From NCBI GenBank assembly GCA_964014485.1, contig CAXHAT010000003.1:30359-94358 (forward strand): DNA of 64,000 nucleotides. The letters run 5' to 3'. Below the pieces are notes generated by a model, which made no database searches, was not told the DNA's origin, and saw nothing but the letters and a program-made list of their open reading frames with translations. The position numbers and the translations under genes were made by a program. Of the stretch, positions 1-64,000 are shown piece by piece. The DNA comes from an uncultured Deferribacteres bacterium (GTDB lineage Bacteria > Zhuqueibacterota > Zhuqueibacteria > Zhuqueibacterales > Geothermadaptataceae). Within the stretch, counting starts at the first letter, position 1. Each line of letters begins with the position of its first letter.

Positions 1-598
1 CCAAAAACATCTGCACCGACCGGGCTTCGAAAAGCTCGGCGTCGTATTCGCAATTGAGTTCAAAGTTGGAGTCATGAGATTCGATTTTCAAGACAAGATC
101 GCATTGCGCCAAATGTGAATCGTGTTCGAACTGGGCATTTTTTTCTGAGTAGACAAAAGCGAGGGACGGAGATGATTTCGTGCCGGTCGCCGACGCTGTT
201 ACACCCCCCCGGCCCCCCTCGATGGGGGAATTCAGCATCTTCGAAGCGGCGATTACTTCATGCAGTAGCGTTTCCGTTGTTATCTTTTCCGGAATGGTCA
301 AATGAAGTGTTGTCAGCGGCAGGCTTCTTTCTGGTTCGGCGGCGGCTTTGGCCAAGCCAAATGAGATTTCTTCTTGCGCGGTATGACGATGCAAAAGAAC
401 GATAAACGCCGTCGCCAGCAATTCAAAATGCGGCGTATCAGAAAGCGCTGGATGCGTTTCTTGAAGAATGCTCTTTTGAACCTGACGGCCCGCTGACTCG
501 CGGATAAAGCTCGGAAACGGCGGGCGGGGGTGATCGGTGAAAAGCGAAAATTTGAGATGTACGTCTTTCGAGACTTGTTGCTGCGTCGGCGATGCCAT
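1..598 (-). CDS. NRPS, 5' part only (partial condensation-like domain); gene continues beyond left edge
   Basis: My translation from ATG at 598 is open to the window edge: MASPTQQQVSKDVHLKFSLFTDHPRPP...FELLATAFIVLLHRHTAQEEISFG...CDLVLKIESHDSNFELNCEYDAELFEARSVQMFL. The TDHPRP, LLxRxTxQEE and DL...EYDxxLF motifs are typical of the C-terminal half of condensation domains. Not in ORF track because no stop codon is in the window. Confidence 0.8.
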   Translation of the reverse strand, partial: MASPTQQQVSKDVHLKFSLFTDHPRPPFPSFIRESAGRQVQKSILQETHPALSDTPHFELLATAFIVLLHRHTAQEEISFGLAKAAAEPERSLPLTTLHLTIPEKITTETLLHEVIAASKMLNSPIEGGRGGVTASATGTKSSPSLAFVYSEKNAQFEHDSHLAQCDLVLKIESHDSNFELNCEYDAELFEARSVQMFL

Positions 599-675
599 GT
601 CTTTGTCCCTCTTGCCAAATAATTCTGTAACCGATGTTACGCGTCAGCTATGAAGCCAAAGAAACTCCTGTCAAA

Positions 676-746
676 GTCATTCCCGCGCAGGCGGGAATCC
701 AGGGGCTGTGCGCGATTGACTTGATTCCCGCCTGCGCGGGAATGAC
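676..746. repeat. REP-like palindromic element family A (GTCATTCCCGCGCAGGCGGGAATC...GATTCCCGCCTGCGCGGGAATGAC)
   Basis: 24-bp inverted repeat arms; near-identical copies at 9430-9500 and 12216-12286. Confidence 0.9.
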
Positions 747-951
747 GTAAAAGCGACATTTCTCTGGTGCTGCTTGAGAAGTTTCCAAGAGTGCGTAACA
801 TCAGTTCTATAATAAACTGGGTTCTGCTCTTCTTGCATGGAATGATGGGTGTTTGGGTTTCCATGATTCCAAGAATCCATCACTCCAAAATCATGAACCC
901 TCGATTTATCCGAGGCTGAGTCAAAAGCGAAACGCTTTTGAAATATGCTCC

Positions 952-2787
952 TCAGTCCAGTCCCACCAAAGTCGGTGCGATTTTCTCGGTGGAACGGCGA
1001 CGTGATTCTTCAATATTTTCCTGCACTTTGGCGGCGACGATGTAATCGCCCAGCACCAAAACGTCGAGGCGCGCTAATAAAAACGTATCGATCGCTTCTT
1101 CCGGCGTGCAAACGATGGGCTGACCCTTGACGTTAAACGAGGTGTTCAAAACCACGGGCATACCGGTGCGATCTTCGAAAGCGTCGATGAGCGTCCAGAA
1201 TCGCGGGTTATGCTCGCGAGAAACCGTCTGCGGGCGCGCCGAACCGTTGACGTGTGTGATCGCCGGTAACTGCTCCTGAAACTCCGGCCGCACCTGCGTC
1301 ACGTAAAGCATGTGGGCAAACGTGTCTTCGTCGCCTGCGTCGATATCAAAAATTTTCGCCGCGCCTTCTTTTTTGACCGCCGGAGCGAACGGGCGGAAAC
1401 CTTCGCGCATTTTGATCAGCATGTTGACCTTGTTGCGCATCTCCGGGGCGCGCGGGTCGGCGAGAATACTGCGATTGCCAAGGGCGCGCGGCCCATACTC
1501 CATCCTTCCCTGGAACCAGGCGACGATCTTCCCTGCGTCAAGAAGGGCCGCGACGTCCCGGCAAAGTTCGGAGAAATTTTCGCGGCGGACGGTTTTGCAA
1601 TCAGTTCGTTTATTGAGCGCGGCTTCGATGGCGGCGTTGTCAAACTCCGGCCCGTAGAGCGGCGCCGTCATCTTTTCCCGTTGAAATTGGGGGGTGAGTT
1701 GGCGTTGGGCGTAGAGCGCGGCGCCGAGTGCAGGGCCGTCATCTCCGGCGGCAGGCTGCACAAACATATTTTTGAATAATCGGCTGCGACGGATGACGCC
1801 GTTGGCGGTGCAGTTGAGCGCCACGCCGCCCGCCATACAAAGATTTGTCAAGCCCGTTTCCCGTTGAAAATGACGCAGCACATGCATCTGGCAGGTTTGC
1901 AGCATGGCTTGTACGCCGGCGGCAATGTCTTTGTGATATTGCGTCATCTCGGAACCGGGTTCGCGCGCCGGGCCGAAAGTTTCTTCCAATTCTTTGAGAA
2001 CGCCGCGATGCGTTTCCTTTTCGAGCTGCGTTTTATTCTCGGCGAACAGCGGAATGGCGTACGTCCCGTCCGGTTTGAGATCGACGAAATCCATAATTTT
2101 GGTGTAGAACCGACGCGGATTGCCGTAGGGCGCCAGTCCCATGACTTTGTACTCGTCCAGCCCGAAAAAGAAGCCGAGATAGAGCGTGAACACGCCGTAA
2201 AGAATCCCCAGCGAATGCGACGCGGAAACCTGTTTGAGCACTTCAATGTCTTTGCCGCGCCCGACGGCGACCGTAATGCTGTGAATCTCGCCCATACCGT
2301 CGCTGATCAAAATGAGCGCTTCGTTGTAGCCGCTGGGGTAGAATGCGCTGGCGGCGTGCGCCAAATGGTGGGTTACTGGATAAAATTTCGCGTCCGCGTC
2401 GAATTCCGGATAAAATTCGCGGATTACTTCGCGCTGAACTTCCGGGGCATAGACTTCTTTATAAAGCGTCTTTAAATGATCGTCGCCTTCGAAATATTCT
2501 TTGACCGGCTCATAATTAAAGCCGTGCGCAATGTAATCGATATTTTCAAGTTTGAGATTTCCGGCGGAGAGACAATAATTTATAGCGTACCGCGGAAACG
2601 CCCCCGTGGTTTTAACGCGCGAAAAACGCTCTTCCGAAGCCGCCGCGACGACGCCGTTTTCGTTGACCAGCGCCGCCGCCGAATCAAACCCCTGCGCGAT
2701 GCGGTATTCTCGTCGACTTAATCCCGGAAAATGTTTTTTCTTAAACGCGACGCTGCGATGCAAACCGCTGATGCCGATGATGTTCAT
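952..2787 (-). CDS. carbamoyltransferase, NodU/CmcH/TobZ family
   Basis: DSAAAL..EERFSRVK, HHLAHAASAF, DGMGE, AGGVALNC, QPAAGDDG, GRMEYGPRALGNRSILADPR, RPFAP, LNTSFN motifs. Confidence 0.95.
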   Translation of the reverse strand: MNIIGISGLHRSVAFKKKHFPGLSRREYRIAQGFDSAAALVNENGVVAAASEERFSRVKTTGAFPRYAINYCLSAGNLKLENIDYIAHGFNYEPVKEYFEGDDHLKTLYKEVYAPEVQREVIREFYPEFDADAKFYPVTHHLAHAASAFYPSGYNEALILISDGMGEIHSITVAVGRGKDIEVLKQVSASHSLGILYGVFTLYLGFFFGLDEYKVMGLAPYGNPRRFYTKIMDFVDLKPDGTYAIPLFAENKTQLEKETHRGVLKELEETFGPAREPGSEMTQYHKDIAAGVQAMLQTCQMHVLRHFQRETGLTNLCMAGGVALNCTANGVIRRSRLFKNMFVQPAAGDDGPALGAALYAQRQLTPQFQREKMTAPLYGPEFDNAAIEAALNKRTDCKTVRRENFSELCRDVAALLDAGKIVAWFQGRMEYGPRALGNRSILADPRAPEMRNKVNMLIKMREGFRPFAPAVKKEGAAKIFDIDAGDEDTFAHMLYVTQVRPEFQEQLPAITHVNGSARPQTVSREHNPRFWTLIDAFEDRTGMPVVLNTSFNVKGQPIVCTPEEAIDTFLLARLDVLVLGDYIVAAKVQENIEESRRRSTEKIAPTLVGLD

Positions 2788-3479
2788 GTTGTGCGCCCTC
2801 TGTCTGCGGTCAATTTTAGCGAATATTTGAAATACGCTTACGCAATGGACGTGCCAGTCCGGCGCATTGATTTTTTAGCAAAGGCAAGACTTTGTAAGTC
2901 ATTGTTTTCATGCACTCTGCGCGACTAGTGGCTGTACGGGCCGGAAGCAACGGAAGCGCCGAATCCTTTTTCCGTAACATTCCATTACAGCAGGATTGGA
3001 ATAAACCATTACAAGTCTCGAAGTGAATGCTTTTTTGTTCTGTTTCGGCTTTTAAGAATGGAGGTTGAGCTGTGGTCTAAAACCGGTTGAACTTAGCGAG
3101 CAAAATGCACAGAGTATTATAGGCACAGTTTCGACTGTGTATAAAAGATATGAAAAGCAGGGGCGGGTGACTTTAATATCATCGGAAAACGTCATGAAAA
3201 CAGGACTAACAAACAGTTTCAGTAATGCGCCGCTCAAAAAAAATGTGACCCTGCACGTTTCCAACTATTTTGCCAAAAATCGAAATGGGTTGAATCCCCA
3301 TAATAACGCTCCGGGAAAAAGCGGCTTCGTTCAACTCTCCCGACGCATTCGGGGCGCTATTGCGCTCCCGGTAACAACATTCAGTGGAAAAACAACTTTC
3401 GGGGAAATCGGAACATCTCGCAGAAAAATTACGGCGCAACGGCGGATATATTCCTTAACGTTATACTCAAAAAATTATC

Positions 3480-4697
3480 ATGCCAAATCACGATCATTTA
3501 AAGATTTTGAAACAAGGTGTCGATGTTTGGAACCAATGGTGGAGTGATCGCTGGGCCACATTTCCCAAAGAAGATGGACGGGTTTCTAGTAAGTACATAG
3601 ATTTTGACTTATCTGAAACAGATCTGTCGAATATGGACTTCGAAAATATAAATTTGAGATTTACCAATTTATCTAACTCAGATTTGAGCGATTCTGATCT
3701 TAGCTATGCGGATATTTTTTCAGCCAAATTGTCAAAAGCAAATTTGACCCGAGCAACGCTTGTAAATTCTAATCTACGCGGATCGGATCTTAGCTATGCG
3801 AATCTAAGTTATGCTCATTTGGGTGGTGCTGACTTAGGTGGAGCAAATTTGTATATGACGGATTTATCGAATGCTCGGCTGCACAGTACCGGTTTCTGGG
3901 ACGCTGATTTAACTGAAGCGAATTTTGAACACGCAATCCTGAATTATACCAAATTCAATTATGCGAAGTTATTTCGATGCAGAAACTTAGAATCTTGTGT
4001 CCACTTGACTCCAAGTGGTATTGATCATCAAACTCTTATCAGTTCTGGTCCTCTGCCCGAAGTTTTCCTTAAAGGCTGTGGTTTGCCCCAACATTTTCTC
4101 GAGTATGTTCCTTCCCTATTTTGGGCACCCAATCCAATTGAGTTTTATTCCTGTTTCATTTCATACAACCATAGAGACAGATCCTTTGCACGTCGCCTTC
4201 ATGACCAACTTCAAGCACGCGGGATACGCTGCTGGCTCGATGAGAAGAAAATGTTACCCGGAGATGATATTTACACAAAAATAGACCAAGGAATCAAACA
4301 GTATGATAAACTTCTTCTGTGTTGTTCAAAGCATTCCCTCGCCAGTTGGTGGGTTGACAATGAAATTGACACGGCTTTTGAAAAAGAACGGCAATTAATG
4401 CGAGAGCGTAAAGAGAAAATCCTATCCCTGATTCCGCTAAATCTCGACGGTTTTTTATTTAGTAGCTGGAACTCAGGAAAAAAGCAGCAAATTCAATCCC
4501 GAGTTATCGCAGACTTTGTTGGTTGGGAATCAAATAATGCAAAATTTGATAGACAATTTGAGAAAGTTGTTAAATCTCTACGATTAGACGGTACCTACAA
4601 ACGACAGGACTCAATAGTAGAACGAAGTAGCGAACAAGATGAGCGACTATGGTGGGGTTCCGCTCCTTTAGAGCCTAAGAGAACTTTCAAAAAGTGA
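3480..4697 (+). CDS. pentapeptide-repeat + TIR domain protein
   Basis: A(D/N)LxxA repeats at aa ~45-165, then [35 protein letters not shown] (TIR_2, catalytic Glu retained). Confidence 0.9.
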
Positions 4698-4967
4698 CAA
4701 TGTGGTGAATCTAATATTGCGTTGCCTGCGAAGTTTGACAAGAAAATTCTCTTGTGGGTTTCGTTACGGACTTTTTAATGATGGATTCTGACTATTGAAG
4801 TTTTGTGGTCAAGAAAAGCGAACGGATTGAATTCACGAAGTATAACAATCGGGTCTACCAGACACCAAAAAGCTGGGCGCGGATTTCTAGTTTTGGGGTA
4901 TTGAAAAGCGCGTGCAGGGTAGTCAAATTATATCGCTTTGAGGTTCCGGCACCCATTACCCAAACCG

Positions 4968-5195
4968 TTATGCAGTATGTGAAGCCCAGTCCATTTTCAG
5001 TTTTCGATTGGATACGACACAATCCCGTAAGTAAAGGTTTATCAAGCTTTGATAAGGGATTCCGGTTTCTTCTGACATTTGTTTGAAATATTCAATGACG
5101 TCTTCTCCCATTCGTAATGTGACTTGTTTTTTTAATTTTTTAGCGTATGGGTTTGGGCGGGATTTCATTTTTGAAAGGTCGTATTCTTCTTGCAT
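4968..5195 (-). CDS. brnA: BrnA/CopG-family antitoxin
   Basis: MQEEYDLSKMKSRPNPYAKKLKKQVTLRM..VIEYFK....TGIPYQSLINLYLRDC; start taken at internal ATG 5195, just after toxin stop. Confidence 0.85.
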   Translation of the reverse strand: MQEEYDLSKMKSRPNPYAKKLKKQVTLRMGEDVIEYFKQMSEETGIPYQSLINLYLRDCVVSNRKLKMDWASHTA

Positions 5196-5199
5196 AAGT

Positions 5200-5483
5200 T
5201 CACCTTTTATAGTGTTTTGATTCATTCTTCGTCGCCTTCCGTGCAGATATGATTCTGATTTCGGATTCACTTTTTCGATAACAATGGCACACCATCAGCA
5301 GATTTAATTTTGAACTCAATCCAAGCAATAGAAATCGATCTTCCCATTCAGAATGTTCATCGTCATAGAATTCAACGGCAAATTCATCGTGGAACACGGT
5401 CTGCGCTTCTTGAAGGTGACGCCGTGTTTTCTAATATTCTCGCCTGCTTTACGGCGATCCCAATTGAAATACAAGTTTCTCAT
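5200..5483 (-). pseudogene. brnT: BrnT-family toxin with 1-nt frameshift
   Basis: ATG 5483 gives MRNLYFNWDRRKAGENIRKHGVTF; the continuation (E)EAQTVFHD...EDRFLLLG...IRIISARKAT is in another frame; span is 284 nt (one base short of 285). Confidence 0.8.
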
Positions 5484-5590
5484 GTTTACAACGTAAATAC
5501 AAAGAATTTATTTTGCAAGTTACTTGTTTTGGGCAAGTCGAAGTCATAAAATTCAATCGCCATGATAACAAACCAAGTAAGAGGCGCTCA

Positions 5591-6034
5591 ATGAAATCTG
5601 AAATGACTCCAAACCCGAAAGAAAGACCGGCTCACCTGACACTCGAAAAGCACATGAAGGCCAACGCCGCCGATCTCTACAAGGCCTGGACGGAACATTT
5701 TGATCTCTGGTTTGCTCAGCCGGGCGAGCTCATTATGGCTCCCGAAATCGACAAACCTTTCTTTTTTTACAACCGCCACGATTGGGGACGGCACGCCCAC
5801 TACGGAAGGTTTCTTGCGTTAGAACAGGACCGGCGCATTGAAATGACCTGGCTGACCGGCAAAGGCGGCACGTTTGGCGCCGAAACCGTTATTAGCATTG
5901 AACTCATTCCTCAAGACCAGGGCACACTGTTCCACATGACGCATACGGGATTCGAGGACGAGAAAGCGGCGAAGGCGCACAAAGACAATTGGCCGCTCGC
6001 CCTCGACGAGCTCGATCAAAAGCTCACTGCCTAG
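5591..6034 (+). CDS. SRPBCC/AHSA1 (START-like) domain protein
   Basis: L.KAWT..FD.WF, HYGRFL.LE.DRRIEMTW, ETVISIEL..T.F..TH.GF..H...W...L; SD GAGG before ATG 5591. Confidence 0.8.
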   Translation: MKSEMTPNPKERPAHLTLEKHMKANAADLYKAWTEHFDLWFAQPGELIMAPEIDKPFFFYNRHDWGRHAHYGRFLALEQDRRIEMTWLTGKGGTFGAETVISIELIPQDQGTLFHMTHTGFEDEKAAKAHKDNWPLALDELDQKLTA

Positions 6035-6153
6035 CGTCCATCCTGAAACAGCGCGTCCTTCTTGTCATTCGTGAGTAATTTATTTATTCAAACGCTCGCG
6101 ATGACATAGATTCTACCTGAAAGTCAGACCATACTCACAAGGAAAATTTCATT

Positions 6154-6798
6154 ATGGCTCTCTCTACTTCCGCTGAAAACATTTTATCCCAACTCAACAC
6201 GGAAAACACCAAACTTGGCGATATCAAGAAAATCGCCAGGGAAATAAAGAAAGACCACGATTTAGCCATGCAATTGTGGTCTAACGGAAATCTCTATCCG
6301 CGGTTGTTGGCGGTCCTGATTATGGACAAGAAATTACTCACGCAAGACGTCATAGATCGCTTGACTGAAGATTTGCAAATTCATGAGATGCAAGAGCGAC
6401 TGCAAATTATCGACTGGCTGCTTGCAAACCAGCTAACAAAGAACAAGAAAACGGTTGCCCTTCTGGATAGCTGGGAAAAAGCGCCGTCACCACTTCTGCG
6501 CCGTTTGTTTTGGTATTATCAAGCCCGTTTGCGCTGGACTGGCCAAACGCCGCCGGCCAACACAATTGATCTGTTAAATGCGCTGGAAACAGACATGGTC
6601 AACGCCGAACCTGAGGTGCAGTGGGCAATGAATTTTACTGCCGCGCAGATTGGGATTTTTCAATCAGAACATCGAGCGCGATGTATTGCGTTAGGAGAAA
6701 GACTTGGCCTGTACAAGGACGATCCCGTTCCCCGAGGCTGCACGCCTGATTACCTGCCGGAATTCATTCGCGTTCAGGCGGCTAAACTGAAGTCTTAA
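6154..6798 (+). CDS. DNA alkylation repair protein (AlkD-like HEAT-repeat family)
   Basis: KLGDIKKIA..IKKDH.LA..LW, EVQWAMNF...IG......R.RCI.LGE.LGLYKD..V..GCTP.Y.PE.I. Confidence 0.75.
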   Translation: MALSTSAENILSQLNTENTKLGDIKKIAREIKKDHDLAMQLWSNGNLYPRLLAVLIMDKKLLTQDVIDRLTEDLQIHEMQERLQIIDWLLANQLTKNKKTVALLDSWEKAPSPLLRRLFWYYQARLRWTGQTPPANTIDLLNALETDMVNAEPEVQWAMNFTAAQIGIFQSEHRARCIALGERLGLYKDDPVPRGCTPDYLPEFIRVQAAKLKS

Positions 6799-6851
6799 CG
6801 AGTTTTCACTTGATTTACTACCGTCAACCTAATTTCGGGACGCCGAAAAAT

Positions 6852-7252
6852 CTCGTTCCCAATCTCAGGATTGGGAGCGCGATTGCACTCGAAACTCCAG
6901 TTTCGAGTGAATTCTTTGGCCCGAAACCGGAGTTTCGAGCCCGCTTCCGTTCCCAAATCTCGCTACCTGACGCTTTTTGTTCAAGCCTCTAAGACTGCTA
7001 AAAAGGGCCGGGATTGTCATGCTGGGAGAATCTATTTTGATCCAACCCTTGAACTTTTGAGCGTAATCGGCACTGGACGATAACAAAGATTTTGCTTCGC
7101 CGGCCTTTGGCTTTTCAGAATGACAAGACGGGGGCTTTCGGCGGCTCGAAAATGCAGTTTACAAAAAGTGTCAGGTAGAAAGTCCCAAACTGGAGTTTGG
7201 GAACGAGCCGTAACTTTTATTATACGAAGGGTTCAAAATCTTGAACCCCTAC
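6852..7252. repeat. composite cluster of nested palindromic repeats
   Basis: CTCGTTCCCAA...GAAACTCCAGTTTCG...GAAACCGGAGTTTCG...TCCCAAACTGGAGTTTGGGAACGAG arms enclose a GTCAT...AATGAC element; AGGGTTCAAAATCTTGAACCCT hairpin follows. Confidence 0.7.
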
Positions 7253-7668
7253 GACATGCTGTGTGTCGTTCTGAACGTTTTGTTTTTTGAGACAGCCCGC
7301 TTCCTTTGCTTTTCTACGAAGCACCGTTCTGGGGACATTCCATTTTTGTAAGCCTTGCCCTGCGCCGGATTTCAGAATTGAGGCGCAAATGCGGAAAAAC
7401 CCGCGAAATTTTTTTCAGAATTTTCGAATGCGGTGACTTTTGAAGTATGAGAATAGGCTCGAATGCGCAGTTTTTCATCGCCTTACTCTCTGTAAAAACA
7501 ATATCTTATTTACATCTTCTCCACGGGCGTGATATCCTGACAAATCCGCAACTTTTGCTGAGATTCTCGTTTTTGGCGTCGAGGTTGCGAAAAGGCGGGC
7601 TGATCGGATGAGCGATCGTAAGTCGTGGGAATGACATCAAGGACGAGCATCGAGGCGGCAAAGACGGT

Positions 7669-9399
7669 ATGGGAAAAGCATCAGGGAAGAACGCGCCGAA
7701 GCGCATTTTTTATATCATTTCATTTTTTGTTTTTGGCTTTTTGGCTCCGAGAAACAGCCAGGCGCAAGGGTATTATTTTTGGAACCCCGCGAATAAAAAC
7801 TTGCCTTACGTTTCCGAAATCAATCCGGCCATTATCACCAAACAGTTCACGCAAATCGCCGCCGGGGTGCGGCTTTACCATGTCGGTTTTCTCAGCGAAA
7901 ATTCCTTCGCGATGAAAGAGAGCCGGGTCAATCTCAGCTTCCCGTTTCTTTTGCCCACGAGCTTGGGCATGGGTTTCGACATGCGTTATTTTGATTCCGG
8001 GCTGTTTTCTGAACTCAACGCAGCCTTCATGCTTAGTCGCGAAATTGCGCCAAAACTTTCTCTCGGCGTCAAACTGGGCTTCGAGCAGCGCGGTTTTAAC
8101 ACAGGCGAGTTTGTCGGTTTCGATCTCAACGATCCGCTGATCGCCAACGGAACGTCTTTTTTACGCCTCAATGCCGGAGCAGGGATGTACTGGTCGCCGG
8201 GAAATGTGGAACTCGGCGTCGGCGTCGATCACCTGAACGCCGCGAACGTCAACATTCTCGGCGCGACAACGGCAAATCTTCCGCGCGAGATTACCGGCGC
8301 GTTAGGTTATCGTCTCGGCGCTTTTACGCCGACGCTTTTGGTGCATCACGACGGCGTGCAGAGCCGGATCGGTTTCTCCATCACCGCCGCCAAAAACAAG
8401 CTCGGATCGATTCGATTGGGCTACGAAGAAAATTTGCCCATACGTGTTGAAGCGACGTTCAACTTCACCCGAAACGACCGCTTGCAATACGGCGTGGACG
8501 TGCCGCACGGCGGAACGCGCGGTTTGACCGCCGGAACGCAGGCGCTGGATTACATCCACATTCTCGGACGCGCGCCGGAGTTGGGACAGCCGGAAATTTT
8601 ATTCTCGACCAACGAAACCAAGGTCATCGAAAAGAAAATCATTCGCAGCGTCGAAAGCGGGTTGAGCGTAAAAAACATCGCTGAATTCGATGAAGTGCTG
8701 CCCGCCTACGTTTCCACCGCGCGTCATCGCGACCCATTGCTGATCATCGTCGCGGGCGCTTTGAGTGCGTACGAAACTGACGCTATTCGCGCACGGCGTT
8801 ACCGCGATTTGCACGCGCAAGTCTCGTCGCTTTTGCAGCAAAATCCGGGGATAAAGGTCGTGGTTCGAACGACGAGGGAAAACGTCGCCGACGCCAAGGC
8901 GATTGCCGCTTACATGGTAAGGCAGGCCCGCGTCGATCCGAGTCAGATCAAAATCGCCGGCATGGGCGCCGCAGCAGGCAAAAATTTGCGCGGATTTGCG
9001 CCCGGCAGAACGACGGTTCAGCGGCTTAAACCGGCGCTTTCGGAAGCAAGCGTCGTAATCAATCTGCGGGTCCCGGGAAAAACGCGCAAGACCAAAGGCT
9101 GGACGCTGCGCATCGCGAACGCAGACGGCGAAACGGTGAAAACATTCTCCGGCGGCGGCAACTTGCCCGCAACGCTGAATTGGGACTGGCGCAACGACGG
9201 CGGCGCTTTGGTCGCGCCTGGAAAGTATGCAGTGACGCTTGAAGCAAAAACGATTTACGACAATAAAAGAACGGCGGAAGCAACGCCGCTGGGCGTGATT
9301 CTGGTAAAGCGGACGGTCAATCTCAAATTCCACAAAAACAAAGCGACGACGCAGACAACGCCGATTGAAACGGCCAGACGCGGCGAAGGGGTCGAATAG
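7669..9399 (+). CDS. PorP/SprF-family outer-membrane beta-barrel with C-terminal extension (FlgD-like Ig domain)
   Basis: Signal peptide (SQA|Q); NPA motif, alternating beta strands, DLNDPL, GVGVDHLN; C-terminal WTLRI...VKTFSG.G.LP..LNWDWRND.G.LV.PG.Y. Confidence 0.7.
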   Translation: MGKASGKNAPKRIFYIISFFVFGFLAPRNSQAQGYYFWNPANKNLPYVSEINPAIITKQFTQIAAGVRLYHVGFLSENSFAMKESRVNLSFPFLLPTSLGMGFDMRYFDSGLFSELNAAFMLSREIAPKLSLGVKLGFEQRGFNTGEFVGFDLNDPLIANGTSFLRLNAGAGMYWSPGNVELGVGVDHLNAANVNILGATTANLPREITGALGYRLGAFTPTLLVHHDGVQSRIGFSITAAKNKLGSIRLGYEENLPIRVEATFNFTRNDRLQYGVDVPHGGTRGLTAGTQALDYIHILGRAPELGQPEILFSTNETKVIEKKIIRSVESGLSVKNIAEFDEVLPAYVSTARHRDPLLIIVAGALSAYETDAIRARRYRDLHAQVSSLLQQNPGIKVVVRTTRENVADAKAIAAYMVRQARVDPSQIKIAGMGAAAGKNLRGFAPGRTTVQRLKPALSEASVVINLRVPGKTRKTKGWTLRIANADGETVKTFSGGGNLPATLNWDWRNDGGALVAPGKYAVTLEAKTIYDNKRTAEATPLGVILVKRTVNLKFHKNKATTQTTPIETARRGEGVE

Positions 9400-9429
9400 A
9401 TTAAAAATCAAGTGCCCCAAATTTTCAAC

Positions 9430-9500
9430 GTCATTCCCGCGCAGGCGGGAATCCAGCAAAGCGTGCAAAATCGATAGATTCCCGCCTGCGCGGGAATGAC
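9430..9500. repeat. REP-like palindromic element family A
   Basis: Same arms as 676-746; the ORF-track ATG at 9496 lies inside it. Confidence 0.9.
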
Positions 9501-9570
9501 AGATAATTTAACGAAAACAAGACCAAGTTACACTACAATTCACATTCATATCGGAGTAAGGAGTCACATT

Positions 9571-10599
9571 GTGAAAGGATTTCTCAATATGTTTGACGAT
9601 CCGTGGAGAGTTCGGAGATTCTGGGGCGTATTTTTGGCGGCGGCGCTGTTTTGCACGCTGACTTTTGTCAACGAGGGTTTTAGTCAGAAGAGAAGCGCCA
9701 AAGCGCAGACGGAGCAAGTCGCGAAAAACGGCAATGCGCAAGAGGCCGAAGGTACGGAGCTGACCGCTTGGAATATCATCGAAATGACCTCTTGGCTGTT
9801 CTGGCCTTTCGTCGTACTGACCGGCGCGGGAATTATGCTGATTTCGTTTAAGAGCTTGCAAGAATATCAGCAGAAAGCGCGGGCGCAATCGCTGTTGCAA
9901 GGCAAAATCACCGTCAACGATTTGAAAGGGCTCGTGCGACAGGTTCAGGAATCAAAGCCAAACCGTGCGTCGCAATTGCTCTACGCCATGATTGCGACGT
10001 TTAACAAAACCAACAACGCCGAGCCGATTGGCGACGACGCCGAGGCGTATTTGAACACGGAACGCGAGCGCTACGAGACTTTCAATCGCGTCATGGGCTT
10101 TCTTTCCGACAGCGCGGGCGCGCTCGGGCTTCTCGGCACGGTCTGGGGAATTTTCGAAACCTTTCACGGCGGAAAATTGGACGGCCCGACAATTTTGCAA
10201 GGGATGAGCGTTTCGTTGGTGACAACGCTGGTCGGCTTGATTATTTCATTGGCGCTCAACGCCGGAACGACGGCGGTCTTCGCGCTTTTTAACGGCCAAA
10301 TTAGCTTGCTCTCAACACGTGCGGAAGAACTGCGACAGGCATTGATGCAGCTCAAAAGCAACGGCAGCCAACAACCATCGCAGGCGCAATCTCAACCGCG
10401 TTCACGCGCCAAATCGTCGCCGAATGCATCGAACATGTCATCGGAAGAATATGCGCGACGCATGAGCGCCATGAGAGAAGGCGCTTTCAGACCTTCGGAA
10501 ACAGCTCGGCGTAGAGCCTCCGAGATGGAAGAAACGATTGAGTCCGGCCGCCCTGCGTTTGAGCCCGAAACCAACGGCAGCAGTAACGGCTGGCTTTGA
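9571..10599 (+). CDS. MotA/TolQ/ExbB proton-channel protein
   Basis: GALGLLGTVWGIFETF and GMSVSLVTTLVGLII helices; start at GTG 9571 after AAGGAG. Confidence 0.9.
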   Translation: MKGFLNMFDDPWRVRRFWGVFLAAALFCTLTFVNEGFSQKRSAKAQTEQVAKNGNAQEAEGTELTAWNIIEMTSWLFWPFVVLTGAGIMLISFKSLQEYQQKARAQSLLQGKITVNDLKGLVRQVQESKPNRASQLLYAMIATFNKTNNAEPIGDDAEAYLNTERERYETFNRVMGFLSDSAGALGLLGTVWGIFETFHGGKLDGPTILQGMSVSLVTTLVGLIISLALNAGTTAVFALFNGQISLLSTRAEELRQALMQLKSNGSQQPSQAQSQPRSRAKSSPNASNMSSEEYARRMSAMREGAFRPSETARRRASEMEETIESGRPAFEPETNGSSNGWL

Positions 10600-10772
10600 T
10601 TTGAGGCTGTTGGCGGTTGGCTTTTAGCTGTTGGCAAAATCCTCCCGGAGTGTCATTCAGGAGGAATCTATTTAGAACACGGGCGAAGAAGGCGGCCTTT
10701 TCGTTGGATTCTTGGCGAGAAAAGTACGCTCATAATAAAATTTTCTCTTTTGCACATTGATGCGAGTTAAAA

Positions 10773-12197
10773 ATGCACTTTAACTTTAAACAAAAAAGCG
10801 CGAAGCGCGTGAAAATTCCCCCTTCGAAGGGGGTTAGGGGGATGTTCTGCGGCGGCGTTCATGAAGCGATGCGCGCAAATATTCACTCCGTTTCCCTTTC
10901 GAAGCGGCCTTCAGTTGCAGGCTTTTTAAAGAAGCCGACGCCGCACTCCGTGTCATTTCGAGCGGACGAAATGAAAAAACAATCGTTTACAAAACGGATA
11001 AAGCCCGCTTTAATGTTTGTTCTTTTCGACGATTCCAGAGCGAGAAATCTCAGCCGTTCCTTGACAAAAGCCTTGAGATTCCTCGCTTCGAACTTCAAAA
11101 GCTTTTCTTTGAGAACAATATTTTATCGTTCTCAAAAAAGCGCATTCCCAAAAAAACTTCCGCTCGGAATGACAAACCGAAATGCGGCGCGGTTGGATTC
11201 TCGTTCCAATGCTTCGCGTTGGAATGCAGTTTTCGACGCTTTGCGTCGCGTGCTTTTTGGGAAAACAAATGCGCTGGAATCAAATCCTGAGCGTCATGAA
11301 TGGACGCGGAAGCGTCCGGGCTGTATTCCCACGCAAAGCCTGGGAACGAGACTCTCAAGAACCCTGCCCCAAAAAACCGCCTTCCTTTCGAAAGGAGGAA
11401 CTGAGAACGCTGCTCGCCTAACGATTCAAATACTTTTTGTATTTATCTGTTTCTGTCTAACGACAAACGCCAGCGCGCAAGCGCCGCGCGTCACGATTGA
11501 AGCGCCGGAGCTGCGGCAATTGGCGGGAGCGCGGGTTGAGTTGAATTTTCGCGCCGGGGCTTTGGATAATCCGGTTCAAAACCTCTTCGGCCTGGCGTTT
11601 GAATTGCACTATTCCGACGCGACGCACATTGTTTTTGACAATCCGAGCGATGCGCTGGCCGGGCCTTTTTTACAGCCGGACGTTTTTACGTTCACGCGCC
11701 ACGAGCCGGAAAATCGCGTGTTTTTTCTCGCGGTTAGCCGCAAACGCGGCGCGGCGGGACAAAACGGCGACGGGATTGCCTTGACGCTGCCGTTCACGAT
11801 TTCCGAAAATGCGCCGCCGGGAGCGAAAATCTGCTTCACAATCCAAAACGTGGCGGCGAATACGCCGGACGGTACGCCGCTGCAATTTGAAGCTGGCGAA
11901 ACGGTATGTTTGGAAGTGATCGAGCCGGTGATCGAGGTCGTGCCGAACCCGATTACGCCGAACAACGACACCTACAACGACGAAGTCGAATTCAAGCGCG
12001 ACGGCGGTTGGCCGGTAGAATTCTCGGTTCGCATCATGGATCGCACCGGACGGATCATTCGCGTTCTGGAAAACGGCGAAAATAAATGGGACGGCCGCGA
12101 CAGCGCCGGACGGCTGCAATTGCCGGGCGTTTATCTCTACACGATTCACGACGAAGGCCGCGTTGTTCAGCGCGGTTTTTTAGGGATTATTTTGTAA
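10773..12197 (+). CDS. secreted cohesin-like protein with T9SS type-B (gliding-motility-associated) C-terminal domain; N-terminal ~200 aa are translated palindromic repeats
   Basis: h-region IQILFVFICFCLTTNASA|Q; NLFGLAFELHY cohesin-like strand; PNPITPNND..ND..F...IMDRTGR...WDGRD..G....GVY.Y; true start uncertain. Confidence 0.75.
   Translation: MHFNFKQKSAKRVKIPPSKGVRGMFCGGVHEAMRANIHSVSLSKRPSVAGFLKKPTPHSVSFRADEMKKQSFTKRIKPALMFVLFDDSRARNLSRSLTKALRFLASNFKSFSLRTIFYRSQKSAFPKKLPLGMTNRNAARLDSRSNASRWNAVFDALRRVLFGKTNALESNPERHEWTRKRPGCIPTQSLGTRLSRTLPQKTAFLSKGGTENAARLTIQILFVFICFCLTTNASAQAPRVTIEAPELRQLAGARVELNFRAGALDNPVQNLFGLAFELHYSDATHIVFDNPSDALAGPFLQPDVFTFTRHEPENRVFFLAVSRKRGAAGQNGDGIALTLPFTISENAPPGAKICFTIQNVAANTPDGTPLQFEAGETVCLEVIEPVIEVVPNPITPNNDTYNDEVEFKRDGGWPVEFSVRIMDRTGRIIRVLENGENKWDGRDSAGRLQLPGVYLYTIHDEGRVVQRGFLGIIL
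10813..11402. repeat. stack of 3-4 different palindromic repeat families
   Basis: CCCCCTTCGAAGGGGG type (10813-10910, 11375-11402); GTCATTTCGAGC...GCTCGGAATGAC type (10952-11173); CTCGTTCC...GGGAACGAG type (11200-11350). Confidence 0.75.
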
Positions 12198-12215
12198 TGA
12201 GCCGTTAAATTTCAC

Positions 12216-12286
12216 GTCATTCCCGCGAAGGCGGGAATCCAGCTAGTCGCGCAGAGTTTCTGGATTCCCGCCTTCGCGGGAATGAC
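12216..12286. repeat. REP-like palindromic element family A
   Basis: GTCATTCCCGCGAAGGCGGGAATCCAG / CTGGATTCCCGCCTTCGCGGGAATGAC. Confidence 0.9.
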
Positions 12287-12392
12287 AAGAGTGGGCGCTT
12301 CTTATGATAAGGGACAGCCCGGCGCGATCGTATCATTTTCAATAAATAGCCCTGAGCATCACTGAATTTTCAACCATTGCACGACATCAAAA

Positions 12393-15221
12393 ATGCTCTT
12401 CTTTGCAAAAATTCCTCGCCAAATTCGGCTGCACATTTTCGCCCTGGCTTGCGCGTTCTGCGGAATAGCAACCAATGCACAAGCGCAGAAACTGCGGCTG
12501 GATTATAACAGCATCGACGCGAGCGCATTTCCGCGCATCGTGTCGATGGTGACCGTCACCAATGATTCCGGATTTACCGTCGGAGCGCTGGACACGAGCC
12601 ATTTCGTCGTGCATGAAGACGGCGTGCGCGAATATCCGATTGAAGTGGTCGAACTGGTCGATGAAAACGTGCCTGTGACGGTCGTTTTGGTTATCGACAA
12701 AAGCTCGAGCATGGACGAGTTTAACCTCATGGAAGATACGAAGGCCGCCGCGATCACTTTCGTGAACATCATGGGGCCGAACGACAAGACCGGGGTCGTT
12801 TCCTTTGCCAGTAAAATCTTCACCGAGCACGACGTTTCCGCCGACAAGCCGTCGATCATCTCCGCCATAAACGCCATTGAAGCGAAGGGCGGCACCTCGC
12901 TTTACGACGGCATTATGCGTGCGACCAACGTCATTCGCCCGCACTTGCGTCCTGACGAAAGCGCGGCGCTGATTGTGATGACCGACGGCGAAGACAAGGA
13001 AGATTCCGAAGCGTCGTTCAACGAGGCGCTCAATGCTTCAAGGGCGCTTGGAATTCCGGTATTTACCATCACGCTATTCAAGGAAGGCGGCTTTATCGGG
13101 CGGGACATGAAAACGCTGGCGGCAGAGACTGGCGGGCTGCATTTTCACAGCCCGACTTCGAAGGATTTGGAAGAAATCTACCGCCGTCTTTCCGCTCTTC
13201 TGAAGCACCGTTATCGCGTCAGTTACACCACGCACAATCCCGCCCGCGACGGCACGCTGCGTCTGGTGCAAATTGATGTCAACGCTTTCAATGCGACGGC
13301 GTTTGACACGGCCTATTACCGCGCGCCGCTCGATCTGGTCACGGTTTCGCCGACGACGCAGGACATTCCGGCGCCGGATCGCAGCTTTGAGATCGAAATC
13401 GTCATTCCGCCGTTGAGCAATCCGGTTTTTGAGATGAAGGATTTGACTTTTGTTTTGACCTACGATCCGCAATGGTTGAGCGTCCCCAATCTCGATCCTG
13501 CGCTTTTATCTGGCGCGTTGTTCGGTGCGCCAAATTCGCATGCGATTCAGTACGTCGTTGATCAGGCGCACGGCGAGATCAGGTTTACTTTGTCGAAAAA
13601 TCAGATCGATGATTTAATCAGCGGGCGGGGGCAATTGGTGCGGGCGGTCTTTCAAACCTCGCCTGATCTGCCGGACAACATCCCGCTGACGTTCACGCTG
13701 CAAAATCTTGAATTGCGCAACGGCGAAGGAAACATCATTCCCTCGGAAGCGACGACGTTGACGGTGAATACTTTTGGTTACATCACAGCGGCGCTGACGA
13801 CAAATCAGGAGTTGAATCCGGGGCGGGAGTTTTGTCTGTTCCTTGAGATTCCGCCGCATAGCAAGGCCGTCCCGGAAATGCGTGATTTCGCTTTTGTCGT
13901 CAAATACGATCCGTCGTTTTTGACCCTTCGTCCGGCGCAGAACGGAGCATTTCAGCCCGGCGCATTGTTCCAGCCTAGCGGCAGTTTTTCGGCGCAATTC
14001 AACCCGGATGCTCAGGGCGGCGGCTTGCAGGGAAGCCTGACGAAAAATGAAGGCGCCGCATTGGTGCAAGGACGCGGCGAAATCGCCAAAATTACGTTCG
14101 ATGTGTCGCCGGATTTGCCGGACAGTTCGCTGCTGAAATTTGAGTTCATTTCGGCGAGCGGGCACGACGGCAACGCCTGGCCGCTGCCTTTTCGCACCGA
14201 AGATTTAACGATTGTCAGCAACGGGCTGACGGTTTGGCCCGGCGACACGGATCACAACGGCGTGGTTGAATTGATCGACGTTCTACCGCTCGGCGTGCAT
14301 TGGGAATTGAACGGCCCGGGCCGTCCGAACGAGCCGGATCCGATGCTTTGGAAGGCGCAGCTCACGCAACGCTACCCGGTCAAAAAGGCCGCTCATGCAG
14401 ACGCTGACGGCAGCGGCGGCGTGAACGAGCAGGACATTGTGCCGGTCGGCGTCAATTGGGGGAAAACGCAGGGGCAAGCGGCGGCGAAGCCGTCTCAAAA
14501 AGGCGTACAATTGCCCTCAGGTTACCTGCTGGCCACGTTGGAAGAATCGAATGTGCAAGGCCGGGTTAACCTCAGCTTGCGCTATTTTTCAGAAAATGAC
14601 GCGCCAATTTCTGGAGCGACTTTCAAACTGAATTTGCAAGGTTCCGGAGCGGCTTTTGTGCGCGCGCTCGCCGGAAACGATTGGCAAAACAACCCGCTTT
14701 TGATAGCGCGCGAATTTTCCGGCGATAAAAAAATTGGCGTCGGAGTCGTTGCATTGGCGGGGCGATCGTTGGCCAAAAAGAACGGCGAAATTGTACAAAT
14801 TTCTCTGAAATCGGAGCAATCCGATCTGCTGAATAAATTGGTTTTTGAAGACGTGAATCTTGTCGCGGCGAACGGCGCTTTGATCGTTTCACGTGTTGAA
14901 AAAACGCAGGTGGCCGAAGCGATTCCGCAAACGTTTTCGCTCTCCGACGCCTATCCGAATCCGTTCAACCCGGTGACCAATTTGCGGTTTTCCTTGCCCG
15001 AAATCGCCGACGTGCGCGTCAAGATCATCGACGCATTAGGACGGGCGGTGTTTGAGTATCGTTTAAACAATGCCTCGGCGGGCTATCATTCCTGGCAGTG
15101 GCAAGGACGAAATTCGGCGGGCGAAAACGTCGTCAGCGGCGTGTACTTCGCGTTGTTTTCGGCAAAAAGCGCGTCGGGAGAAACATGGCAGGCGATGCGA
15201 AGGATGAGCCTGGTGAAGTAA
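12393..15221 (+). CDS. secreted VWA + cohesin-like (x2-3) + dockerin-like + T9SS type-A CTD protein
   Basis: MIDAS motif DKSSSM...GGTSLYD...TDGED; F.L.YDP..L cohesin-like repeats; WPGDTDHNGVV..ID..ADADGSG.VN..D dockerin-like pair; AYPNPFNP...WQGRN..G..V.SGVY CTD. Confidence 0.85.
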   Translation: MLFFAKIPRQIRLHIFALACAFCGIATNAQAQKLRLDYNSIDASAFPRIVSMVTVTNDSGFTVGALDTSHFVVHEDGVREYPIEVVELVDENVPVTVVLVIDKSSSMDEFNLMEDTKAAAITFVNIMGPNDKTGVVSFASKIFTEHDVSADKPSIISAINAIEAKGGTSLYDGIMRATNVIRPHLRPDESAALIVMTDGEDKEDSEASFNEALNASRALGIPVFTITLFKEGGFIGRDMKTLAAETGGLHFHSPTSKDLEEIYRRLSALLKHRYRVSYTTHNPARDGTLRLVQIDVNAFNATAFDTAYYRAPLDLVTVSPTTQDIPAPDRSFEIEIVIPPLSNPVFEMKDLTFVLTYDPQWLSVPNLDPALLSGALFGAPNSHAIQYVVDQAHGEIRFTLSKNQIDDLISGRGQLVRAVFQTSPDLPDNIPLTFTLQNLELRNGEGNIIPSEATTLTVNTFGYITAALTTNQELNPGREFCLFLEIPPHSKAVPEMRDFAFVVKYDPSFLTLRPAQNGAFQPGALFQPSGSFSAQFNPDAQGGGLQGSLTKNEGAALVQGRGEIAKITFDVSPDLPDSSLLKFEFISASGHDGNAWPLPFRTEDLTIVSNGLTVWPGDTDHNGVVELIDVLPLGVHWELNGPGRPNEPDPMLWKAQLTQRYPVKKAAHADADGSGGVNEQDIVPVGVNWGKTQGQAAAKPSQKGVQLPSGYLLATLEESNVQGRVNLSLRYFSENDAPISGATFKLNLQGSGAAFVRALAGNDWQNNPLLIAREFSGDKKIGVGVVALAGRSLAKKNGEIVQISLKSEQSDLLNKLVFEDVNLVAANGALIVSRVEKTQVAEAIPQTFSLSDAYPNPFNPVTNLRFSLPEIADVRVKIIDALGRAVFEYRLNNASAGYHSWQWQGRNSAGENVVSGVYFALFSAKSASGETWQAMRRMSLVK

Positions 15222-15222
15222 T

Positions 15223-15289
15223 TTTCAGTAAGCAGTGATTAGTGATGAGTCATTAGAAACTAATTACAAATCACTAATGACTAATCACC
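15223..15289. repeat. heptameric (AGTGATT/AATCACT-like) palindromic repeat
   Basis: Run of 7-mers followed by their complement; related copies at 17305-17370, 19556-19625 and 19694-19765. Confidence 0.7.
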
Positions 15290-15302
15290 GTTTGGAAAAA
15301 GG

Positions 15303-15731
15303 ATGGCAATGAGAAGAAGGAGAAAAAGCGGGGGCGGCGGATCGTTGATGATCCGAATGATCGACGTCGTGTTCATTTTGTTGTTCGGCTTTATCGCCGT
15401 GTCGCAAATCAGCCAGGCGGAAGCGGTTGAGCCGCCGAAAAGCGAGGAAGCCATGATGAAAGCGCCTGAAGGGCCGCACATTGTGATTGTCGGCGTGCGC
15501 GGCGAGGGCGTTTACTCGGTGGAAGGCGGCGAAAAACTGTTTCGCAGGCTCGATCAGTTGCAGCGATATTTGAAGTCAGCGTCGGAAAAAGCCAAGGGCA
15601 ATAACGAAGAATTCCAGGTTCGCATTCGCGCCGAATGGAACGCCAAGCTGGAAGACGCCCTGCGCGTCGCCAAGCTTTGCCGGGACTCGGAGTTTGTGAA
15701 AGGTTTTGACGTGGTGAAAGTAAAGGGATAG
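15303..15731 (+). CDS. ExbD/TolR-family protein
   Basis: MIDVVFILLFGF TM helix with essential Asp; IRA.......V...C periplasmic domain. Confidence 0.85.
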   Translation: MAMRRRRKSGGGGSLMIRMIDVVFILLFGFIAVSQISQAEAVEPPKSEEAMMKAPEGPHIVIVGVRGEGVYSVEGGEKLFRRLDQLQRYLKSASEKAKGNNEEFQVRIRAEWNAKLEDALRVAKLCRDSEFVKGFDVVKVKG

Positions 15732-15831
15732 AGTGAGAATGGATAAATGGAATGTTGGATTGATGGAGTTTTGCAAGAAACCCAAAAATCTAACACTCCA
15801 CTATTCCATGAATCCAATTTTGGGCTAAGAC

Positions 15832-16230
15832 ATGAACGACAACAACAGACTGATGGTGCGGCTTATCGACGTGGCGCTCATCGTTTTGATGGGCTTTATC
15901 GCGATCAGCCGCTTGAAAACCGAATATATTGACCTGCCCGCCGCAGGCAATCCCGAACCGCAAAAGACTGAGATTAAGGAAGCGTCTTTGGTCATTTTCG
16001 GAGATCGCTACGAATTAAAGGAAAACGGCCGTCGGAAAACCATGCGCGGCGTAGACGAGCTTGAGAGCGTGCTGGTCAGCAAAAACCGGCAATACGAAAA
16101 CCGGGGTCAAAAACTGATGATGAACATTGAATCGCACAAGTCCGGGATCATGCAAAATCTCGTGCATGTTCTGGACATTTGCGAGCGCAACGAAATCGAC
16201 AAGAGCCTGAATTATGACAAACTTCCGTGA
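15832..16230 (+). CDS. second ExbD/TolR-family protein
   Basis: LIDVALIVLMGF..IDLP; QNLVHVLDIC. Confidence 0.85.
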   Translation: MNDNNRLMVRLIDVALIVLMGFIAISRLKTEYIDLPAAGNPEPQKTEIKEASLVIFGDRYELKENGRRKTMRGVDELESVLVSKNRQYENRGQKLMMNIESHKSGIMQNLVHVLDICERNEIDKSLNYDKLP

Positions 16231-17305
16231 CTACATCAAGAATCGCGACAATCTGAAAACAACCTCCATCGTCGCGACGCTGCTGTTTCTTTTGTTGGTT
16301 TTTATTCTAACGCAGCTTTTCGGTTTCCAGCGTGATCCCGAAGAAGAAGAAATCGTGCGCATCGAATTGCGCGAACGTCCGCCAAAGGTGCGGCCCAAGT
16401 TGAAACAGAAAAACGAGAAGCCCAAGAAGCGCAAAGCCGCCGGGCCGCCGACGAATTCAAAGCAGGCGCAGAAAAACCCCGCCAAACAGCAGGAGCAGGC
16501 CAAGCCGAAAGTGCAAACGGCGGATATTTCTTCTCTTGTGAAAAGCTTCACGCAGATGAAGGTGACGCGCACAACGACGACCATGCGGCAAACGCGGCAG
16601 GCCGAGGCGCAAGTGACGTCGATGAACACGACTTTAACAAAATCAACGCGCAGTGACGTTTCCAGCGCCAATTTGAGCGCGCATTTGAGCAGTCGTCCGA
16701 CGAATATTTCCGGCGGCCGGCGGGGCGCGCCGAGTGCGAGCCAAAGTGCGTCGGTCGCGGTTGGCGGCGGCAGCAGTCAGGCGGGAACGGTGCAAGGCGT
16801 TTCGAGCGGCTTGGCGGGCGGCGCAGGCAATGGTCGTGCGACGCGCTCAACCGGAGGCGGCGGTGGAGGCGCATCGATTTCCATCCCCGGCGGCGCCGGA
16901 GACGGTGAAGAAGCGGCCATCGATATTCATGACCTAATCAAATGGATGAAAGCACATCCGGGGAAAATTCCGCTGTTGGTCGGCTACGAAATGGGCCACA
17001 AGGAAGGCGCTGACTTGTCTTCGGCGGTCAACGTGACGATGAACGGGCGCAGTTTTACCATGTTTCTCTCGTGTAATGAAAAGGAGCTTTTGCTGCGCAT
17101 TTGCATGGTCGAGAACAACGAATACACGCTTTTGAAAGACGCGGGCATTAGCGAAGCCAGCAATTTTCTGACAAGCGGCGGCGTGATTCGCGAAGCTTCC
17201 GCGATTAAATCTTTGATCAGCTCCCGCAGCGCCCCGGCGGGCAAGGCGGATGCTTTTTACGATATTTTCTGGGGTTGGTGGGAAATTGAAAGAGCGAAAA
17301 TGTAA
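16214..17305 (+). CDS. membrane-anchored TonB/TolA-like protein (low-complexity linker, unknown C-terminal domain)
   Basis: Single N-terminal TM, P/K/Q-rich then S/T/G-rich linker, globular C-terminus; overlaps the second exbD-like gene. Confidence 0.55.
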   Translation: MTNFRDYIKNRDNLKTTSIVATLLFLLLVFILTQLFGFQRDPEEEEIVRIELRERPPKVRPKLKQKNEKPKKRKAAGPPTNSKQAQKNPAKQQEQAKPKVQTADISSLVKSFTQMKVTRTTTTMRQTRQAEAQVTSMNTTLTKSTRSDVSSANLSAHLSSRPTNISGGRRGAPSASQSASVAVGGGSSQAGTVQGVSSGLAGGAGNGRATRSTGGGGGGASISIPGGAGDGEEAAIDIHDLIKWMKAHPGKIPLLVGYEMGHKEGADLSSAVNVTMNGRSFTMFLSCNEKELLLRICMVENNEYTLLKDAGISEASNFLTSGGVIREASAIKSLISSRSAPAGKADAFYDIFWGWWEIERAKM

Positions 17306-17384
17306 GTAATCAGTGATGAGTCATTAGTCAATAGTTTCTAATGACTAAAAACTAATCACTAATGACTGAAAAAAGGGTGAGATT

Positions 17385-18866
17385 ATGTGTGGAAAAGGAC
17401 GTTCCGGAATCTGGGCTTGTCTGGCAATGACGGCCATTATGGGGTGCGCGTCTTCGGGCGGCAAAAAAACGGCGGCGAGAGAAACGATGCGTGCTCCGGC
17501 GGGCGTGGATCGGATGACGGCGGCAAAGGCGTTTCGCAACGCTGACAGCAACTTTGTCTCGAAGCAGCGCGAACGGCAGGCGGTGCAACAGTTGGCTGTC
17601 GGTCGCAAGCGGTACAACAAAGTTGACGAATTTTGGAAATATCTTGACCAAAGCGTGCAGCGCGGAGCACTTTCAGGGGCGCAACAACAGGCTTTCGACC
17701 GAGAATTGGCTGCGGGCGCTGAAGCGTTGACCAAGTGGCGCGACGCGACCAGTAACGGGCAAAATCAAAAAATGTTGAAAGCGGCCAAGGCGCAATGCTA
17801 CCAGGCGCAACAGCACTTGGAAAACGCCGTTCGCCTCGATCCGTTCAATCGCGACGCGCGCGTCTTGCTAGCGATGAATTACTATGCTTTGCAGCATTAT
17901 TTTGATGAAGAAAAGAACTACGAGCGCGCCGTCGAAGTCCTGGAACGCCTGGTTCGTCTCGAAAAAGGCGAGCATGAATTGTATCGTCTGCTCGGCGAAA
18001 ATTACATGGCGATGAAAGTGTTCGATCAGGCTTTGATCAACTTCCGCCGAGCGCAAAATGTTGTCGTCAAGACAAGCTTTGACACGCCGCCGGATACATC
18101 GATGCTCTTTTTTTACGCCTACATGCAGGGCGACGCTTTTGCCCGCTTGCACAACGCGCCCGGCGCCGTGAAAAGCTTTCAAACGGCGAAGCGATTGGCG
18201 CGCAGCGAGCAGGAAAAAACGGACGTTGATAATTATCTCAAATGGATCAATTGGGACGGCGGCAATATTCGTGCGTCGGAAGCCTGGGACGAAATTTTGA
18301 AGCTGGAAGGACAAAAAAGCTACGCCGCCGTGTCGAAGGCGTGCATGGGGATTATCCCGCATCTTAAAACGCGCAAAGCCAAGTTATCAGTGCATCATAA
18401 ATTGGCGGTGATGGAGTTTGAATTTACAGGAAAAAAAGAAAAAGCCGTCGAGCGAATGCGCGCGCTTTACGAAGCGCTGACTCCCGAGCAAAAAGCCCAG
18501 CCGGATGAAACTGTGCAAGCCTACCTGAACGCTTACGGCGCCATGCTTTTTAGTTTGGGCGTCGAGAGCCGCAACAAGGATGAGAAAAAAGTGGCGCTGG
18601 CATACTTTTCAAAGTCCGTTTCTTTCGACTGGGATCAAATGGCGAAGGCGTTGCGCGAAACGATCACTCTGGTTTGGAATACGCCGGAGCAGGCGATTAC
18701 GTACGGCAAGAAGGCGCTTGAGGTCGGGCAGGGCGTGCTTTCAGAAGAAGAAATTTGCGAGGTTTTTTCGCTCATGGTAAAAGCGCACAAGAGCGCCGGG
18801 AAATTCGACGAAGCGCGAACCTATTTTACCAAATGGAAGGCGTGCGACGCACCGCAGACGGACTAG
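17385..18866 (+). CDS. TPR-repeat lipoprotein
   Basis: Lipobox-like IMG|C; helical repeats (AVRLDP..RDARVLLA, LYRLLGENY). Confidence 0.75.
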   Translation: MCGKGRSGIWACLAMTAIMGCASSGGKKTAARETMRAPAGVDRMTAAKAFRNADSNFVSKQRERQAVQQLAVGRKRYNKVDEFWKYLDQSVQRGALSGAQQQAFDRELAAGAEALTKWRDATSNGQNQKMLKAAKAQCYQAQQHLENAVRLDPFNRDARVLLAMNYYALQHYFDEEKNYERAVEVLERLVRLEKGEHELYRLLGENYMAMKVFDQALINFRRAQNVVVKTSFDTPPDTSMLFFYAYMQGDAFARLHNAPGAVKSFQTAKRLARSEQEKTDVDNYLKWINWDGGNIRASEAWDEILKLEGQKSYAAVSKACMGIIPHLKTRKAKLSVHHKLAVMEFEFTGKKEKAVERMRALYEALTPEQKAQPDETVQAYLNAYGAMLFSLGVESRNKDEKKVALAYFSKSVSFDWDQMAKALRETITLVWNTPEQAITYGKKALEVGQGVLSEEEICEVFSLMVKAHKSAGKFDEARTYFTKWKACDAPQTD

Positions 18867-18932
18867 ACTCTGGCAAATTCCAAAAAACAACATCCAAATT
18901 TCAAAATCAGGCAATAACTTTTGGAGAGCAGA

Positions 18933-19559
18933 ATGAGAAGGATTTTTATTTCAATATTTATTGGCTTGATGGTCAGCGTCGGCGCTTTGTCGGCGCAGAA
19001 TAAGGCCGTCGAGGTCGATCAGCGCGAAGTGCAGTACGCCAAAATTACTGATCAACGCTTGCTGCGCATGTTCATCGACGATTTCATGATTCCCGAGGAC
19101 AATATTTCCTACATCATCGTGTACGACATCAACGGCGACGGTTTTGGACAGGGCGATTTGGCGCGGACGTTTCCGGGCGGAAAAGTTTATTTGACCACGC
19201 CAAGTGCAAAGGCGCAAAAATTCATGAACACCTGGAATTTTGGCGGCAACATCCGCTTCACGGCGCACGCCAGCGATCCGCCAGATCAGTTTGAGAATGC
19301 GCCGGATTCCGTGCGCGCTATGGGCGGCATCTTCGCGTCGTTGTTGCGCGGATTGCGCCGAAATTATAAGGGCAAGCCGATCAAAATCCATCTCGAGCAA
19401 AATCAGGACGTGGCTTCGATTGAAATTTGGGGCTATGATCCACGCTTGATGGATTACAATCCGCCGCCGGAAAACAAAGTCCCGGAAGAAGTGCCGGTGA
19501 TGAAGTTGATTTATTTGGAAAAGTCGGTGGTGGATAGTGTTTATACTGGCAAACAGTAA
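18933..19559 (+). CDS. secreted hypothetical protein
   Basis: MRRIFISIFIGLMVSVGALSA|Q signal; DINGDG Ca-binding-like loop; last gene of the operon. Confidence 0.7.
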   Translation: MRRIFISIFIGLMVSVGALSAQNKAVEVDQREVQYAKITDQRLLRMFIDDFMIPEDNISYIIVYDINGDGFGQGDLARTFPGGKVYLTTPSAKAQKFMNTWNFGGNIRFTAHASDPPDQFENAPDSVRAMGGIFASLLRGLRRNYKGKPIKIHLEQNQDVASIEIWGYDPRLMDYNPPPENKVPEEVPVMKLIYLEKSVVDSVYTGKQ

Positions 19560-19650
19560 TTAGTAAAGAGTGATTAGATGTTAGTGATTTCTGACTACTC
19601 ATCACTTTTTACTAATCACTGACTCAAAGACTTCCCCGCGTATCCATCCG

Positions 19651-19693
19651 AAAAAAGCCTCTCCCGCTGGTTTTAGGGAGAGGCTTTATTTTT
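19651..19693. terminator. bidirectional rho-independent terminator
   Basis: AAAAAAGCCTCTCCC...GGGAGAGGCTTTATTTT between convergent genes. Confidence 0.8.
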
Positions 19694-19763
19694 AGTGAAT
19701 AGTTATTAGTGATTGGTAATAGTGACGACCAAAGACTAACCACTATTTACTAAATACTGATCA

Positions 19764-21407
19764 CTACCCCAAATTCCTGCCTGTATTGATCACGTTCACG
19801 TCATTAAAGCGTGTGGTGGCGCAGCCGTGCGAGACGGCGCTGATTTGTCCGGGCTGACCTTTGCCGTCGAAGAACGAGCCGCCGAGACGGTAATCGCTCT
19901 CGTCACAAATGGCGGTGCAGGAATTCCAGAATTCTTGCGTGTTTGACTGGTAGGCGACGTCATCGAGCATACCGACGATTTTGCCGTCCTTTATTTCATA
20001 AAAAAGCTGCCCGCCGAACTGAAAATTGTAGCGCTGTTGGTCGATTGAGTACGAGCCGCGCCCATGAATATAAATGCCTTTCTCCACGTCCTTGATCATA
20101 TCGGCCACGGAAAGTTTTTGTTTACCCGCCGCTAAAGAAACGTTCGGCATTCTTTGAAATTGCACTGAGCTCCAATCATCGGCGTAGCAGCAGCCATGAG
20201 ATGCTTCTTCGCCAATAATGTGCGCCTGATCACGGATCGCCTGATAATTAACCAAAATGCCGTCCTTAACCAAATCCCAGCGTTTGCATTTCACGCCCTC
20301 GTCGTCCCAGCCGTTTGCGCCGAGGGAGCCGTGCTGCGTTTTGTCGGCAAAAAAGTTGACAATGTCGCTGCCGTATTGAAAAGATTTGGATTCCCACTTG
20401 TCCAACGTCGCGAAGCTGGTGCCTGCGTAATTGGCTTCATAACCCAAAACGCGATCCAATTCAAGCGGGTGCCCAACAGATTCATGAATGGTCAAAAACA
20501 GGTGCGTCGGGTCGAGAACTAGATCGTATTTTCCCGGCTCAACGGATTTCGCCTTGAGCTTTTCCTGCGCTTGTTTGGCGGCCAAAGCCGCGTCTTCCAA
20601 AATGTCGTAGTTGAGACCGTAGTGCGCGGTCACGTCGCCGCCGGTTGCGTATTTTGACGATGCTTTCGGCTCCATATATTCGTAGCCCAAGCCGATTGGC
20701 GCGCAGAAAGAATTGCGCGTCTTGAATTTGCCGGTCGATTTGTCGATGGCCGTTACAGTGAACGGACACCAAATACGATGCAGGTCTTGATCGCAGTAGG
20801 TGCCTTCGGTCGAGGCGAAATACTTTTGTTCATTCACCAGGAAAAGCTGCGAATTGACGAAATTGGCGCCGTTTTCCATTGCCATATGATTGGCTTCCAG
20901 CAGCAAATCCACTTTTTCAGAAATGGGGACTTCGAAGGCGTTTTTTTGAATCGGCGTTTTCCAGGAAACTTCGCCGTAGCCTTTTTCTTTGGCGAGTTGA
21001 ACCGGTTCATCCTGGATCGTAGCGTTGGCTTTGGCGATGGCCGCCGCTTGTTTCGCCGCTTGGGCGATTCCTTCGGTCGTTACGTTATCAGTCGCGGAAA
21101 AGCCCCAGGTCCCTTTCGCAATCACGCGAACGCCAACGCCGAAAGATTCCGTATTCACAATGTTTTGGACTTTGTTTTCCCGGGTAAAAATCCGCTGGTT
21201 GAGATAGCGCCCGATTCGAACATCGGCGTAGGAAGCCCCGGCGCTGCGTGCGGCTTGAAGCGCGACGTCCGCCAACGCTTTTTTGTCGCCGGATGGTATC
21301 GGCGAAAGCGCACCGAATGCGGAGACAGGGTTGCCGTACAATGGGATTGTGAGCATAGCGCCGCCAGCGCCAAGCCCGGCAAGCTTCATAAATTTGCGTC
21401 TTTTCAT
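19764..21407 (-). CDS. tldD: TldD/PmbA-family metalloprotease with Tat signal
   Basis: MKRRKFMK twin-arginine leader; IHESVGHPLELDR, DDEG, QRMPN, GKGQP.Q...VSHGC. Confidence 0.9.
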   Translation of the reverse strand: MKRRKFMKLAGLGAGGAMLTIPLYGNPVSAFGALSPIPSGDKKALADVALQAARSAGASYADVRIGRYLNQRIFTRENKVQNIVNTESFGVGVRVIAKGTWGFSATDNVTTEGIAQAAKQAAAIAKANATIQDEPVQLAKEKGYGEVSWKTPIQKNAFEVPISEKVDLLLEANHMAMENGANFVNSQLFLVNEQKYFASTEGTYCDQDLHRIWCPFTVTAIDKSTGKFKTRNSFCAPIGLGYEYMEPKASSKYATGGDVTAHYGLNYDILEDAALAAKQAQEKLKAKSVEPGKYDLVLDPTHLFLTIHESVGHPLELDRVLGYEANYAGTSFATLDKWESKSFQYGSDIVNFFADKTQHGSLGANGWDDEGVKCKRWDLVKDGILVNYQAIRDQAHIIGEEASHGCCYADDWSSVQFQRMPNVSLAAGKQKLSVADMIKDVEKGIYIHGRGSYSIDQQRYNFQFGGQLFYEIKDGKIVGMLDDVAYQSNTQEFWNSCTAICDESDYRLGGSFFDGKGQPGQISAVSHGCATTRFNDVNVINTGRNLG

Positions 21408-21649
21408 GAAGTTGTCTCCTTAACATTGGTTAGAATTTGTTCTGCGATCCATCATTTAGATTCGAGGCGGGATCGTTGTTTAAACTGTGGTTAGAGCCTG
21501 GGCCTCGTCGATGGCATGATAAGAGAATATTTTTTCACTCGTGTTCAAAATAGAATCCTACTGAATGACATGTGCAGGTTTTGACGGAGGGGTGAAAATC
21601 AAAATTCTCCCCCGCGATTTTTGAAGAGCGCGGAGGAGAATTTTTCAAA

Positions 21650-22174
21650 TTATGAAAGCGTGCCGGAGAGATAGTAGTTGCCGTAGTGCCAAATGAGAGT
21701 GGCTTTGCCTTCTTGCGAACCGTGCCCGGGCATGATGTCAAAGTAGATGTGCGCTGAGCCTTGTTCCGTCTTTTCGAACAAAGAATCGAGCTTGATGACT
21801 TTTGACATGTCAGGCTCTTGCCCGCGCGCCGGACGCCCCGGATAAAGCGCGAGGCTCCAATCATTTTCTCCGTTCATGATGGCGCCGACGGTGTAGCTGC
21901 CTGCGGCTATCGTTGCGTCGCCGACAGTAATGTCAGCAGAGAATTCAACAGTGCAAAAGCTTGGATTGAAAGCGCCTTTTTTCACGTTTTCAATGTGCTC
22001 CATGTTGGCCGGAGCAGTAAAATAAGACAGCTTTGTTTCAACGTCGCCGACTTTGGTCGTCACTGTTTTTTGCAAGTGCGGATGACGGCGTGCGCTTGCC
22101 TGATCGATCGTCAGAGCAATTCCAGCAACGGCTAGGGTTAGTGTTGCGACTAAAACTTTGTTCTTTCTGAGCAT
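21650..22174 (-). CDS. secreted DUF2911-like protein
   Basis: Signal peptide; EFSADITVG..TIAAGSY......WSL. Confidence 0.6.
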   Translation of the reverse strand: MLRKNKVLVATLTLAVAGIALTIDQASARRHPHLQKTVTTKVGDVETKLSYFTAPANMEHIENVKKGAFNPSFCTVEFSADITVGDATIAAGSYTVGAIMNGENDWSLALYPGRPARGQEPDMSKVIKLDSLFEKTEQGSAHIYFDIMPGHGSQEGKATLIWHYGNYYLSGTLS

Positions 22175-22328
22175 AAGTCCTCCTTAAAAATAAGAAAGTT
22201 ATTCATGACGGCGCATACGCAAACTAAAAGAAAGACCAGGCGCACGCAATGAATGTTCAACCGAACTATACTTAACTTTCTGCAAAGAACACAGCGGATT
22301 CGCAGAAGAAGCAACTTTTTTTGAACGC

Positions 22329-24458
22329 CTACTCGGCGGGAAAACTGTGAATTGGCGAAATGTATTTTCGCCACCACTTCAATTCCTGGTCATAGCGATG
22401 CACCATGTTCCAGGGCGTCCAGCCGCCGTGGTACATGTCGGGATAGCGTACAAAGCGGGCCGGAACGCGATTCTTTTTCAGGGCGACGTACATTTGCTCG
22501 GCTTCTTCAATCGGAACGCGCAAATCGGCCTCGCCGTGAATGAATAGGGTCGGCGTGGCCACGTTTCCGGCGTAAATAATTGGCGAGTATTTCAAGAGCA
22601 ATTCGCGGCCTTGCTTTTCCCAGGGCGGGCCGAAAAATTCACTTTCCTTTGTGCGCGGAATGTCCGCCACGCCATAATCACTGATCCAATTGGAAATCGA
22701 TGCGCCTGCGACGGCTGCCTTGAATCGGCGCGTTTGGGTGATAATCCAATTGGTCATGAATCCGCCGTAAGAATATCCCGTCACGCCCAAGCGATTCGCG
22801 TCAACCGGATAGCTTTTTAAAACATGATCGACGCCGGCCATCAAGTCTTCATAATCAAGCTTGCCCCACCCGCCCCACGTAGCCCAGCGAAACTTTTCGC
22901 CATAACCGACGGAGGCGCGCGGATTGATGTAGAGAATCACGTACCCGGACGCGGCATAGAGATGTCTTTGAAAATTGAAGTTGTTGCCGTAAGCGCCGTG
23001 TGGTCCGCCGTGGATTTGGAGGATCATCGGGTATGGGCCGCCTAGCTGACTGTAATCCGGCGGGAAATGCAGCCAGCCCTGGATTTTTGTACCATCCTTG
23101 CTCTTAAACTCGATTTGACGCACTTTGCCGATCTCTCGGTTGCCCAGAAATTCGGCGTTGTTGTTTGTGATCTTCGCTTCGAAGGAGCCGTCAAGATTCG
23201 CGGATTTGATTTCGCCCGGACTTTCTGGGGTCGTTGCCTGGTAAGCCATTCTAGGATATTCGCTCGCAAAGCTGAAGTCGGACAACCACCTTTCGCCTTC
23301 GGTAAGTTGCTGAATCTCTCCGCCGCCCGTCGGAACGCTAAACAAATGTCGATTGCCTTTTGTTACTGCTGAAAATAGAATTTGCCTGCCGTCGGAACGC
23401 CAGACTGGGTTGGATGGAATCAAATCCCAATCGGCCGTCATGTTATCAGGGCCGCCACCGCCCGCGGAAAGCCAAAAAACGTCGGTTGGTGAGCCGTAGT
23501 TTTGTTTTCGAGCAATGATTTCGTTTAAGCTTTCATACCCCAAAACCGCGATTGCCGTGCCGTCGGGCGACCATGCCGGATTGAAGTAGTGGTAAGCGTC
23601 CTCCGTTAATCTGTGCACTTTTCCGTTTATATCGACCATCCACAAGTCAGCTCGCTCATAAGACAATTCATCGCGCTGATACACGTCCGCCGTGAAAGCT
23701 AAGGCGGTGCTGCTAGGTTGCCATGTAACGCCTCGAACGTCGACGCCCATTTCCGTCAACCGTCGCGCTTCGCCGCCTGCTCTGGGTAAAAGAAAAACTT
23801 CCAGGGACGGCGTCGCGTCCGGGTCGCGCGGATCGTTTAAATATCCTCTGCGGTCAAACCGGAAGTTCATCCAATCATAAATGCGTCCTTCAAATCGCGA
23901 AGCCAACAGTTTTTCTCGTTCAGTTTTTGGGAATGCTCGTTGAGGTTCCAGGCGTTTTGTAAACGCAATCCATTTGTTATCGGGGCTAAAAATCGGGGCG
24001 CCTTCAAGGCCGGGAATCTGGTACGCTTCGCCCGGCGTGCCGTCCATTTTAAGGAACCAATATTTTGTTTTGCTCTGCTCAGCACTCCCGTCGACTTTTC
24101 TTGTTGATTCGAACGCGAGCAGAACGCCGTCCGGGCTCCATCTGGGATTGACGGCGTTAAATGCCGGGGTGGTGAGGCGTATCGGGGAGTGAGAGCCGTC
24201 TACTGGCGCAAGCCAAATTTCAGAACGTCTTCTATTTTCCGCTTCGAGAATTCTGGTTTTAACATAAGCGACGCGTTTACCGTCGGGGGAAATAGCGGGG
24301 GAGCTTACGCGCTCAATGGCGTAATAGTCCTCAAGTTTAATCGCTTGTTTGCTTGTTTGGGAATGCGCCGAGACGATTCCGCCAAAGACCGCTAAAATAC
24401 AAATGCCGATGAGCGGGATTGTGCGGAGTTTTGCACCAAAAGCACTGAGCGTTTTCAT
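22329..24458 (-). CDS. S9 family peptidase (acylaminoacyl/dipeptidyl peptidase)
   Basis: PD40/WD40 propeller (SPDG repeats), IHGGPH, GYSYGG, D.RVP, catalytic His near C-terminus. Confidence 0.92.
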   Translation of the reverse strand: MKTLSAFGAKLRTIPLIGICILAVFGGIVSAHSQTSKQAIKLEDYYAIERVSSPAISPDGKRVAYVKTRILEAENRRRSEIWLAPVDGSHSPIRLTTPAFNAVNPRWSPDGVLLAFESTRKVDGSAEQSKTKYWFLKMDGTPGEAYQIPGLEGAPIFSPDNKWIAFTKRLEPQRAFPKTEREKLLASRFEGRIYDWMNFRFDRRGYLNDPRDPDATPSLEVFLLPRAGGEARRLTEMGVDVRGVTWQPSSTALAFTADVYQRDELSYERADLWMVDINGKVHRLTEDAYHYFNPAWSPDGTAIAVLGYESLNEIIARKQNYGSPTDVFWLSAGGGGPDNMTADWDLIPSNPVWRSDGRQILFSAVTKGNRHLFSVPTGGGEIQQLTEGERWLSDFSFASEYPRMAYQATTPESPGEIKSANLDGSFEAKITNNNAEFLGNREIGKVRQIEFKSKDGTKIQGWLHFPPDYSQLGGPYPMILQIHGGPHGAYGNNFNFQRHLYAASGYVILYINPRASVGYGEKFRWATWGGWGKLDYEDLMAGVDHVLKSYPVDANRLGVTGYSYGGFMTNWIITQTRRFKAAVAGASISNWISDYGVADIPRTKESEFFGPPWEKQGRELLLKYSPIIYAGNVATPTLFIHGEADLRVPIEEAEQMYVALKKNRVPARFVRYPDMYHGGWTPWNMVHRYDQELKWWRKYISPIHSFPAE

Positions 24459-24763
24459 TATTCACCTCCTTGGTAAGGCGAGCAAGTTGTGAAACGTGGT
24501 TGTCCCCCAAGAACATGAAATTTGATTGTCCTGAACGAATTTGATCGTGGTTGGTATTGGAAAGCTAAAAACGGGTGGAAGGTGAGAAGAGCGTAAACGA
24601 TGCGCACGACCCAAGATATAACATTCAATTTCCCGTAGAGCCGATTCGCATCGATCATGATGAGCATCGTTTTGAGCAAGAAGCAGTTTGTTAGTTAGGA
24701 ATCAAAGGAAAGTCTCCTTAACGTGCCATCCACAATCCTTATAAGTGACATTTGCATCAAAAT

Positions 24764-24799
24764 AAAAAGCGATTCTACTCTAGCAAGCAGAATCGCTTC
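24764..24799 (-). terminator. rho-independent terminator after the sigma factor gene
   Basis: AAAAAGCGATTCT...AGAATCGCTT hairpin, U-tract on minus strand. Confidence 0.65.
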
Positions 24800-24855
24800 G
24801 TCGTTAAAAATACGAAATTGTACGCTCATGTTCGGGCTTTCAAGTGAGTGTGATT

Positions 24856-25548
24856 TTAATACCTTTTTTCCGAAGCGGAGAGTTCGTTTTTAACGATGTT
24901 TTTTAGCCGCGTGACGATATTCCCGATACGTTTCGCTGAAAGATCGAACTGTTTTTGCTCTGCGATCTCTTTCGCGGTAAAACCATAAAAAACGCTTAAC
25001 TTAAACAAAAGCTTGTCTCGACTTTGTGATTTTTCACTCACAGCCTTTTCAAGAATAAGTTCGATTTCCTCTTTGAGTTGCTGAACTTGCAATTCGTTCT
25101 GCAAGTCGCATGAAAATGACTGCGCAACGTCTATAATGTAAAAAAACTCCTTATTCCCAAAACGGCCCAACGGCGCAAAAATTGAATCTGTCACAGGCAG
25201 ATTGCTTTTTCGCTTTGTCCTGGTGTGATAATTACGCACGCAATTCATCGCAATCATCGTCAGATACGCGTGAATAGAATTGTCGTTTTGGCCCCTGAAT
25301 GATCTCAAGGCGCGAAATTCGTTTGCCACTAGTTTGACATAAACGTCCTGCACCAAATCTTCAAAAACGTCTTCAAAGTTCAATTCTGATTTTTCGATAT
25401 GCTTGCGAATACATTCACGCTTGACATTAACCTTGATGGTCTTGTCATAGCGTGAGACAAACTCGTTCCATGCGGGAGCGGAATCTTTGTTTTGAATGCA
25501 ATACTGAATGAGACTATTGTTGTCGAATTTGGAGAAATCAGTGATCAT
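24856..25548 (-). CDS. ECF-type sigma-70 factor
   Basis: AWNEFVSRY, EDLVQDVYVKL, YL..IAMN region 2; G.TAKEIA region 4 HTH. Confidence 0.88.
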   Translation of the reverse strand: MITDFSKFDNNSLIQYCIQNKDSAPAWNEFVSRYDKTIKVNVKRECIRKHIEKSELNFEDVFEDLVQDVYVKLVANEFRALRSFRGQNDNSIHAYLTMIAMNCVRNYHTRTKRKSNLPVTDSIFAPLGRFGNKEFFYIIDVAQSFSCDLQNELQVQQLKEEIELILEKAVSEKSQSRDKLLFKLSVFYGFTAKEIAEQKQFDLSAKRIGNIVTRLKNIVKNELSASEKRY

Positions 25549-25874
25549 AGCAGCACGATGGGGTAGGAAGTGTGCATTAATTGCAATTCAACATCACGTG
25601 AAGCAGCGACTTCATTTCAAAACATCGCTTGGCAAAAAGGTAATCTCAATGTAGTCAATTTATGCAACTATAAACAGGGCGATCCCCCCAGTCGCCCCGA
25701 TTTATAGTTTTATTTATCGTTTGCATTGAATTGATTCTATATGAGTTATTCGGATTTGCTGCTAAATAATAATGGATAATGATTCTTAACATAAACTTTT
25801 TGACAAATTTTTTTGAGGTGATTCCCTTAATAGTTTTGCATTTTTTGCGTTAACTATTACGTTGAAAGATTTTG

Positions 25875-25902
25875 TTGACATTGTTGGGCAAAAGTTTATA
25901 TT
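25875..25902 (+). promoter_or_regulatory. sigma70 promoter for tRNA-Asn
   Basis: TTGACA-N16-TATATT about 14 nt upstream of the tRNA. Confidence 0.6.
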
Positions 25903-25916
25903 TAGGCTCTCGAAAT

Positions 25917-25989
25917 TCCCGAGTAGCTCAACCGGCAGAGCGGGTGGCTGTTAACCACTAGGTTGTAGGTTCGAGTCCTACCTCGGGAG
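25917..25989 (+). tRNA. tRNA-Asn (GTT)
   Basis: Acceptor TCCCGAG/CTCGGGA+G, D arm GCTC..GAGC, anticodon arm GTGG-CTGTTAA-CCAC, T arm GTAGG-TTCGAGT-CCTAC; CCA not encoded. Confidence 0.97.
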
Positions 25990-27534
25990 CATAATAGGAC
26001 GTGGGTCAGCTTTTTTCGGAAGGCTGGCCTTTTTTGTTTGATATTCTCTGTTCGTAACCGCAAGAATATCAAATGGTTGTGTGTATGTGGGGATCAGCTT
26101 GCCATGCTTCCACAGCGAGTTCGAGAATACAAAATTTAACAGCTTTCGTTTCTCCTCCATTTCCTGTTTTTCGTATAATTGTACGGCTTTTTGAGACAAT
26201 TCTAGAATTTGAGCGCCATCATCGAGATAGGATTTGTTGGCGTTTTCATATTTTGCAATTTTTTGAAGGATTTTGGCTTGCTCCACTCTCCATTCTTCGC
26301 TTTTGCTTTTGAAAAATTCCTGCGTGATATTGCCATCAAGTTTGTCGACATACATCGCGTCAACGCGATTTTGAAGCAGCTTGTATCTTAGTTGCAGTTT
26401 TTCGATCATCTCGTCGTGAAATTTTTTCTCATCCTTATGACTTTCTTTTAAGGCTGTTACAACCCAATCCAAAACTTCGGCATCCATTCTGATAGCCCGT
26501 AATGCCTGTGCAAATTGCCTTGCCAACTCCTCTTCACGAACAAACTTTTCCGGACATTTGCCTTTACTGCCTGTGCAATGATAGTAAATGTACTTCTTTT
26601 TCTGAATTTCAGCCGTCAGTGTGCAGCCGCAATGACCGCAACTTACAAGGCCCTGAAAAGCCCAACGATGCTTCTGTTGTCGGGTCTTCCGTCGTCCCTT
26701 GATCTCCAACACATTTTGAACTTTCTCGAATAGTTCTTTCTGAATGATCGGCTCATGCACGCCTTCATAAAGCTTGCCCGTCCACTTAAATTCTCCGTGA
26801 TAAATCGGATTCTTCAAAATTTTATGCACGATACTTTTGTGAACCGTCTTATCCGTATTTCGATAAGTCATGCCTGCCGCAACGGCCTTATGGGTCACTT
26901 GCTTCAGCGAGTAATTACCGGTTGCATACCACTCGAAGAGTTTTCTGATCATGGGAGCAACAGCAGGATCAGGTTGAATGATACGCTTGCCGTTGCATGT
27001 GACATTGATGTAACCAAGCGGTGCGTGACCGGGATAAATGCCTTGTTGCGCTTTTTCAAGCATTCCTTTCTTGGTCTCTTCTGAAAGATTGTCAATATAG
27101 TTTTTCGCCATCAGTACTTTGATGCCGTGAATCAGCTTTTCCGATGAACGTGAATCGTTCGAAAGAATGCAATTCTCTTTCACGAAATGAATTTCTAAAT
27201 CCAACTCGTCAAGCGTCACCCAATCTTTCAGATTTCTGTATAGCCTGTCCGTCTTCTCAACCAGAATGGTTCTGCAAGGCTCGGCTATACTCTTGTTCCT
27301 GATTTGTTTTCGGAGATAATTCACCATAGCTGAGAAATTTGTTCGTCCAGATCGCTTGGCAGTTTCGACATCGACGTACTTCTGAGCGATGATGAAGCCC
27401 TTTTCAGTCGCATATGAGTTAAGCAGTTTTAATTGCGAAGGGATTGAATAACCTTCTTTTTCCTGCTCTTTTGATGATACGCGAGCATAAATCACCGCGT
27501 TTGGACGCTGTAATGCGCTACTCGAATTCTTCAT
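25978..27534 (-). CDS. large serine recombinase (integrase)
   Basis: YARVSS..Q...YSI..Q, DRL.RN, recombinase domain, CGHCG...YY.C......C zinc ribbon, coiled coil. Confidence 0.95.
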   Translation of the reverse strand: MKNSSSALQRPNAVIYARVSSKEQEKEGYSIPSQLKLLNSYATEKGFIIAQKYVDVETAKRSGRTNFSAMVNYLRKQIRNKSIAEPCRTILVEKTDRLYRNLKDWVTLDELDLEIHFVKENCILSNDSRSSEKLIHGIKVLMAKNYIDNLSEETKKGMLEKAQQGIYPGHAPLGYINVTCNGKRIIQPDPAVAPMIRKLFEWYATGNYSLKQVTHKAVAAGMTYRNTDKTVHKSIVHKILKNPIYHGEFKWTGKLYEGVHEPIIQKELFEKVQNVLEIKGRRKTRQQKHRWAFQGLVSCGHCGCTLTAEIQKKKYIYYHCTGSKGKCPEKFVREEELARQFAQALRAIRMDAEVLDWVVTALKESHKDEKKFHDEMIEKLQLRYKLLQNRVDAMYVDKLDGNITQEFFKSKSEEWRVEQAKILQKIAKYENANKSYLDDGAQILELSQKAVQLYEKQEMEEKRKLLNFVFSNSLWKHGKLIPTYTQPFDILAVTNREYQTKKASLPKKADPRPIMLPR

Positions 27535-27538
27535 AAGC

Positions 27539-27703
27539 CTATTTCCTTTGTTTCAAAAGCTCAGTCGTTATAAGGCTGGAGACCCATTCTTGAATAGTCG
27601 TATCCTGCTCGATGACGTATAATTTTAACTTCTTATGCACGTCTTCTGGGAGGCGCACATGAATCATTCTTTCTCTTGTTCTTTTGGATGCTTTTTTTGT
27701 CAT
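27539..27703 (-). CDS. small ribbon-helix-helix DNA-binding protein (54 aa, not in ORF track)
   Basis: MTKKASKRTRERMIHVRLPEDVHKKLKLYVIEQDTTIQEWVSSLITTELLKQRK; GGAGGAG SD; ends 4 nt before the recombinase ATG. Confidence 0.8.
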   Translation of the reverse strand: MTKKASKRTRERMIHVRLPEDVHKKLKLYVIEQDTTIQEWVSSLITTELLKQRK

Positions 27704-27823
27704 GAGTTTTCTCCTCCATTTTAAAAAACCGCGTTACAAATATAACAATGTGGTCGCAAAAATTCAGCTAAAAATTTGCTACATTGTCTTGCAAAGTTCA
27801 CCCAAAACAGAATTTTGTCACGG

Positions 27824-30052
27824 CTATTCGGCGTCGCTCACGCGACAGTAAGAATTCCGAACAAATTCTTTAGCCAATTTTTCAGCCTTCATACGCTCAT
27901 ACCCGCCATCAAATTCCAGGATTGCGGCGCGTTCGTTATACGCTTCCCGCCATTTATCCGGCCACGTTTCATACTTATCAGGCAAAGTCGTGATTTCGAC
28001 CTGATGATTCGTTTTTTTACTACCGACACGAGTGATTTTCGCAGGAGGGGGTTTGTACCTTCCGGTTTCGTTTGCAACCCTGCAACCCTTAAGCTGTTCA
28101 ACAGTAGGCAAGAGACTTGATTTTTCAGGTAGAGGGTCGCCGATCACTAATTGTGCAGCTCGGCCTTTGCGACTTTCAAGATTCTTCAAATAGCCATGCT
28201 CAATGGCGACGTGAGTTCGTCGCAGGGTTGTTGATTTATCTAAAGACAGCTTTTGGGATAACGCTTTAATGGTGACGGAATCTTCTTTATGCTCGATGAG
28301 TTCTTGCACCGCTTCTACTGTCTCTCTGACCGTTGCGGAAACCGAGACTTCAATGCCTTCCGCGAGTATGTTGACAATCAATTCACGAACAGATGTATAA
28401 TCCTGGAAAGTCGCGATAATGTCTCCATCTTCATTACGTTCTCGGTTGACCTGATGGAGTAAAGCGTGAGACTTTATCAGGTTCAAAAGCAATGAAAAGT
28501 CGCGACGCAGCCTCAATGCAACCGGCGGGATCAAGGCGGCAAGATCGCGCGCATATGGAATTTTTACTTTATGCTCTGCCAATTCAAGCCATTCCTGAAA
28601 AGCAACCCAGGGTGTAAGATCGTAACTCTCTTTTCGCTCTTCCGCCAGCGCGAATAAAATTTCCCTCGTATGATCCGGCGTATCCGTGACATTTACGGTA
28701 AGAAATCGCGTCTCATTTTCAGGATGCAGGCGAACGGCAGTCGTCGTGACAATCAACCCGGTTGGCCCTTCACGAACGATCATCCTGGCTCTCAATCCTT
28801 TTGACGTCTTTTCCACCGTCTCGTAACGAACCCGCCCCTCGCTCAACAATGATCTGATCAAGTACGTCGCAAATTCACCTTTCATTCCCGCAGCTTCATA
28901 AATGACGAGGAAACGATGCTCAAGCGGCTCCGTCGAATAGGCCAATGCACGTTCACTCATCCCGCTCAAAGCATAAAAAGCACTGTCAGGAAATAATTTG
29001 AGCACACGGTCTACAAGATAGGATTTGCCTCCAGAGCTCGGGCCTTTGACAGAAACTGAAACAGGCCTCTGAAGAAATCGGCTGGTAACGGCCAAATAAA
29101 GAAGTTTAGCATGACGGGATTCTCCCACCATTCCGATTTTGCTGAGAACGTCAGTCAATAAACCGAGAATGGAATCAGCTTCCGCCAGATGCCGGCATTG
29201 ATGCCAAAGCGCCTGTATTTTTTCTTCTCTCTCGCGTTGTTCAATTTCAGACCACGGTGCTGCGATTTTAATGGCCGCTTCCCAGGCGTTTGCAAAATTT
29301 TCAGGGTTCGCCATATGGAGTTCTGAGACGTCTTTAGCGTTTTCGAACTGAATGAGCCAGATGTGATTCCGAATAGACGATTTCGTGATCCACTCGACGA
29401 CCGCATCACCGCCACTGTCGGGCTCTATGATCACATAGATTTTTTCGATGCCGTCAAAATATTTCCCCCACGGCTCCTGCCAAGTATTGGCGCCCGGAAG
29501 ACCAATAGCCGGAATATTGTGCAGCCACAATGTTTGTGTATCACTCTCTCCTTCACAGAGTACGATATACCCGGTGCGTTTAGCATCAGCCATTTTCCAT
29601 AATCCGTACAGCGACAGCTTCGAGCCTTTTTTCCAACGAAATCGATTGTCATCGTCGGCAGACCTGGTTAATCCCGTGCGAAATCTGACGGCGGTCTCTT
29701 CTCCTGATTCATTGTAATATGGTATTCGCACCGCAGGTTTTCCCATGTACTTGATCTGAGTCGTCCCCAGTTTTTGTAAGAATTTGACCGGAAGTTTTTT
29801 CTTCGCGGAATAGTCGTCAAGTGTACAACCGCCCGTGGGTTGCAGGGTTGCAGTGGAATTTCCCGGGATATGCGCCCTCCCCGTTTGTGTGCGAATATGT
29901 TTCCCGCAAGCGGGATGAAAACATTTGCCGATGGCGTCATCGCTCTTTATCGAAAACTTCTTTTTACCGCAAAACGGACACTCAACTTTTTTACCTGGGC
30001 GACCTGAGATGTTATATTGATCGCGAAGAATCTGAGATACTGAGTAACTCAT
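27824..30052 (-). CDS. Zn-finger + TOPRIM primase fused to P-loop ATPase/helicase-like domain
   Basis: CPFC...C...C, LCEGESD...DSGG TOPRIM, GPSSGGKS Walker A, C-terminal helical region and ERAAILEFDGG tail. Confidence 0.85.
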   Translation of the reverse strand: MSYSVSQILRDQYNISGRPGKKVECPFCGKKKFSIKSDDAIGKCFHPACGKHIRTQTGRAHIPGNSTATLQPTGGCTLDDYSAKKKLPVKFLQKLGTTQIKYMGKPAVRIPYYNESGEETAVRFRTGLTRSADDDNRFRWKKGSKLSLYGLWKMADAKRTGYIVLCEGESDTQTLWLHNIPAIGLPGANTWQEPWGKYFDGIEKIYVIIEPDSGGDAVVEWITKSSIRNHIWLIQFENAKDVSELHMANPENFANAWEAAIKIAAPWSEIEQREREEKIQALWHQCRHLAEADSILGLLTDVLSKIGMVGESRHAKLLYLAVTSRFLQRPVSVSVKGPSSGGKSYLVDRVLKLFPDSAFYALSGMSERALAYSTEPLEHRFLVIYEAAGMKGEFATYLIRSLLSEGRVRYETVEKTSKGLRARMIVREGPTGLIVTTTAVRLHPENETRFLTVNVTDTPDHTREILFALAEERKESYDLTPWVAFQEWLELAEHKVKIPYARDLAALIPPVALRLRRDFSLLLNLIKSHALLHQVNRERNEDGDIIATFQDYTSVRELIVNILAEGIEVSVSATVRETVEAVQELIEHKEDSVTIKALSQKLSLDKSTTLRRTHVAIEHGYLKNLESRKGRAAQLVIGDPLPEKSSLLPTVEQLKGCRVANETGRYKPPPAKITRVGSKKTNHQVEITTLPDKYETWPDKWREAYNERAAILEFDGGYERMKAEKLAKEFVRNSYCRVSDAE

Positions 30053-30246
30053 GCCGCGCCCCCGTTTCCTTTTTTATCGCGGTCCCTTGTGCATGAATCA
30101 GTTCGGTCCCACTCCGCCAACACTTTAAAAAAACCACAGATATTTTCTACGATGACGCGAGCGTCTTCTTTCGTCGGTTCAAAGTCGCCGTATTTTCTCC
30201 AAAAAAGCACTGTTTGATCGATCAGATTCGTAGTATTGCCAGCCAT
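30049..30246 (-). CDS. small hypothetical protein coupled to the primase gene
   Basis: ATGA overlap with the primase start; W........EDAR.I.EN..GFF..LAEW. Confidence 0.65.
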   Translation of the reverse strand: MAGNTTNLIDQTVLFWRKYGDFEPTKEDARVIVENICGFFKVLAEWDRTDSCTRDRDKKGNGGAA

Positions 30247-30382
30247 GATGTAAGCCTTCAAAATAAAAACCCCCGAAAGGCTCTACCCATAGAAGCATTT
30301 TTCGGGGGTTATTGATTGTGCAAGCGGACTTGCAACAGATTGTTGAGATTTTGGGCTGGGTAGCGCCTTCGATGAGAAAGGC

Positions 30383-30422
30383 GCTACATTTCGTGTAGCA
30401 ATGCTACAAACCGTGTAGCAAT
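30383..30422. promoter_or_regulatory. tandem palindromic operator-like sites (GCTACA-N5-TGTAGC x2)
   Basis: gctacatttcgtgtagcaat gctacaaaccgtgtagcaat, 20-bp period, upstream of the replication operon. Confidence 0.65.
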
Positions 30423-30441
30423 TTAAACTTTTTTGAAAAAT

Positions 30442-32517
30442 CTAATCGGTGTGCCACTCAAATGGATTGTCAGGGTTATAAACGAGAGTCCGGCCGGTTT
30501 GAATACTTGACCTTAAATGTCTCGCCAATATGTCGTGATACGATGAAATCTTTGTAATTGATCTCGAAATTGCGCGACTTACACTTTTGCGGATTCGCTC
30601 CTGTGTGCTTGATACCTTTCGAGGTCGACCTTTTTCTGTAAGGGCGGATTTCAAATATGCGACAATCCGCTCTTTCTGAAATTTTAATCCATCCAATTTT
30701 CCGACATCATTATTCTCCTCGGTTTCTTGTATTTCCTCTTCCAAATCCATAAGTTCTTTTTTCAAGTTTTCCGCACCTTCCTTCGATATAAGAAAATCAG
30801 GCAGGTCATCATCTCCAACACGCATCCCGAACTCAGAAAGCGACTTTTTGTCCGTTTGAAATCCCGTTTGACGACCGCTAAAAATTGATCCATGTACTTC
30901 TTGATAAACAGTGAGTACATGAACTTCTTTCCTGAGCGGCTTTTTCAACAGAAAAGCGATGTACTCCAGACCAATACTATGCTCCATGTTGATTGTTTTG
31001 TTTTCAAATCGCAGCGTCCATTTCTGACCATCTCTCCTAAAAATCGACTGGTTTAACACTTCATCCGGGGCTTCTGATAGCGACGCCTTCTCTTTTGGCA
31101 GGCACAGTCGTATCAGGCAATTCAAAGGCAAGTCGTCCAAAATAATATCGCGCGCGTGGTTCTTCACCGCCCCTTCAAGAACTTCCTGGATTTGTTGGCC
31201 GTGACGCTGATGAAGCTCAAAAATATCGCTTCCAACCTGATCCGGCGTTCCATCCAGGAACTGGATGACTCTGCTCGCCTCGCCAAATTTGGTAAAAAAG
31301 TTGAAATCTGAAATCATCGAAAGCTCTTTTGCCGTGCGAACATAAGATTCGAGCAAGGTGATTTGCTCCGTATTTTCTCTCTTTCCGGTTAGCAAATCAA
31401 CATTGTAGATTTCATCGGGATCGTCTTCAGCATACCGGCTTGCCAAAGCGGCAAAACGGCGATCAATACATTGCGAGCATTTTCCGCAGTGCGAATGGGC
31501 TTTCGTCCTCTCCCATGTGCGGCTGCAACTTATGGTATGCTTAATCAATTCCCGGCAGCCCGAATCGCCTATAAAATCGACCACATCGGTTTTCGTTTTC
31601 CACATAAACGGATTTTCGATTGTAAACCTCTCGTTTGTCACAAGACTAAAAAAGTCAGAAAAGGCACTCAACGCTTTCGGGTGCGTCGTTCGGCTGGCGC
31701 GCGAACCGACAAGTTGTTCCGAGATCGGTAAATTGATGCTCGTGACGCCGTTTTCATAAAACTTTAGCGTGGACAGTTTGAAAGCGTGTGCGACCGTCGC
31801 ACCTAAAACAGCATAGAGAAACGAGCGTGTTCTTTGCGTGTGCTCCCGTCCCAAATTCTTGTCTTTATTGACCCAAATGGGCACATGAAAAACAGTCGCT
31901 GGCTTGCAATATGTTTTCAGATCGTGAACAAGCTCTCTTCTGACACCAATAGATTTTGGCGTTGACGTGTGCGTAACCAAAAGTGTGTTTTTATGATTGT
32001 TCACGCATTCTTCTATCGCGCCGCCCAAAGAATCGAGCCCGCCGGAAAACATAATAACCGCGTTGGGTTTCGCGCCAATAATCTCTTCCTGTCCAAAAGC
32101 GAAAGATTGTCCCGGCGTTTCCACTTTTTCAAGTTTGGAGAATTGAAAAACATAATTGTCATCAGAGAGAAATTCCAATGCGTCAATTAAGGCGGGATAA
32201 ATCTCGGAAGATGACCAAAAACCCGGATTTCGAACAGGCAGGTGAAACGCGAAGGAGCGCCGCCAGTTTCCGCCGATGCCGGGAGAAGTCGATCCGCCGC
32301 GCGTGAAGCTCTGATCCGCGGAATACACATAAGCCGCGATCTCGAGTAAATCAGTAAAAATGCTTGAAATTCGACTTGCCAGGCGTTTGCTCAAATCATG
32401 GGTCAACAGGAAAACATTCGGATTTTTGCCGTGCAGATTGAGGCGAACGACGCTGTCATCCTGAAATGAGCCGGCCGGTTCCACGCCGCTGCAATAAAAT
32501 ATACGCTCACGTCCCAT
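30442..32517 (-). CDS. QueC-family (QatC-like) PP-loop enzyme fused to a C-terminal putative DNA-binding domain
   Basis: DLLEIAAYVYSAD, FSGGLDS, QRTRSFLY, RTTHP, NPF.WKTK, SCS...HCGKCSQCIDRR; extra ~200 aa FRRDG..W.LRF...GLEYIA.LL..P...ERIRKSVSRAI.....I......LARHL..SI.TG....Y.P. Confidence 0.85.
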   Translation of the reverse strand: MGRERIFYCSGVEPAGSFQDDSVVRLNLHGKNPNVFLLTHDLSKRLASRISSIFTDLLEIAAYVYSADQSFTRGGSTSPGIGGNWRRSFAFHLPVRNPGFWSSSEIYPALIDALEFLSDDNYVFQFSKLEKVETPGQSFAFGQEEIIGAKPNAVIMFSGGLDSLGGAIEECVNNHKNTLLVTHTSTPKSIGVRRELVHDLKTYCKPATVFHVPIWVNKDKNLGREHTQRTRSFLYAVLGATVAHAFKLSTLKFYENGVTSINLPISEQLVGSRASRTTHPKALSAFSDFFSLVTNERFTIENPFMWKTKTDVVDFIGDSGCRELIKHTISCSRTWERTKAHSHCGKCSQCIDRRFAALASRYAEDDPDEIYNVDLLTGKRENTEQITLLESYVRTAKELSMISDFNFFTKFGEASRVIQFLDGTPDQVGSDIFELHQRHGQQIQEVLEGAVKNHARDIILDDLPLNCLIRLCLPKEKASLSEAPDEVLNQSIFRRDGQKWTLRFENKTINMEHSIGLEYIAFLLKKPLRKEVHVLTVYQEVHGSIFSGRQTGFQTDKKSLSEFGMRVGDDDLPDFLISKEGAENLKKELMDLEEEIQETEENNDVGKLDGLKFQKERIVAYLKSALTEKGRPRKVSSTQERIRKSVSRAISRSITKISSYHDILARHLRSSIQTGRTLVYNPDNPFEWHTD

Positions 32518-33289
32518 TGACCCGCCCCCGCCGTGTCAACTCACTTCTGATTTTCTTCAGCGCGAAATAGACAAATCCTTTTGCGCTCTGATGATCGATA
32601 CCGCCTTCGAAAGTGTTCTTGGAAAACCAGCCGCCGGCAAATTCTTCCATAATCCGCGCCGTTTGGCGGCAATGCACTTCGAGCGCTTTTTTGAATTCGC
32701 CATGCTTATCGATATTCGCAAAGCGTTTTCCCGGCCCGACGTGATTCGAGAGTTCCCGGCTCAAGTAATAGGTCAAATAACGTTTGGTCACACGAGAAAA
32801 GAAATCGTGAGCAATGTGGCTGAATTGCTTCTTGTATGAAAACCCCTTAAACGCACCCTGAACGCTTTCAGCGGAAACACCGAATAGACTGTCTGTTTTT
32901 GCGCCCGCGACTGCGGTCAAGCTCTCCGCCGCGGCGAGTTGGGCGATTTCGCTCAAATCGTTGCGCCGACCATATTCTTTGTTTTTCTGATCGACAATGT
33001 TTGAAAATGCGGAAACGATTTCCAATAAAGAGGGCGAATCTGAAACGGCAAGATCAAGACTTCTAAGCGCGCTGGCGAAGTTTTTCTCGTGGGCGGCGGC
33101 GGGAATTTGTGTGAGCAGCCAGAAGGCGTGAACAAAGGCGGGATCGTCAGGGGCTTGTCTTAACCCTTTTTTTGAAGCGTCAAGAACGGCGGCGGCGATT
33201 TCTGACGCCGACGAACCGTTGGCAACAAGCCCGACGACAGTTTGCCAGCTCTCTGTTTTGGGAAGATTTCCCAGGCGAAGATGCCCCAA
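32507..33289 (-). CDS. QatB-like helical partner protein with N-terminal Gly (MGHLRLG)
   Basis: TTG start; overlaps the QueC-like gene start by 11 nt; all-helical; Gly at position 2. Confidence 0.6.
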   Translation of the reverse strand: MGHLRLGNLPKTESWQTVVGLVANGSSASEIAAAVLDASKKGLRQAPDDPAFVHAFWLLTQIPAAAHEKNFASALRSLDLAVSDSPSLLEIVSAFSNIVDQKNKEYGRRNDLSEIAQLAAAESLTAVAGAKTDSLFGVSAESVQGAFKGFSYKKQFSHIAHDFFSRVTKRYLTYYLSRELSNHVGPGKRFANIDKHGEFKKALEVHCRQTARIMEEFAGGWFSKNTFEGGIDHQSAKGFVYFALKKIRSELTRRGRVNGT

Positions 33290-33382
33290 ATTCTTTCCTC
33301 ACTCAATCCTGAATATAACACGATCACTATTGGCTATTAATACCGGCAGGATATGTAACGCTTTTGAGTATGTTGCCCTAAT

Positions 33383-34333
33383 TTATTCGAGATCAGGTTC
33401 ACCAACGCCTATCTCAGGCGCTATTTGGCGTTCTTCTACAGAAGTCTTTTTCACAAATTTACTAAAAAGAAAATCACCGAGAGGTACTGACAACAATCCA
33501 ATAACAGCGCCGCCTAAGAAATCTTCTACATGAAGGGAGATAGGTAGATTTAAATTACTCAGTCGTCGAGTCATCAAGATTGTGACGATTGACACGATGG
33601 ATCCAGAGCAGAAAATCGCAAATCCGTCAACAATCATTGTAAGCGATCCTTTTTGTAATGTTCGTTCCTTTCCGCCCCCAAGTTTGACATTTCGCCAACT
33701 GTACGAAATTCTGAATATCGCGAGTAAAAAAGCGCCCATTACGCCCCCGCGCAACAACGCACTTAACGGCGGTTCTAAATTTATATTCTGGGTTCTATAT
33801 TCAACCCTGAGAGGTTTATTGGGTATATCCTCTCGATACTTTATAAAGGTTATCAACGAGTATTCGCCTGGTACAAACAAAAGTGTACGGAAAGTGGAAA
33901 GCTCTTGCCAAAGACCCACTTCTTGAATTTCCTTAATACAGCGAATAGAACCGTTTGGCTCAAGCTTTTGTGCCAAACAGGAGATGCTATCGTCATATTG
34001 CCGTATAAGTCTTAGGGAATTAGGCGGTTTGAGGGCAATTTCTTCAATCTTAAATGCTTTGTCCGTCCGGTTCTCAATCGTAATTATCACAGATAAAGGC
34101 GCAGTTATGACCTTACTCGTTTGTAGCGTTTCAATAGTAATCGCTAAAGGCGATTCTAAATTGGGATCGATTTGTTCCTGCGACTCTTGAGAATTCTCTT
34201 GACCTAAAACACAATCAATTGCGAGACTAAAATGAACCAAGGTCGCTCCAAAAAACATTATGATAAAGCTATCAAGTCTTCTTTTATTATTGTTTTTCAC
34301 AACTAAGTGCATTTTTAAGTCTCTCAAGTTCAC
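33383..34333 (-). CDS. hypothetical membrane protein (exported beta-rich domain + ~3 C-terminal TMs)
   Basis: Hydrophobic N-terminal segment and three hydrophobic helices near the C-terminus; AT-rich. Confidence 0.65.
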   Translation of the reverse strand: MNLRDLKMHLVVKNNNKRRLDSFIIMFFGATLVHFSLAIDCVLGQENSQESQEQIDPNLESPLAITIETLQTSKVITAPLSVIITIENRTDKAFKIEEIALKPPNSLRLIRQYDDSISCLAQKLEPNGSIRCIKEIQEVGLWQELSTFRTLLFVPGEYSLITFIKYREDIPNKPLRVEYRTQNINLEPPLSALLRGGVMGAFLLAIFRISYSWRNVKLGGGKERTLQKGSLTMIVDGFAIFCSGSIVSIVTILMTRRLSNLNLPISLHVEDFLGGAVIGLLSVPLGDFLFSKFVKKTSVEERQIAPEIGVGEPDLE

Positions 34334-35132
34334 GCTTTGTCGAATTAATTGTCGCTTTGCTTAAATCAATATTTCGGTCTCTCGGTCTGCCTTTTTCTAA
34401 CCAGCTTCCTTTCGTATCAAGCCAAGTCTTTAAAAAATCATTGTATGTTAGCCATTCTTCCGCGCACTCTAAAGTGCCCTCACAGAACTTTTTACGCAAC
34501 TCTGAGTACGATTTTGACGCCCCCTCCACCCAGCTAGGACATTTCCACAACCACTCTTTCCAAAATTTAACAGTTCGAGAACTGATGTACACGACAGGAA
34601 TTTCCATATAAATTGAAAAAAGGTCCTTAATTCCTTCAGTTTTGCCTGGACAGCCAGACGGCGAACCGCGTGCAATAATTGAATTGCCTAGAAAACGTAT
34701 TGCACTTTGAATTCTATCATATCTGGGCTTTAGCGTATCACGCAAATCGCTTGGCAACGCCTCGTACCAACTGATATATTCTAACCAATACTGAACTGCT
34801 AAATCACCTAATTCATATTTCTGGCATTTGTTCTGTGTACTTTCGGCTCTTTTGAGATTTATCAAAGCGATTTGCCATCTTAATGCTTCTTGGTCTCTCA
34901 CATCAATCGCTTTTGCTCTCGAACATTCATCAATGGCCTTCTCAAGTAATTCACTGGCCCGAGTAGGATCTGTAGAAATAATACTTCGAGCTTCCTGGAT
35001 CAATTCGATACAAAGTTGATCTTTGGCTTTGGTGGGAGTATCTTGTGCCTGAATTCTGGCGGCTGGATACATCAAAGACAACATGTATACAAATAGGAAT
35101 TTGGGACATTTTACATTCATGCGACGCCTCAA
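34287..35132 (-). CDS. hypothetical secreted helical Cys/Trp-rich protein
   Basis: Signal peptide (IQA|Q), about 8 Cys in the mature part; AT-rich. Confidence 0.65.
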   Translation of the reverse strand: MRRRMNVKCPKFLFVYMLSLMYPAARIQAQDTPTKAKDQLCIELIQEARSIISTDPTRASELLEKAIDECSRAKAIDVRDQEALRWQIALINLKRAESTQNKCQKYELGDLAVQYWLEYISWYEALPSDLRDTLKPRYDRIQSAIRFLGNSIIARGSPSGCPGKTEGIKDLFSIYMEIPVVYISSRTVKFWKEWLWKCPSWVEGASKSYSELRKKFCEGTLECAEEWLTYNDFLKTWLDTKGSWLEKGRPRDRNIDLSKATINSTKRELERLKNALSCEKQ

Positions 35133-35332
35133 TAAAACTGAATATTCACCACAACCAATGACAGCTTAAAACACTATATGATTGAACCAACTACTTTTTT
35201 CAGAATCGGAGTACTTTGTATTTTACAATGAAAGAAAAATCGAAAGCATGTCCTCGATTTGTTGAGAATTCAATGGAGCAGGTCGTAATCGCAGACGATG
35301 AAAAGCTGAAAAACTCATTTCTTTGGTTTAGA

Positions 35333-35560
35333 TTACTTGCCGTCTTCGACTGGAGTCTTTTTCAAAGCTTCTTGACCCGTTTGTTCGGCAACGCCATTTT
35401 CACTGGTCAGCGTCTCTTCTAAAACCTGAATTGCGCCGCTGATGCGCAACAGGGTTTCTTGTAGGTTGGCTTGCTTTTGCTGCAAATCCGCGAGCATTTT
35501 TTGACCGGCCTGGAATTCTTGTTTCAGCGCGTTCAAACGTTCTTCGAGTTTGGATTTCAT
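35333..35560 (-). CDS. small coiled-coil protein, probably the distal eCIS operon gene
   Basis: LEERLNALKQEF..GQKMLADL..KQANL.ETLLRISGAIQVLEE; AAGGAG SD; same strand as the eCIS. Confidence 0.75.
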   Translation of the reverse strand: MKSKLEERLNALKQEFQAGQKMLADLQQKQANLQETLLRISGAIQVLEETLTSENGVAEQTGQEALKKTPVEDGK

Positions 35561-35607
35561 TTTAATTTTCTCCTTGAAAAGTGAGGTGTTATGAAAATCG
35601 AATTATC

Positions 35608-35721
35608 TCACGCAAAGCCGCAAAAACTCGCAACGAGCGTTTTGGAAGAACTTTGCGAAACGCTCGTTGCGAGTTTTTGGAAGAACTTTGCGAAACCTTC
35701 GCGACTCTGCCTTTGCGTAAA
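35608..35721. repeat. palindromic element family B (TCACGCAAAG...CTTTGCGT)
   Basis: Related copies at ~36716-36775, 38046-38242 (tandem pair), 55513-55602 and a partial at ~52887. Confidence 0.75.
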
Positions 35722-35854
35722 CGATTTATTGCCTGTATTCATCCAAAAGTTCGTCGTCGGACTTCCTGCAACAGGATCAACTTGCAATACACGTATCCGG
35801 GTGTTATCTTTTTGTGTTTAAAGCAAGCCATAACAAAAACAGACGAGTTGTAAC

Positions 35855-36274
35855 ATGAGTGTGAGCATAACCCTGCAAGTGCCGCCTTCCCTTTACCGCC
35901 TGGCGCGGCAAACCGCCGATGTGACGTCCAAACCGGTTGAGCAAGTGCTTGCGGACGTCCTTGCCGCCGCCAGTCCTTTGAGCGACGATTTACCGCCCGA
36001 TTTGCAAAAGAAACTGGACGCTCTTGCGCTGCTCAACGACGAAGCTCTTTTGGAACTCGCACGTAAAACAATTCCCGCGGCAAAGCGCCGACGATACGAC
36101 CAACTGTTAGAAAAGAACAGCTCAGGAACTTTAACACAAAACGAGCGCGCGCAATTGAGCGCCCTGCGACGGGAGAGCGAACTTCTCACACTGAAAAAAG
36201 CCCACGCTTACGCCCTGCTTAAATGGCGCGGCTACGCCCTCCCCGCCCTTACGGAACTTCCCGTGCCGCAATGA
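35855..36274 (+). CDS. putative antitoxin paired with HNH nuclease
   Basis: ITL.VP..LY.., L..L.DE.L, LLEKN..G.LT..E..QL..LR......L.KA.A..LLKWRG; ATGA overlap with the HNH gene. Confidence 0.7.
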   Translation: MSVSITLQVPPSLYRLARQTADVTSKPVEQVLADVLAAASPLSDDLPPDLQKKLDALALLNDEALLELARKTIPAAKRRRYDQLLEKNSSGTLTQNERAQLSALRRESELLTLKKAHAYALLKWRGYALPALTELPVPQ

Positions 36275-36696
36275 CTTCGTCGGAAAGCCTCGCCAAACTG
36301 CGCCGCGGACTTGCCGCTCAAGCGGATTATCGCTGCCGTTACTGCCAAACTTCCGAAAGACTCACCGGAATCAGCCTGACGCTCGATCACATCATACCGC
36401 GCGTAATGGGCGGTGATGATAAGGAAAGCAATCTTTGCGTCGCTTGCCGTCCCTGCAATGAATTCAAAGCTGCTCAAACTCATGCTTACGATCCGATTTC
36501 AAACGAAAACGTCCCGCTATTCAATCCCCGCGCCCAAAGCTGGCGGGAGCATTTTGAATGGGGCCGGGACGGTCTTCAAATTATTGGAAAGACCGCAACG
36601 GGACGCGCAACCGTTGAAGCGCTAAAACTCAACCGAGACATCATCGTTTACGCCAGACGCCGCTGGGTAAAAGTCGGCTGGCATCCGCCGGAATAA
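36271..36696 (+). CDS. HNH endonuclease (toxin-like)
   Basis: CRYC..DHIIP...GG.D...NLC.AC..CN.FK, LFNPR...W.EHF.W. Confidence 0.9.
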   Translation: MTSSESLAKLRRGLAAQADYRCRYCQTSERLTGISLTLDHIIPRVMGGDDKESNLCVACRPCNEFKAAQTHAYDPISNENVPLFNPRAQSWREHFEWGRDGLQIIGKTATGRATVEALKLNRDIIVYARRRWVKVGWHPPE

Positions 36697-36891
36697 CAGC
36701 AGTTTTATTTGCCCTCCCACAAAAATGCAAAGTTTCTCAAAAAATAATCTTTGCATCTCTGCGCCTTTGCGTGAAATCTTTAACCGGATAGACTGTTTCG
36801 ATCCAAAAGTTAGAAATTGCAATGTCCAACTTATTGTATTATTTTGAGCATACAAGACAACGTGAAACGAACCCATGCGAAAGGAAAAGAT

Positions 36892-37114
36892 TATGGAATT
36901 AACAATTGACGTCCCTGAAAAAGATTTGCTGGCATTCGGCAAAGAAACCATTCAACATGAGTTTGGCAAAACGCTCAAATGGCTCAAAATAAAGCAGTCT
37001 TTTCAACAAATATCAGGCAGTCTGAAAGACCTCGATGAAAAAGCCTACTTTCAGCAAGTCGAGAAAATTCGTGCGTCCGCGTGGGAGCAGTATAAGCAAG
37101 ACCCGGTACAATGA
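36892..37114 (+). CDS. putative antitoxin
   Basis: Small protein with ATGA overlap to a PIN-toxin remnant. Confidence 0.55.
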
Positions 37115-37206
37115 AAGTCGTTTTGGATTCCAATATCTTGTTCGCGGCGCTAATAAGCGGCAAAGAAGTTTATATCGACGTTTTCAAACTTACTCAATTT
37201 AATTAG
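37111..37206 (+). pseudogene. truncated PIN-domain toxin
   Basis: MKVVLDSNILFAALISGKEVYIDVFKLTQFN-stop; the classic PIN start VVLD(S/T)N ends after 31 codons. Confidence 0.7.
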
Positions 37207-37358
37207 CAAGAATTTCCCGCCTTTTCGTGTATCCTTATCTTACCCCAAAAAATCATCTCAATTGCAATCTTCGACTCATTATGTTATCTTTTACTTAGCA
37301 AACGGCTTAAATTTGCTCGAAAAAGATGACTTGACGTTGAATACAGGAGAAGTTTAAC

Positions 37359-37589
37359 ATGGCGAAACAACGTATAGAATACGATTCTCCGATTGAAGCC
37401 CTGGTCGCTTTGGCAAAACGCCTGAATGTATTTGAGTTGCGCCACAAAATAAACTCCGAGGATTTCTTCGATCAGTACGCCAAAGGAAAATTGGATGACA
37501 GCATCGATTTCGTGGAGTGGTCTAACGATTACCGGCATTTTGTCGATCTGAAAACCGAATTGGAAGCCTCGCTGCGACGTGTTGCATAG
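37359..37589 (+). CDS. TumA-like antitoxin
   Basis: L..L...L..FE.R....SE.F...Y..G.L.D..DF.EW...Y. Confidence 0.75.
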   Translation: MAKQRIEYDSPIEALVALAKRLNVFELRHKINSEDFFDQYAKGKLDDSIDFVEWSNDYRHFVDLKTELEASLRRVA

Positions 37590-37977
37590 CGCGCTGCAAA
37601 AATATCTCGACGACATCGAGAGCATTGTACGTACGCTCACGAATGTTCATATCGAGAAGTATGTTGAAGAGATTCTTTCATTCGAGCGTTTGAATGTGCG
37701 CATGAGACTGCGTTTTTCGAATGGCTGTTTGCTTGAGATTAATGAAGCCGTCGTCGTTGCGAACGAAAAAGTTGAAACGCCGGGCTATCGTCACCACTTT
37801 CAAGATGCGAAACAAGCGTTGATCTTTCGCTATGACAACGCGCCGCATTTCCCCAACTTGCCGACCTTTCCAAATCACAAACACCTGCCCGGAAAAACCG
37901 TAGCCGCCGCAAAGCCAACGATTCCTGAAACAATTGCCGAAGCCTACACAGCTGCGGAGGCTATGGCAAAATCTTGA
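37579..37977 (+). CDS. DUF6516 / TumE-like toxin
   Basis: YRHHFQD....LIFRYDNAPHFP.L.TFP.HKH. Confidence 0.8.
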   Translation: MLHSALQKYLDDIESIVRTLTNVHIEKYVEEILSFERLNVRMRLRFSNGCLLEINEAVVVANEKVETPGYRHHFQDAKQALIFRYDNAPHFPNLPTFPNHKHLPGKTVAAAKPTIPETIAEAYTAAEAMAKS

Positions 37978-38045
37978 TCATTCTCCCGGCCTTCAAACGA
38001 TGCAAATCGAAAGCTTCATAAGCGTCTTTGCACGAGCAAAAATAT

Positions 38046-38242
38046 TCACGCAAAGACGTGAAGCCGCAAAGGAACACGCAAAGTTTTTCTAAAAGAATTT
38101 CTTTGCGAAACCTTGGCGTCTCTGCGCCTTTGCGTGAGAAAAAGTTGCTCAAAAGTTTATTCACGCAAAGACGCGAAGCCGCAAAGGCCACGCAAAGTTT
38201 TTCTAAAAGAATTTCTTTGCGAGTCTTTGCGTCTCTGCGTGA
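38046..38242. repeat. tandem duplicated palindromic element family B
   Basis: Two ~80-90 bp units TCACGCAAAGACG(T/C)GAAGCCGCAAAGG...GCGTGA. Confidence 0.85.
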
Positions 38243-38247
38243 ATAAT

Positions 38248-38772
38248 TTATTTCCCCAACTGAGCCGCCGATTTAGATTTTCGCGCTTTTGGCTTTTCTA
38301 ATTCCGCAAGCTGCTTTTGGAACTCGGCTTTCTTTTGCGCGAATTCTTTTTTGACTGCATTGATTTTTTCCTGCATGGCGGTGAATTTCTTCTCGCGCTC
38401 ATCATCCGGCGGCTGCCCGTCTTTCAGCCATTCCATGTAATCTTTGGTGACTTTGAGCTCATAATTAACATCGAATTGGGCTGAAATAGCCTCAGTGACC
38501 TGAACCTTTAGGCTCGCGAGCGCTGATTCCAATTCCTCTTGCTTGATCTTTTTGGCGACTTTTTTTCTCAACTTGCCTTTCAGAATGCGATACTGGCTCT
38601 CTTTACCCTGGAATTTGCCGAGCTTGTCGTTAACGACAATATGAGAAACGCCTTCACAGGTGAAAGCGACCTTTTGGGTTTTTGCGTCAACCTGTTCTAA
38701 AGGCAAATTGTGAAAAGCAACAACTTGTCCAGTGCTTTCAATAAAAACAGAATAGAATCCACTTTCTTGCAT
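38248..38772 (-). CDS. hypothetical protein, candidate tail-fibre assembly chaperone
   Basis: Immediately downstream of the fibre lacking an S74 domain; helical, K/E-rich C-terminus. Confidence 0.5.
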   Translation of the reverse strand: MQESGFYSVFIESTGQVVAFHNLPLEQVDAKTQKVAFTCEGVSHIVVNDKLGKFQGKESQYRILKGKLRKKVAKKIKQEELESALASLKVQVTEAISAQFDVNYELKVTKDYMEWLKDGQPPDDEREKKFTAMQEKINAVKKEFAQKKAEFQKQLAELEKPKARKSKSAAQLGK

Positions 38773-38787
38773 GCTTGCCTCAATAAC

Positions 38788-41700
38788 TTAAGAATATAAG
38801 ATCGTTACATAAACTGCCTGACCTGAAAAACGCCAATTGGATATAAGTTCAATATTCGAATCGTTCCATCGTATCGTGTAAATGTCGTTTCTTTCTCTGA
38901 AAATAGTTCGATCCGATATAAATAAATTAGGTATGACAGAAAAGATTCTTTTATCACTGTGAGCTTTTGAAATCCCGTGTGCAATAGTTAGCTTGGGATC
39001 CACTCCCAGATCTATCCAGGGAAATGTCCCAGATAATCTTTTCGCATAAATTGGCTTCCCGTCTTCCAAATAGCCGACCACAGGCTTGGAGCCGTGCATG
39101 ACTTTTGTAAAAGCTGCGTGTCCGTCTCTGTTCATAAATGCGCTGATTCCGCCGCCTACGCCGCAAGCGATGCTACCTTCCGCATAAACATCCCAGGTAT
39201 GAACGCCGCCGCCCCAACCGGAGGGATAACCGGCATCCGGTTTATACCCGTTGGTACCTATTCTTCCAACACAGTAGGTGTCTCCGCTGCCGCCCGCGAC
39301 TTCTAGCAGGGGCTTCCAACCCGTGGAATAAACGCCGAATGCGTCCTGATCCCAAACATGCATCGCTAAGGTGTTTCGCCCCATCGCGCCTTTTGCCTTG
39401 TGCAAAAACTGGTAATCGCCGTCAGTTCCGAATTTGATCAGGTTTAGTCTGTCGTCGCCGCGCAGGCCAAAATCGCTGGCAATGTGCAGCGCCTTTTGGC
39501 CGCCCGTTTTGCCAATGTTTAGTTTAAAGTCATTCGGCCCGCCGCCAAAGCCGGTATTTCCGCTCGCGTGATCAATCGTTAACGCCAGTTCCGATTTGGA
39601 GGACCAAACATACCATTGGTTACCATGCGCCGTGGTACCATTGTCGAATTTCCAATCGCCGCCAACATGATAGCGGATCGCATTCCACCCAGCGTCTTTT
39701 GGTGAATCCGTGGTTAGGAAAACGCCTGCAGCATCATTTTGAACATGAAGCTTCGTCGCCGGTGCGGTTGTGCCAATACCGACATTGCCCGTTACCGTCA
39801 AGCCCGCTTTGGCGCCTTGGTTGTCGCCGATTTCGATGCGGCGCTGCCCTTCTCTTCCACTGCCCGCCTTGCCGCCGCCGGCTAAGCGGATATATGCTTC
39901 CGATTCACCGGTATTATGAAATTGCAGCCAGGCTTGTCTATTGACTCCGCCAGAATCTTCCGCAAGTGACATGGTTGGCTTGACCGGTGCGCAACACTGA
40001 CTCGCGCCGCTGCCACTCACATCCAATACGGCGCCGGGCGTTATTGTACCTACGCCGACGTTGCCGTCCTGCCTGATAACCATGCGCGGCGCTCCGCCCC
40101 TTGGACGAAATTCAAGAAGATGGTAATCGCCTTTTTGTGCGATATCCCAATAATTGCCTTTTTGTCCTTTCGGGCCTTGAATACTCAAAAACGCGTATTC
40201 ATCTTTGTTGGTATTGCGGATCCGAATATCTGCGCGATTACTCTCAACATGCAGTCTTGCTTCCGGTGCTGTCGTACCGATGCCAATACTACCTGTAACC
40301 GTCAGGCTTGCTTTGGCGCCCTGATTGTCTCCGATTTCGATACGACGCTGTCCTTCTCTGCCGCTGCCTGCTTCGCCGCCGCCGGCCAAACGAATATATG
40401 CTTCCGCTTCACCATGATTATGAAATTGCAGCCATGCCTGCCTATTGACTCTAATAGAATCTTCCGCCAGTGAGATTGTTGGTGGAACCGGTGCGCAACA
40501 CTGACTGGCGCCGCTGCCGCTGACATCCAGTGTCGCGCCGGGTGTTGACGTCCCGATACCAACTTTGCCGTCGGAAGAAATCTTTAGTCCTGATTTTGTG
40601 TTGCTCCATGGCGCAATAACAAAATCCGTCTTTGAATCAGGTTTGCCGTTTGAAAAGATTATGCCCGTGTTGCCGTTTAAAGAAATAGGGTTGTACCCGC
40701 CGCTGCTCAATTGGGCGACCAATCCCATATTCCACTTGTTCCCCGTGCCGTTCAGAATAATCGACATGTCGTTGATTTTGCCCTGAGCGACGGATAAACT
40801 CGCCCCCTTGCCAGCTTTCCCAATGGCAACATTGTCATGGAAGGATTGATTGCCGGAAAAGCTGTTTGCGCCCCGTGTTGCAACTTCATGCCAGGCAGGA
40901 TTGCTGCTTTCCTTTTTTGCCGCTACTTTTCTGAAAAACAGCCTGTCATTGACCGCATATGAAGCGGCAATTTGTAGTTGATGGTTGTTCTCGATATTGG
41001 AGTGTCTCGCCGTAATCAAGTGGCTCCACTCGTGGCTATTGTCAGGAACGTCGCCGGGTTCTTTCTGGTTGTGGCTTTGGTAAAAACCGGATTTCAATGG
41101 CGCGCCGAAATCCGAGATGCTATGTTCATAGCCGAGAAAAGCGTTGCCTTCTATATCGAGCTTTGCGCCCGGCGTATATGTGCCAATGCCAACATTGCCG
41201 TCTTTTTGGATCACCATTCTTGCCGCTGGCGCGACAACCTCCCCGGACTTTGTGTTTCCTCCTTGCGCAAAGAAATCTATTCTTCCCCACTGGGATACCA
41301 TGCCGGAATAGCCGTAATCTTTGTCATGCGTATAGGGCGTGAATAACTTATGGCGATTCTCCCCGCTTTGCATAACCGCTAGATTCGATCCGAAAACCCC
41401 GCGTCCGCTTGAAGAACCGGAGATGCTGGCGCCAAAATGAGCGCCCACGATGAGTTGAGCTTGCGGCTCGTGCATTCCAATCCCGACATTACCGTCCTGC
41501 TGAATAACCACCGCTGATCCTGAGACGCCGTGAGCAACTTTGGGATTGAAATAAAACTTGTTCCCCGCCTGGCTGCTGTTTCCAACTTCCCAACGCCCAT
41601 GCTTAGTCTCATAAAATCGAAAAAACTGATGCAACTTTTCTCCGCCCTTGAGCTGGACGCGCAGATTGCCATCAGATTCGAAATGCGCGACTTCTTCTTT

Positions 41701-42921
41701 TTTATCTAACCTGCGAACGTGAAGCCTGTGGTTTGGCTCTGTTACCCCGATGCCCACATTTCCATTCGCATTTACGCTCATTCTTACCTTGTTTTGTGGC
41801 GCTTCCGCCTGAAAAATTGGCGTAGTGCCGCTGGCCGACGTAGCAACGCGCAAGCCCCAGCCCTCAGCATGGTTCTGGTCAATGAAAACAGCAGGTTGTT
41901 TTGGGGCATTATCGACGATTGTTAGTTTTTCTTTTGGCGCGGTCGTCCCAATGCCAACATTGCCCCTTTTCAAGGTGATCCCATCATGCCAATCGGAGTC
42001 CTGGTACCATTGCAAAGCTCCGGTGCTGTTGCCAATGGCTTTCAAGCGAACGCCGAAATTGCCGCCGAATTTTGTCTGAACAAAACCGCCGTCTTTCCCA
42101 TGAGCAATCACCCCCTTTGCTTCCGAATCATCCGCCCCCGTCCAAATGTCGCCGTCGACATGCAATTTTGCTCTCGGCGCAGTCGTTCCAATCCCCACAT
42201 TACCGCCGTCCGGCTGTAAAACCAGCGAACCGTAGCCGTTTATCCAGGCGTTGTCCTGATCTTTGTAGCGCAAACCCATGGTCATCGTCGTCCCCGTTCC
42301 CGGAGCGCTGGTCATCTTGAAGGTTGGGTTCGCCTCCGGCGTGTTGTTCAACGGGCCGTTGAGGTGCAGACTCGCCCCCGGCTCCATCGTCCCCACGCCA
42401 ACCCGGTCGAAATAGCCATAACCCGTCGCCCCGGACATGCGGCGCACATGCGGCGCTTCGCCATCATCGAGACGCTCGATCTTGCCCTCCTTGAGCAGCA
42501 CGCGCGCTAGAATGATCTTTTTGCCTATATGCTCGGCAATCTCGCTTGCAGATATGAGTTCGATCTTGTTGCCTTCGATCACCCGATGAATGAAAGTCGG
42601 CAAGTCTTCATCTTCCGGTTCGTAAGTTTCGTCATAGCTGATCGTGACAAAATGATGACCGTCGGCAAGTTCAGCCAACTCCAACAGTTCCGGTGCTTCG
42701 AGTTCCAGTTCCTGGCCGGAGTTGTCCATCGCCAGTCCTGGCGTGATTTTGACGTCTTCGTTGTTTTCCTTTTGTACGTTCAGCCCGAAGATGACGCCCC
42801 AGGTATGCAGGCCGCGGTTGTGCAAAAGCCGCATTTCCTGATGATAGCTCTGATCATGAGCGTGATCATCCCATTCAGCGGGAAAGTTTTCATAATAATG
42901 GACGCGGTTGAACTTTGGCAT
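38788..42921 (-). CDS. eCIS tail fibre A (Afp13-like), 1377 aa
   Basis: N-terminal R.HYY...Q.YH...R.LHNR.LHTWGV..GL.V attachment domain; many GNVGIGT..P...LHV repeats. Confidence 0.88.
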   Translation of the reverse strand: MPKFNRVHYYENFPAEWDDHAHDQSYHQEMRLLHNRGLHTWGVIFGLNVQKENNEDVKITPGLAMDNSGQELELEAPELLELAELADGHHFVTISYDETYEPEDEDLPTFIHRVIEGNKIELISASEIAEHIGKKIILARVLLKEGKIERLDDGEAPHVRRMSGATGYGYFDRVGVGTMEPGASLHLNGPLNNTPEANPTFKMTSAPGTGTTMTMGLRYKDQDNAWINGYGSLVLQPDGGNVGIGTTAPRAKLHVDGDIWTGADDSEAKGVIAHGKDGGFVQTKFGGNFGVRLKAIGNSTGALQWYQDSDWHDGITLKRGNVGIGTTAPKEKLTIVDNAPKQPAVFIDQNHAEGWGLRVATSASGTTPIFQAEAPQNKVRMSVNANGNVGIGVTEPNHRLHVRRLDKKEEVAHFESDGNLRVQLKGGEKLHQFFRFYETKHGRWEVGNSSQAGNKFYFNPKVAHGVSGSAVVIQQDGNVGIGMHEPQAQLIVGAHFGASISGSSSGRGVFGSNLAVMQSGENRHKLFTPYTHDKDYGYSGMVSQWGRIDFFAQGGNTKSGEVVAPAARMVIQKDGNVGIGTYTPGAKLDIEGNAFLGYEHSISDFGAPLKSGFYQSHNQKEPGDVPDNSHEWSHLITARHSNIENNHQLQIAASYAVNDRLFFRKVAAKKESSNPAWHEVATRGANSFSGNQSFHDNVAIGKAGKGASLSVAQGKINDMSIILNGTGNKWNMGLVAQLSSGGYNPISLNGNTGIIFSNGKPDSKTDFVIAPWSNTKSGLKISSDGKVGIGTSTPGATLDVSGSGASQCCAPVPPTISLAEDSIRVNRQAWLQFHNHGEAEAYIRLAGGGEAGSGREGQRRIEIGDNQGAKASLTVTGSIGIGTTAPEARLHVESNRADIRIRNTNKDEYAFLSIQGPKGQKGNYWDIAQKGDYHLLEFRPRGGAPRMVIRQDGNVGVGTITPGAVLDVSGSGASQCCAPVKPTMSLAEDSGGVNRQAWLQFHNTGESEAYIRLAGGGKAGSGREGQRRIEIGDNQGAKAGLTVTGNVGIGTTAPATKLHVQNDAAGVFLTTDSPKDAGWNAIRYHVGGDWKFDNGTTAHGNQWYVWSSKSELALTIDHASGNTGFGGGPNDFKLNIGKTGGQKALHIASDFGLRGDDRLNLIKFGTDGDYQFLHKAKGAMGRNTLAMHVWDQDAFGVYSTGWKPLLEVAGGSGDTYCVGRIGTNGYKPDAGYPSGWGGGVHTWDVYAEGSIACGVGGGISAFMNRDGHAAFTKVMHGSKPVVGYLEDGKPIYAKRLSGTFPWIDLGVDPKLTIAHGISKAHSDKRIFSVIPNLFISDRTIFRERNDIYTIRWNDSNIELISNWRFSGQAVYVTILYS

Positions 42922-42985
42922 GGGTTCCTCCCAAGGGTTTAATTCAATAAATCAGAAGTTTAAGAGTAACAGTGACAAGCCTTAT

Positions 42986-45900
42986 TCACACGGTCTTTGC
43001 AGTTCGAATTTCGTCGATGATTTTTTGCTGTTCTTTGATAGCTTCGATCAGTAAGGGAATCAAGCCATTGTAATTAACGGATAGCGCTGCATTTTCGTCA
43101 TGCCGATCTTTCTCAACCAAAGAAGGAATGATCTTTTCGACTTCCTGTGCGATAACTCCAAGCTGGGCGCCATCACTTCGCTGGACAGCCTCTTTCCAAT
43201 TGAAACTAACGCCGCGCAGCTGAAGAACTTTTTGTAGAGCTGATTTCAGAGGCTTGATGTTGCGTTTTTCTCGGATATCGGAATTATGCACGGTACCGCC
43301 TTTCACTTTTATTTTGCCGTCGCCTCTAATCTCGAAAATCGGTTGTGAATGACCGCTATGCCAGAAATCAAAGCCGCCAACCCATCCAGCACCTCTATGC
43401 GTCCAAAAGCAGGTCTCACCCTTACCGCCGCTTTTATTCCAATTGATCAAAAATTCCGTGCCTTTCATAGGAGGATTTTTGCCATCGCTATTTGTGTTCT
43501 GAAGCCTGAGATCGCCATTGACATGCAGCCTGACATTCGGGGCGGATACTCCAATACCAACATTGCCGTTCGTTCTTACTCGAAAACGGTTCCCACTCGA
43601 TCCAACTTGTAATTCCCCATCAGTCCGCAGAACTCCTGTGTTCTGATAAATATTCTTATTACCATAGGTACGAATCCAGGTAGAATCCGTCATACGCCAT
43701 CCACCGCCATAGGTTTGGCTATACCACCCTGTACTTCCATAAGTACGAATCCATCCGCCGCCATTATCTCGCAGAACCCCTTCAGGCGCCACAATGGCCC
43801 CATGAACTTTGATGTCTGATGATGTTTCGATTTGTTCCGAAAAATAAGCATTCCCGGATACGCTCAGTTTCGCATTTCCGGGAAGCCTGCCTATACCAAC
43901 CTTGCCATCCATGCTCAAAGCAAGCGCTTCTGAACCCGCATTGTATTTGAAGCGTAATGCATTTTTTAATGTCCCTGACAATCCGCTATCAACTAAAATA
44001 TTCCAATCCGAGCCGCTGTCCTTGCCTTCGAGAACAAAATGACTTTGCCAAGAGGAACTACTGGTTTTGACATGGAATTTAGAATCAGGGGCATTGGTTC
44101 CAATGCCGACTTTCCCGCCAGTTATGCGCATAGTTTCGGATGCGCCGCCGCCCGACATGAATTTGGTAAATCCTACTTTTCTGCCAATTTCAATGTAGTG
44201 GTTCGTATGATCGTTGTCATATCCGATATGCAAATTGCTGCCTGTCCAGTCGATTACACGTCCTTTCACTTCCAGTTCGTGCCAGTTGCCACGTAAAACC
44301 AGTGCGTCTCGCTCTGTTCGCTTAGCGCCATATAATCTTGTGGCGACATTCCCATTGAATCTCAAAGTACCGTGAACGTCTAATTTGTCCTTAGGGGCGC
44401 TCGTGCCTATACCGACTTTACCTCCTCCATTGACCACAAAGCGGTTCCCGTTTGGGCCGACTTGAAGTTCACCATCAGTTCGTAAGATGCCTGTGTTTTG
44501 ATAAATACTTTTGCCGTTGTAACTACGAATCCAGGTAGAATCCGTCATATGCCACCCCCCGCCATGTGTTTGGTTATACCAGCCGGTATTTTCATAAGTA
44601 CGCACCCAACCACCGCCGCTATCGCGAAGAGCTCCTTTGGAGCATAAAATTGCACCGTTGATATTGGCGTTTCCGCTAACTTGTAGCGCACCATTGACTT
44701 GAAGCACGCCAGAATCCGCATTCAATTGCATATGATATTTATTACTCTTCTCATCCCCGAAATAGAAGGCTCGGTTTTTACCACTATGTAATCCAAACAT
44801 CAACCCACTGCCGGGGTGGGTAATGGCGGAGTGCGCATCCTGGCTCAATCTGATTGCTTCATACCATCCCCTCCATGCAGTCGTACCGGCTTTAATATCC
44901 AATTGTGCGCTTGGCGATGTTGTGCCGATACCGACCTGTCCGTGCTCGGTGATGAGCATCTTCGCTTCACTACCCGGTAATTGACCGTTGCCCGGCACAT
45001 GTAAGCTAAGAAAGTCGCCGACTTGCTTGTTCCAACCTGTTTTGAGGATTAAGTTCGCATCCATACCCATTGTTTTCAAACTAGCCCCGTAGGCGAGAGC
45101 TATGTCGCCGTCAACAGATAATTTCGCATTCGGACTGACGACGCCGACGCCGACATTGCCGCCGCCCCGTATAGCCAGAATCGGTTTTCTAACGCCGTCC
45201 GCTGGGGTGAATCCTTCGATAGCGATGCCGCCGTCGACAACTCCGCCGCCGCCATTGGTGTCGATCATTCTAAAAACGCGTGCATCCTTAGCGGCTCCAA
45301 AATAATCGTTGTCTCCAAGAAACTCCAAGCCTTCCCCTATATCGAGCTTGAGTTTACCGGCTATATGCAACTTCGCCGCCGGGGATGCAGTGCCAACGCC
45401 GATTTTGCCTTTCACAACCAAATCGTTTTTGCCGGGGTTTGCGTAGGCAAAACTATCGGATATAAGAACGCCGCCGACTTTCAATCCTGAGGCGGAAGCG
45501 GAATCCGGAGAATTGAGCAACCCCAAGTAACGGTTGAGTTCTTTTTTGCCGGTTCCCGTGTAAAGGTAGGCATGGCTGCCCGTATCTATAGTCAGATGTC
45601 CGGCGATGTGAAGCGGCGTGCGCGGTTGCGTTGTGCGGATACCGACATTGCCGTCAGCCTGAATGGTTAATTTTTCCGAGTTGTTATGAAGAATACTGGA
45701 TTTGGCGGAATCTCCTGCGACCCCAAGGTACCATTCATCAGTTTTATTATTCCCCGTCCATGAAAGACCAGCATAGTTATCCGTCCGCTCGACGCCCATG
45801 CCATACTCGGAACGAATGCCGCCATGAACATCTAAGGTAACACCTGCTCCTCCGAATTGTGTTGGTGATGCTGTTCCAATGCCGATATTGCCGTCTTGCT

Positions 45901-47278
45901 GGATAACCAATGCCGAGCCTGAAATACCGTGTGCAACTTTGGGATTGAAATAAAACTTGTTTTCCGCCGCACTGCTGTTGCCAACTTCCCAACGCCCATG
46001 ATCAGTCTCATAAAAGCGAAAAAACTGATGCTTCTTTTCCCCGCCTTTGAGCAGAACGCGCAGATTGTCATTGGATTCAAAATGAGCGACTTCTTCTTTA
46101 TTATCTGATCGGTGAACGTGAATTTTAGCGTTTGGTGCGGTTGTGCCAATGCCGACATTGCCGTCCGCGTTTACAATCATCCTGACCTCATTCTGCGGCG
46201 CTTCAGCGCGAAAAATTGGTGTTGTTCCAGTGCCGGAAGTCGCGACGCGAAGGCCCCAGCCGTCGCCGTTTTGGTCGATAAATGCTGCGGGCCGTCCCGA
46301 ACCATTGTCAACAACCGTCAATTTTTCGCCAGGGTTCGGTGTACCAACGCCGATGTTGCCGCTTGAATGGATAACCAAACTTCGGTTCGTCACTTCATTG
46401 AAGGAAAAAGACAAAAACGAACTCCCCGGATTGCCTTCGGTATTGACGCCGAAATGATCGCCTTCCGTCCATGTTTTGCGTCTCAATCTTAGCGCATGAT
46501 CATCTTGTGAATGCACTTCTAAAGTTGAATCCGGCGTTTCTGCGCCAATGCCCACTTTACCGCCGTCCGGCTGCAAAACCAATGATCCGTAGCCGTTTAT
46601 CCAGGCGTTATCCTGATCGCCATAGCGCAAACCCATCGTCATCGTCGTCCCGGTTCCCGGAGCGCTGGTCAGCTTGAAGGTTGGGTTCGCATCCGGCGTG
46701 TTGTTCAACGGGCCGTTGAGGTGCAGACTCGCCCCCGGCTCCATCGTCCCCACGCCAACCCGGTCGAAATAGCCATAACCCGTCGCCCCGGACATGCGGC
46801 GCACATGCGGCGCTTCGCCATCATCGAGACGCTCGATCTTGCCCTCCTTGAGCAGCACGCGCGCTAGAATGATCTTTTTGCCTATATGCTCGGCAATCTC
46901 GCTTGCAGATATGAGTTCGATCTTGTTGCCTTCGATCACCCGATGAATGAAAGTCGGCAAGTCTTCATCTTCCGGTTCGTAAGTTTCGTCATAGCTGATC
47001 GTGACAAAATGATGACCGTCGGCAAGTTCAGCCAACTCCAACAGTTCCGGTGCTTCGAGTTCCAGTTCCTGGCCGGAGTTGTCCATCGCCAGTCCTGGCG
47101 TGATTTTGACGTCTTCGTTGTTTTCCTTTTGTACGTTCAGCCCGAAGATGACGCCCCAGGTATGCAGGCCGCGGTTGTGCAAAAGCCGCATTTCCTGATG
47201 ATAGCTCTGATCATGAGCGTGATCATCCCATTCAGCGGGAAAGTTTTCATAATAATGGACGCGGTTGAACTTTGGCAT
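42986..47278 (-). CDS. eCIS tail fibre B (Afp13-like) with peptidase S74 intramolecular chaperone, 1430 aa
   Basis: Same N-terminus; GNVGIG repeats; C-terminal SD.R.K.NI..L..AL..V..LRGV.F.WK...GVIAQEVE...V.Y..LIPLLIEAIKEQ. Confidence 0.9.
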   Translation of the reverse strand: MPKFNRVHYYENFPAEWDDHAHDQSYHQEMRLLHNRGLHTWGVIFGLNVQKENNEDVKITPGLAMDNSGQELELEAPELLELAELADGHHFVTISYDETYEPEDEDLPTFIHRVIEGNKIELISASEIAEHIGKKIILARVLLKEGKIERLDDGEAPHVRRMSGATGYGYFDRVGVGTMEPGASLHLNGPLNNTPDANPTFKLTSAPGTGTTMTMGLRYGDQDNAWINGYGSLVLQPDGGKVGIGAETPDSTLEVHSQDDHALRLRRKTWTEGDHFGVNTEGNPGSSFLSFSFNEVTNRSLVIHSSGNIGVGTPNPGEKLTVVDNGSGRPAAFIDQNGDGWGLRVATSGTGTTPIFRAEAPQNEVRMIVNADGNVGIGTTAPNAKIHVHRSDNKEEVAHFESNDNLRVLLKGGEKKHQFFRFYETDHGRWEVGNSSAAENKFYFNPKVAHGISGSALVIQQDGNIGIGTASPTQFGGAGVTLDVHGGIRSEYGMGVERTDNYAGLSWTGNNKTDEWYLGVAGDSAKSSILHNNSEKLTIQADGNVGIRTTQPRTPLHIAGHLTIDTGSHAYLYTGTGKKELNRYLGLLNSPDSASASGLKVGGVLISDSFAYANPGKNDLVVKGKIGVGTASPAAKLHIAGKLKLDIGEGLEFLGDNDYFGAAKDARVFRMIDTNGGGGVVDGGIAIEGFTPADGVRKPILAIRGGGNVGVGVVSPNAKLSVDGDIALAYGASLKTMGMDANLILKTGWNKQVGDFLSLHVPGNGQLPGSEAKMLITEHGQVGIGTTSPSAQLDIKAGTTAWRGWYEAIRLSQDAHSAITHPGSGLMFGLHSGKNRAFYFGDEKSNKYHMQLNADSGVLQVNGALQVSGNANINGAILCSKGALRDSGGGWVRTYENTGWYNQTHGGGWHMTDSTWIRSYNGKSIYQNTGILRTDGELQVGPNGNRFVVNGGGKVGIGTSAPKDKLDVHGTLRFNGNVATRLYGAKRTERDALVLRGNWHELEVKGRVIDWTGSNLHIGYDNDHTNHYIEIGRKVGFTKFMSGGGASETMRITGGKVGIGTNAPDSKFHVKTSSSSWQSHFVLEGKDSGSDWNILVDSGLSGTLKNALRFKYNAGSEALALSMDGKVGIGRLPGNAKLSVSGNAYFSEQIETSSDIKVHGAIVAPEGVLRDNGGGWIRTYGSTGWYSQTYGGGWRMTDSTWIRTYGNKNIYQNTGVLRTDGELQVGSSGNRFRVRTNGNVGIGVSAPNVRLHVNGDLRLQNTNSDGKNPPMKGTEFLINWNKSGGKGETCFWTHRGAGWVGGFDFWHSGHSQPIFEIRGDGKIKVKGGTVHNSDIREKRNIKPLKSALQKVLQLRGVSFNWKEAVQRSDGAQLGVIAQEVEKIIPSLVEKDRHDENAALSVNYNGLIPLLIEAIKEQQKIIDEIRTAKTV

Positions 47279-47382
47279 GGGTTCCTCTGAAAGTTAAAAT
47301 TAAAAATCGAATGCATGAGAGACGAACCCATTAGGCAGTCGGTCATGCAAACTTCTAAGCACATAAATTGAGGTCCAGTAAA

Positions 47383-47946
47383 CTATTCAAAATTCGGCAA
47401 CGGATGTGGGAATTCGATATCATAAAAAGTGTGCGCAGGCTTAATCTGGTCGAGAACGCGATGCATCTTGATTATATCAATTTTCACATATTTGTATTTA
47501 TCATTCTCATCTGGTTTGGCAAGTGATTCCCACGTAACTTTAAACTCATGTGCATTTAAATCATCAGATTTTTCATGAATTTTCACATTCCTAAAACGTG
47601 GATAGGAATTGAGTATAAATTCAAGACCTTCGACAGTGCCGCGTTCCGCGTAAATCCGGTTTATATGACTGGTGAGAAACCGCTGCAAGTCTTCGGGCCA
47701 GTCACTATCGAGATCGAAAGCGAACCAACCCGCCAACCAAGGTAGAAAATCTCGTTGAACAGCCCAGGCGTCAAATAACCAGGGCAATTGATCGATTTCC
47801 TTTTCAAAGTTGAAGAAGAGCGTCTCGAAGATTTTCAGGAATTGCTCGATGAATGGCGTCTCGCCGTCCGCAGTTGCGGCGTCTTGGAACAAATCGGGCA
47901 GATAGTCGAGAAAGCGTTCATTTACAGCCATAATTAAATCAATCAA
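47383..47946 (-). CDS. phage tail protein I-like baseplate wedge (Afp12-like)
   Basis: YLP.LF, FL.IFE, FLPWLAGW, IY..RGT..GL, KPAHT. Confidence 0.88.
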   Translation of the reverse strand: MIDLIMAVNERFLDYLPDLFQDAATADGETPFIEQFLKIFETLFFNFEKEIDQLPWLFDAWAVQRDFLPWLAGWFAFDLDSDWPEDLQRFLTSHINRIYAERGTVEGLEFILNSYPRFRNVKIHEKSDDLNAHEFKVTWESLAKPDENDKYKYVKIDIIKMHRVLDQIKPAHTFYDIEFPHPLPNFE

Positions 47947-50035
47947 CGACAGTTACATTAAATGATTCGATCGGAGCCGCACAGACCAGTTCATGGTCAT
48001 CTATGGGAACCCGCACTTCTGTTGGCAGCAGTTCTTCGGGGCGTTCATTGGCTGGTTTCACCAAGAACTTTTTGACATAAAGAACGTTGGGGATTCGCCT
48101 GACAACCTCAAAAACGTCCGGTAAGTAGACGTTCTCTCCGAACTCCCAGGTTTTTGCAACCAAGCCGCTCTGGTCGACCGGATGGAAAAAATGAAAAAGT
48201 TCGTTCTTGACTACTTTTTCCATTTGTATTTTATCGTGTCCATCGGGGATGATTATTTCACAATCCACAAAAATTTCTACAAAGAGGGGGTTATGGACAA
48301 ATAACTCACTCGTCACCACTTTCCGGGGTACAAAATAGAACAACAAGTCCGTTTTCAACGCTTCCGTAGGAAATGGTTGTCTTTCTTCAATAGATGCCGC
48401 CGGCGCCACAATAAGGTTGACCTTGCCAGGAGTTCGATCTATCGGAGTTATTACATACGTATTCTTTTTGGGATTCCATTTTGGCCCCAGGCAGCGCACA
48501 ATGGCGATTTCCGTGCTGGCGAGCTTTGCCAGACGCTCATAGTCTTCGATTGTTACGGCACGGTTGCGGTTCTTGAGCGCTTCGGGCCCGCGCTGGAGCG
48601 CTTGTTCTTGTGATTCCCAATCGGTTCCGCCGCGCGCCGGTTTTTCATTGCTCACGCCGGCCATGTTCGGTCCCGGCTTGCGTAGAATTGTAATTTTTCC
48701 TTTGGAAACATTGGCGTCGGCGCCGTTGGGAACGTAGCGATAACGCTTGGCAATAATCCGGCTGCCTTCCGGCGGAATTTTGCCGAATTGTTTAGTCGTC
48801 GTGTTTTCGGTTTCCGGCGCCAAACCGCTTCCGGAACCTGTCGTGCTGCTACTGCTGGTTTGCCCGCCAAAACGAATTTCTCCAGTGACGGGATCGCACA
48901 GAAATTCGCGCTCGCCCCCAACTACCGCTGAAAAGCCATCCACGCATTTCCACTCATTTTCTTCGCCTGTTGAGGATTTAACCACGATTTTTACATGGTT
49001 TAGTTGATCATCTTCCCATGCTTCCTGAAACAGGGGTTGATTGCGAAGTTGAAAAATTTGCCGCGCTTCGCCATTGCTCACGCCCAAAGTTTCGTTTTCT
49101 ACAGTCATCGTGTTGTGCGCGGAAATCGTATCTCCGGCGATCGCGCGAATCTTAAAATTGATGTCGCCGCCTCGGGCAATCAGCGCTTCTTTGAAATCGA
49201 TGGCGATCCAGAAAAGCGGGTCTTCTAATTTGTCATCGTCCGTTGCCGGCTTCCAGTTATGATCCTTGAGTGTTTGTTTTTTCCACTTTGTTTTGTCAGC
49301 ACTGAATTCGACCCGTCCCGGCTGGTCGAAGCCGAAGCGGTTTTCGCTCAGTCTGCCCAAAGTTTCGCTGCGCACATTTTCAAGCAGGGCGAAGGTTCGG
49401 TTCTTGGCTTCTCCTGCAGAATATTTCCATTGCGGGACGTCTGATTCGCGGCGTTTGGTTACGTCCAACGTGATCGTAAGAGGCGTTTCCACAGCTTCGC
49501 TGAGTGCGACGCCAATAACGAGCATTTTGGGCGCGCCGGGGTTCATGTTGATCTCAACGGTTTCGTCGGCGTTTTGGAGCAGCGCTGCGGAAAGGTTTTG
49601 ATATGTTTTGGCGTTCACATCGACAAGCACGCAGGCGGAAAGCGGCATGGCCGTAAACTTGCGGTCGGTCTCGAAGACAATGCCGTCGCGTTCGCCCTGA
49701 GGCGGCGTGGAGACTTGCGTGCCTTTTGGAATTTCTACAGGGTGATCACCGGAAATCTGGAACTTTACATCGACGTGCGCCGGATTGGGCGGTCGGCGGA
49801 CAATGCCCATAAGTTTCAGAAACTCGATTTTGTACTTTTTCGGCACGCGGTTGAGGCGGTAAATGGCCTGTTCCATCAGCCAAGCAAAAAGCTCGATGAG
49901 CACAATGCCCGGATCGGACGGATTGTGGTCGGTCCATTCCTTGGTGTATTTCGGGATCAGCTTTTTTGCCTGATCGACGAGGTCTTGCCACGTGCGGTCG
50001 TCGAGATTGGGGGATTTTAGCCGGGCTTTGGTCAT
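47939..50035 (-). CDS. baseplate J-like protein (Afp11-like)
   Basis: PNLDDRTWQDLV, WTDHN.SDPGI.L.ELFAW, YRLNRVP, RAVT.EDYE.LA. Confidence 0.92.
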   Translation of the reverse strand: MTKARLKSPNLDDRTWQDLVDQAKKLIPKYTKEWTDHNPSDPGIVLIELFAWLMEQAIYRLNRVPKKYKIEFLKLMGIVRRPPNPAHVDVKFQISGDHPVEIPKGTQVSTPPQGERDGIVFETDRKFTAMPLSACVLVDVNAKTYQNLSAALLQNADETVEINMNPGAPKMLVIGVALSEAVETPLTITLDVTKRRESDVPQWKYSAGEAKNRTFALLENVRSETLGRLSENRFGFDQPGRVEFSADKTKWKKQTLKDHNWKPATDDDKLEDPLFWIAIDFKEALIARGGDINFKIRAIAGDTISAHNTMTVENETLGVSNGEARQIFQLRNQPLFQEAWEDDQLNHVKIVVKSSTGEENEWKCVDGFSAVVGGEREFLCDPVTGEIRFGGQTSSSSTTGSGSGLAPETENTTTKQFGKIPPEGSRIIAKRYRYVPNGADANVSKGKITILRKPGPNMAGVSNEKPARGGTDWESQEQALQRGPEALKNRNRAVTIEDYERLAKLASTEIAIVRCLGPKWNPKKNTYVITPIDRTPGKVNLIVAPAASIEERQPFPTEALKTDLLFYFVPRKVVTSELFVHNPLFVEIFVDCEIIIPDGHDKIQMEKVVKNELFHFFHPVDQSGLVAKTWEFGENVYLPDVFEVVRRIPNVLYVKKFLVKPANERPEELLPTEVRVPIDDHELVCAAPIESFNVTVVD

Positions 50036-50126
50036 GCTTTGCTCACTTTACTCATAATTTTGGAAGTCGGAGCTTTTTAAAATCCAAATAATGGGAGTCA
50101 AAATGATTTTGTTTTTTTGAGCCGGG

Positions 50127-50516
50127 TCAGGTTTGTTGCAGATAAAACGGATAAACAAGGTTGCCCGGTTCGTTGGTCGATTTGATGCGGTAACGCACTT
50201 CTATATCCAGTCTTGCTTCTTCGTGACTGTTTTTGACTGTGACTTCATCCACGGAAATGCGCGGCTCCCAGGTTTGCAGGGCTTCTTCAACGTAGTAGCG
50301 CGCGAGGCTGGCGGTGGCGGCGTTGTTGGGCGCAAAAACCAGGCTGCGCAGATTGGCGCCAAAGTTTGGCCGCATGACGCGTTCGCCGTGCTGGGTGCGC
50401 AAAATCATCAAAATCGACTGCCGGATTTTTTCCTGCTGTCCCGCGGTCTCAATGCCGCCGCGGGCGTTGGTTTTAATCGGTAAGGCCAAGCCTTTGCCGA
50501 GGAAGTCGGTGTTCAT
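50127..50516 (-). CDS. GPW/gp25 baseplate protein (Afp9-like)
   Basis: FLGKG..P, IRQSI..IL.T..GERVMRP.FG, WEPRI, NLVYPFYL. Confidence 0.95.
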   Translation of the reverse strand: MNTDFLGKGLALPIKTNARGGIETAGQQEKIRQSILMILRTQHGERVMRPNFGANLRSLVFAPNNAATASLARYYVEEALQTWEPRISVDEVTVKNSHEEARLDIEVRYRIKSTNEPGNLVYPFYLQQT

Positions 50517-50532
50517 GTTTTATTTTTTGCGT

Positions 50533-50871
50533 TTAAATTGCTGTAAGTTTAGTTTGGTTGGCAGTCGCGTTTAGATTCCCTATGGGTTTTCCATCCGTTT
50601 TGCCTACAAGCGTTTCGAGCAATACAGGCTTTCCACCGACTGTAAGTTTGGAGGTTTCGCTACCCAAAATCGATTCAACTTCCACACATGGTTGAGTCGT
50701 ATTTGACACTTGAATCTTGCACGCTGTAACTGTCTTCCCATTCACACTCTCTTTTGTCAGCACACTACTCCCTGCGACGCAGAGTTTTGCTGAACTATCT
50801 ATTTCGACGATGCCTGCATGAGGACCCTGATCGCAAAGCACTGTACTACTCATCGTTAAAACATTCGACAT
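50533..50871 (-). CDS. PAAR-like spike-tip protein (Afp10-like)
   Basis: VL.....V.C...H.G.V, C........PC, K..VGG.PVLL, A.QTK; lies between VgrG and gp25. Confidence 0.75.
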   Translation of the reverse strand: MSNVLTMSSTVLCDQGPHAGIVEIDSSAKLCVAGSSVLTKESVNGKTVTACKIQVSNTTQPCVEVESILGSETSKLTVGGKPVLLETLVGKTDGKPIGNLNATANQTKLTAI

Positions 50872-51009
50872 AACTGCACCAAACTTATTACTGCTCAATT
50901 CGACCTATCATTAGGGCGTTGCCGCAAACTTTGCTTTACACTTTAAACTAAATTCCAATATCCTATTTTCCTGTTAACAATCGTGTTCTACCAATTTCAT
51001 CTTTTCTCA

Positions 51010-52860
51010 TCAACTGACATCCATCTTGCCAGAGACGGTCACATTGACATTTTTTGCAGTGAGATCGATGTTATTTGTCGCGCTTAAGGCTATGTCCGTG
51101 CTTGAACCAATTTGCACTTTTCCTTGCGAAGCTATCACTAAATCGCTGACCGTATTAACCGTCAATTTACCAGCATTGTCGATCATGATTTTTGCACCGC
51201 TGGAGCCTTCAATGACGATGTTTCCCGTAGCGCTGTCGATGTCGACCTTGTTGCCAGCCGCGTCGAGGGTGATTTTTTGGCCTTGCGCGGCGTTGGCGGA
51301 GATCGCGCCCAGGTTATCGATTTTGATTTTGGCGCCTGCGGGGTTTTCAAGCGTGACTTCCTGCTTTCCCGGATCATCGGTCATATTCACTTTCACGCCG
51401 CTGCTGCTCTCCAGCGAGACGCCGCCTTGCCCCGGCAGGTCGCTGAGCACCAGTTTGTGGCCGTTGCGGCTGCGGATGATTTTCTGTTTCAAGCTCGTCG
51501 GCGTTTTGCCGTCCGGGTGACCGGTTTTCACATTCCAGGCGACGCCGGTGACCAGCGGCCGGTCAAAATCGCCTTTCTCGAAATCGACCAGGACATCTTC
51601 GCCAACATCCGGCATGAAGAAGTTGCCGATGTCCTGCTGAACGACTCTCGCGGTCGGAGCAAACAGTTTTTCATCGATGCCGGGAAAAGAAAGCTGAACC
51701 TGTCCCAGGCCGGTTGGATCGACGTTATTGATCACTTTGCCGATTACCTTGCCGTTCATCTTTTTTTGCTTGTTCGGCGACTCTTCGTCTTCCAGCGCTT
51801 TTCGGAAGAACTGCATCATATTGTCGCTGTTGCGCTGGGTCACTTCAAAAGTCGTGCGGTAGCCGCCGCCGTCAATGCTATGCTTGACGCTTCTCAGCCT
51901 GTACTTGCCACTGAAGCGCTTGCCCAGCCCGCTGATTTCAACCATTTCCCCGGCGCGCAATTCCGGCAGGCCAATACATGTTCCACTGCCTTCGAAAAGC
52001 CCTTCAAGTAATTCCTGTAAAATGGCTTTGGCAAATGTGAACGCGTCCGGAAAAGATTTGATTGAGACGTTGGTGACGTTCTTTATGCCAAAATCGGCAA
52101 TCTGGTCGAGAAACGATTCACCAAGCCTTTCGGTGATTTCGTCGAGATTGAAGTCGGTCGCGATCACAGGCACAAGCCCGACAATTGTTTGCGCCAGTTT
52201 TTGATTGTAATCCGAGACCTTGATCAATCCCTTTTGCCCGGAGGTGGAAATTTTCGGCGAGAACGAGCTGAGATTTTTGCCCCATTCCAAATGCACCGCT
52301 TCCGTTTGCGGGCGCGGCAGGCGAAAATAGAGCTTGTCCCAATGCACAAAAGTTTCAAAGAACGTCTGGCGCGCCAACTCTTTCAAAAGCGTCATGTCGG
52401 GGCAGTCCTGCGATTTGGATTCGAAGACCGCCGGTGTGGGATCGACCGCGGGTATGAGCAGATGCTCCGCCGCAATCTGTGCCGCGATCAGAGATGCGTT
52501 CGAAAAAAGAAATGAGCGCGTTTTGTGGTTTTTGCGCATCCGGTGCGATTTGTCATAGCCGGTAATCCCAATTGTCGGAGCGCCGGATTCCGGGAAGCTG
52601 GGGTTGACTGAGACGATTTCGCCCAGCATCATCGGCTTGAGATTTCCGGCGTAGCCCATGTGGATTTCCACTTCTTTGCCGACGCTGAACAAAGGCGAAT
52701 CGGTAAATCGCAGATTTGAATTGTCCAGCGTCACGTCAAACTTATCGGCCAGATCATGATTATTATCATAGCTTAAGCTGATGACGGCTTTTTTAACATC
52801 GGCTTCCATGGTCAAGCCGCTGATCCTGACTTCGAAATCCGGGGCGTAGTATTGCTGCAT
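51010..52860 (-). CDS. VgrG-like hub-spike protein (gpD/gp27 + gp5 OB + beta-helix; Afp8-like)
   Basis: YYAP.F, G..CIG.PELRAG..V.I.GLG.RFSG.Y, G.V..N.DP.GLG.V, MP.VG..VLV.F..GD..RP. Confidence 0.92.
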   Translation of the reverse strand: MQQYYAPDFEVRISGLTMEADVKKAVISLSYDNNHDLADKFDVTLDNSNLRFTDSPLFSVGKEVEIHMGYAGNLKPMMLGEIVSVNPSFPESGAPTIGITGYDKSHRMRKNHKTRSFLFSNASLIAAQIAAEHLLIPAVDPTPAVFESKSQDCPDMTLLKELARQTFFETFVHWDKLYFRLPRPQTEAVHLEWGKNLSSFSPKISTSGQKGLIKVSDYNQKLAQTIVGLVPVIATDFNLDEITERLGESFLDQIADFGIKNVTNVSIKSFPDAFTFAKAILQELLEGLFEGSGTCIGLPELRAGEMVEISGLGKRFSGKYRLRSVKHSIDGGGYRTTFEVTQRNSDNMMQFFRKALEDEESPNKQKKMNGKVIGKVINNVDPTGLGQVQLSFPGIDEKLFAPTARVVQQDIGNFFMPDVGEDVLVDFEKGDFDRPLVTGVAWNVKTGHPDGKTPTSLKQKIIRSRNGHKLVLSDLPGQGGVSLESSSGVKVNMTDDPGKQEVTLENPAGAKIKIDNLGAISANAAQGQKITLDAAGNKVDIDSATGNIVIEGSSGAKIMIDNAGKLTVNTVSDLVIASQGKVQIGSSTDIALSATNNIDLTAKNVNVTVSGKMDVS

Positions 52861-53180
52861 GTTTTAGCTCAATAATCCTTAAAATTTCACGCAAGGATGC
52901 AAAGTCAAAATAGTGGCAGGCAAAATAATAATTTTGTCTTCCATCATTTTGTCTTCGCCAAACCACTTCTTTTCGGCCGGATTGTTCATTTACTTTGGCA
53001 ATAAATTTTTCGAATAGTCGGATTATGTGGCGATTTCTTTACTTTTTATGAGCATTTCCAAAAAGGTTTGACCAAAATTTATTGACATGTTTCGTGAATT
53101 TCGAGTAAAGAACTTTGACCTTTTGTCTAAAAAACGACGCTTGAAAAATCGCTGACCGTTCGGGATGAGATATTTTCGTT

Positions 53181-53810
53181 TCACGGTCTGACCAGGCTCG
53201 CCGCCTTTGGGATGATCAGGCTTGTTCCGGGCGGTATTTTTCTGGGGTGATCAATGTTGTTCAAATTCGCAATCTCACGCCAGGCCGCCGGATCGCCGAG
53301 CACTTCGCCGGCAATTCCGCTGATTGTTTCTCCAGCCAGAAAATTGCGCACCGACGGCGGGCCGATGAACAGTCCGCGTTTGATTTCGATCTGCACCGGC
53401 TCGTATTCTTTGAACGTCACCGAAAGCGTGGCGCGAACCGGCGTGCCCTCGCTCAAAAACATGGTGAAGCGTTGGCTAACGCTGTCGAGCACGCATTTGA
53501 AATTGACCCCGCCCCAGGAAAAGAGCAAGATCGGCGGCGCTTTCAGCGTCGGGTCTTTTTCGAGCAATGCCGTAATTTTGCGCGTGAATTGTCGTACATC
53601 CTGTTCAAGCTCGTAGGCGTCAAAAAACAAGTCCATCTTCAGCGTTTTCAGATTGCCGCGAACATACTGCAAGGGCGGCGATTCCAGTCCCGGCACGCCG
53701 ATTTCCGCGAAAGTATTGCCCTTGTCCAGCGTATACTCTTCCGGGTTGAACATCACCTGGAATTGTTCATTGGTGACAGTGTTCAGCAATGTGGCTTTTT
53801 CCAGCGGCAT
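53181..53810 (-). CDS. tube-initiator/LysM protein (Afp7-like)
   Basis: V.FNP.EY, PP...F.WG, FT.F..GTPVRA, GET.S.IA......AWR.IA..N.I..P. Confidence 0.92.
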   Translation of the reverse strand: MPLEKATLLNTVTNEQFQVMFNPEEYTLDKGNTFAEIGVPGLESPPLQYVRGNLKTLKMDLFFDAYELEQDVRQFTRKITALLEKDPTLKAPPILLFSWGGVNFKCVLDSVSQRFTMFLSEGTPVRATLSVTFKEYEPVQIEIKRGLFIGPPSVRNFLAGETISGIAGEVLGDPAAWREIANLNNIDHPRKIPPGTSLIIPKAASLVRP

Positions 53811-53812
53811 CT

Positions 53813-55489
53813 TTAGGCTCCTCTTTCAAAATCACTTTTCAATCGCTGCAACAAATCGCGATAGATTTCATCTTTCAAGCGTTCCATGTTGAAGCCGCCG
53901 GTTTGAGCGATTGTTGACTGGCGAACATTTTCAAACGGCGTTTGTGCGAGGTCTCGTGAAGCTTCAGCAAACATCACTGGTGTAGCTGCGGCGCGTGCTT
54001 GAACAATCGGCTGCATCGGCGCGACGGGTTGCGGCGTCGCCGGGAATTCATAGCTCACATCGGCGGACGGCCCTTTCCGCAGGACGAATTTTTCAGACGC
54101 TAAGGCGGCATCTTCTTGCCGCCGATTTTCCATTACAGACGGCGGGGAAGGAACACTTTCAGACATCTGTTGCGCCACGTGCGTCATCTCATGCGCCAGC
54201 ACGCCCCAATCGCGTCGTTTTTGTAGATTGGCGTATTCTTTCCGCACATAAATATTGGGCGCCCAGGCCATCGCGTCTGCATGTTTCTCGCGCAAATATT
54301 GATCGGTTTCTTCACTCGCGATCAGATGCGTTTTGGGCGGCCTGGTTTGCCATAAGCGTGAAAAAACATTGACAATCGCCGGAGGAATTTCGCGTACAAT
54401 CGGCTCACCTTTTCTGCGCGATTGCATCGGCTTTGGCGCGTCTTGCCCGAAACGACGACCTGGTTCCGATGTTTTTGGCCTAAGCGGTTCTGCCAGCGCT
54501 GTTACATCTTGATGCGCTTCAAGATATTCCAACGTCTGCGTCCGGGACGATCCTGATTCACCGGAAACACGAATTTCAGTAGCGTCATCATCTTCTCCGG
54601 ATCGTTCCGAAGAAGAAATGGCGCTCGCGGAATCTTTCCTGTCTTCGATGAGTTCCTGTTCAGGCGCTTCTTCGTCTGTTTCTGCAAAAATAAGCTTCGA
54701 GGCTCCAAGCGATTGATCTGCGCCGACAGCGCCTTCAGTTTCTACGGTTTTATTTTTTTGATCCGGTAAGAATCCTGCTTCAGGATGTGTAGGCGATTCG
54801 GTCACGGAACTTTGTTTTGGTTTGATTGCCCTCTCTTTTGCGCTATTTTCTCTTCTATCCTTCTTTGAAAGGGAAATTTCGTGTGCATCGCTTTTTAAAT
54901 CGTCGGATGGGTCAAAACTTTTCTCCATCATTTCCGGCGTTGATTCACTCTGCATGTTACGATGCGTCGAGCGCCGAATTTCAGGCGTATCGTTTTCCCG
55001 TTCCGTTTCGGCAATCGTCGATATTTGCGCCCGTGCTATCGGCTTCTCATTATCGATCTTGTGAGAAGTCAGGAGTTGTCTGTTCAAAGTTTGCGTCAAG
55101 GCGCGTTTAGTTTTAGGATCAAGATTGATCATATGAACCGGAGCCACTTCTCTGATCAGTTTCGGAACCGAAAAATGCATAATTTCGTGAACTTTTGTGC
55201 GCGGAACTTTGCGTGATTCGGGTGGTGTCCGTTCGGTTGCGGCGGCAGAATTATCATCTTTAAAAACGAACGGCTCAGCCTCGCCGGTTGTGAGATCGAT
55301 TTCTTTGCGAGTAAAAGACGGCAACTCGCCTGAATACCCGTACTGCGTCGCAATCCGCGCAGGGAGCTGGTCCCACGGTATGAATTGCCGTCGAGACGTG
55401 AACCGCCGTTGCATCGAAAGCAATAACTTCAGTCCGAGCGTCTCGACCACAGCATCGGCGGGAAGGCCTTTCGGTTGTTTTTCATTCAT
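53813..55489 (-). CDS. DUF4157 (eCIS core domain) protein with long low-complexity region
   Basis: ADAMAW..NIY, VLAHEMTHVAQQ, E..A..E; C-terminal MERLKDEIYRDL..RL..DFERG. Confidence 0.8.
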   Translation of the reverse strand: MNEKQPKGLPADAVVETLGLKLLLSMQRRFTSRRQFIPWDQLPARIATQYGYSGELPSFTRKEIDLTTGEAEPFVFKDDNSAAATERTPPESRKVPRTKVHEIMHFSVPKLIREVAPVHMINLDPKTKRALTQTLNRQLLTSHKIDNEKPIARAQISTIAETERENDTPEIRRSTHRNMQSESTPEMMEKSFDPSDDLKSDAHEISLSKKDRRENSAKERAIKPKQSSVTESPTHPEAGFLPDQKNKTVETEGAVGADQSLGASKLIFAETDEEAPEQELIEDRKDSASAISSSERSGEDDDATEIRVSGESGSSRTQTLEYLEAHQDVTALAEPLRPKTSEPGRRFGQDAPKPMQSRRKGEPIVREIPPAIVNVFSRLWQTRPPKTHLIASEETDQYLREKHADAMAWAPNIYVRKEYANLQKRRDWGVLAHEMTHVAQQMSESVPSPPSVMENRRQEDAALASEKFVLRKGPSADVSYEFPATPQPVAPMQPIVQARAAATPVMFAEASRDLAQTPFENVRQSTIAQTGGFNMERLKDEIYRDLLQRLKSDFERGA

Positions 55490-55512
55490 CGGTGACCGTG
55501 AATCATTTTTTC

Positions 55513-55602
55513 TCACGCAAAGGCGCAGAGACGCAAAGGTTTCGCAAAGGAAAATTTTAAAAACCTTTGCGCGTTCCTTGGCGGCTTCGCGTCTTTGCGT
55601 GA
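55513..55602. repeat. palindromic element family B
   Basis: TCACGCAAAGGCGCAGAGACGCAAAGG...CCTTTGCG...CTTTGCGTGA. Confidence 0.8.
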
Positions 55603-55614
55603 TTTTTTTTCAGC

Positions 55615-55785
55615 TCAATTCTTTCGCTTGTTATACCGCGCATTGATTTTTGAGATTTCCTCCACCCAGTTCAGTCGCAGTCTGTGTTCCAGGTGAAGAA
55701 TTTCGCTCATCGGCCAATGAAAATGATAAGCGACAAAGGCTACCTCCTCATAGAGCGATTTGAGAGGGTAGCCTACGATTCCCCC
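55615..55785 (-). CDS. DUF6760-like domain, probably translated as a -1 frameshift extension of the chaperone
   Basis: GYPLKSLYEEVAFVAYHFHWPMSEILHLEHRLRLNWVEEISKIN; no own start codon ahead of the conserved part; overlaps the chaperone end at GGGGGAA. Confidence 0.8.
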   Translation of the reverse strand, partial: GGIVGYPLKSLYEEVAFVAYHFHWPMSEILHLEHRLRLNWVEEISKINARYNKRKN

Positions 55786-56144
55786 GACTGGTTGAGCTCC
55801 AATTCAAAGGGATGTTCGCATTTCGGGCATTTCGCCTGCGCCGTCGCCCTGCCGTGCAAGTTGATTCGGTTGTAAAAATCCTGCAAGTAAGCCAGGTCAG
55901 CCGAGTACAGTCCTTCAATCACTTTCGGGTTGATCTGCTGTACCGAACCCAGCTTGATGACCACGCGCGCGAGCAGAATGATAATGAGATAAGCCTGATT
56001 GGCCTGCACGCGCGGGTCTTTCAGCGGCAGAATCTCATCGGCGGCGGTGGCCAGACGCATCACGCCTTTGCGGTGCAAGTTGCCCTCAGCATCGACGTAA
56101 CCCAGCGGCAAGGTGAATTCGTGTTCGCTTTGAAACATCATCAA
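55773..56144 (-). CDS. tail assembly chaperone (gp41/TAC-like)
   Basis: F.F.LP.GY.D..G..H..G.MRLATA.DEI.P..DPRV..N.AYL, DL.YLQ.FY..IN, CP.C. Confidence 0.88.
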   Translation of the reverse strand: MMMFQSEHEFTLPLGYVDAEGNLHRKGVMRLATAADEILPLKDPRVQANQAYLIIILLARVVIKLGSVQQINPKVIEGLYSADLAYLQDFYNRINLHGRATAQAKCPKCEHPFELELNQSGES

Positions 56145-56575
56145 GCTCGCTGAATACCTTCGTGTGCAATCGTCAGCGTCTCGATGGCGACGTCATTGGC
56201 GGTTGAGTCGAACGAAGGCCCTTCCCACTTGCTCAACCATGCATTAACGAAATTCCAACGCACCGCTTCTTTGCCTTCCGAATCCAGAACGATAATCGAG
56301 CCGTTTCGCCGGTCAGATTTGCCGCTGACGACTTTGGAGCGCCATTGCCAGAGTTCATCCGAGTCCGTCAAACCGCGTTTGAGCGTGATGTCCGAATAAC
56401 TGGTTCTGCCCCAGAGTTTTCGCGACGCGCTGTTCTCGCCGCCCTCACGATATTCCACGATTTCGGTGGTTGAATCGAGGCCGCTGCACTCTTTGAAACC
56501 CGCCTGGGTGATGCCATCCATCTCGATGAGAAAATTATAATTCAAGTAGGGATCAACCCTTTCTCCCGTTGCCAT
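56141..56575 (-). CDS. tail tube protein (T4 gp19-like, Afp1/5)
   Basis: DPY...NF..E.DG...AGF.ECSGL, YREGG, ITLKRG, W.GP.F......AIE.L...HEG. Confidence 0.95.
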   Translation of the reverse strand: MATGERVDPYLNYNFLIEMDGITQAGFKECSGLDSTTEIVEYREGGENSASRKLWGRTSYSDITLKRGLTDSDELWQWRSKVVSGKSDRRNGSIIVLDSEGKEAVRWNFVNAWLSKWEGPSFDSTANDVAIETLTIAHEGIQRA

Positions 56576-56635
56576 ATCGCCCTCCTGTTTTAGCGTTCAA
56601 ATCGTTTTTAAAAAGGTGGATTTGCGTCAATTGAA

Positions 56636-57802
56636 TTATGCCGGTGAACCGGCGGACTGTTGAATTCGAAAAATGACAAACTCCGCCGGATCGACCAACC
56701 GAACGCCGATTTCGGTAACAACCTGTCCGGCTTTGCGAACCGATTCCGGATTTGTCTGTGCATCACATTTCACATAGAAAGCGTCTTCCGGCGATGCGCC
56801 GAGAAGCGCACCGCTGCGCCAGACGTTGGTCAGGAATGCAGAAACGTTGCGCCTGATTTTTTGCCACAAGCTTTGGTTATTCGGCTCAAAAACCACCCAA
56901 CGTGTGCCCTCGTCAATCGATTCGCTCAGAAAATTAAAGAGTCTGCGAGCGGTAATGTATTTCCATTCAGGATCTTCTGACCATGTTCGAGCGCCCCAAA
57001 CGCGTGTCGTACCGTTGAAATTGCGAATAAGGTTGACGCCTGCCGGATTCAGTTCTTCTTGTTTCGCCCTCCCCAATCTGTACTTAACATCTGAGGCGCC
57101 TCGTACAGCGACATTTGCCGGCGCCTTATGTACGCCGCGAGTTGCGTCGGTACTGGCATAGATGCCGGCAATATGCCCGGACGGGGGTGCATAAGTTGTT
57201 TTATCGTCGTCGCCCGTGGATAGAGGATTTGTCACCTCGATCCACGGAAAATAGAGCGCCCCATAACCTTTGTCGGAATAGTTGGCGCCAGAAATGGCTG
57301 CTTTATCAATCGCACTTTCGTCCACTTCATCTTTGCCATCGAGAATCGCAAACCGATCTCCCATATTTGTGCAATGGGACAAAATTGCATTCTGGACGCC
57401 GCCATCGGTAGCTCCGGGAATGGCAACGATGGCAATTTCATCGATCTCTTTGAATGTGTCCAGCGCTTCTCCATACTCAGCAGCCTCTGCATCTTTATTG
57501 GCAACACGAACAACATAACAAGACGTGCCGCCATTATCGAAAAAGCCATAAACTGCATGGGCTAATGTCTCGTTCCCCGCTTGAAAATCGCCAAAAGTCG
57601 CCTTGAAGTCGTCCCATGATGTCACATGTTTTGCTTTTTTCTCAGCAAAAGAAACCTGGCCTCCGCCCAGTTCATCCGACAATGTGACGGAGTCCTCGAC
57701 AATACCCGCGAATCCGGCTGTGCTTGTACCGACGCCCTCGATTGGCTTGACCGCCGAGGGCACTTCTTCGACGTAAACGCCGGGAGCTAGATAGGTTGGC
57801 AT
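56636..57802 (-). CDS. contractile tail sheath (Afp2/3/4-like)
   Basis: MPTYLAPGVYVEE, FF.NGG..CY, PPSGH.AG, RGVHKAPAN, VWGART, VFEPN, PAEFVIFRI. Confidence 0.96.
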   Translation of the reverse strand: MPTYLAPGVYVEEVPSAVKPIEGVGTSTAGFAGIVEDSVTLSDELGGGQVSFAEKKAKHVTSWDDFKATFGDFQAGNETLAHAVYGFFDNGGTSCYVVRVANKDAEAAEYGEALDTFKEIDEIAIVAIPGATDGGVQNAILSHCTNMGDRFAILDGKDEVDESAIDKAAISGANYSDKGYGALYFPWIEVTNPLSTGDDDKTTYAPPSGHIAGIYASTDATRGVHKAPANVAVRGASDVKYRLGRAKQEELNPAGVNLIRNFNGTTRVWGARTWSEDPEWKYITARRLFNFLSESIDEGTRWVVFEPNNQSLWQKIRRNVSAFLTNVWRSGALLGASPEDAFYVKCDAQTNPESVRKAGQVVTEIGVRLVDPAEFVIFRIQQSAGSPA

Positions 57803-57850
57803 CTTTGTTCTCCTTTTGGTTTTGGTTCGATTCGTATTTAAATCGGTCTT

Positions 57851-58492
57851 TTACGCAGACTCTGTTTTGAAATCCATTTTGATTACGCTCGATTCTACTG
57901 GATGGGCGGCGTCTTCATGCGTCAACTCGACTGGCAGAGTGACGACCAAGTGCAGTAATGGCTTCCAGCGCGCGCCTTCGCCCATGCCCGACCAGAACTC
58001 GGCGTAGGTTTTGGCGTTTTCCGCGGGCAGAATTTCCGTTGGGAAATTCGTTTCGCGGTACGCTTCCGGCCATGCGGCGAATTCATTTGCACCCTTCGAG
58101 TATATTTTCGCCGGATTGAGCGGCATATTATTGACCAGAGCGGCGGTTGCGGCATAGAGCAATTTGTGCTCATCGATAACCGGTTCGATTTGCGGCGTTG
58201 CGTTTGCCGGACTCCAAGCCGTGATGAAATAATGACACTCGATACGGAACGGCCGGGGCTTTTCGCTCACCATGCCGTTCGTGATACTTCTTAATTTCTC
58301 ATTGGACCGCAAACCGCGATTCTCACGCAATTCATACAAATAAATATTGAGCGCATTCACAGAACCAAGCTTCGACAAGTGCGTGCGCCACTCGCCGTCT
58401 GGCGGTTGAAACCCTGTCTGTCCGGCGTCTTTAATTTCGTCGATTCCTGCGATGAATAGATCGCGCAGGAGGTTGTCGAGAAGGTGTAGCAT
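57851..58492 (-). CDS. DUF4255 / Pvc16 tail terminator (Afp16-like)
   Basis: F.PPD..W, LN.YLY.LREN..LR, Y.ITAW, FW......KP.L..VVTLP. Confidence 0.9.
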   Translation of the reverse strand: MLHLLDNLLRDLFIAGIDEIKDAGQTGFQPPDGEWRTHLSKLGSVNALNIYLYELRENRGLRSNEKLRSITNGMVSEKPRPFRIECHYFITAWSPANATPQIEPVIDEHKLLYAATAALVNNMPLNPAKIYSKGANEFAAWPEAYRETNFPTEILPAENAKTYAEFWSGMGEGARWKPLLHLVVTLPVELTHEDAAHPVESSVIKMDFKTESA

Positions 58493-58510
58493 AGATAAAT
58501 TTCACTCACA

Positions 58511-60424
58511 TCATAGAAGCCGAGGTGCTCCCATGGATACATAGAACGGGTTTTCCTTAATGTCCTTAGCTCTAACCCACGCTGCTCCACGGGTACCGAC
58601 TCGCTGCACCAACCACATTTCTCCCTTTTTCTTCAGCAGGTTCACTTGTTCCCCTTTTTCATAAAAGCTATCAAGGGCATAAGCTGATTTCTCTTCCGGT
58701 AGGAAATACTTGTATGCCTTCCCTCCCTTTTTGATAGTCGCTGTCCCAATTGGAATTGGGAGCGTTGCGTCTTCGGGGGCCCAAAAGCCTTTCAATTTAC
58801 TCTTCTTTAAAACAGGAGCACCCCGTGACTTTGTACTATTCCCCCCGCTGGGCTTATCCTTGTTCTCCAGATCAGCTAAACTGTACGCATTGAAGGACGA
58901 GCCTCTTGGTACCATATGGGAAACCAAAAATACACCTTCATCATGTCGCACATCAGCGACTAGACCCACATGCCCGTTCCACAACATGAGATCACCAGCG
59001 CGCGGATCCGTCTTCCGAAAGCTACCCCCGAATACATTTACGATAATACTGATCATGTATAGTGTGGCGACTTTTTCTGTCGCTTCACCGAATATATCTC
59101 CGAGACCTACTTCACGCATCATCCACTGAACGGCTTCAGAGCAATCGAAATTGCCTTCAATATTATAATCACGCCCTCCATCTTTTTCCTGCCAATATAT
59201 TGTTCCGCGCTTGGTGGTCTCTAACTGAAACTTAACTGCCGTTAGGGACCGTGTTTGTACTGGATCTTTCGTCGCTTTTATATCCTTTTCTAATTCCGGG
59301 AGCAGAGCGGCTATATCATCACTTTTGAACTTTATCAACTCTCTTTTTTTCTTGTATGATTGCCTTATTCTCTTGTTTTTAAGCTCTTTAGGCATTTTTC
59401 CTGCACCTTTTTTGTCCCTATACAATTGGTCAGCAATGTCCACCCAGTACTGTATCCGCTCTTCTGGCAGTCTCCTCAACCACCAGTTTTCGATGCCTTT
59501 TACTGCCCCGGCCACAGTGTCCTTGATGGGTTTCGCTTTCTCGATCAACCAGTCACTCCAATTCTGTTCTTCGGAATCCTGTTTTGATGTGACCGGAATC
59601 CTGATTTTCTCACATGCATTGAAGCCCTTAACGGTTTTTCCTGTCTTTTGTACTCGCCACTCCTGAAGCTTGGGTTTTGGGTTAGCAGCGCTCAACGCTT
59701 CAATTGTGATATTATACTTTTGGGCGATGTGTCGAAGGGTATCACCTGGTAAAACTACGTAAATGTTAGGGTCAGTTGATACCTTAGGCTTACACGCCGT
59801 AGCGTCGGATGTATCTTTCCGCTTAACATGGGGTTGCGCATAAGTACTACGCGCTACAGAATCGCCTTTGTTTTGTTCGTGATCCTTCTTTTCCACTCCC
59901 GGTGTTGGCGTTTGTAGAGCTTGCTCCGCCATCTGACCCGCTTCACGTTTTGAAGTGTCTCCCGGTGCGCTGAATTTTAGCTCCGGCCGCGCAACGTTTA
60001 ATTGCATAGGGTGCTCGCTATCCTTATTCGCAGAATTTTCCGACACATTAAGCAACTGCCGTGAGTCAGTCGCAAACCCATCATCGGGTTGGACATGAGT
60101 ATTTCCCGCTACAGAATCGCCTTTGTTTTGTTCGAGGTCCTTCTTTTCCACTCCTGGTGCCAGCGTTTGCAATTCTTGTTTTGCCATCTGATCCGCTTTA
60201 AGCTCAGAAGCGTCTCTCGGCACACTGGATTTCAGCTCCGGCCGCGCAACGTTCAATAGCTTAGGATGCTCACTCTCCTTGTTCGCAGAATTTTCCGGCA
60301 CATTAAGAAGCTGCCGTGAGTCGACCGCAAACCCTTCATCAGCACGCACCTGATGCATCGACCGCTTTTTAATCTTGTGGGCTTCCTCTTGTGTGCGTTT
60401 TTTTAGATCGGCTCTGGTATGCAT
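58511..60424 (-). CDS. candidate eCIS cargo: duplicated leader + LysM + NlpC/P60-like hydrolase + SH3-like tail
   Basis: Y.V.PGDTL..IA.KY..T...L..AN LysM; FDCS..VQW...PRAGDL..W.GHVG.V...SH; 85-aa repeat x2. Confidence 0.75.
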   Translation of the reverse strand: MHTRADLKKRTQEEAHKIKKRSMHQVRADEGFAVDSRQLLNVPENSANKESEHPKLLNVARPELKSSVPRDASELKADQMAKQELQTLAPGVEKKDLEQNKGDSVAGNTHVQPDDGFATDSRQLLNVSENSANKDSEHPMQLNVARPELKFSAPGDTSKREAGQMAEQALQTPTPGVEKKDHEQNKGDSVARSTYAQPHVKRKDTSDATACKPKVSTDPNIYVVLPGDTLRHIAQKYNITIEALSAANPKPKLQEWRVQKTGKTVKGFNACEKIRIPVTSKQDSEEQNWSDWLIEKAKPIKDTVAGAVKGIENWWLRRLPEERIQYWVDIADQLYRDKKGAGKMPKELKNKRIRQSYKKKRELIKFKSDDIAALLPELEKDIKATKDPVQTRSLTAVKFQLETTKRGTIYWQEKDGGRDYNIEGNFDCSEAVQWMMREVGLGDIFGEATEKVATLYMISIIVNVFGGSFRKTDPRAGDLMLWNGHVGLVADVRHDEGVFLVSHMVPRGSSFNAYSLADLENKDKPSGGNSTKSRGAPVLKKSKLKGFWAPEDATLPIPIGTATIKKGGKAYKYFLPEEKSAYALDSFYEKGEQVNLLKKKGEMWLVQRVGTRGAAWVRAKDIKENPFYVSMGAPRLL

Positions 60425-60456
60425 GATTTTTCTCGTTTAATATCGAGATGTCAGAT

Positions 60457-62679
60457 TCATATCTCAAGACCCGGAGGAATACTGCCTCCCATCTTCTGGT
60501 ATTCACGCCGCGCGGCTTTAAGCACGTGCGCATGATCGACTTTATCGCCGTCTTCCGCTGCCAAAAATGCGGAGGCCAGGACGATATTTTTAATATTACC
60601 GCCGCTGAGTTTGAACTGTTTTGCCAAAAAATCGAAATCAACGTCGTCGGTCATAGGCGTTTCTTCCGGCCAAAGGCGCTGCCAGATGCGCCGACGCGCG
60701 GCTTCATCGGGAAAAGGGAAAAAGATTGTAAAAGCCAGACGGCGGATAAACGCTTCGTCAAGATTATCACGCAAATTGGTCGCAAGAATGGTCACGCCTT
60801 CGAACGCTTCCATTTTTTGCAGTAGGTAGGAAATCTCGATATTTGCGTAACGGTCATGCGCGTCGCGCACCTGGCTGCGCTTACCGAACAGCGCATCAGC
60901 TTCGTCGAAAAACAAAATGGCGCCGGCGTTTTCGGCTTCCGTGAAAATGCGGTCGAGATTCTTCTCGGTTTCGCCAATGTATTTACTCACCACGCCGGCA
61001 AGATCGATTTTGAACAAGTCGAAATCCAGTGCATTTGCGATGATTTCCGCCGCCATCGTTTTGCCCGTGCCGGAAGGTCCCGCAAAGAGTGCGTTTACAC
61101 CTTTGCCTGCGGAAATTTTGCGGGTGAATCCCCATTCGTTCCAGACTTTGCGGTGATGGATCACGCGGCGGCACATTTCACGCAGTTGCGCCAGTGCATC
61201 TTCCGGCAGAACAATATCATCCCACGTATAGATCGCGGTTATTTTTGTCGCGAGATTTGCTAGCCTTGAATCAAACTGTTTGCGTGCATTCACCGCCAAA
61301 TCGGCGTACGAAGGCATTCCGCCAACGCTGCTGCTTCGTGTGGAGCGAATCGCATTCGAAATTTGGCCGGCGGTGAGTTTGTAGCGACTCGCAAGCTGCT
61401 CGACGTCAATCGAATCGCCTTTCGTAAATGAATCGCGGAGATGTTTTTGCCAAATTCGTTTACGCGTCGCGTAATCGGGCGGAGGAATTTTCAATGAGAG
61501 GATGTTTGCAGCCCGCGGCGGTTTCGGTAAAGGGCTTTCGCTGCCGAAGAATACAAACCAGCCCATATCCGTGATTTCGTGAAGCAGAGTGCGCCGCAAA
61601 TAATGTGAATCCTTTCCCGAATCCGAGATTCTTTCGACATGATCAAAGTAAACCGCGAAAGATAGCAATAGACTTTCGCGCAAAATCAGGCGGATTCTTT
61701 TGCGGAAGTTTTCCGCGGATTGCGAGATAGAACGAATGTCAACGACAACACACGCAATCCCGGCCTCTTTACATATCGCGCGCGCCATTATTTTCTTGCC
61801 CGTTCCAGGAAGACCATAGAAATGCAAGACAGGGCGTTGTGAAGGCGCGGCATGAACGAACTTTTGTGCGGCCGTCTTGATTTTTTGCTGGAACGAATTG
61901 GAAATGATGATATCGTCCCACTGAGCGGGAGGTAAAAATCTCAAAAATCTCGCCGGGCCCTGAGCAACTGTTGTCGGATCCAAAAAATAATGCAGAAGGC
62001 GAGGGGTGAGCCGCAACCATGTCTGTCGGTTGGAAAATGGTTTGCGGCTTTCTAACAGCTTTATCAAACCAAAATATCGTAGCGGAGCATTCGATTGGAA
62101 AGCGAGAAGCGAACGGAGGCGCTCCGTTTGCGATTCGCAGAGTAAGTTCAACACAAAATCAACGCTAACTTCTCCTTTCCCGCTGTCATTTTGTAAACGT
62201 TTATAAAGCGCTTCGAAGCTTGCGTCGATTTGCGGAGCAAGGCATATGAGAAGCACAGATGCTTCGAAAGATGATAGTTGAAAAGTCGATTTAAGCTTCT
62301 GCAACGGTAAAATGACGTCCCGAGCATACGCGGCCTGAAGTTTAAACTCGATTTGATTCCTGAGAGATTTCGCATTAATACAGGCTTTTGAGTCGTCAGA
62401 ATCCAGCGCCCCATTCGAAGAATTTTTGGTCAGATTTTGTGAATTTGGATCTATCGCGAAAGCGGTCTTATCATTTGCGTCAAGAACGCTTAGGAAAGAT
62501 GGTTTTGAATTCTCCGAATGACGGTTTTCTTCTTTTTGAAGGCGCTCGATTGCAAGGGCACGCACCCATGCCATCTCATCACAAAGGTGCTCATGATGAT
62601 GTGTATATTTCTGATCATCGCTACTTTTTTGCTCGGAAACAATTTTCGATCTCCGAGTATCAATTACATTAGCAGGCAT
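60457..62679 (-). CDS. eCIS AAA+ ATPase (Afp15-like)
   Basis: Two Walker A motifs (GLPGTGKK, GPSGTGKT), VVSKYIGETEKNL, FFDEADALFGKR, DRYAN.E.SYLLQ. Confidence 0.95.
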   Translation of the reverse strand: MPANVIDTRRSKIVSEQKSSDDQKYTHHHEHLCDEMAWVRALAIERLQKEENRHSENSKPSFLSVLDANDKTAFAIDPNSQNLTKNSSNGALDSDDSKACINAKSLRNQIEFKLQAAYARDVILPLQKLKSTFQLSSFEASVLLICLAPQIDASFEALYKRLQNDSGKGEVSVDFVLNLLCESQTERLRSLLAFQSNAPLRYFGLIKLLESRKPFSNRQTWLRLTPRLLHYFLDPTTVAQGPARFLRFLPPAQWDDIIISNSFQQKIKTAAQKFVHAAPSQRPVLHFYGLPGTGKKIMARAICKEAGIACVVVDIRSISQSAENFRKRIRLILRESLLLSFAVYFDHVERISDSGKDSHYLRRTLLHEITDMGWFVFFGSESPLPKPPRAANILSLKIPPPDYATRKRIWQKHLRDSFTKGDSIDVEQLASRYKLTAGQISNAIRSTRSSSVGGMPSYADLAVNARKQFDSRLANLATKITAIYTWDDIVLPEDALAQLREMCRRVIHHRKVWNEWGFTRKISAGKGVNALFAGPSGTGKTMAAEIIANALDFDLFKIDLAGVVSKYIGETEKNLDRIFTEAENAGAILFFDEADALFGKRSQVRDAHDRYANIEISYLLQKMEAFEGVTILATNLRDNLDEAFIRRLAFTIFFPFPDEAARRRIWQRLWPEETPMTDDVDFDFLAKQFKLSGGNIKNIVLASAFLAAEDGDKVDHAHVLKAARREYQKMGGSIPPGLEI

Positions 62680-63262
62680 ACCGCCCCTTTAATCAATAAC
62701 TGAATGTGCTTTGATCGAAAGTAGAGATTGAACCCTAAGGTGCGGTGATAAAAAAAGGGATGCTTTGCTTCTCGTCAAGCTTTATTTTACAAATGAGTTT
62801 GACCAATATCGATTGTTAAGTAGCTGATGGGTGAAAATATCCCCTAGGATATTGTTATTATGATGTTTAGCGTCGGGAAAAATTTTTTTGACTTTTGAGT
62901 TCCAATGCTATTGACGAATCCTTGTAAACTGAATTCGTCCTGGGTAATTCAAGCGCGCGATCATTTTAAAGATTTTCTTGAAATGACGGTTTTTCCCGAT
63001 TTCGCTCGTGACGGTTTACGCGGCAGTTGTTTTACGTATACTGAACGGATGATCATGTCAAATGTCATGTTGTGTTTGATGCCAAAAAGGATTGTAAAGA
63101 ACAAACGCCACGGTCTGGAAAGCTGACAACGGTTGAAGATGAATTCGTTTTTGTAAAAAAATAGATGATTACAAATTCAATAAGTTGATCGTTTAAAGGC
63201 GGCGATCTTATCGGCGGTCCAACAGTGGTGGGAATTGTCTTTGGGCATTACCGGTGTTGTCG

Positions 63263-63535
63263 TCATTCATTTTCCGTTTCCGCCAGAAAATTTTTCATCA
63301 TCTCATCCAGGTTTATCTTCAGTTCTGGCGTAACGTCCAGCGCTTCAACCAGAAGTTTTTGCACCTGTTGCAAGTCTTTGACATACCTCCAATCGAGTAT
63401 TTGGGGTTCGCTCCTACGAGCATGCGCCAAAATTAGCTTTTGCATCAATGCCATAAAAAGCGTGTATGTTTTTCCGAATTCGTTATCAAAAGCGGCCATG
63501 AGTTCAACAGCAGAATTTTTATCTTGTAGGTTCAT
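63263..63535 (-). CDS. hypothetical protein
   Basis: 90-aa helical ORF with GGAG upstream. Confidence 0.5.
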   Translation of the reverse strand: MNLQDKNSAVELMAAFDNEFGKTYTLFMALMQKLILAHARRSEPQILDWRYVKDLQQVQKLLVEALDVTPELKINLDEMMKNFLAETENE

Positions 63536-63893
63536 TTTTGTTGTTCACTCCACTCTATATTTTTTTCGATTTTACATTTCGCTAATCCGTGAGAGATGTT
63601 CAAATTACACTGAGATTCATGCGAAAATCATCGATTCTACAATTTTAATCAAATCCCAAACTGCTAGCCCTTGCCGATCTTGCGAATGTGCGCCATGATC
63701 ATTCTCCATTTTTTGACGTGAAGTTTGCGGAAGGACGTGTTGTGTGATTTGAAAATGGCGTAGAAGGAAAATCGGCGGGATGAAAACGTCGAATTCACGC
63801 TGAAAAGACAAGACCGAACTTGCTTTCCAGTCCATAAATGCTTAGTTTTCAGTCTGATGAATGGGAAATCCTGACCGATTTCCTTCTACTTTC

Positions 63894-63931
63894 AGCCCGA
63901 CGTGCGCGGCAACGCGCGTCGGGCTTTTTTT
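63894..63931 (+). terminator. strong hairpin + U-tract
   Basis: AGCCCGACGTGCGCGGCAACGCGCGTCGGGCT followed by T-tract. Confidence 0.7.
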
Positions 63932-64000
63932 ATGTCTTTTGTTTTTTCAGTATAGGCGTTAACTCACCAAAAATCAATGAGAAAGCTCTCTTTTGGAGAA

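Follow-up and report, generated by a model that had tools for sequence, protein, structure and literature searches.

The stretch of DNA that we analyzed (64,000 nucleotides, hereafter the window) carries on its minus strand two genes that overlap by 11 nt in the ORF list, and both are as the original prediction had described them. The upstream gene (32507..33289) encodes a 260-aa protein with the N terminus MGHLRLG, from a TTG start codon with a GAGGA box 6 nt 5' of it, and the downstream gene (30442..32517) encodes a 691-aa protein of the QueC family. A promoter-like site (33312..33340, minus strand; TTAATA-17-TATATT with an extended TG), which is a consensus match only, precedes the first gene. 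The pair is followed, on the same strand, by two tandem palindromes (30382..30421), an intrinsic terminator (30255..30313), a 70-aa ORF with no family match (30049..30261), which is the first gene after the terminator, and the gene for a 742-aa primase-like replication protein (27824..30052; PADLOC RTasDnaG-like, 4.4e-7, residues 106-294), whose start is overlapped by the stop of the 70-aa ORF. Primase homologues are found downstream of the module in 13 loci, the window included. Next comes a large serine recombinase (25978..27534, minus strand) with Resolvase, Recombinase, and Zn_ribbon_recom domains, the stop of which overlaps the 3' end of a tRNA-Asn (25917-25990, plus strand), so that the order in the element is tRNA-Asn, serine recombinase, primase, and then the two-gene module. 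A search for a direct repeat of the tRNA 3' end found none, so that the distal boundary of the element cannot be placed exactly; REP-like repeats present from 35596 onward suggest that it ends before that position. The best reading of the locus is a divergent two-gene QatB/QatC module on a small integrative element. As had been claimed, the other ORFs of the element gave no match to QatA, QatD, a CD-NTase, or the que pathway in Pfam, PADLOC, and NCBIfam.

The first 470 residues of the 691-aa protein (31108..32517, minus strand) form a QatC-like core, with an N-terminal extension, a PP-loop/QueC fold, a zinc site, and a helical extension predicted to contact the partner. The protein matches QatC in PADLOC (8.9e-53, residues 44-385), the solved QatC chains 9vlk_A (1.7e-28) and 9zee_B (1.3e-20), and the NCBIfam QatC model NF041925 with 197.7 bits (residues 45-381), a score below the equivalog cut-off of 280 bits. 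The SGGLDS PP-loop (158-163) and the C..CxxCxxC zinc site had been described as intact, and both are: S158-S163 on one hand, and C331, C344, C347, and C350 with R353 and R354 (CGxCxxC..RR) on the other, are invariant in 30 homologues. T278, H279, and P280 are also invariant in homologues of the enzyme, and variation is absent or almost absent at D68, R73, W85, R86, R87, E255, G257, H279, P280, P303, T308, K309, and Y371. The enzyme has the QatC motifs listed by Libby et al. (PMC13329287), namely D(x)4R..W-R, ExG, HP, P(x)4TK, and a Tyr after the zinc site, with a spacer of 11 residues, not 7, before the W. It also has the Thr-x-Thr feature that in QatC replaces the CDG-binding Tyr/Asp of QueC and Cap9, in the form Ser/Thr-Arg-Thr: S-R-T-T-H-P of the enzyme aligns with S-T-R-T-T-H-P of 9vlk_A and 9zee_B, and the family consensus has Thr where the window has Ser. 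These findings show that the 691-aa protein keeps all the QatC signature residues.

That the protein might instead be a metabolic QueC making preQ0 for queuosine is hardly conceivable. It is the sole PF06508 match in a 97%-complete assembly that does have QueD, a QueE-like gene, and Tgt, which would fit such a role. However, the QueC profile is matched over its last third only, TIGR00364 scores 29.6 against a cut-off of 150.3, the CDG-recognition Tyr/Asp is substituted in the QatC manner, and translation of the gene is coupled to that of a partner with the QatB fold, on a mobile element; according to PMC13329287, moreover, E. coli QatC did not complement a queC deletion. Three structural papers from 2026 leave open what chemistry canonical QatC carries out and by what route modified QatB acts against phage. 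The original prediction had treated deazaguanine transfer by QatC as established, which stands only in part. One paper reports an NDG-modified QatB peptide identified by LC-MS/MS, but the reaction could not be reconstituted, and two other papers found QatC inactive with CDG and suggested a different substrate.

The 260-aa partner is predicted to be all helical, with a 12-residue N-terminal tail and a first helix from residue 13 (AF2 model, pLDDT 85). It matched neither QatB nor any other family in Pfam, PADLOC, and NCBIfam, and nothing in the PDB by phmmer or with a 30-sequence profile; since all these sequence routes were blank, its likeness to QatB was detected by structure only. The top Foldseek match was QatB 9y01_A (probability 1.00, TM 0.53/0.62), most other rows having a TM of ~0.25 or less. 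VIA-align superposed the two proteins over 204 of 215 residues (Z 14.3, rmsd 3.4 Å), the next unrelated match reaching only Z 5.6; QatB was absent from the wide VIA search with the partner model and was recovered by a second VIA look over the Foldseek matches. By both programs, the partner has the ten-helix globular fold of QatB. It also shares the N-terminal Met-Gly of QatB, a protein in which Gly2 is essential, but begins with MGH-x-R-L-G and a short tail, where QatB has MGTS and a disordered tail of 30-90 residues. M1, G2, H3, and L6 are invariant in an alignment of 30 homologues. Conservation of Gly2 was the check proposed for its role as modified residue, and it is kept in 118 of 120 homologues; an MGH start is seen in 112, MGH lies within an over-long gene call in 5 more, and 1 has Asp at position 2. 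There is thus strong support for a QatB fold, a 12-residue tail, and an invariant Met-Gly-His in the partner.

A 1:1 complex of partner and enzyme, similar to QatBC and with the N terminus of the partner on the enzyme, is confidently predicted. The ipSAE was 0.90-0.91 in three runs, which have 90% or more of their contacts in common (pLDDT of the partner in the complex, 88), against 0.01 for the best of three controls; in calibration, the predictor's mark was reached by 116 of the 157 solved pairs and by 2 of the 215 mismatched ones. Residues 2-12, 118-126, and 170-186 of the partner face residues 73-86, 265-277, and 404-419 of the enzyme, an arrangement that mirrors the QatBC interface described in PMC13279940. 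The placement of residues 2-12 is what the original prediction had called for. A comparable arrangement is found in type IV CBASS, where the QueC-family enzyme Cap9 takes the Gly2 amine of its partner CdnD into the active site. By analogy with Cap9/CdnD and QatBC, Gly2 would, after removal of Met, be the acceptor of an ATP-dependent N-terminal modification.

Compared with the QatB-QatC core of QatABCD (P. aeruginosa, E. coli; PDB 9y01/9y02, 9vlk, 9zee), the window pair has the same signature motifs, enzyme extensions at both ends, partner fold, and Met-Gly start, the same two interfaces in its predicted 1:1 complex, and the same order of partner and enzyme in overlapping genes. It differs in that the KAP-family ATPase QatA and the TatD nuclease QatD, which complete the QatABCD operon, are missing, in that the partner has no detectable sequence similarity to QatB and a tail of 12 rather than 30-90 residues, in that the enzyme is ~225 aa longer, has a predicted winged-helix end, and stays below the equivalog cut-off, and in its context, which is the early region of an integrative element or provirus with a conserved leader. 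It is distinct from type IV CBASS as well, where the substrate is an adjacent CD-NTase accompanied by Cap10, since the partner has a QatB fold rather than that of a CD-NTase/nucleotidyltransferase and there is no Cap10. The same holds in related loci. No QatA or QatD was found in 23 conserved neighbor clusters, nor among 88 same-strand neighbors of 230-900 aa from 56 of 80 loci (a scan that left out 83 ORFs on the opposite strand, longer than 900 aa, or past the size limit), and no CBASS family was matched among the scanned neighbors. The QatC-like gene lies directly downstream of the partner gene in 72 of 81 loci, and 7 of the other 9 have less than 2 kb of downstream DNA. In the literature, we found no QatC fused to a DNA-binding domain and no link to a phage leader, although supplementary tables may list such neighborhoods.

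Beyond the QatC match, the enzyme does contain the extra C-terminal domain of ~200 aa that had been claimed (residues ~490-691; 30445..31050, minus strand). These residues have no match in Pfam, Trans_reg_C included. Their AF2 model (pLDDT 82.8) resembles an OmpR/PhoB-like winged helix into which a disordered stretch and a coiled-coil hairpin are inserted. VIA-align matched it to the DNA-binding domain of GlnR (8hml_B; Z 8.1, rmsd 2.9 Å, 92 of 95 residues) and also to CssR, BaeR, ArlR, CadC, CpxR, KdpE, and ToxR, with Z of 7.1-8.1 over the whole domains of more than 10 OmpR/PhoB members; with Foldseek E of at least 0.1, the match is middling. On the question raised earlier, whether this C terminus has a DNA-binding fold, both programs favor a winged-helix type. 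The predicted fold spans nearly the whole domain of OmpR/PhoB proteins (Trans_reg_C; GlnR, CadC, ToxR, AfsR), but it is split by a ~90-residue insertion and its candidate sites are tandem palindromes. An ESM Atlas search returned unnamed clusters only; the domain occurs in 17,194 representative clusters, and in each of the 150 listed it is C-terminal. It also ends large STAND ATPase (AAA_16)/TPR/cyclase proteins, which bears out the suggested likeness to large ATPase regulators. In other members of the QatC-like family, the same position is filled by Trans_reg_C (6.3e-12; matched by two members), Sigma70_r4_2 (3.1e-9), HTH_17/MerR (8.7e-5), or a DpnII/MboI-like domain. Fold and domain swapping together support a predicted winged-helix nucleic-acid-binding module. 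Canonical QatC, without this domain, bound neither DNA nor RNA in EMSA.

The two palindromes lie just after the stop codon of the enzyme gene, on the minus strand. P1 (30403-30421) and P2 (30382-30400) have the form GCTAC-N7-GTAGC with a 20-nt period, or more fully TGCTACA-N5-TGTAGC in two copies. The window has four strand-matches at 0-1 mismatch, against 0.74 expected, and a fifth with two mismatches at 54776; none of 100 shuffles reached five. The tandem palindromes noticed earlier are therefore real, and they are conserved. Their designation as operators is less secure, because they lie within a covarying RNA leader and may act as RNA hairpins instead or also. No promoter-like site was found on the minus strand over P1/P2, which sit upstream of the terminator and not over a recognizable promoter. 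As for recombinase att or arm sites, we rejected this possibility since the distance of the palindromes is 2.8 kb to the recombinase gene and 4.4 kb to the tRNA, and since they also occur beside tyrosine-integrase elements.

We wondered what the palindromes go along with. Of 25 loci with the C-terminal type of the window, 20 have pairs of GCTAC-N7-GTAGC after the stop codon, against 2 of 47 with other types, the loci having both domain and motif being related elements rather than independent events. The motif also adjoins proteins of 451 and 418 aa with the same C-terminal domain and a different N terminus. Two loci (L022 and L042) have downstream genes in common with motif loci but another C-terminal type and another palindrome, so the motif tracks the type of C-terminal domain, not the downstream genes. 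In one motif-bearing provirus family, a 709-718-aa QatC-like protein with the C-terminal domain is encoded ~4 kb away in 5 of 5 records. Of 80 viral loci that have the tandem pattern, 74 lack the domain within a distance of 3 kb, and 15 other, more diverse viral records with the generic pattern, mostly fragments and one 93% complete, include none that encodes it. In three fragments whose motif is like that of the window, a tyrosine integrase lies upstream and no QatC-like gene is visible. In the provirus family, the motif is preceded by a 158-aa protein, which gave a negative result against the C-terminal domain in hhalign (probability 0.14). From the co-occurrence, we infer that the C-terminal domain recognizes the tandem sites after its own stop codon. 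The GCTAC/GTAGC arms are invariant in 16 aligned sequences, as would be expected if they are recognized by their sequence. Direct repeats are the usual target of OmpR/PhoB domains, which counts against recognition of palindromes by this domain.

The palindromes belong to a structured leader on the minus strand. Hairpin 3 (30360..30387), in its extended form GUAGCGCCUU-N8-AAGGCGCUAC, has a GUAGC in common with P2, and its counterpart in related loci is a conserved hairpin GCCUUC..GAAGGC. The terminator (30255..30313), which precedes the 70-aa ORF and the primase gene, consists of CCCCCGAAA...UUUCGGGGG and then a U-run, and 9 of its 10 pairs show compensatory changes across 16 loci. A long-range helix (30277..30369) can form between 30357-30369, after hairpin 3, and the loop of the terminator (30277-30289), with 92% complementarity over 13 nt in the window. 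In the 16 aligned loci, pairing in the equivalent helix amounts to 89.7%, whereas slid controls reach 31-50%; both sides have changed in 6 of its pairs, and none of 500 shuffles attained its covariation score. G-U pairs in the leader fit the sense strand, and the folding energy in the window is -59.6 kcal/mol (z -5.28). Rfam at a permissive threshold gave only chance-level rows for 30150-30500 (best E 0.37). In proviruses, the leader is found directly after a recombinase operon, without an adjacent QatC-like gene, and the first conserved gene downstream belongs to at least 6 different families at motif-positive loci.

We reason, giving it about an even chance, that this is a divergent QatBC module whose enzyme binds the leader sites and gates the early/replication operon. 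Besides defense, or in its place, the module may thus have the role of a switch. Occupancy of P1/P2 by the enzyme, as double-stranded operators or as nascent RNA hairpins, would select between two states of the leader, one with extended hairpin 3 and the terminator and the other with the long-range helix at the expense of the terminator. The state of the leader would set transcription read-through into the primase operon, and the state of QatB/QatC would thereby be linked with the element's replication or with the repression of relatives that come in. Protein-controlled terminator/antiterminator leaders such as BglG/SacY-RAT and lambda N-boxB have hairpins upstream of mutually exclusive helices and a terminator. 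The window leader has the same layout of conserved hairpins, exclusive helices, and a terminator before an operon, but no sequence or family relationship to these systems, and its binder would be an enzyme fusion, acting on DNA or RNA. We consider it unlikely that the leader is a self-contained RNA attenuator or the 3' end of the preceding operon itself, P1/P2 being bound by a host factor or a small element protein and the link to the QatC-like C terminus reflecting shared ancestry only. The covariation in the terminator and the competing helix, the sense-strand G-U pairs, and the leaders found after recombinase operons all agree with an attenuator, but the variety of first downstream genes and the unvarying arms, pointing to sequence-specific recognition, do not.

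Another possibility, which we think somewhat unlikely, is that the pair is an ordinary minimal QatBC anti-phage cargo near an integrase, with a C-terminal domain serving defense (sensing, or tethering to the DNA of the invader or its own) or autoregulation, and with palindromes and leader being the element's own control, bound by something else. According to PMC13279940, QatB and QatC alone protect against lambda-vir, and according to PMC13329287 only ~34% of QatC-cluster genes adjoin qatA or qatD. Moreover, in 11 of 56 scanned loci there are defense-family matches beside the module (among them PglZ/BrxL BREX, BrxA, DRT UG13, AbiEi, and type I R-M), which fits a plain defense role, and most viral loci with the tandem pattern have no nearby copy of the domain. 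What speaks against mere cargo is that the motif goes with the type of C-terminal domain and not with the genes downstream, and that it adjoins proteins with this domain on another N terminus, that transcription-factor-type HTH domains fill the same position in other members, and that in all five tested records of the main viral family the QatC-like gene is present elsewhere. Returning to gating of the operon by the enzyme, we tentatively suggest that the pair could be the lysogeny/immunity switch of widespread temperate elements, in which a leader-binding repressor or antiterminator has its binding set by N-terminal modification of the QatB-like partner. If so, QueC-family protein modification would control the timing of element replication, and swapped C-terminal HTH domains together with different palindromes would define immunity groups.

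About two thirds of QatC-cluster genes are without QatA and QatD, which is unexplained. In the family described here, QatBC is minimal by nature and its tail is short; the putative nucleic-acid-binding output is built in, and with a defined candidate site as its target, QatBC activity would have a direct readout, by binding or by terminator read-through. Protein modification by the QueC family would also become connected with the regulation of genes in mobile elements, and an unnamed C-terminal domain family of more than 17,000 representative clusters gains a candidate recognition motif. The module itself is widespread, with 744 partner clusters and 2,369 enzyme clusters in a word-indexed search, and relatives are present in 217 of the species genomes scanned.

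The gene pair lies on the minus strand, where the ORF called for the 260-aa partner (MGHLRLG..., 32507..33289) overlaps by 11 nt that of the 691-aa QatC-like enzyme (30442..32517), both as described in the original prediction. Since a GAGGA box is found 6 nt upstream of the partner's TTG, this start is supported, which places a Gly at position 2. Residues 44–385 of the enzyme match the PADLOC QatC (8.9e-53), and it is related to the solved QatC chains 9vlk_A (1.7e-28) and 9zee_B (1.3e-20). It scores 197.7 bits against the NCBIfam QatC, below the equivalog cut-off of 280, and of the Pfam QueC profile just the final third aligns to it. The PP-loop and zinc site, expected to be intact, are kept across an alignment of 30 family members, as are the RR that trails the zinc cysteines and the QatC-specific motifs listed in the text of Libby et al. 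(PMC13329287). At the site of the CDG-reading Tyr/Asp in QueC and Cap9, the enzyme has the QatC-type S/T-R-T-T-H-P. Elsewhere, the host assembly (97% complete, 465 contigs) encodes QueD (PTPS), a QueE-like open frame (85.6 bits), and Tgt, so that CDG supply by the host is plausible. The sole PF06508 (QueC) match in the assembly is the QatC-like gene itself (window 31453–31671; G000:C3:61811-62029 in own-genome contig numbering), and a canonical queC is either absent from the host or lies in an assembly gap.

The partner has no match in Pfam, PADLOC, or NCBIfam, nor in the PDB by sequence or profile. Its AlphaFold model (pLDDT 85) is all-helical, with helix 1 beginning at residue 13. Foldseek ranked QatB from the Pseudomonas aeruginosa QatBC crystal first (9y01_A; probability 1.00, TM 0.53/0.62, E 0.049), the other rows mostly having a TM of ~0.25 or less, and VIA-align superposed the model on the same chain with a Z of 14.3 (rmsd 3.4 Å, 204/215 residues), the next unrelated chain reaching 5.6. 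QatB was not listed in a wide representative structure search of the model. On the strength of the two matches to 9y01_A, the partner as modeled is a QatB in which the long disordered tail is shortened to 12 residues, in contrast to the 30–90 residues general in known QatB proteins and the 63 unresolved residues of PaQatB (available text of Gao et al., PMC13279940). The partner had been proposed to be the substrate modified at Gly2, and this residue is well conserved: among the best 120 of 744 homologs, 112 begin with MGH and 5 more contain MGH within an over-long gene call, the others starting with VGH, MGF, and MDH (one each). In a 30-sequence alignment, M1, G2, H3, and L6 are invariant, while R5, L9, P10, and W15 are nearly so. 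Both proteins are very probably homologous to QatB and QatC, and the module is a real, well-conserved QatBC variant.

Complex prediction, performed with the partner and enzyme residues 1–480 using a separate alignment for each, gave an ipSAE of 0.90, 0.91, and 0.91 in three runs, compared to 0.01 for the best control; in calibration, which is only roughly valid for the custom alignments used, the mark was reached by 116/157 solved pairs and 2/215 mismatches. The runs agree in at least 90% of contacts (partner pLDDT 88) and place the N terminus of the partner on the enzyme, as anticipated, with partner residues 2–12 predicted to contact enzyme residues 73–86, 227–228, and 259–277. Partner helices 170–186 would touch the enzyme loop 265–277, and partner residues 118–126 the enzyme helices 404–419. 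These interfaces are the two described for QatBC in the available text of Gao et al. (PMC13279940). Since solved QatBC structures exist, the prediction shows likeness to QatBC rather than proof of binding by the window's pair, which very probably forms a complex. The same text reports that QatBC requires Gly2 and the catalytic serines, and that attempts to reconstitute the reaction were unsuccessful. In the parts available of two other reports, one group detected NDG on a QatB peptide by LC-MS/MS but observed no in vitro activity, and the other found QatC inactive with CDG and without DNA or RNA binding.

How widespread is this pair? Scanning one genome per species for partner relatives returned 217 stretches, of which the best 80 loci, from many phyla, were kept. 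Together with the window, 72/81 loci have a QatC-like gene directly downstream of the partner, with a usual overlap of 4–40 nt; 7 of the 9 others have less than 2 kb of downstream DNA, leaving L056 and L074 as true exceptions. The absence of QatA and QatD, originally noticed in the window's element, extends to these relatives, as neither was found among 23 conserved neighbor clusters or among 88 same-strand neighbors (230–900 aa, within 3 kb) taken from 56 of these 80 loci, a scan that covered these rather than 83 further neighbor ORFs. According to the text of Libby et al. (PMC13329287), no more than roughly one in three genes of the QatC cluster accompany qatA or qatD. A large serine recombinase (26) or tyrosine integrase (17) is present in 43/81 loci, and another 36 have replication-type genes downstream (primase-like, PriCT_1/DUF3987, AAA_24, DUF669, or ParB-methylase).

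Enzyme residues 402–485 are common to all family members, which split into classes beyond this point, the window's class accounting for 27 of 59 clusterable tails. The domain that follows (window 30445–31050; representative proteins P0242–P0390) has no Pfam match. Its model (pLDDT 82.8) comprises a three-stranded sheet with two helices (piece residues 22–73), a disordered stretch and coiled-coil hairpin (78–156), and, at the end, two helices with a small hairpin. Foldseek gave weak matches (E ≥0.1), about half of the listed rows being OmpR/PhoB DNA-binding domains and AfsR. When 48,161 chains were compared by VIA-align, the domains of GlnR and CssR ranked highest, with GlnR at Z 8.1 (rmsd 2.9 Å, 92/95 residues, spanning model residues 21–215), followed by BaeR, ArlR, CadC, CpxR, KdpE, VicR, VanR, ToxR, and AdeR. 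The best reading of the model is therefore a winged helix interrupted by an insertion, in line with the DNA-binding-type fold originally suspected, with evidence that is moderate because the Z is middling.

This reading is strengthened by the company the domain keeps. When 1.84 billion representatives were searched by profile, it turned up in 17,194 clusters (5,220 at 1e-30 or better), always C-terminal among the 150 matches listed, in proteins of 176 to 1,683 aa. Of 39 carriers sampled with Pfam, 10 have AAA_16 (most with TPR repeats, two with a cyclase), which bears out the suggested resemblance to the C terminus of large ATPase regulators; 2 have a cyclase alone, 1 TPR alone, 1 a DnaG-finger reverse transcriptase, 1 a helicase domain, and 1 QueC, while 23 have no match. 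In other QatC-like classes the same position is occupied by Trans_reg_C (6.3e-12, 1.5e-3), Sigma70_r4_2/GerE (3.1e-9), or HTH_17/MerR (8.7e-5), such swapped HTH domains also strengthening the reading. One QatC-like protein has a DpnII/MboI-like (restriction-endonuclease-like) domain instead of the HTH (L037:12192-12665, 8.5e-5). The C terminus of the enzyme probably binds nucleic acid. By size, carriers include standalone proteins of ~180–210 aa, many of 290–560 aa with unknown N termini, AAA_16/TPR/cyclase proteins of at least 1,000 aa, and the 1,683-aa DnaG-finger reverse transcriptase.

Directly past the enzyme's stop codon, the predicted tandem palindromes are present (30382–30420, minus strand) as two copies of TGCTACA-N5-TGTAGC 20 nt apart, with no other site in the window at 0–1 mismatch. 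GCTAC-N7-GTAGC occurs within 120 nt past the stop codon in 20/25 loci of the window's C-terminal class versus 2/47 of other classes (22/27 window-class loci after re-clustering), usually paired at 20–21 nt. Other classes have other palindromes, such as GTCACA-N8-TGTGAC in three or four loci of a 14-member class. The first conserved downstream gene of motif-positive loci belongs to at least six families; L022 and L042 have another palindrome, CGCTGTCAATGACAGCG, yet their downstream gene families are those of many motif-positive loci. An IMG/VR search for the tandem pattern returned 100 stretches, and in only 6 of the 80 loci fetched does the domain lie within 3 kb: three times in QatC-like proteins, and three in 451- or 418-aa proteins with another N terminus and the same C-terminal domain (hhalign probability 99.9%). 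The latter (L143:1608-2963, which is L095 reversed, and L150:1659-2915), on viral contigs, have an unrecognized N-terminal half and lie directly 5' of tandem GCTAC-N7-GTAGC. Members of the main provirus family carry the motif 3' of a serine-recombinase operon and 5' of early genes, and in 5/5 such records the opposite strand encodes, at a distance of ~4 kb, a 709–718-aa QatC-like protein with the domain. Speaking against the link, the domain is found in 0/15 more diverse generic-pattern viral records (mostly fragments; one 93% complete), and in three viral fragments the gene upstream of a window-like motif instead encodes a tyrosine integrase. Since loci with both domain and motif are related elements, the association is strong yet does not count independent events, and we lean only slightly toward recognition of the GCTAC element by the enzyme C terminus.

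The palindromes belong to a leader that is a structured RNA, as covariation across 16 aligned intergenic regions demonstrates. Local hairpins and terminator are 85.7% paired, versus 34–46% with partners slid by 1–3 columns; 14 pairs change on both sides, matched by 1/500 shuffles, and 9/10 terminator pairs are compensatory. RNAalifold added a long-range helix between the segment 3' of hairpin 3 and the terminator loop (89.7% paired versus 31–50% slid, six compensatory pairs, covariation score reached by 0/500 shuffles); in the window its sequence is wholly different, 13 nt at 92% complementarity. The GCTAC/GTAGC arms are invariant, P1-flanking positions covary, and G-U pairs are consistent with the QatC-like gene's sense strand. 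In the window, the leader folds at −59.6 kcal/mol (z −5.28) into P1, the terminator, and an extended hairpin 3 that takes up P2's 3' arm.

What might the module do with these elements? The helices would form a mutually exclusive chain (P2 or extended hairpin 3, extended hairpin 3 or long-range helix, long-range helix or terminator), such that holding P1/P2 closed would favor read-through. The enzyme's candidate targets are these sites either as double-stranded DNA or as RNA hairpins; the HTH-type domains favor DNA, and the covariation attests to an RNA structure. Control of the early operon by the module is a tentative proposal, to which we give somewhat less than even weight. A live rival is that the module has a plain defense role, which is compatible with a regulatory one: QatBC alone defends against lambda-vir (available text of Gao et al., PMC13279940), and 11 of 56 scanned loci have defense-family matches beside the module, including BREX, DRT UG13, AbiEi, and type I R-M. 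We found no description of a QatC fused to a DNA-binding domain, of the MGH partner, or of the leader in the literature searched or within the available text of Libby et al.

In the related loci L021, L043, L066, L048, L050, L061, L007, and L008, the module adjoins BREX (PglZ, BrxL, BrxA), UG13 reverse transcriptase and HEC-05, AbiEi, type I R-M, ZacA, or HmaC-like genes. Gene order in the window is tRNA-Asn, serine recombinase, primase-like gene, 70-aa ORF, and module. Two ORFs of 316 and 281 aa (33383–35132) lie 5' of the partner gene and are of uncertain element membership; neither has a family match, and the first contains hydrophobic stretches. Intergenic short repeats on CACGCAAAG / CTTTGCGTGA (35596–35627, 36746–36774, 38043–38229, and 55501–55602; some tandem, 114–115 nt apart) resemble REP-type repeats of the host and may show where the integrative element ends. 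Just past the element are an HNH endonuclease ORF (36223–36696) and a TumE-family toxin ORF (37579–37977). Further on (38788–50035), two very large paralogous ORFs of 1,377 and 1,430 aa, one tested with no Pfam match, hold 12 copies of a ~44-nt motif as well as 300-nt blocks at 81–95% identity, and adjoin P2-type tail (Tail_P2_I) and Baseplate_J genes.
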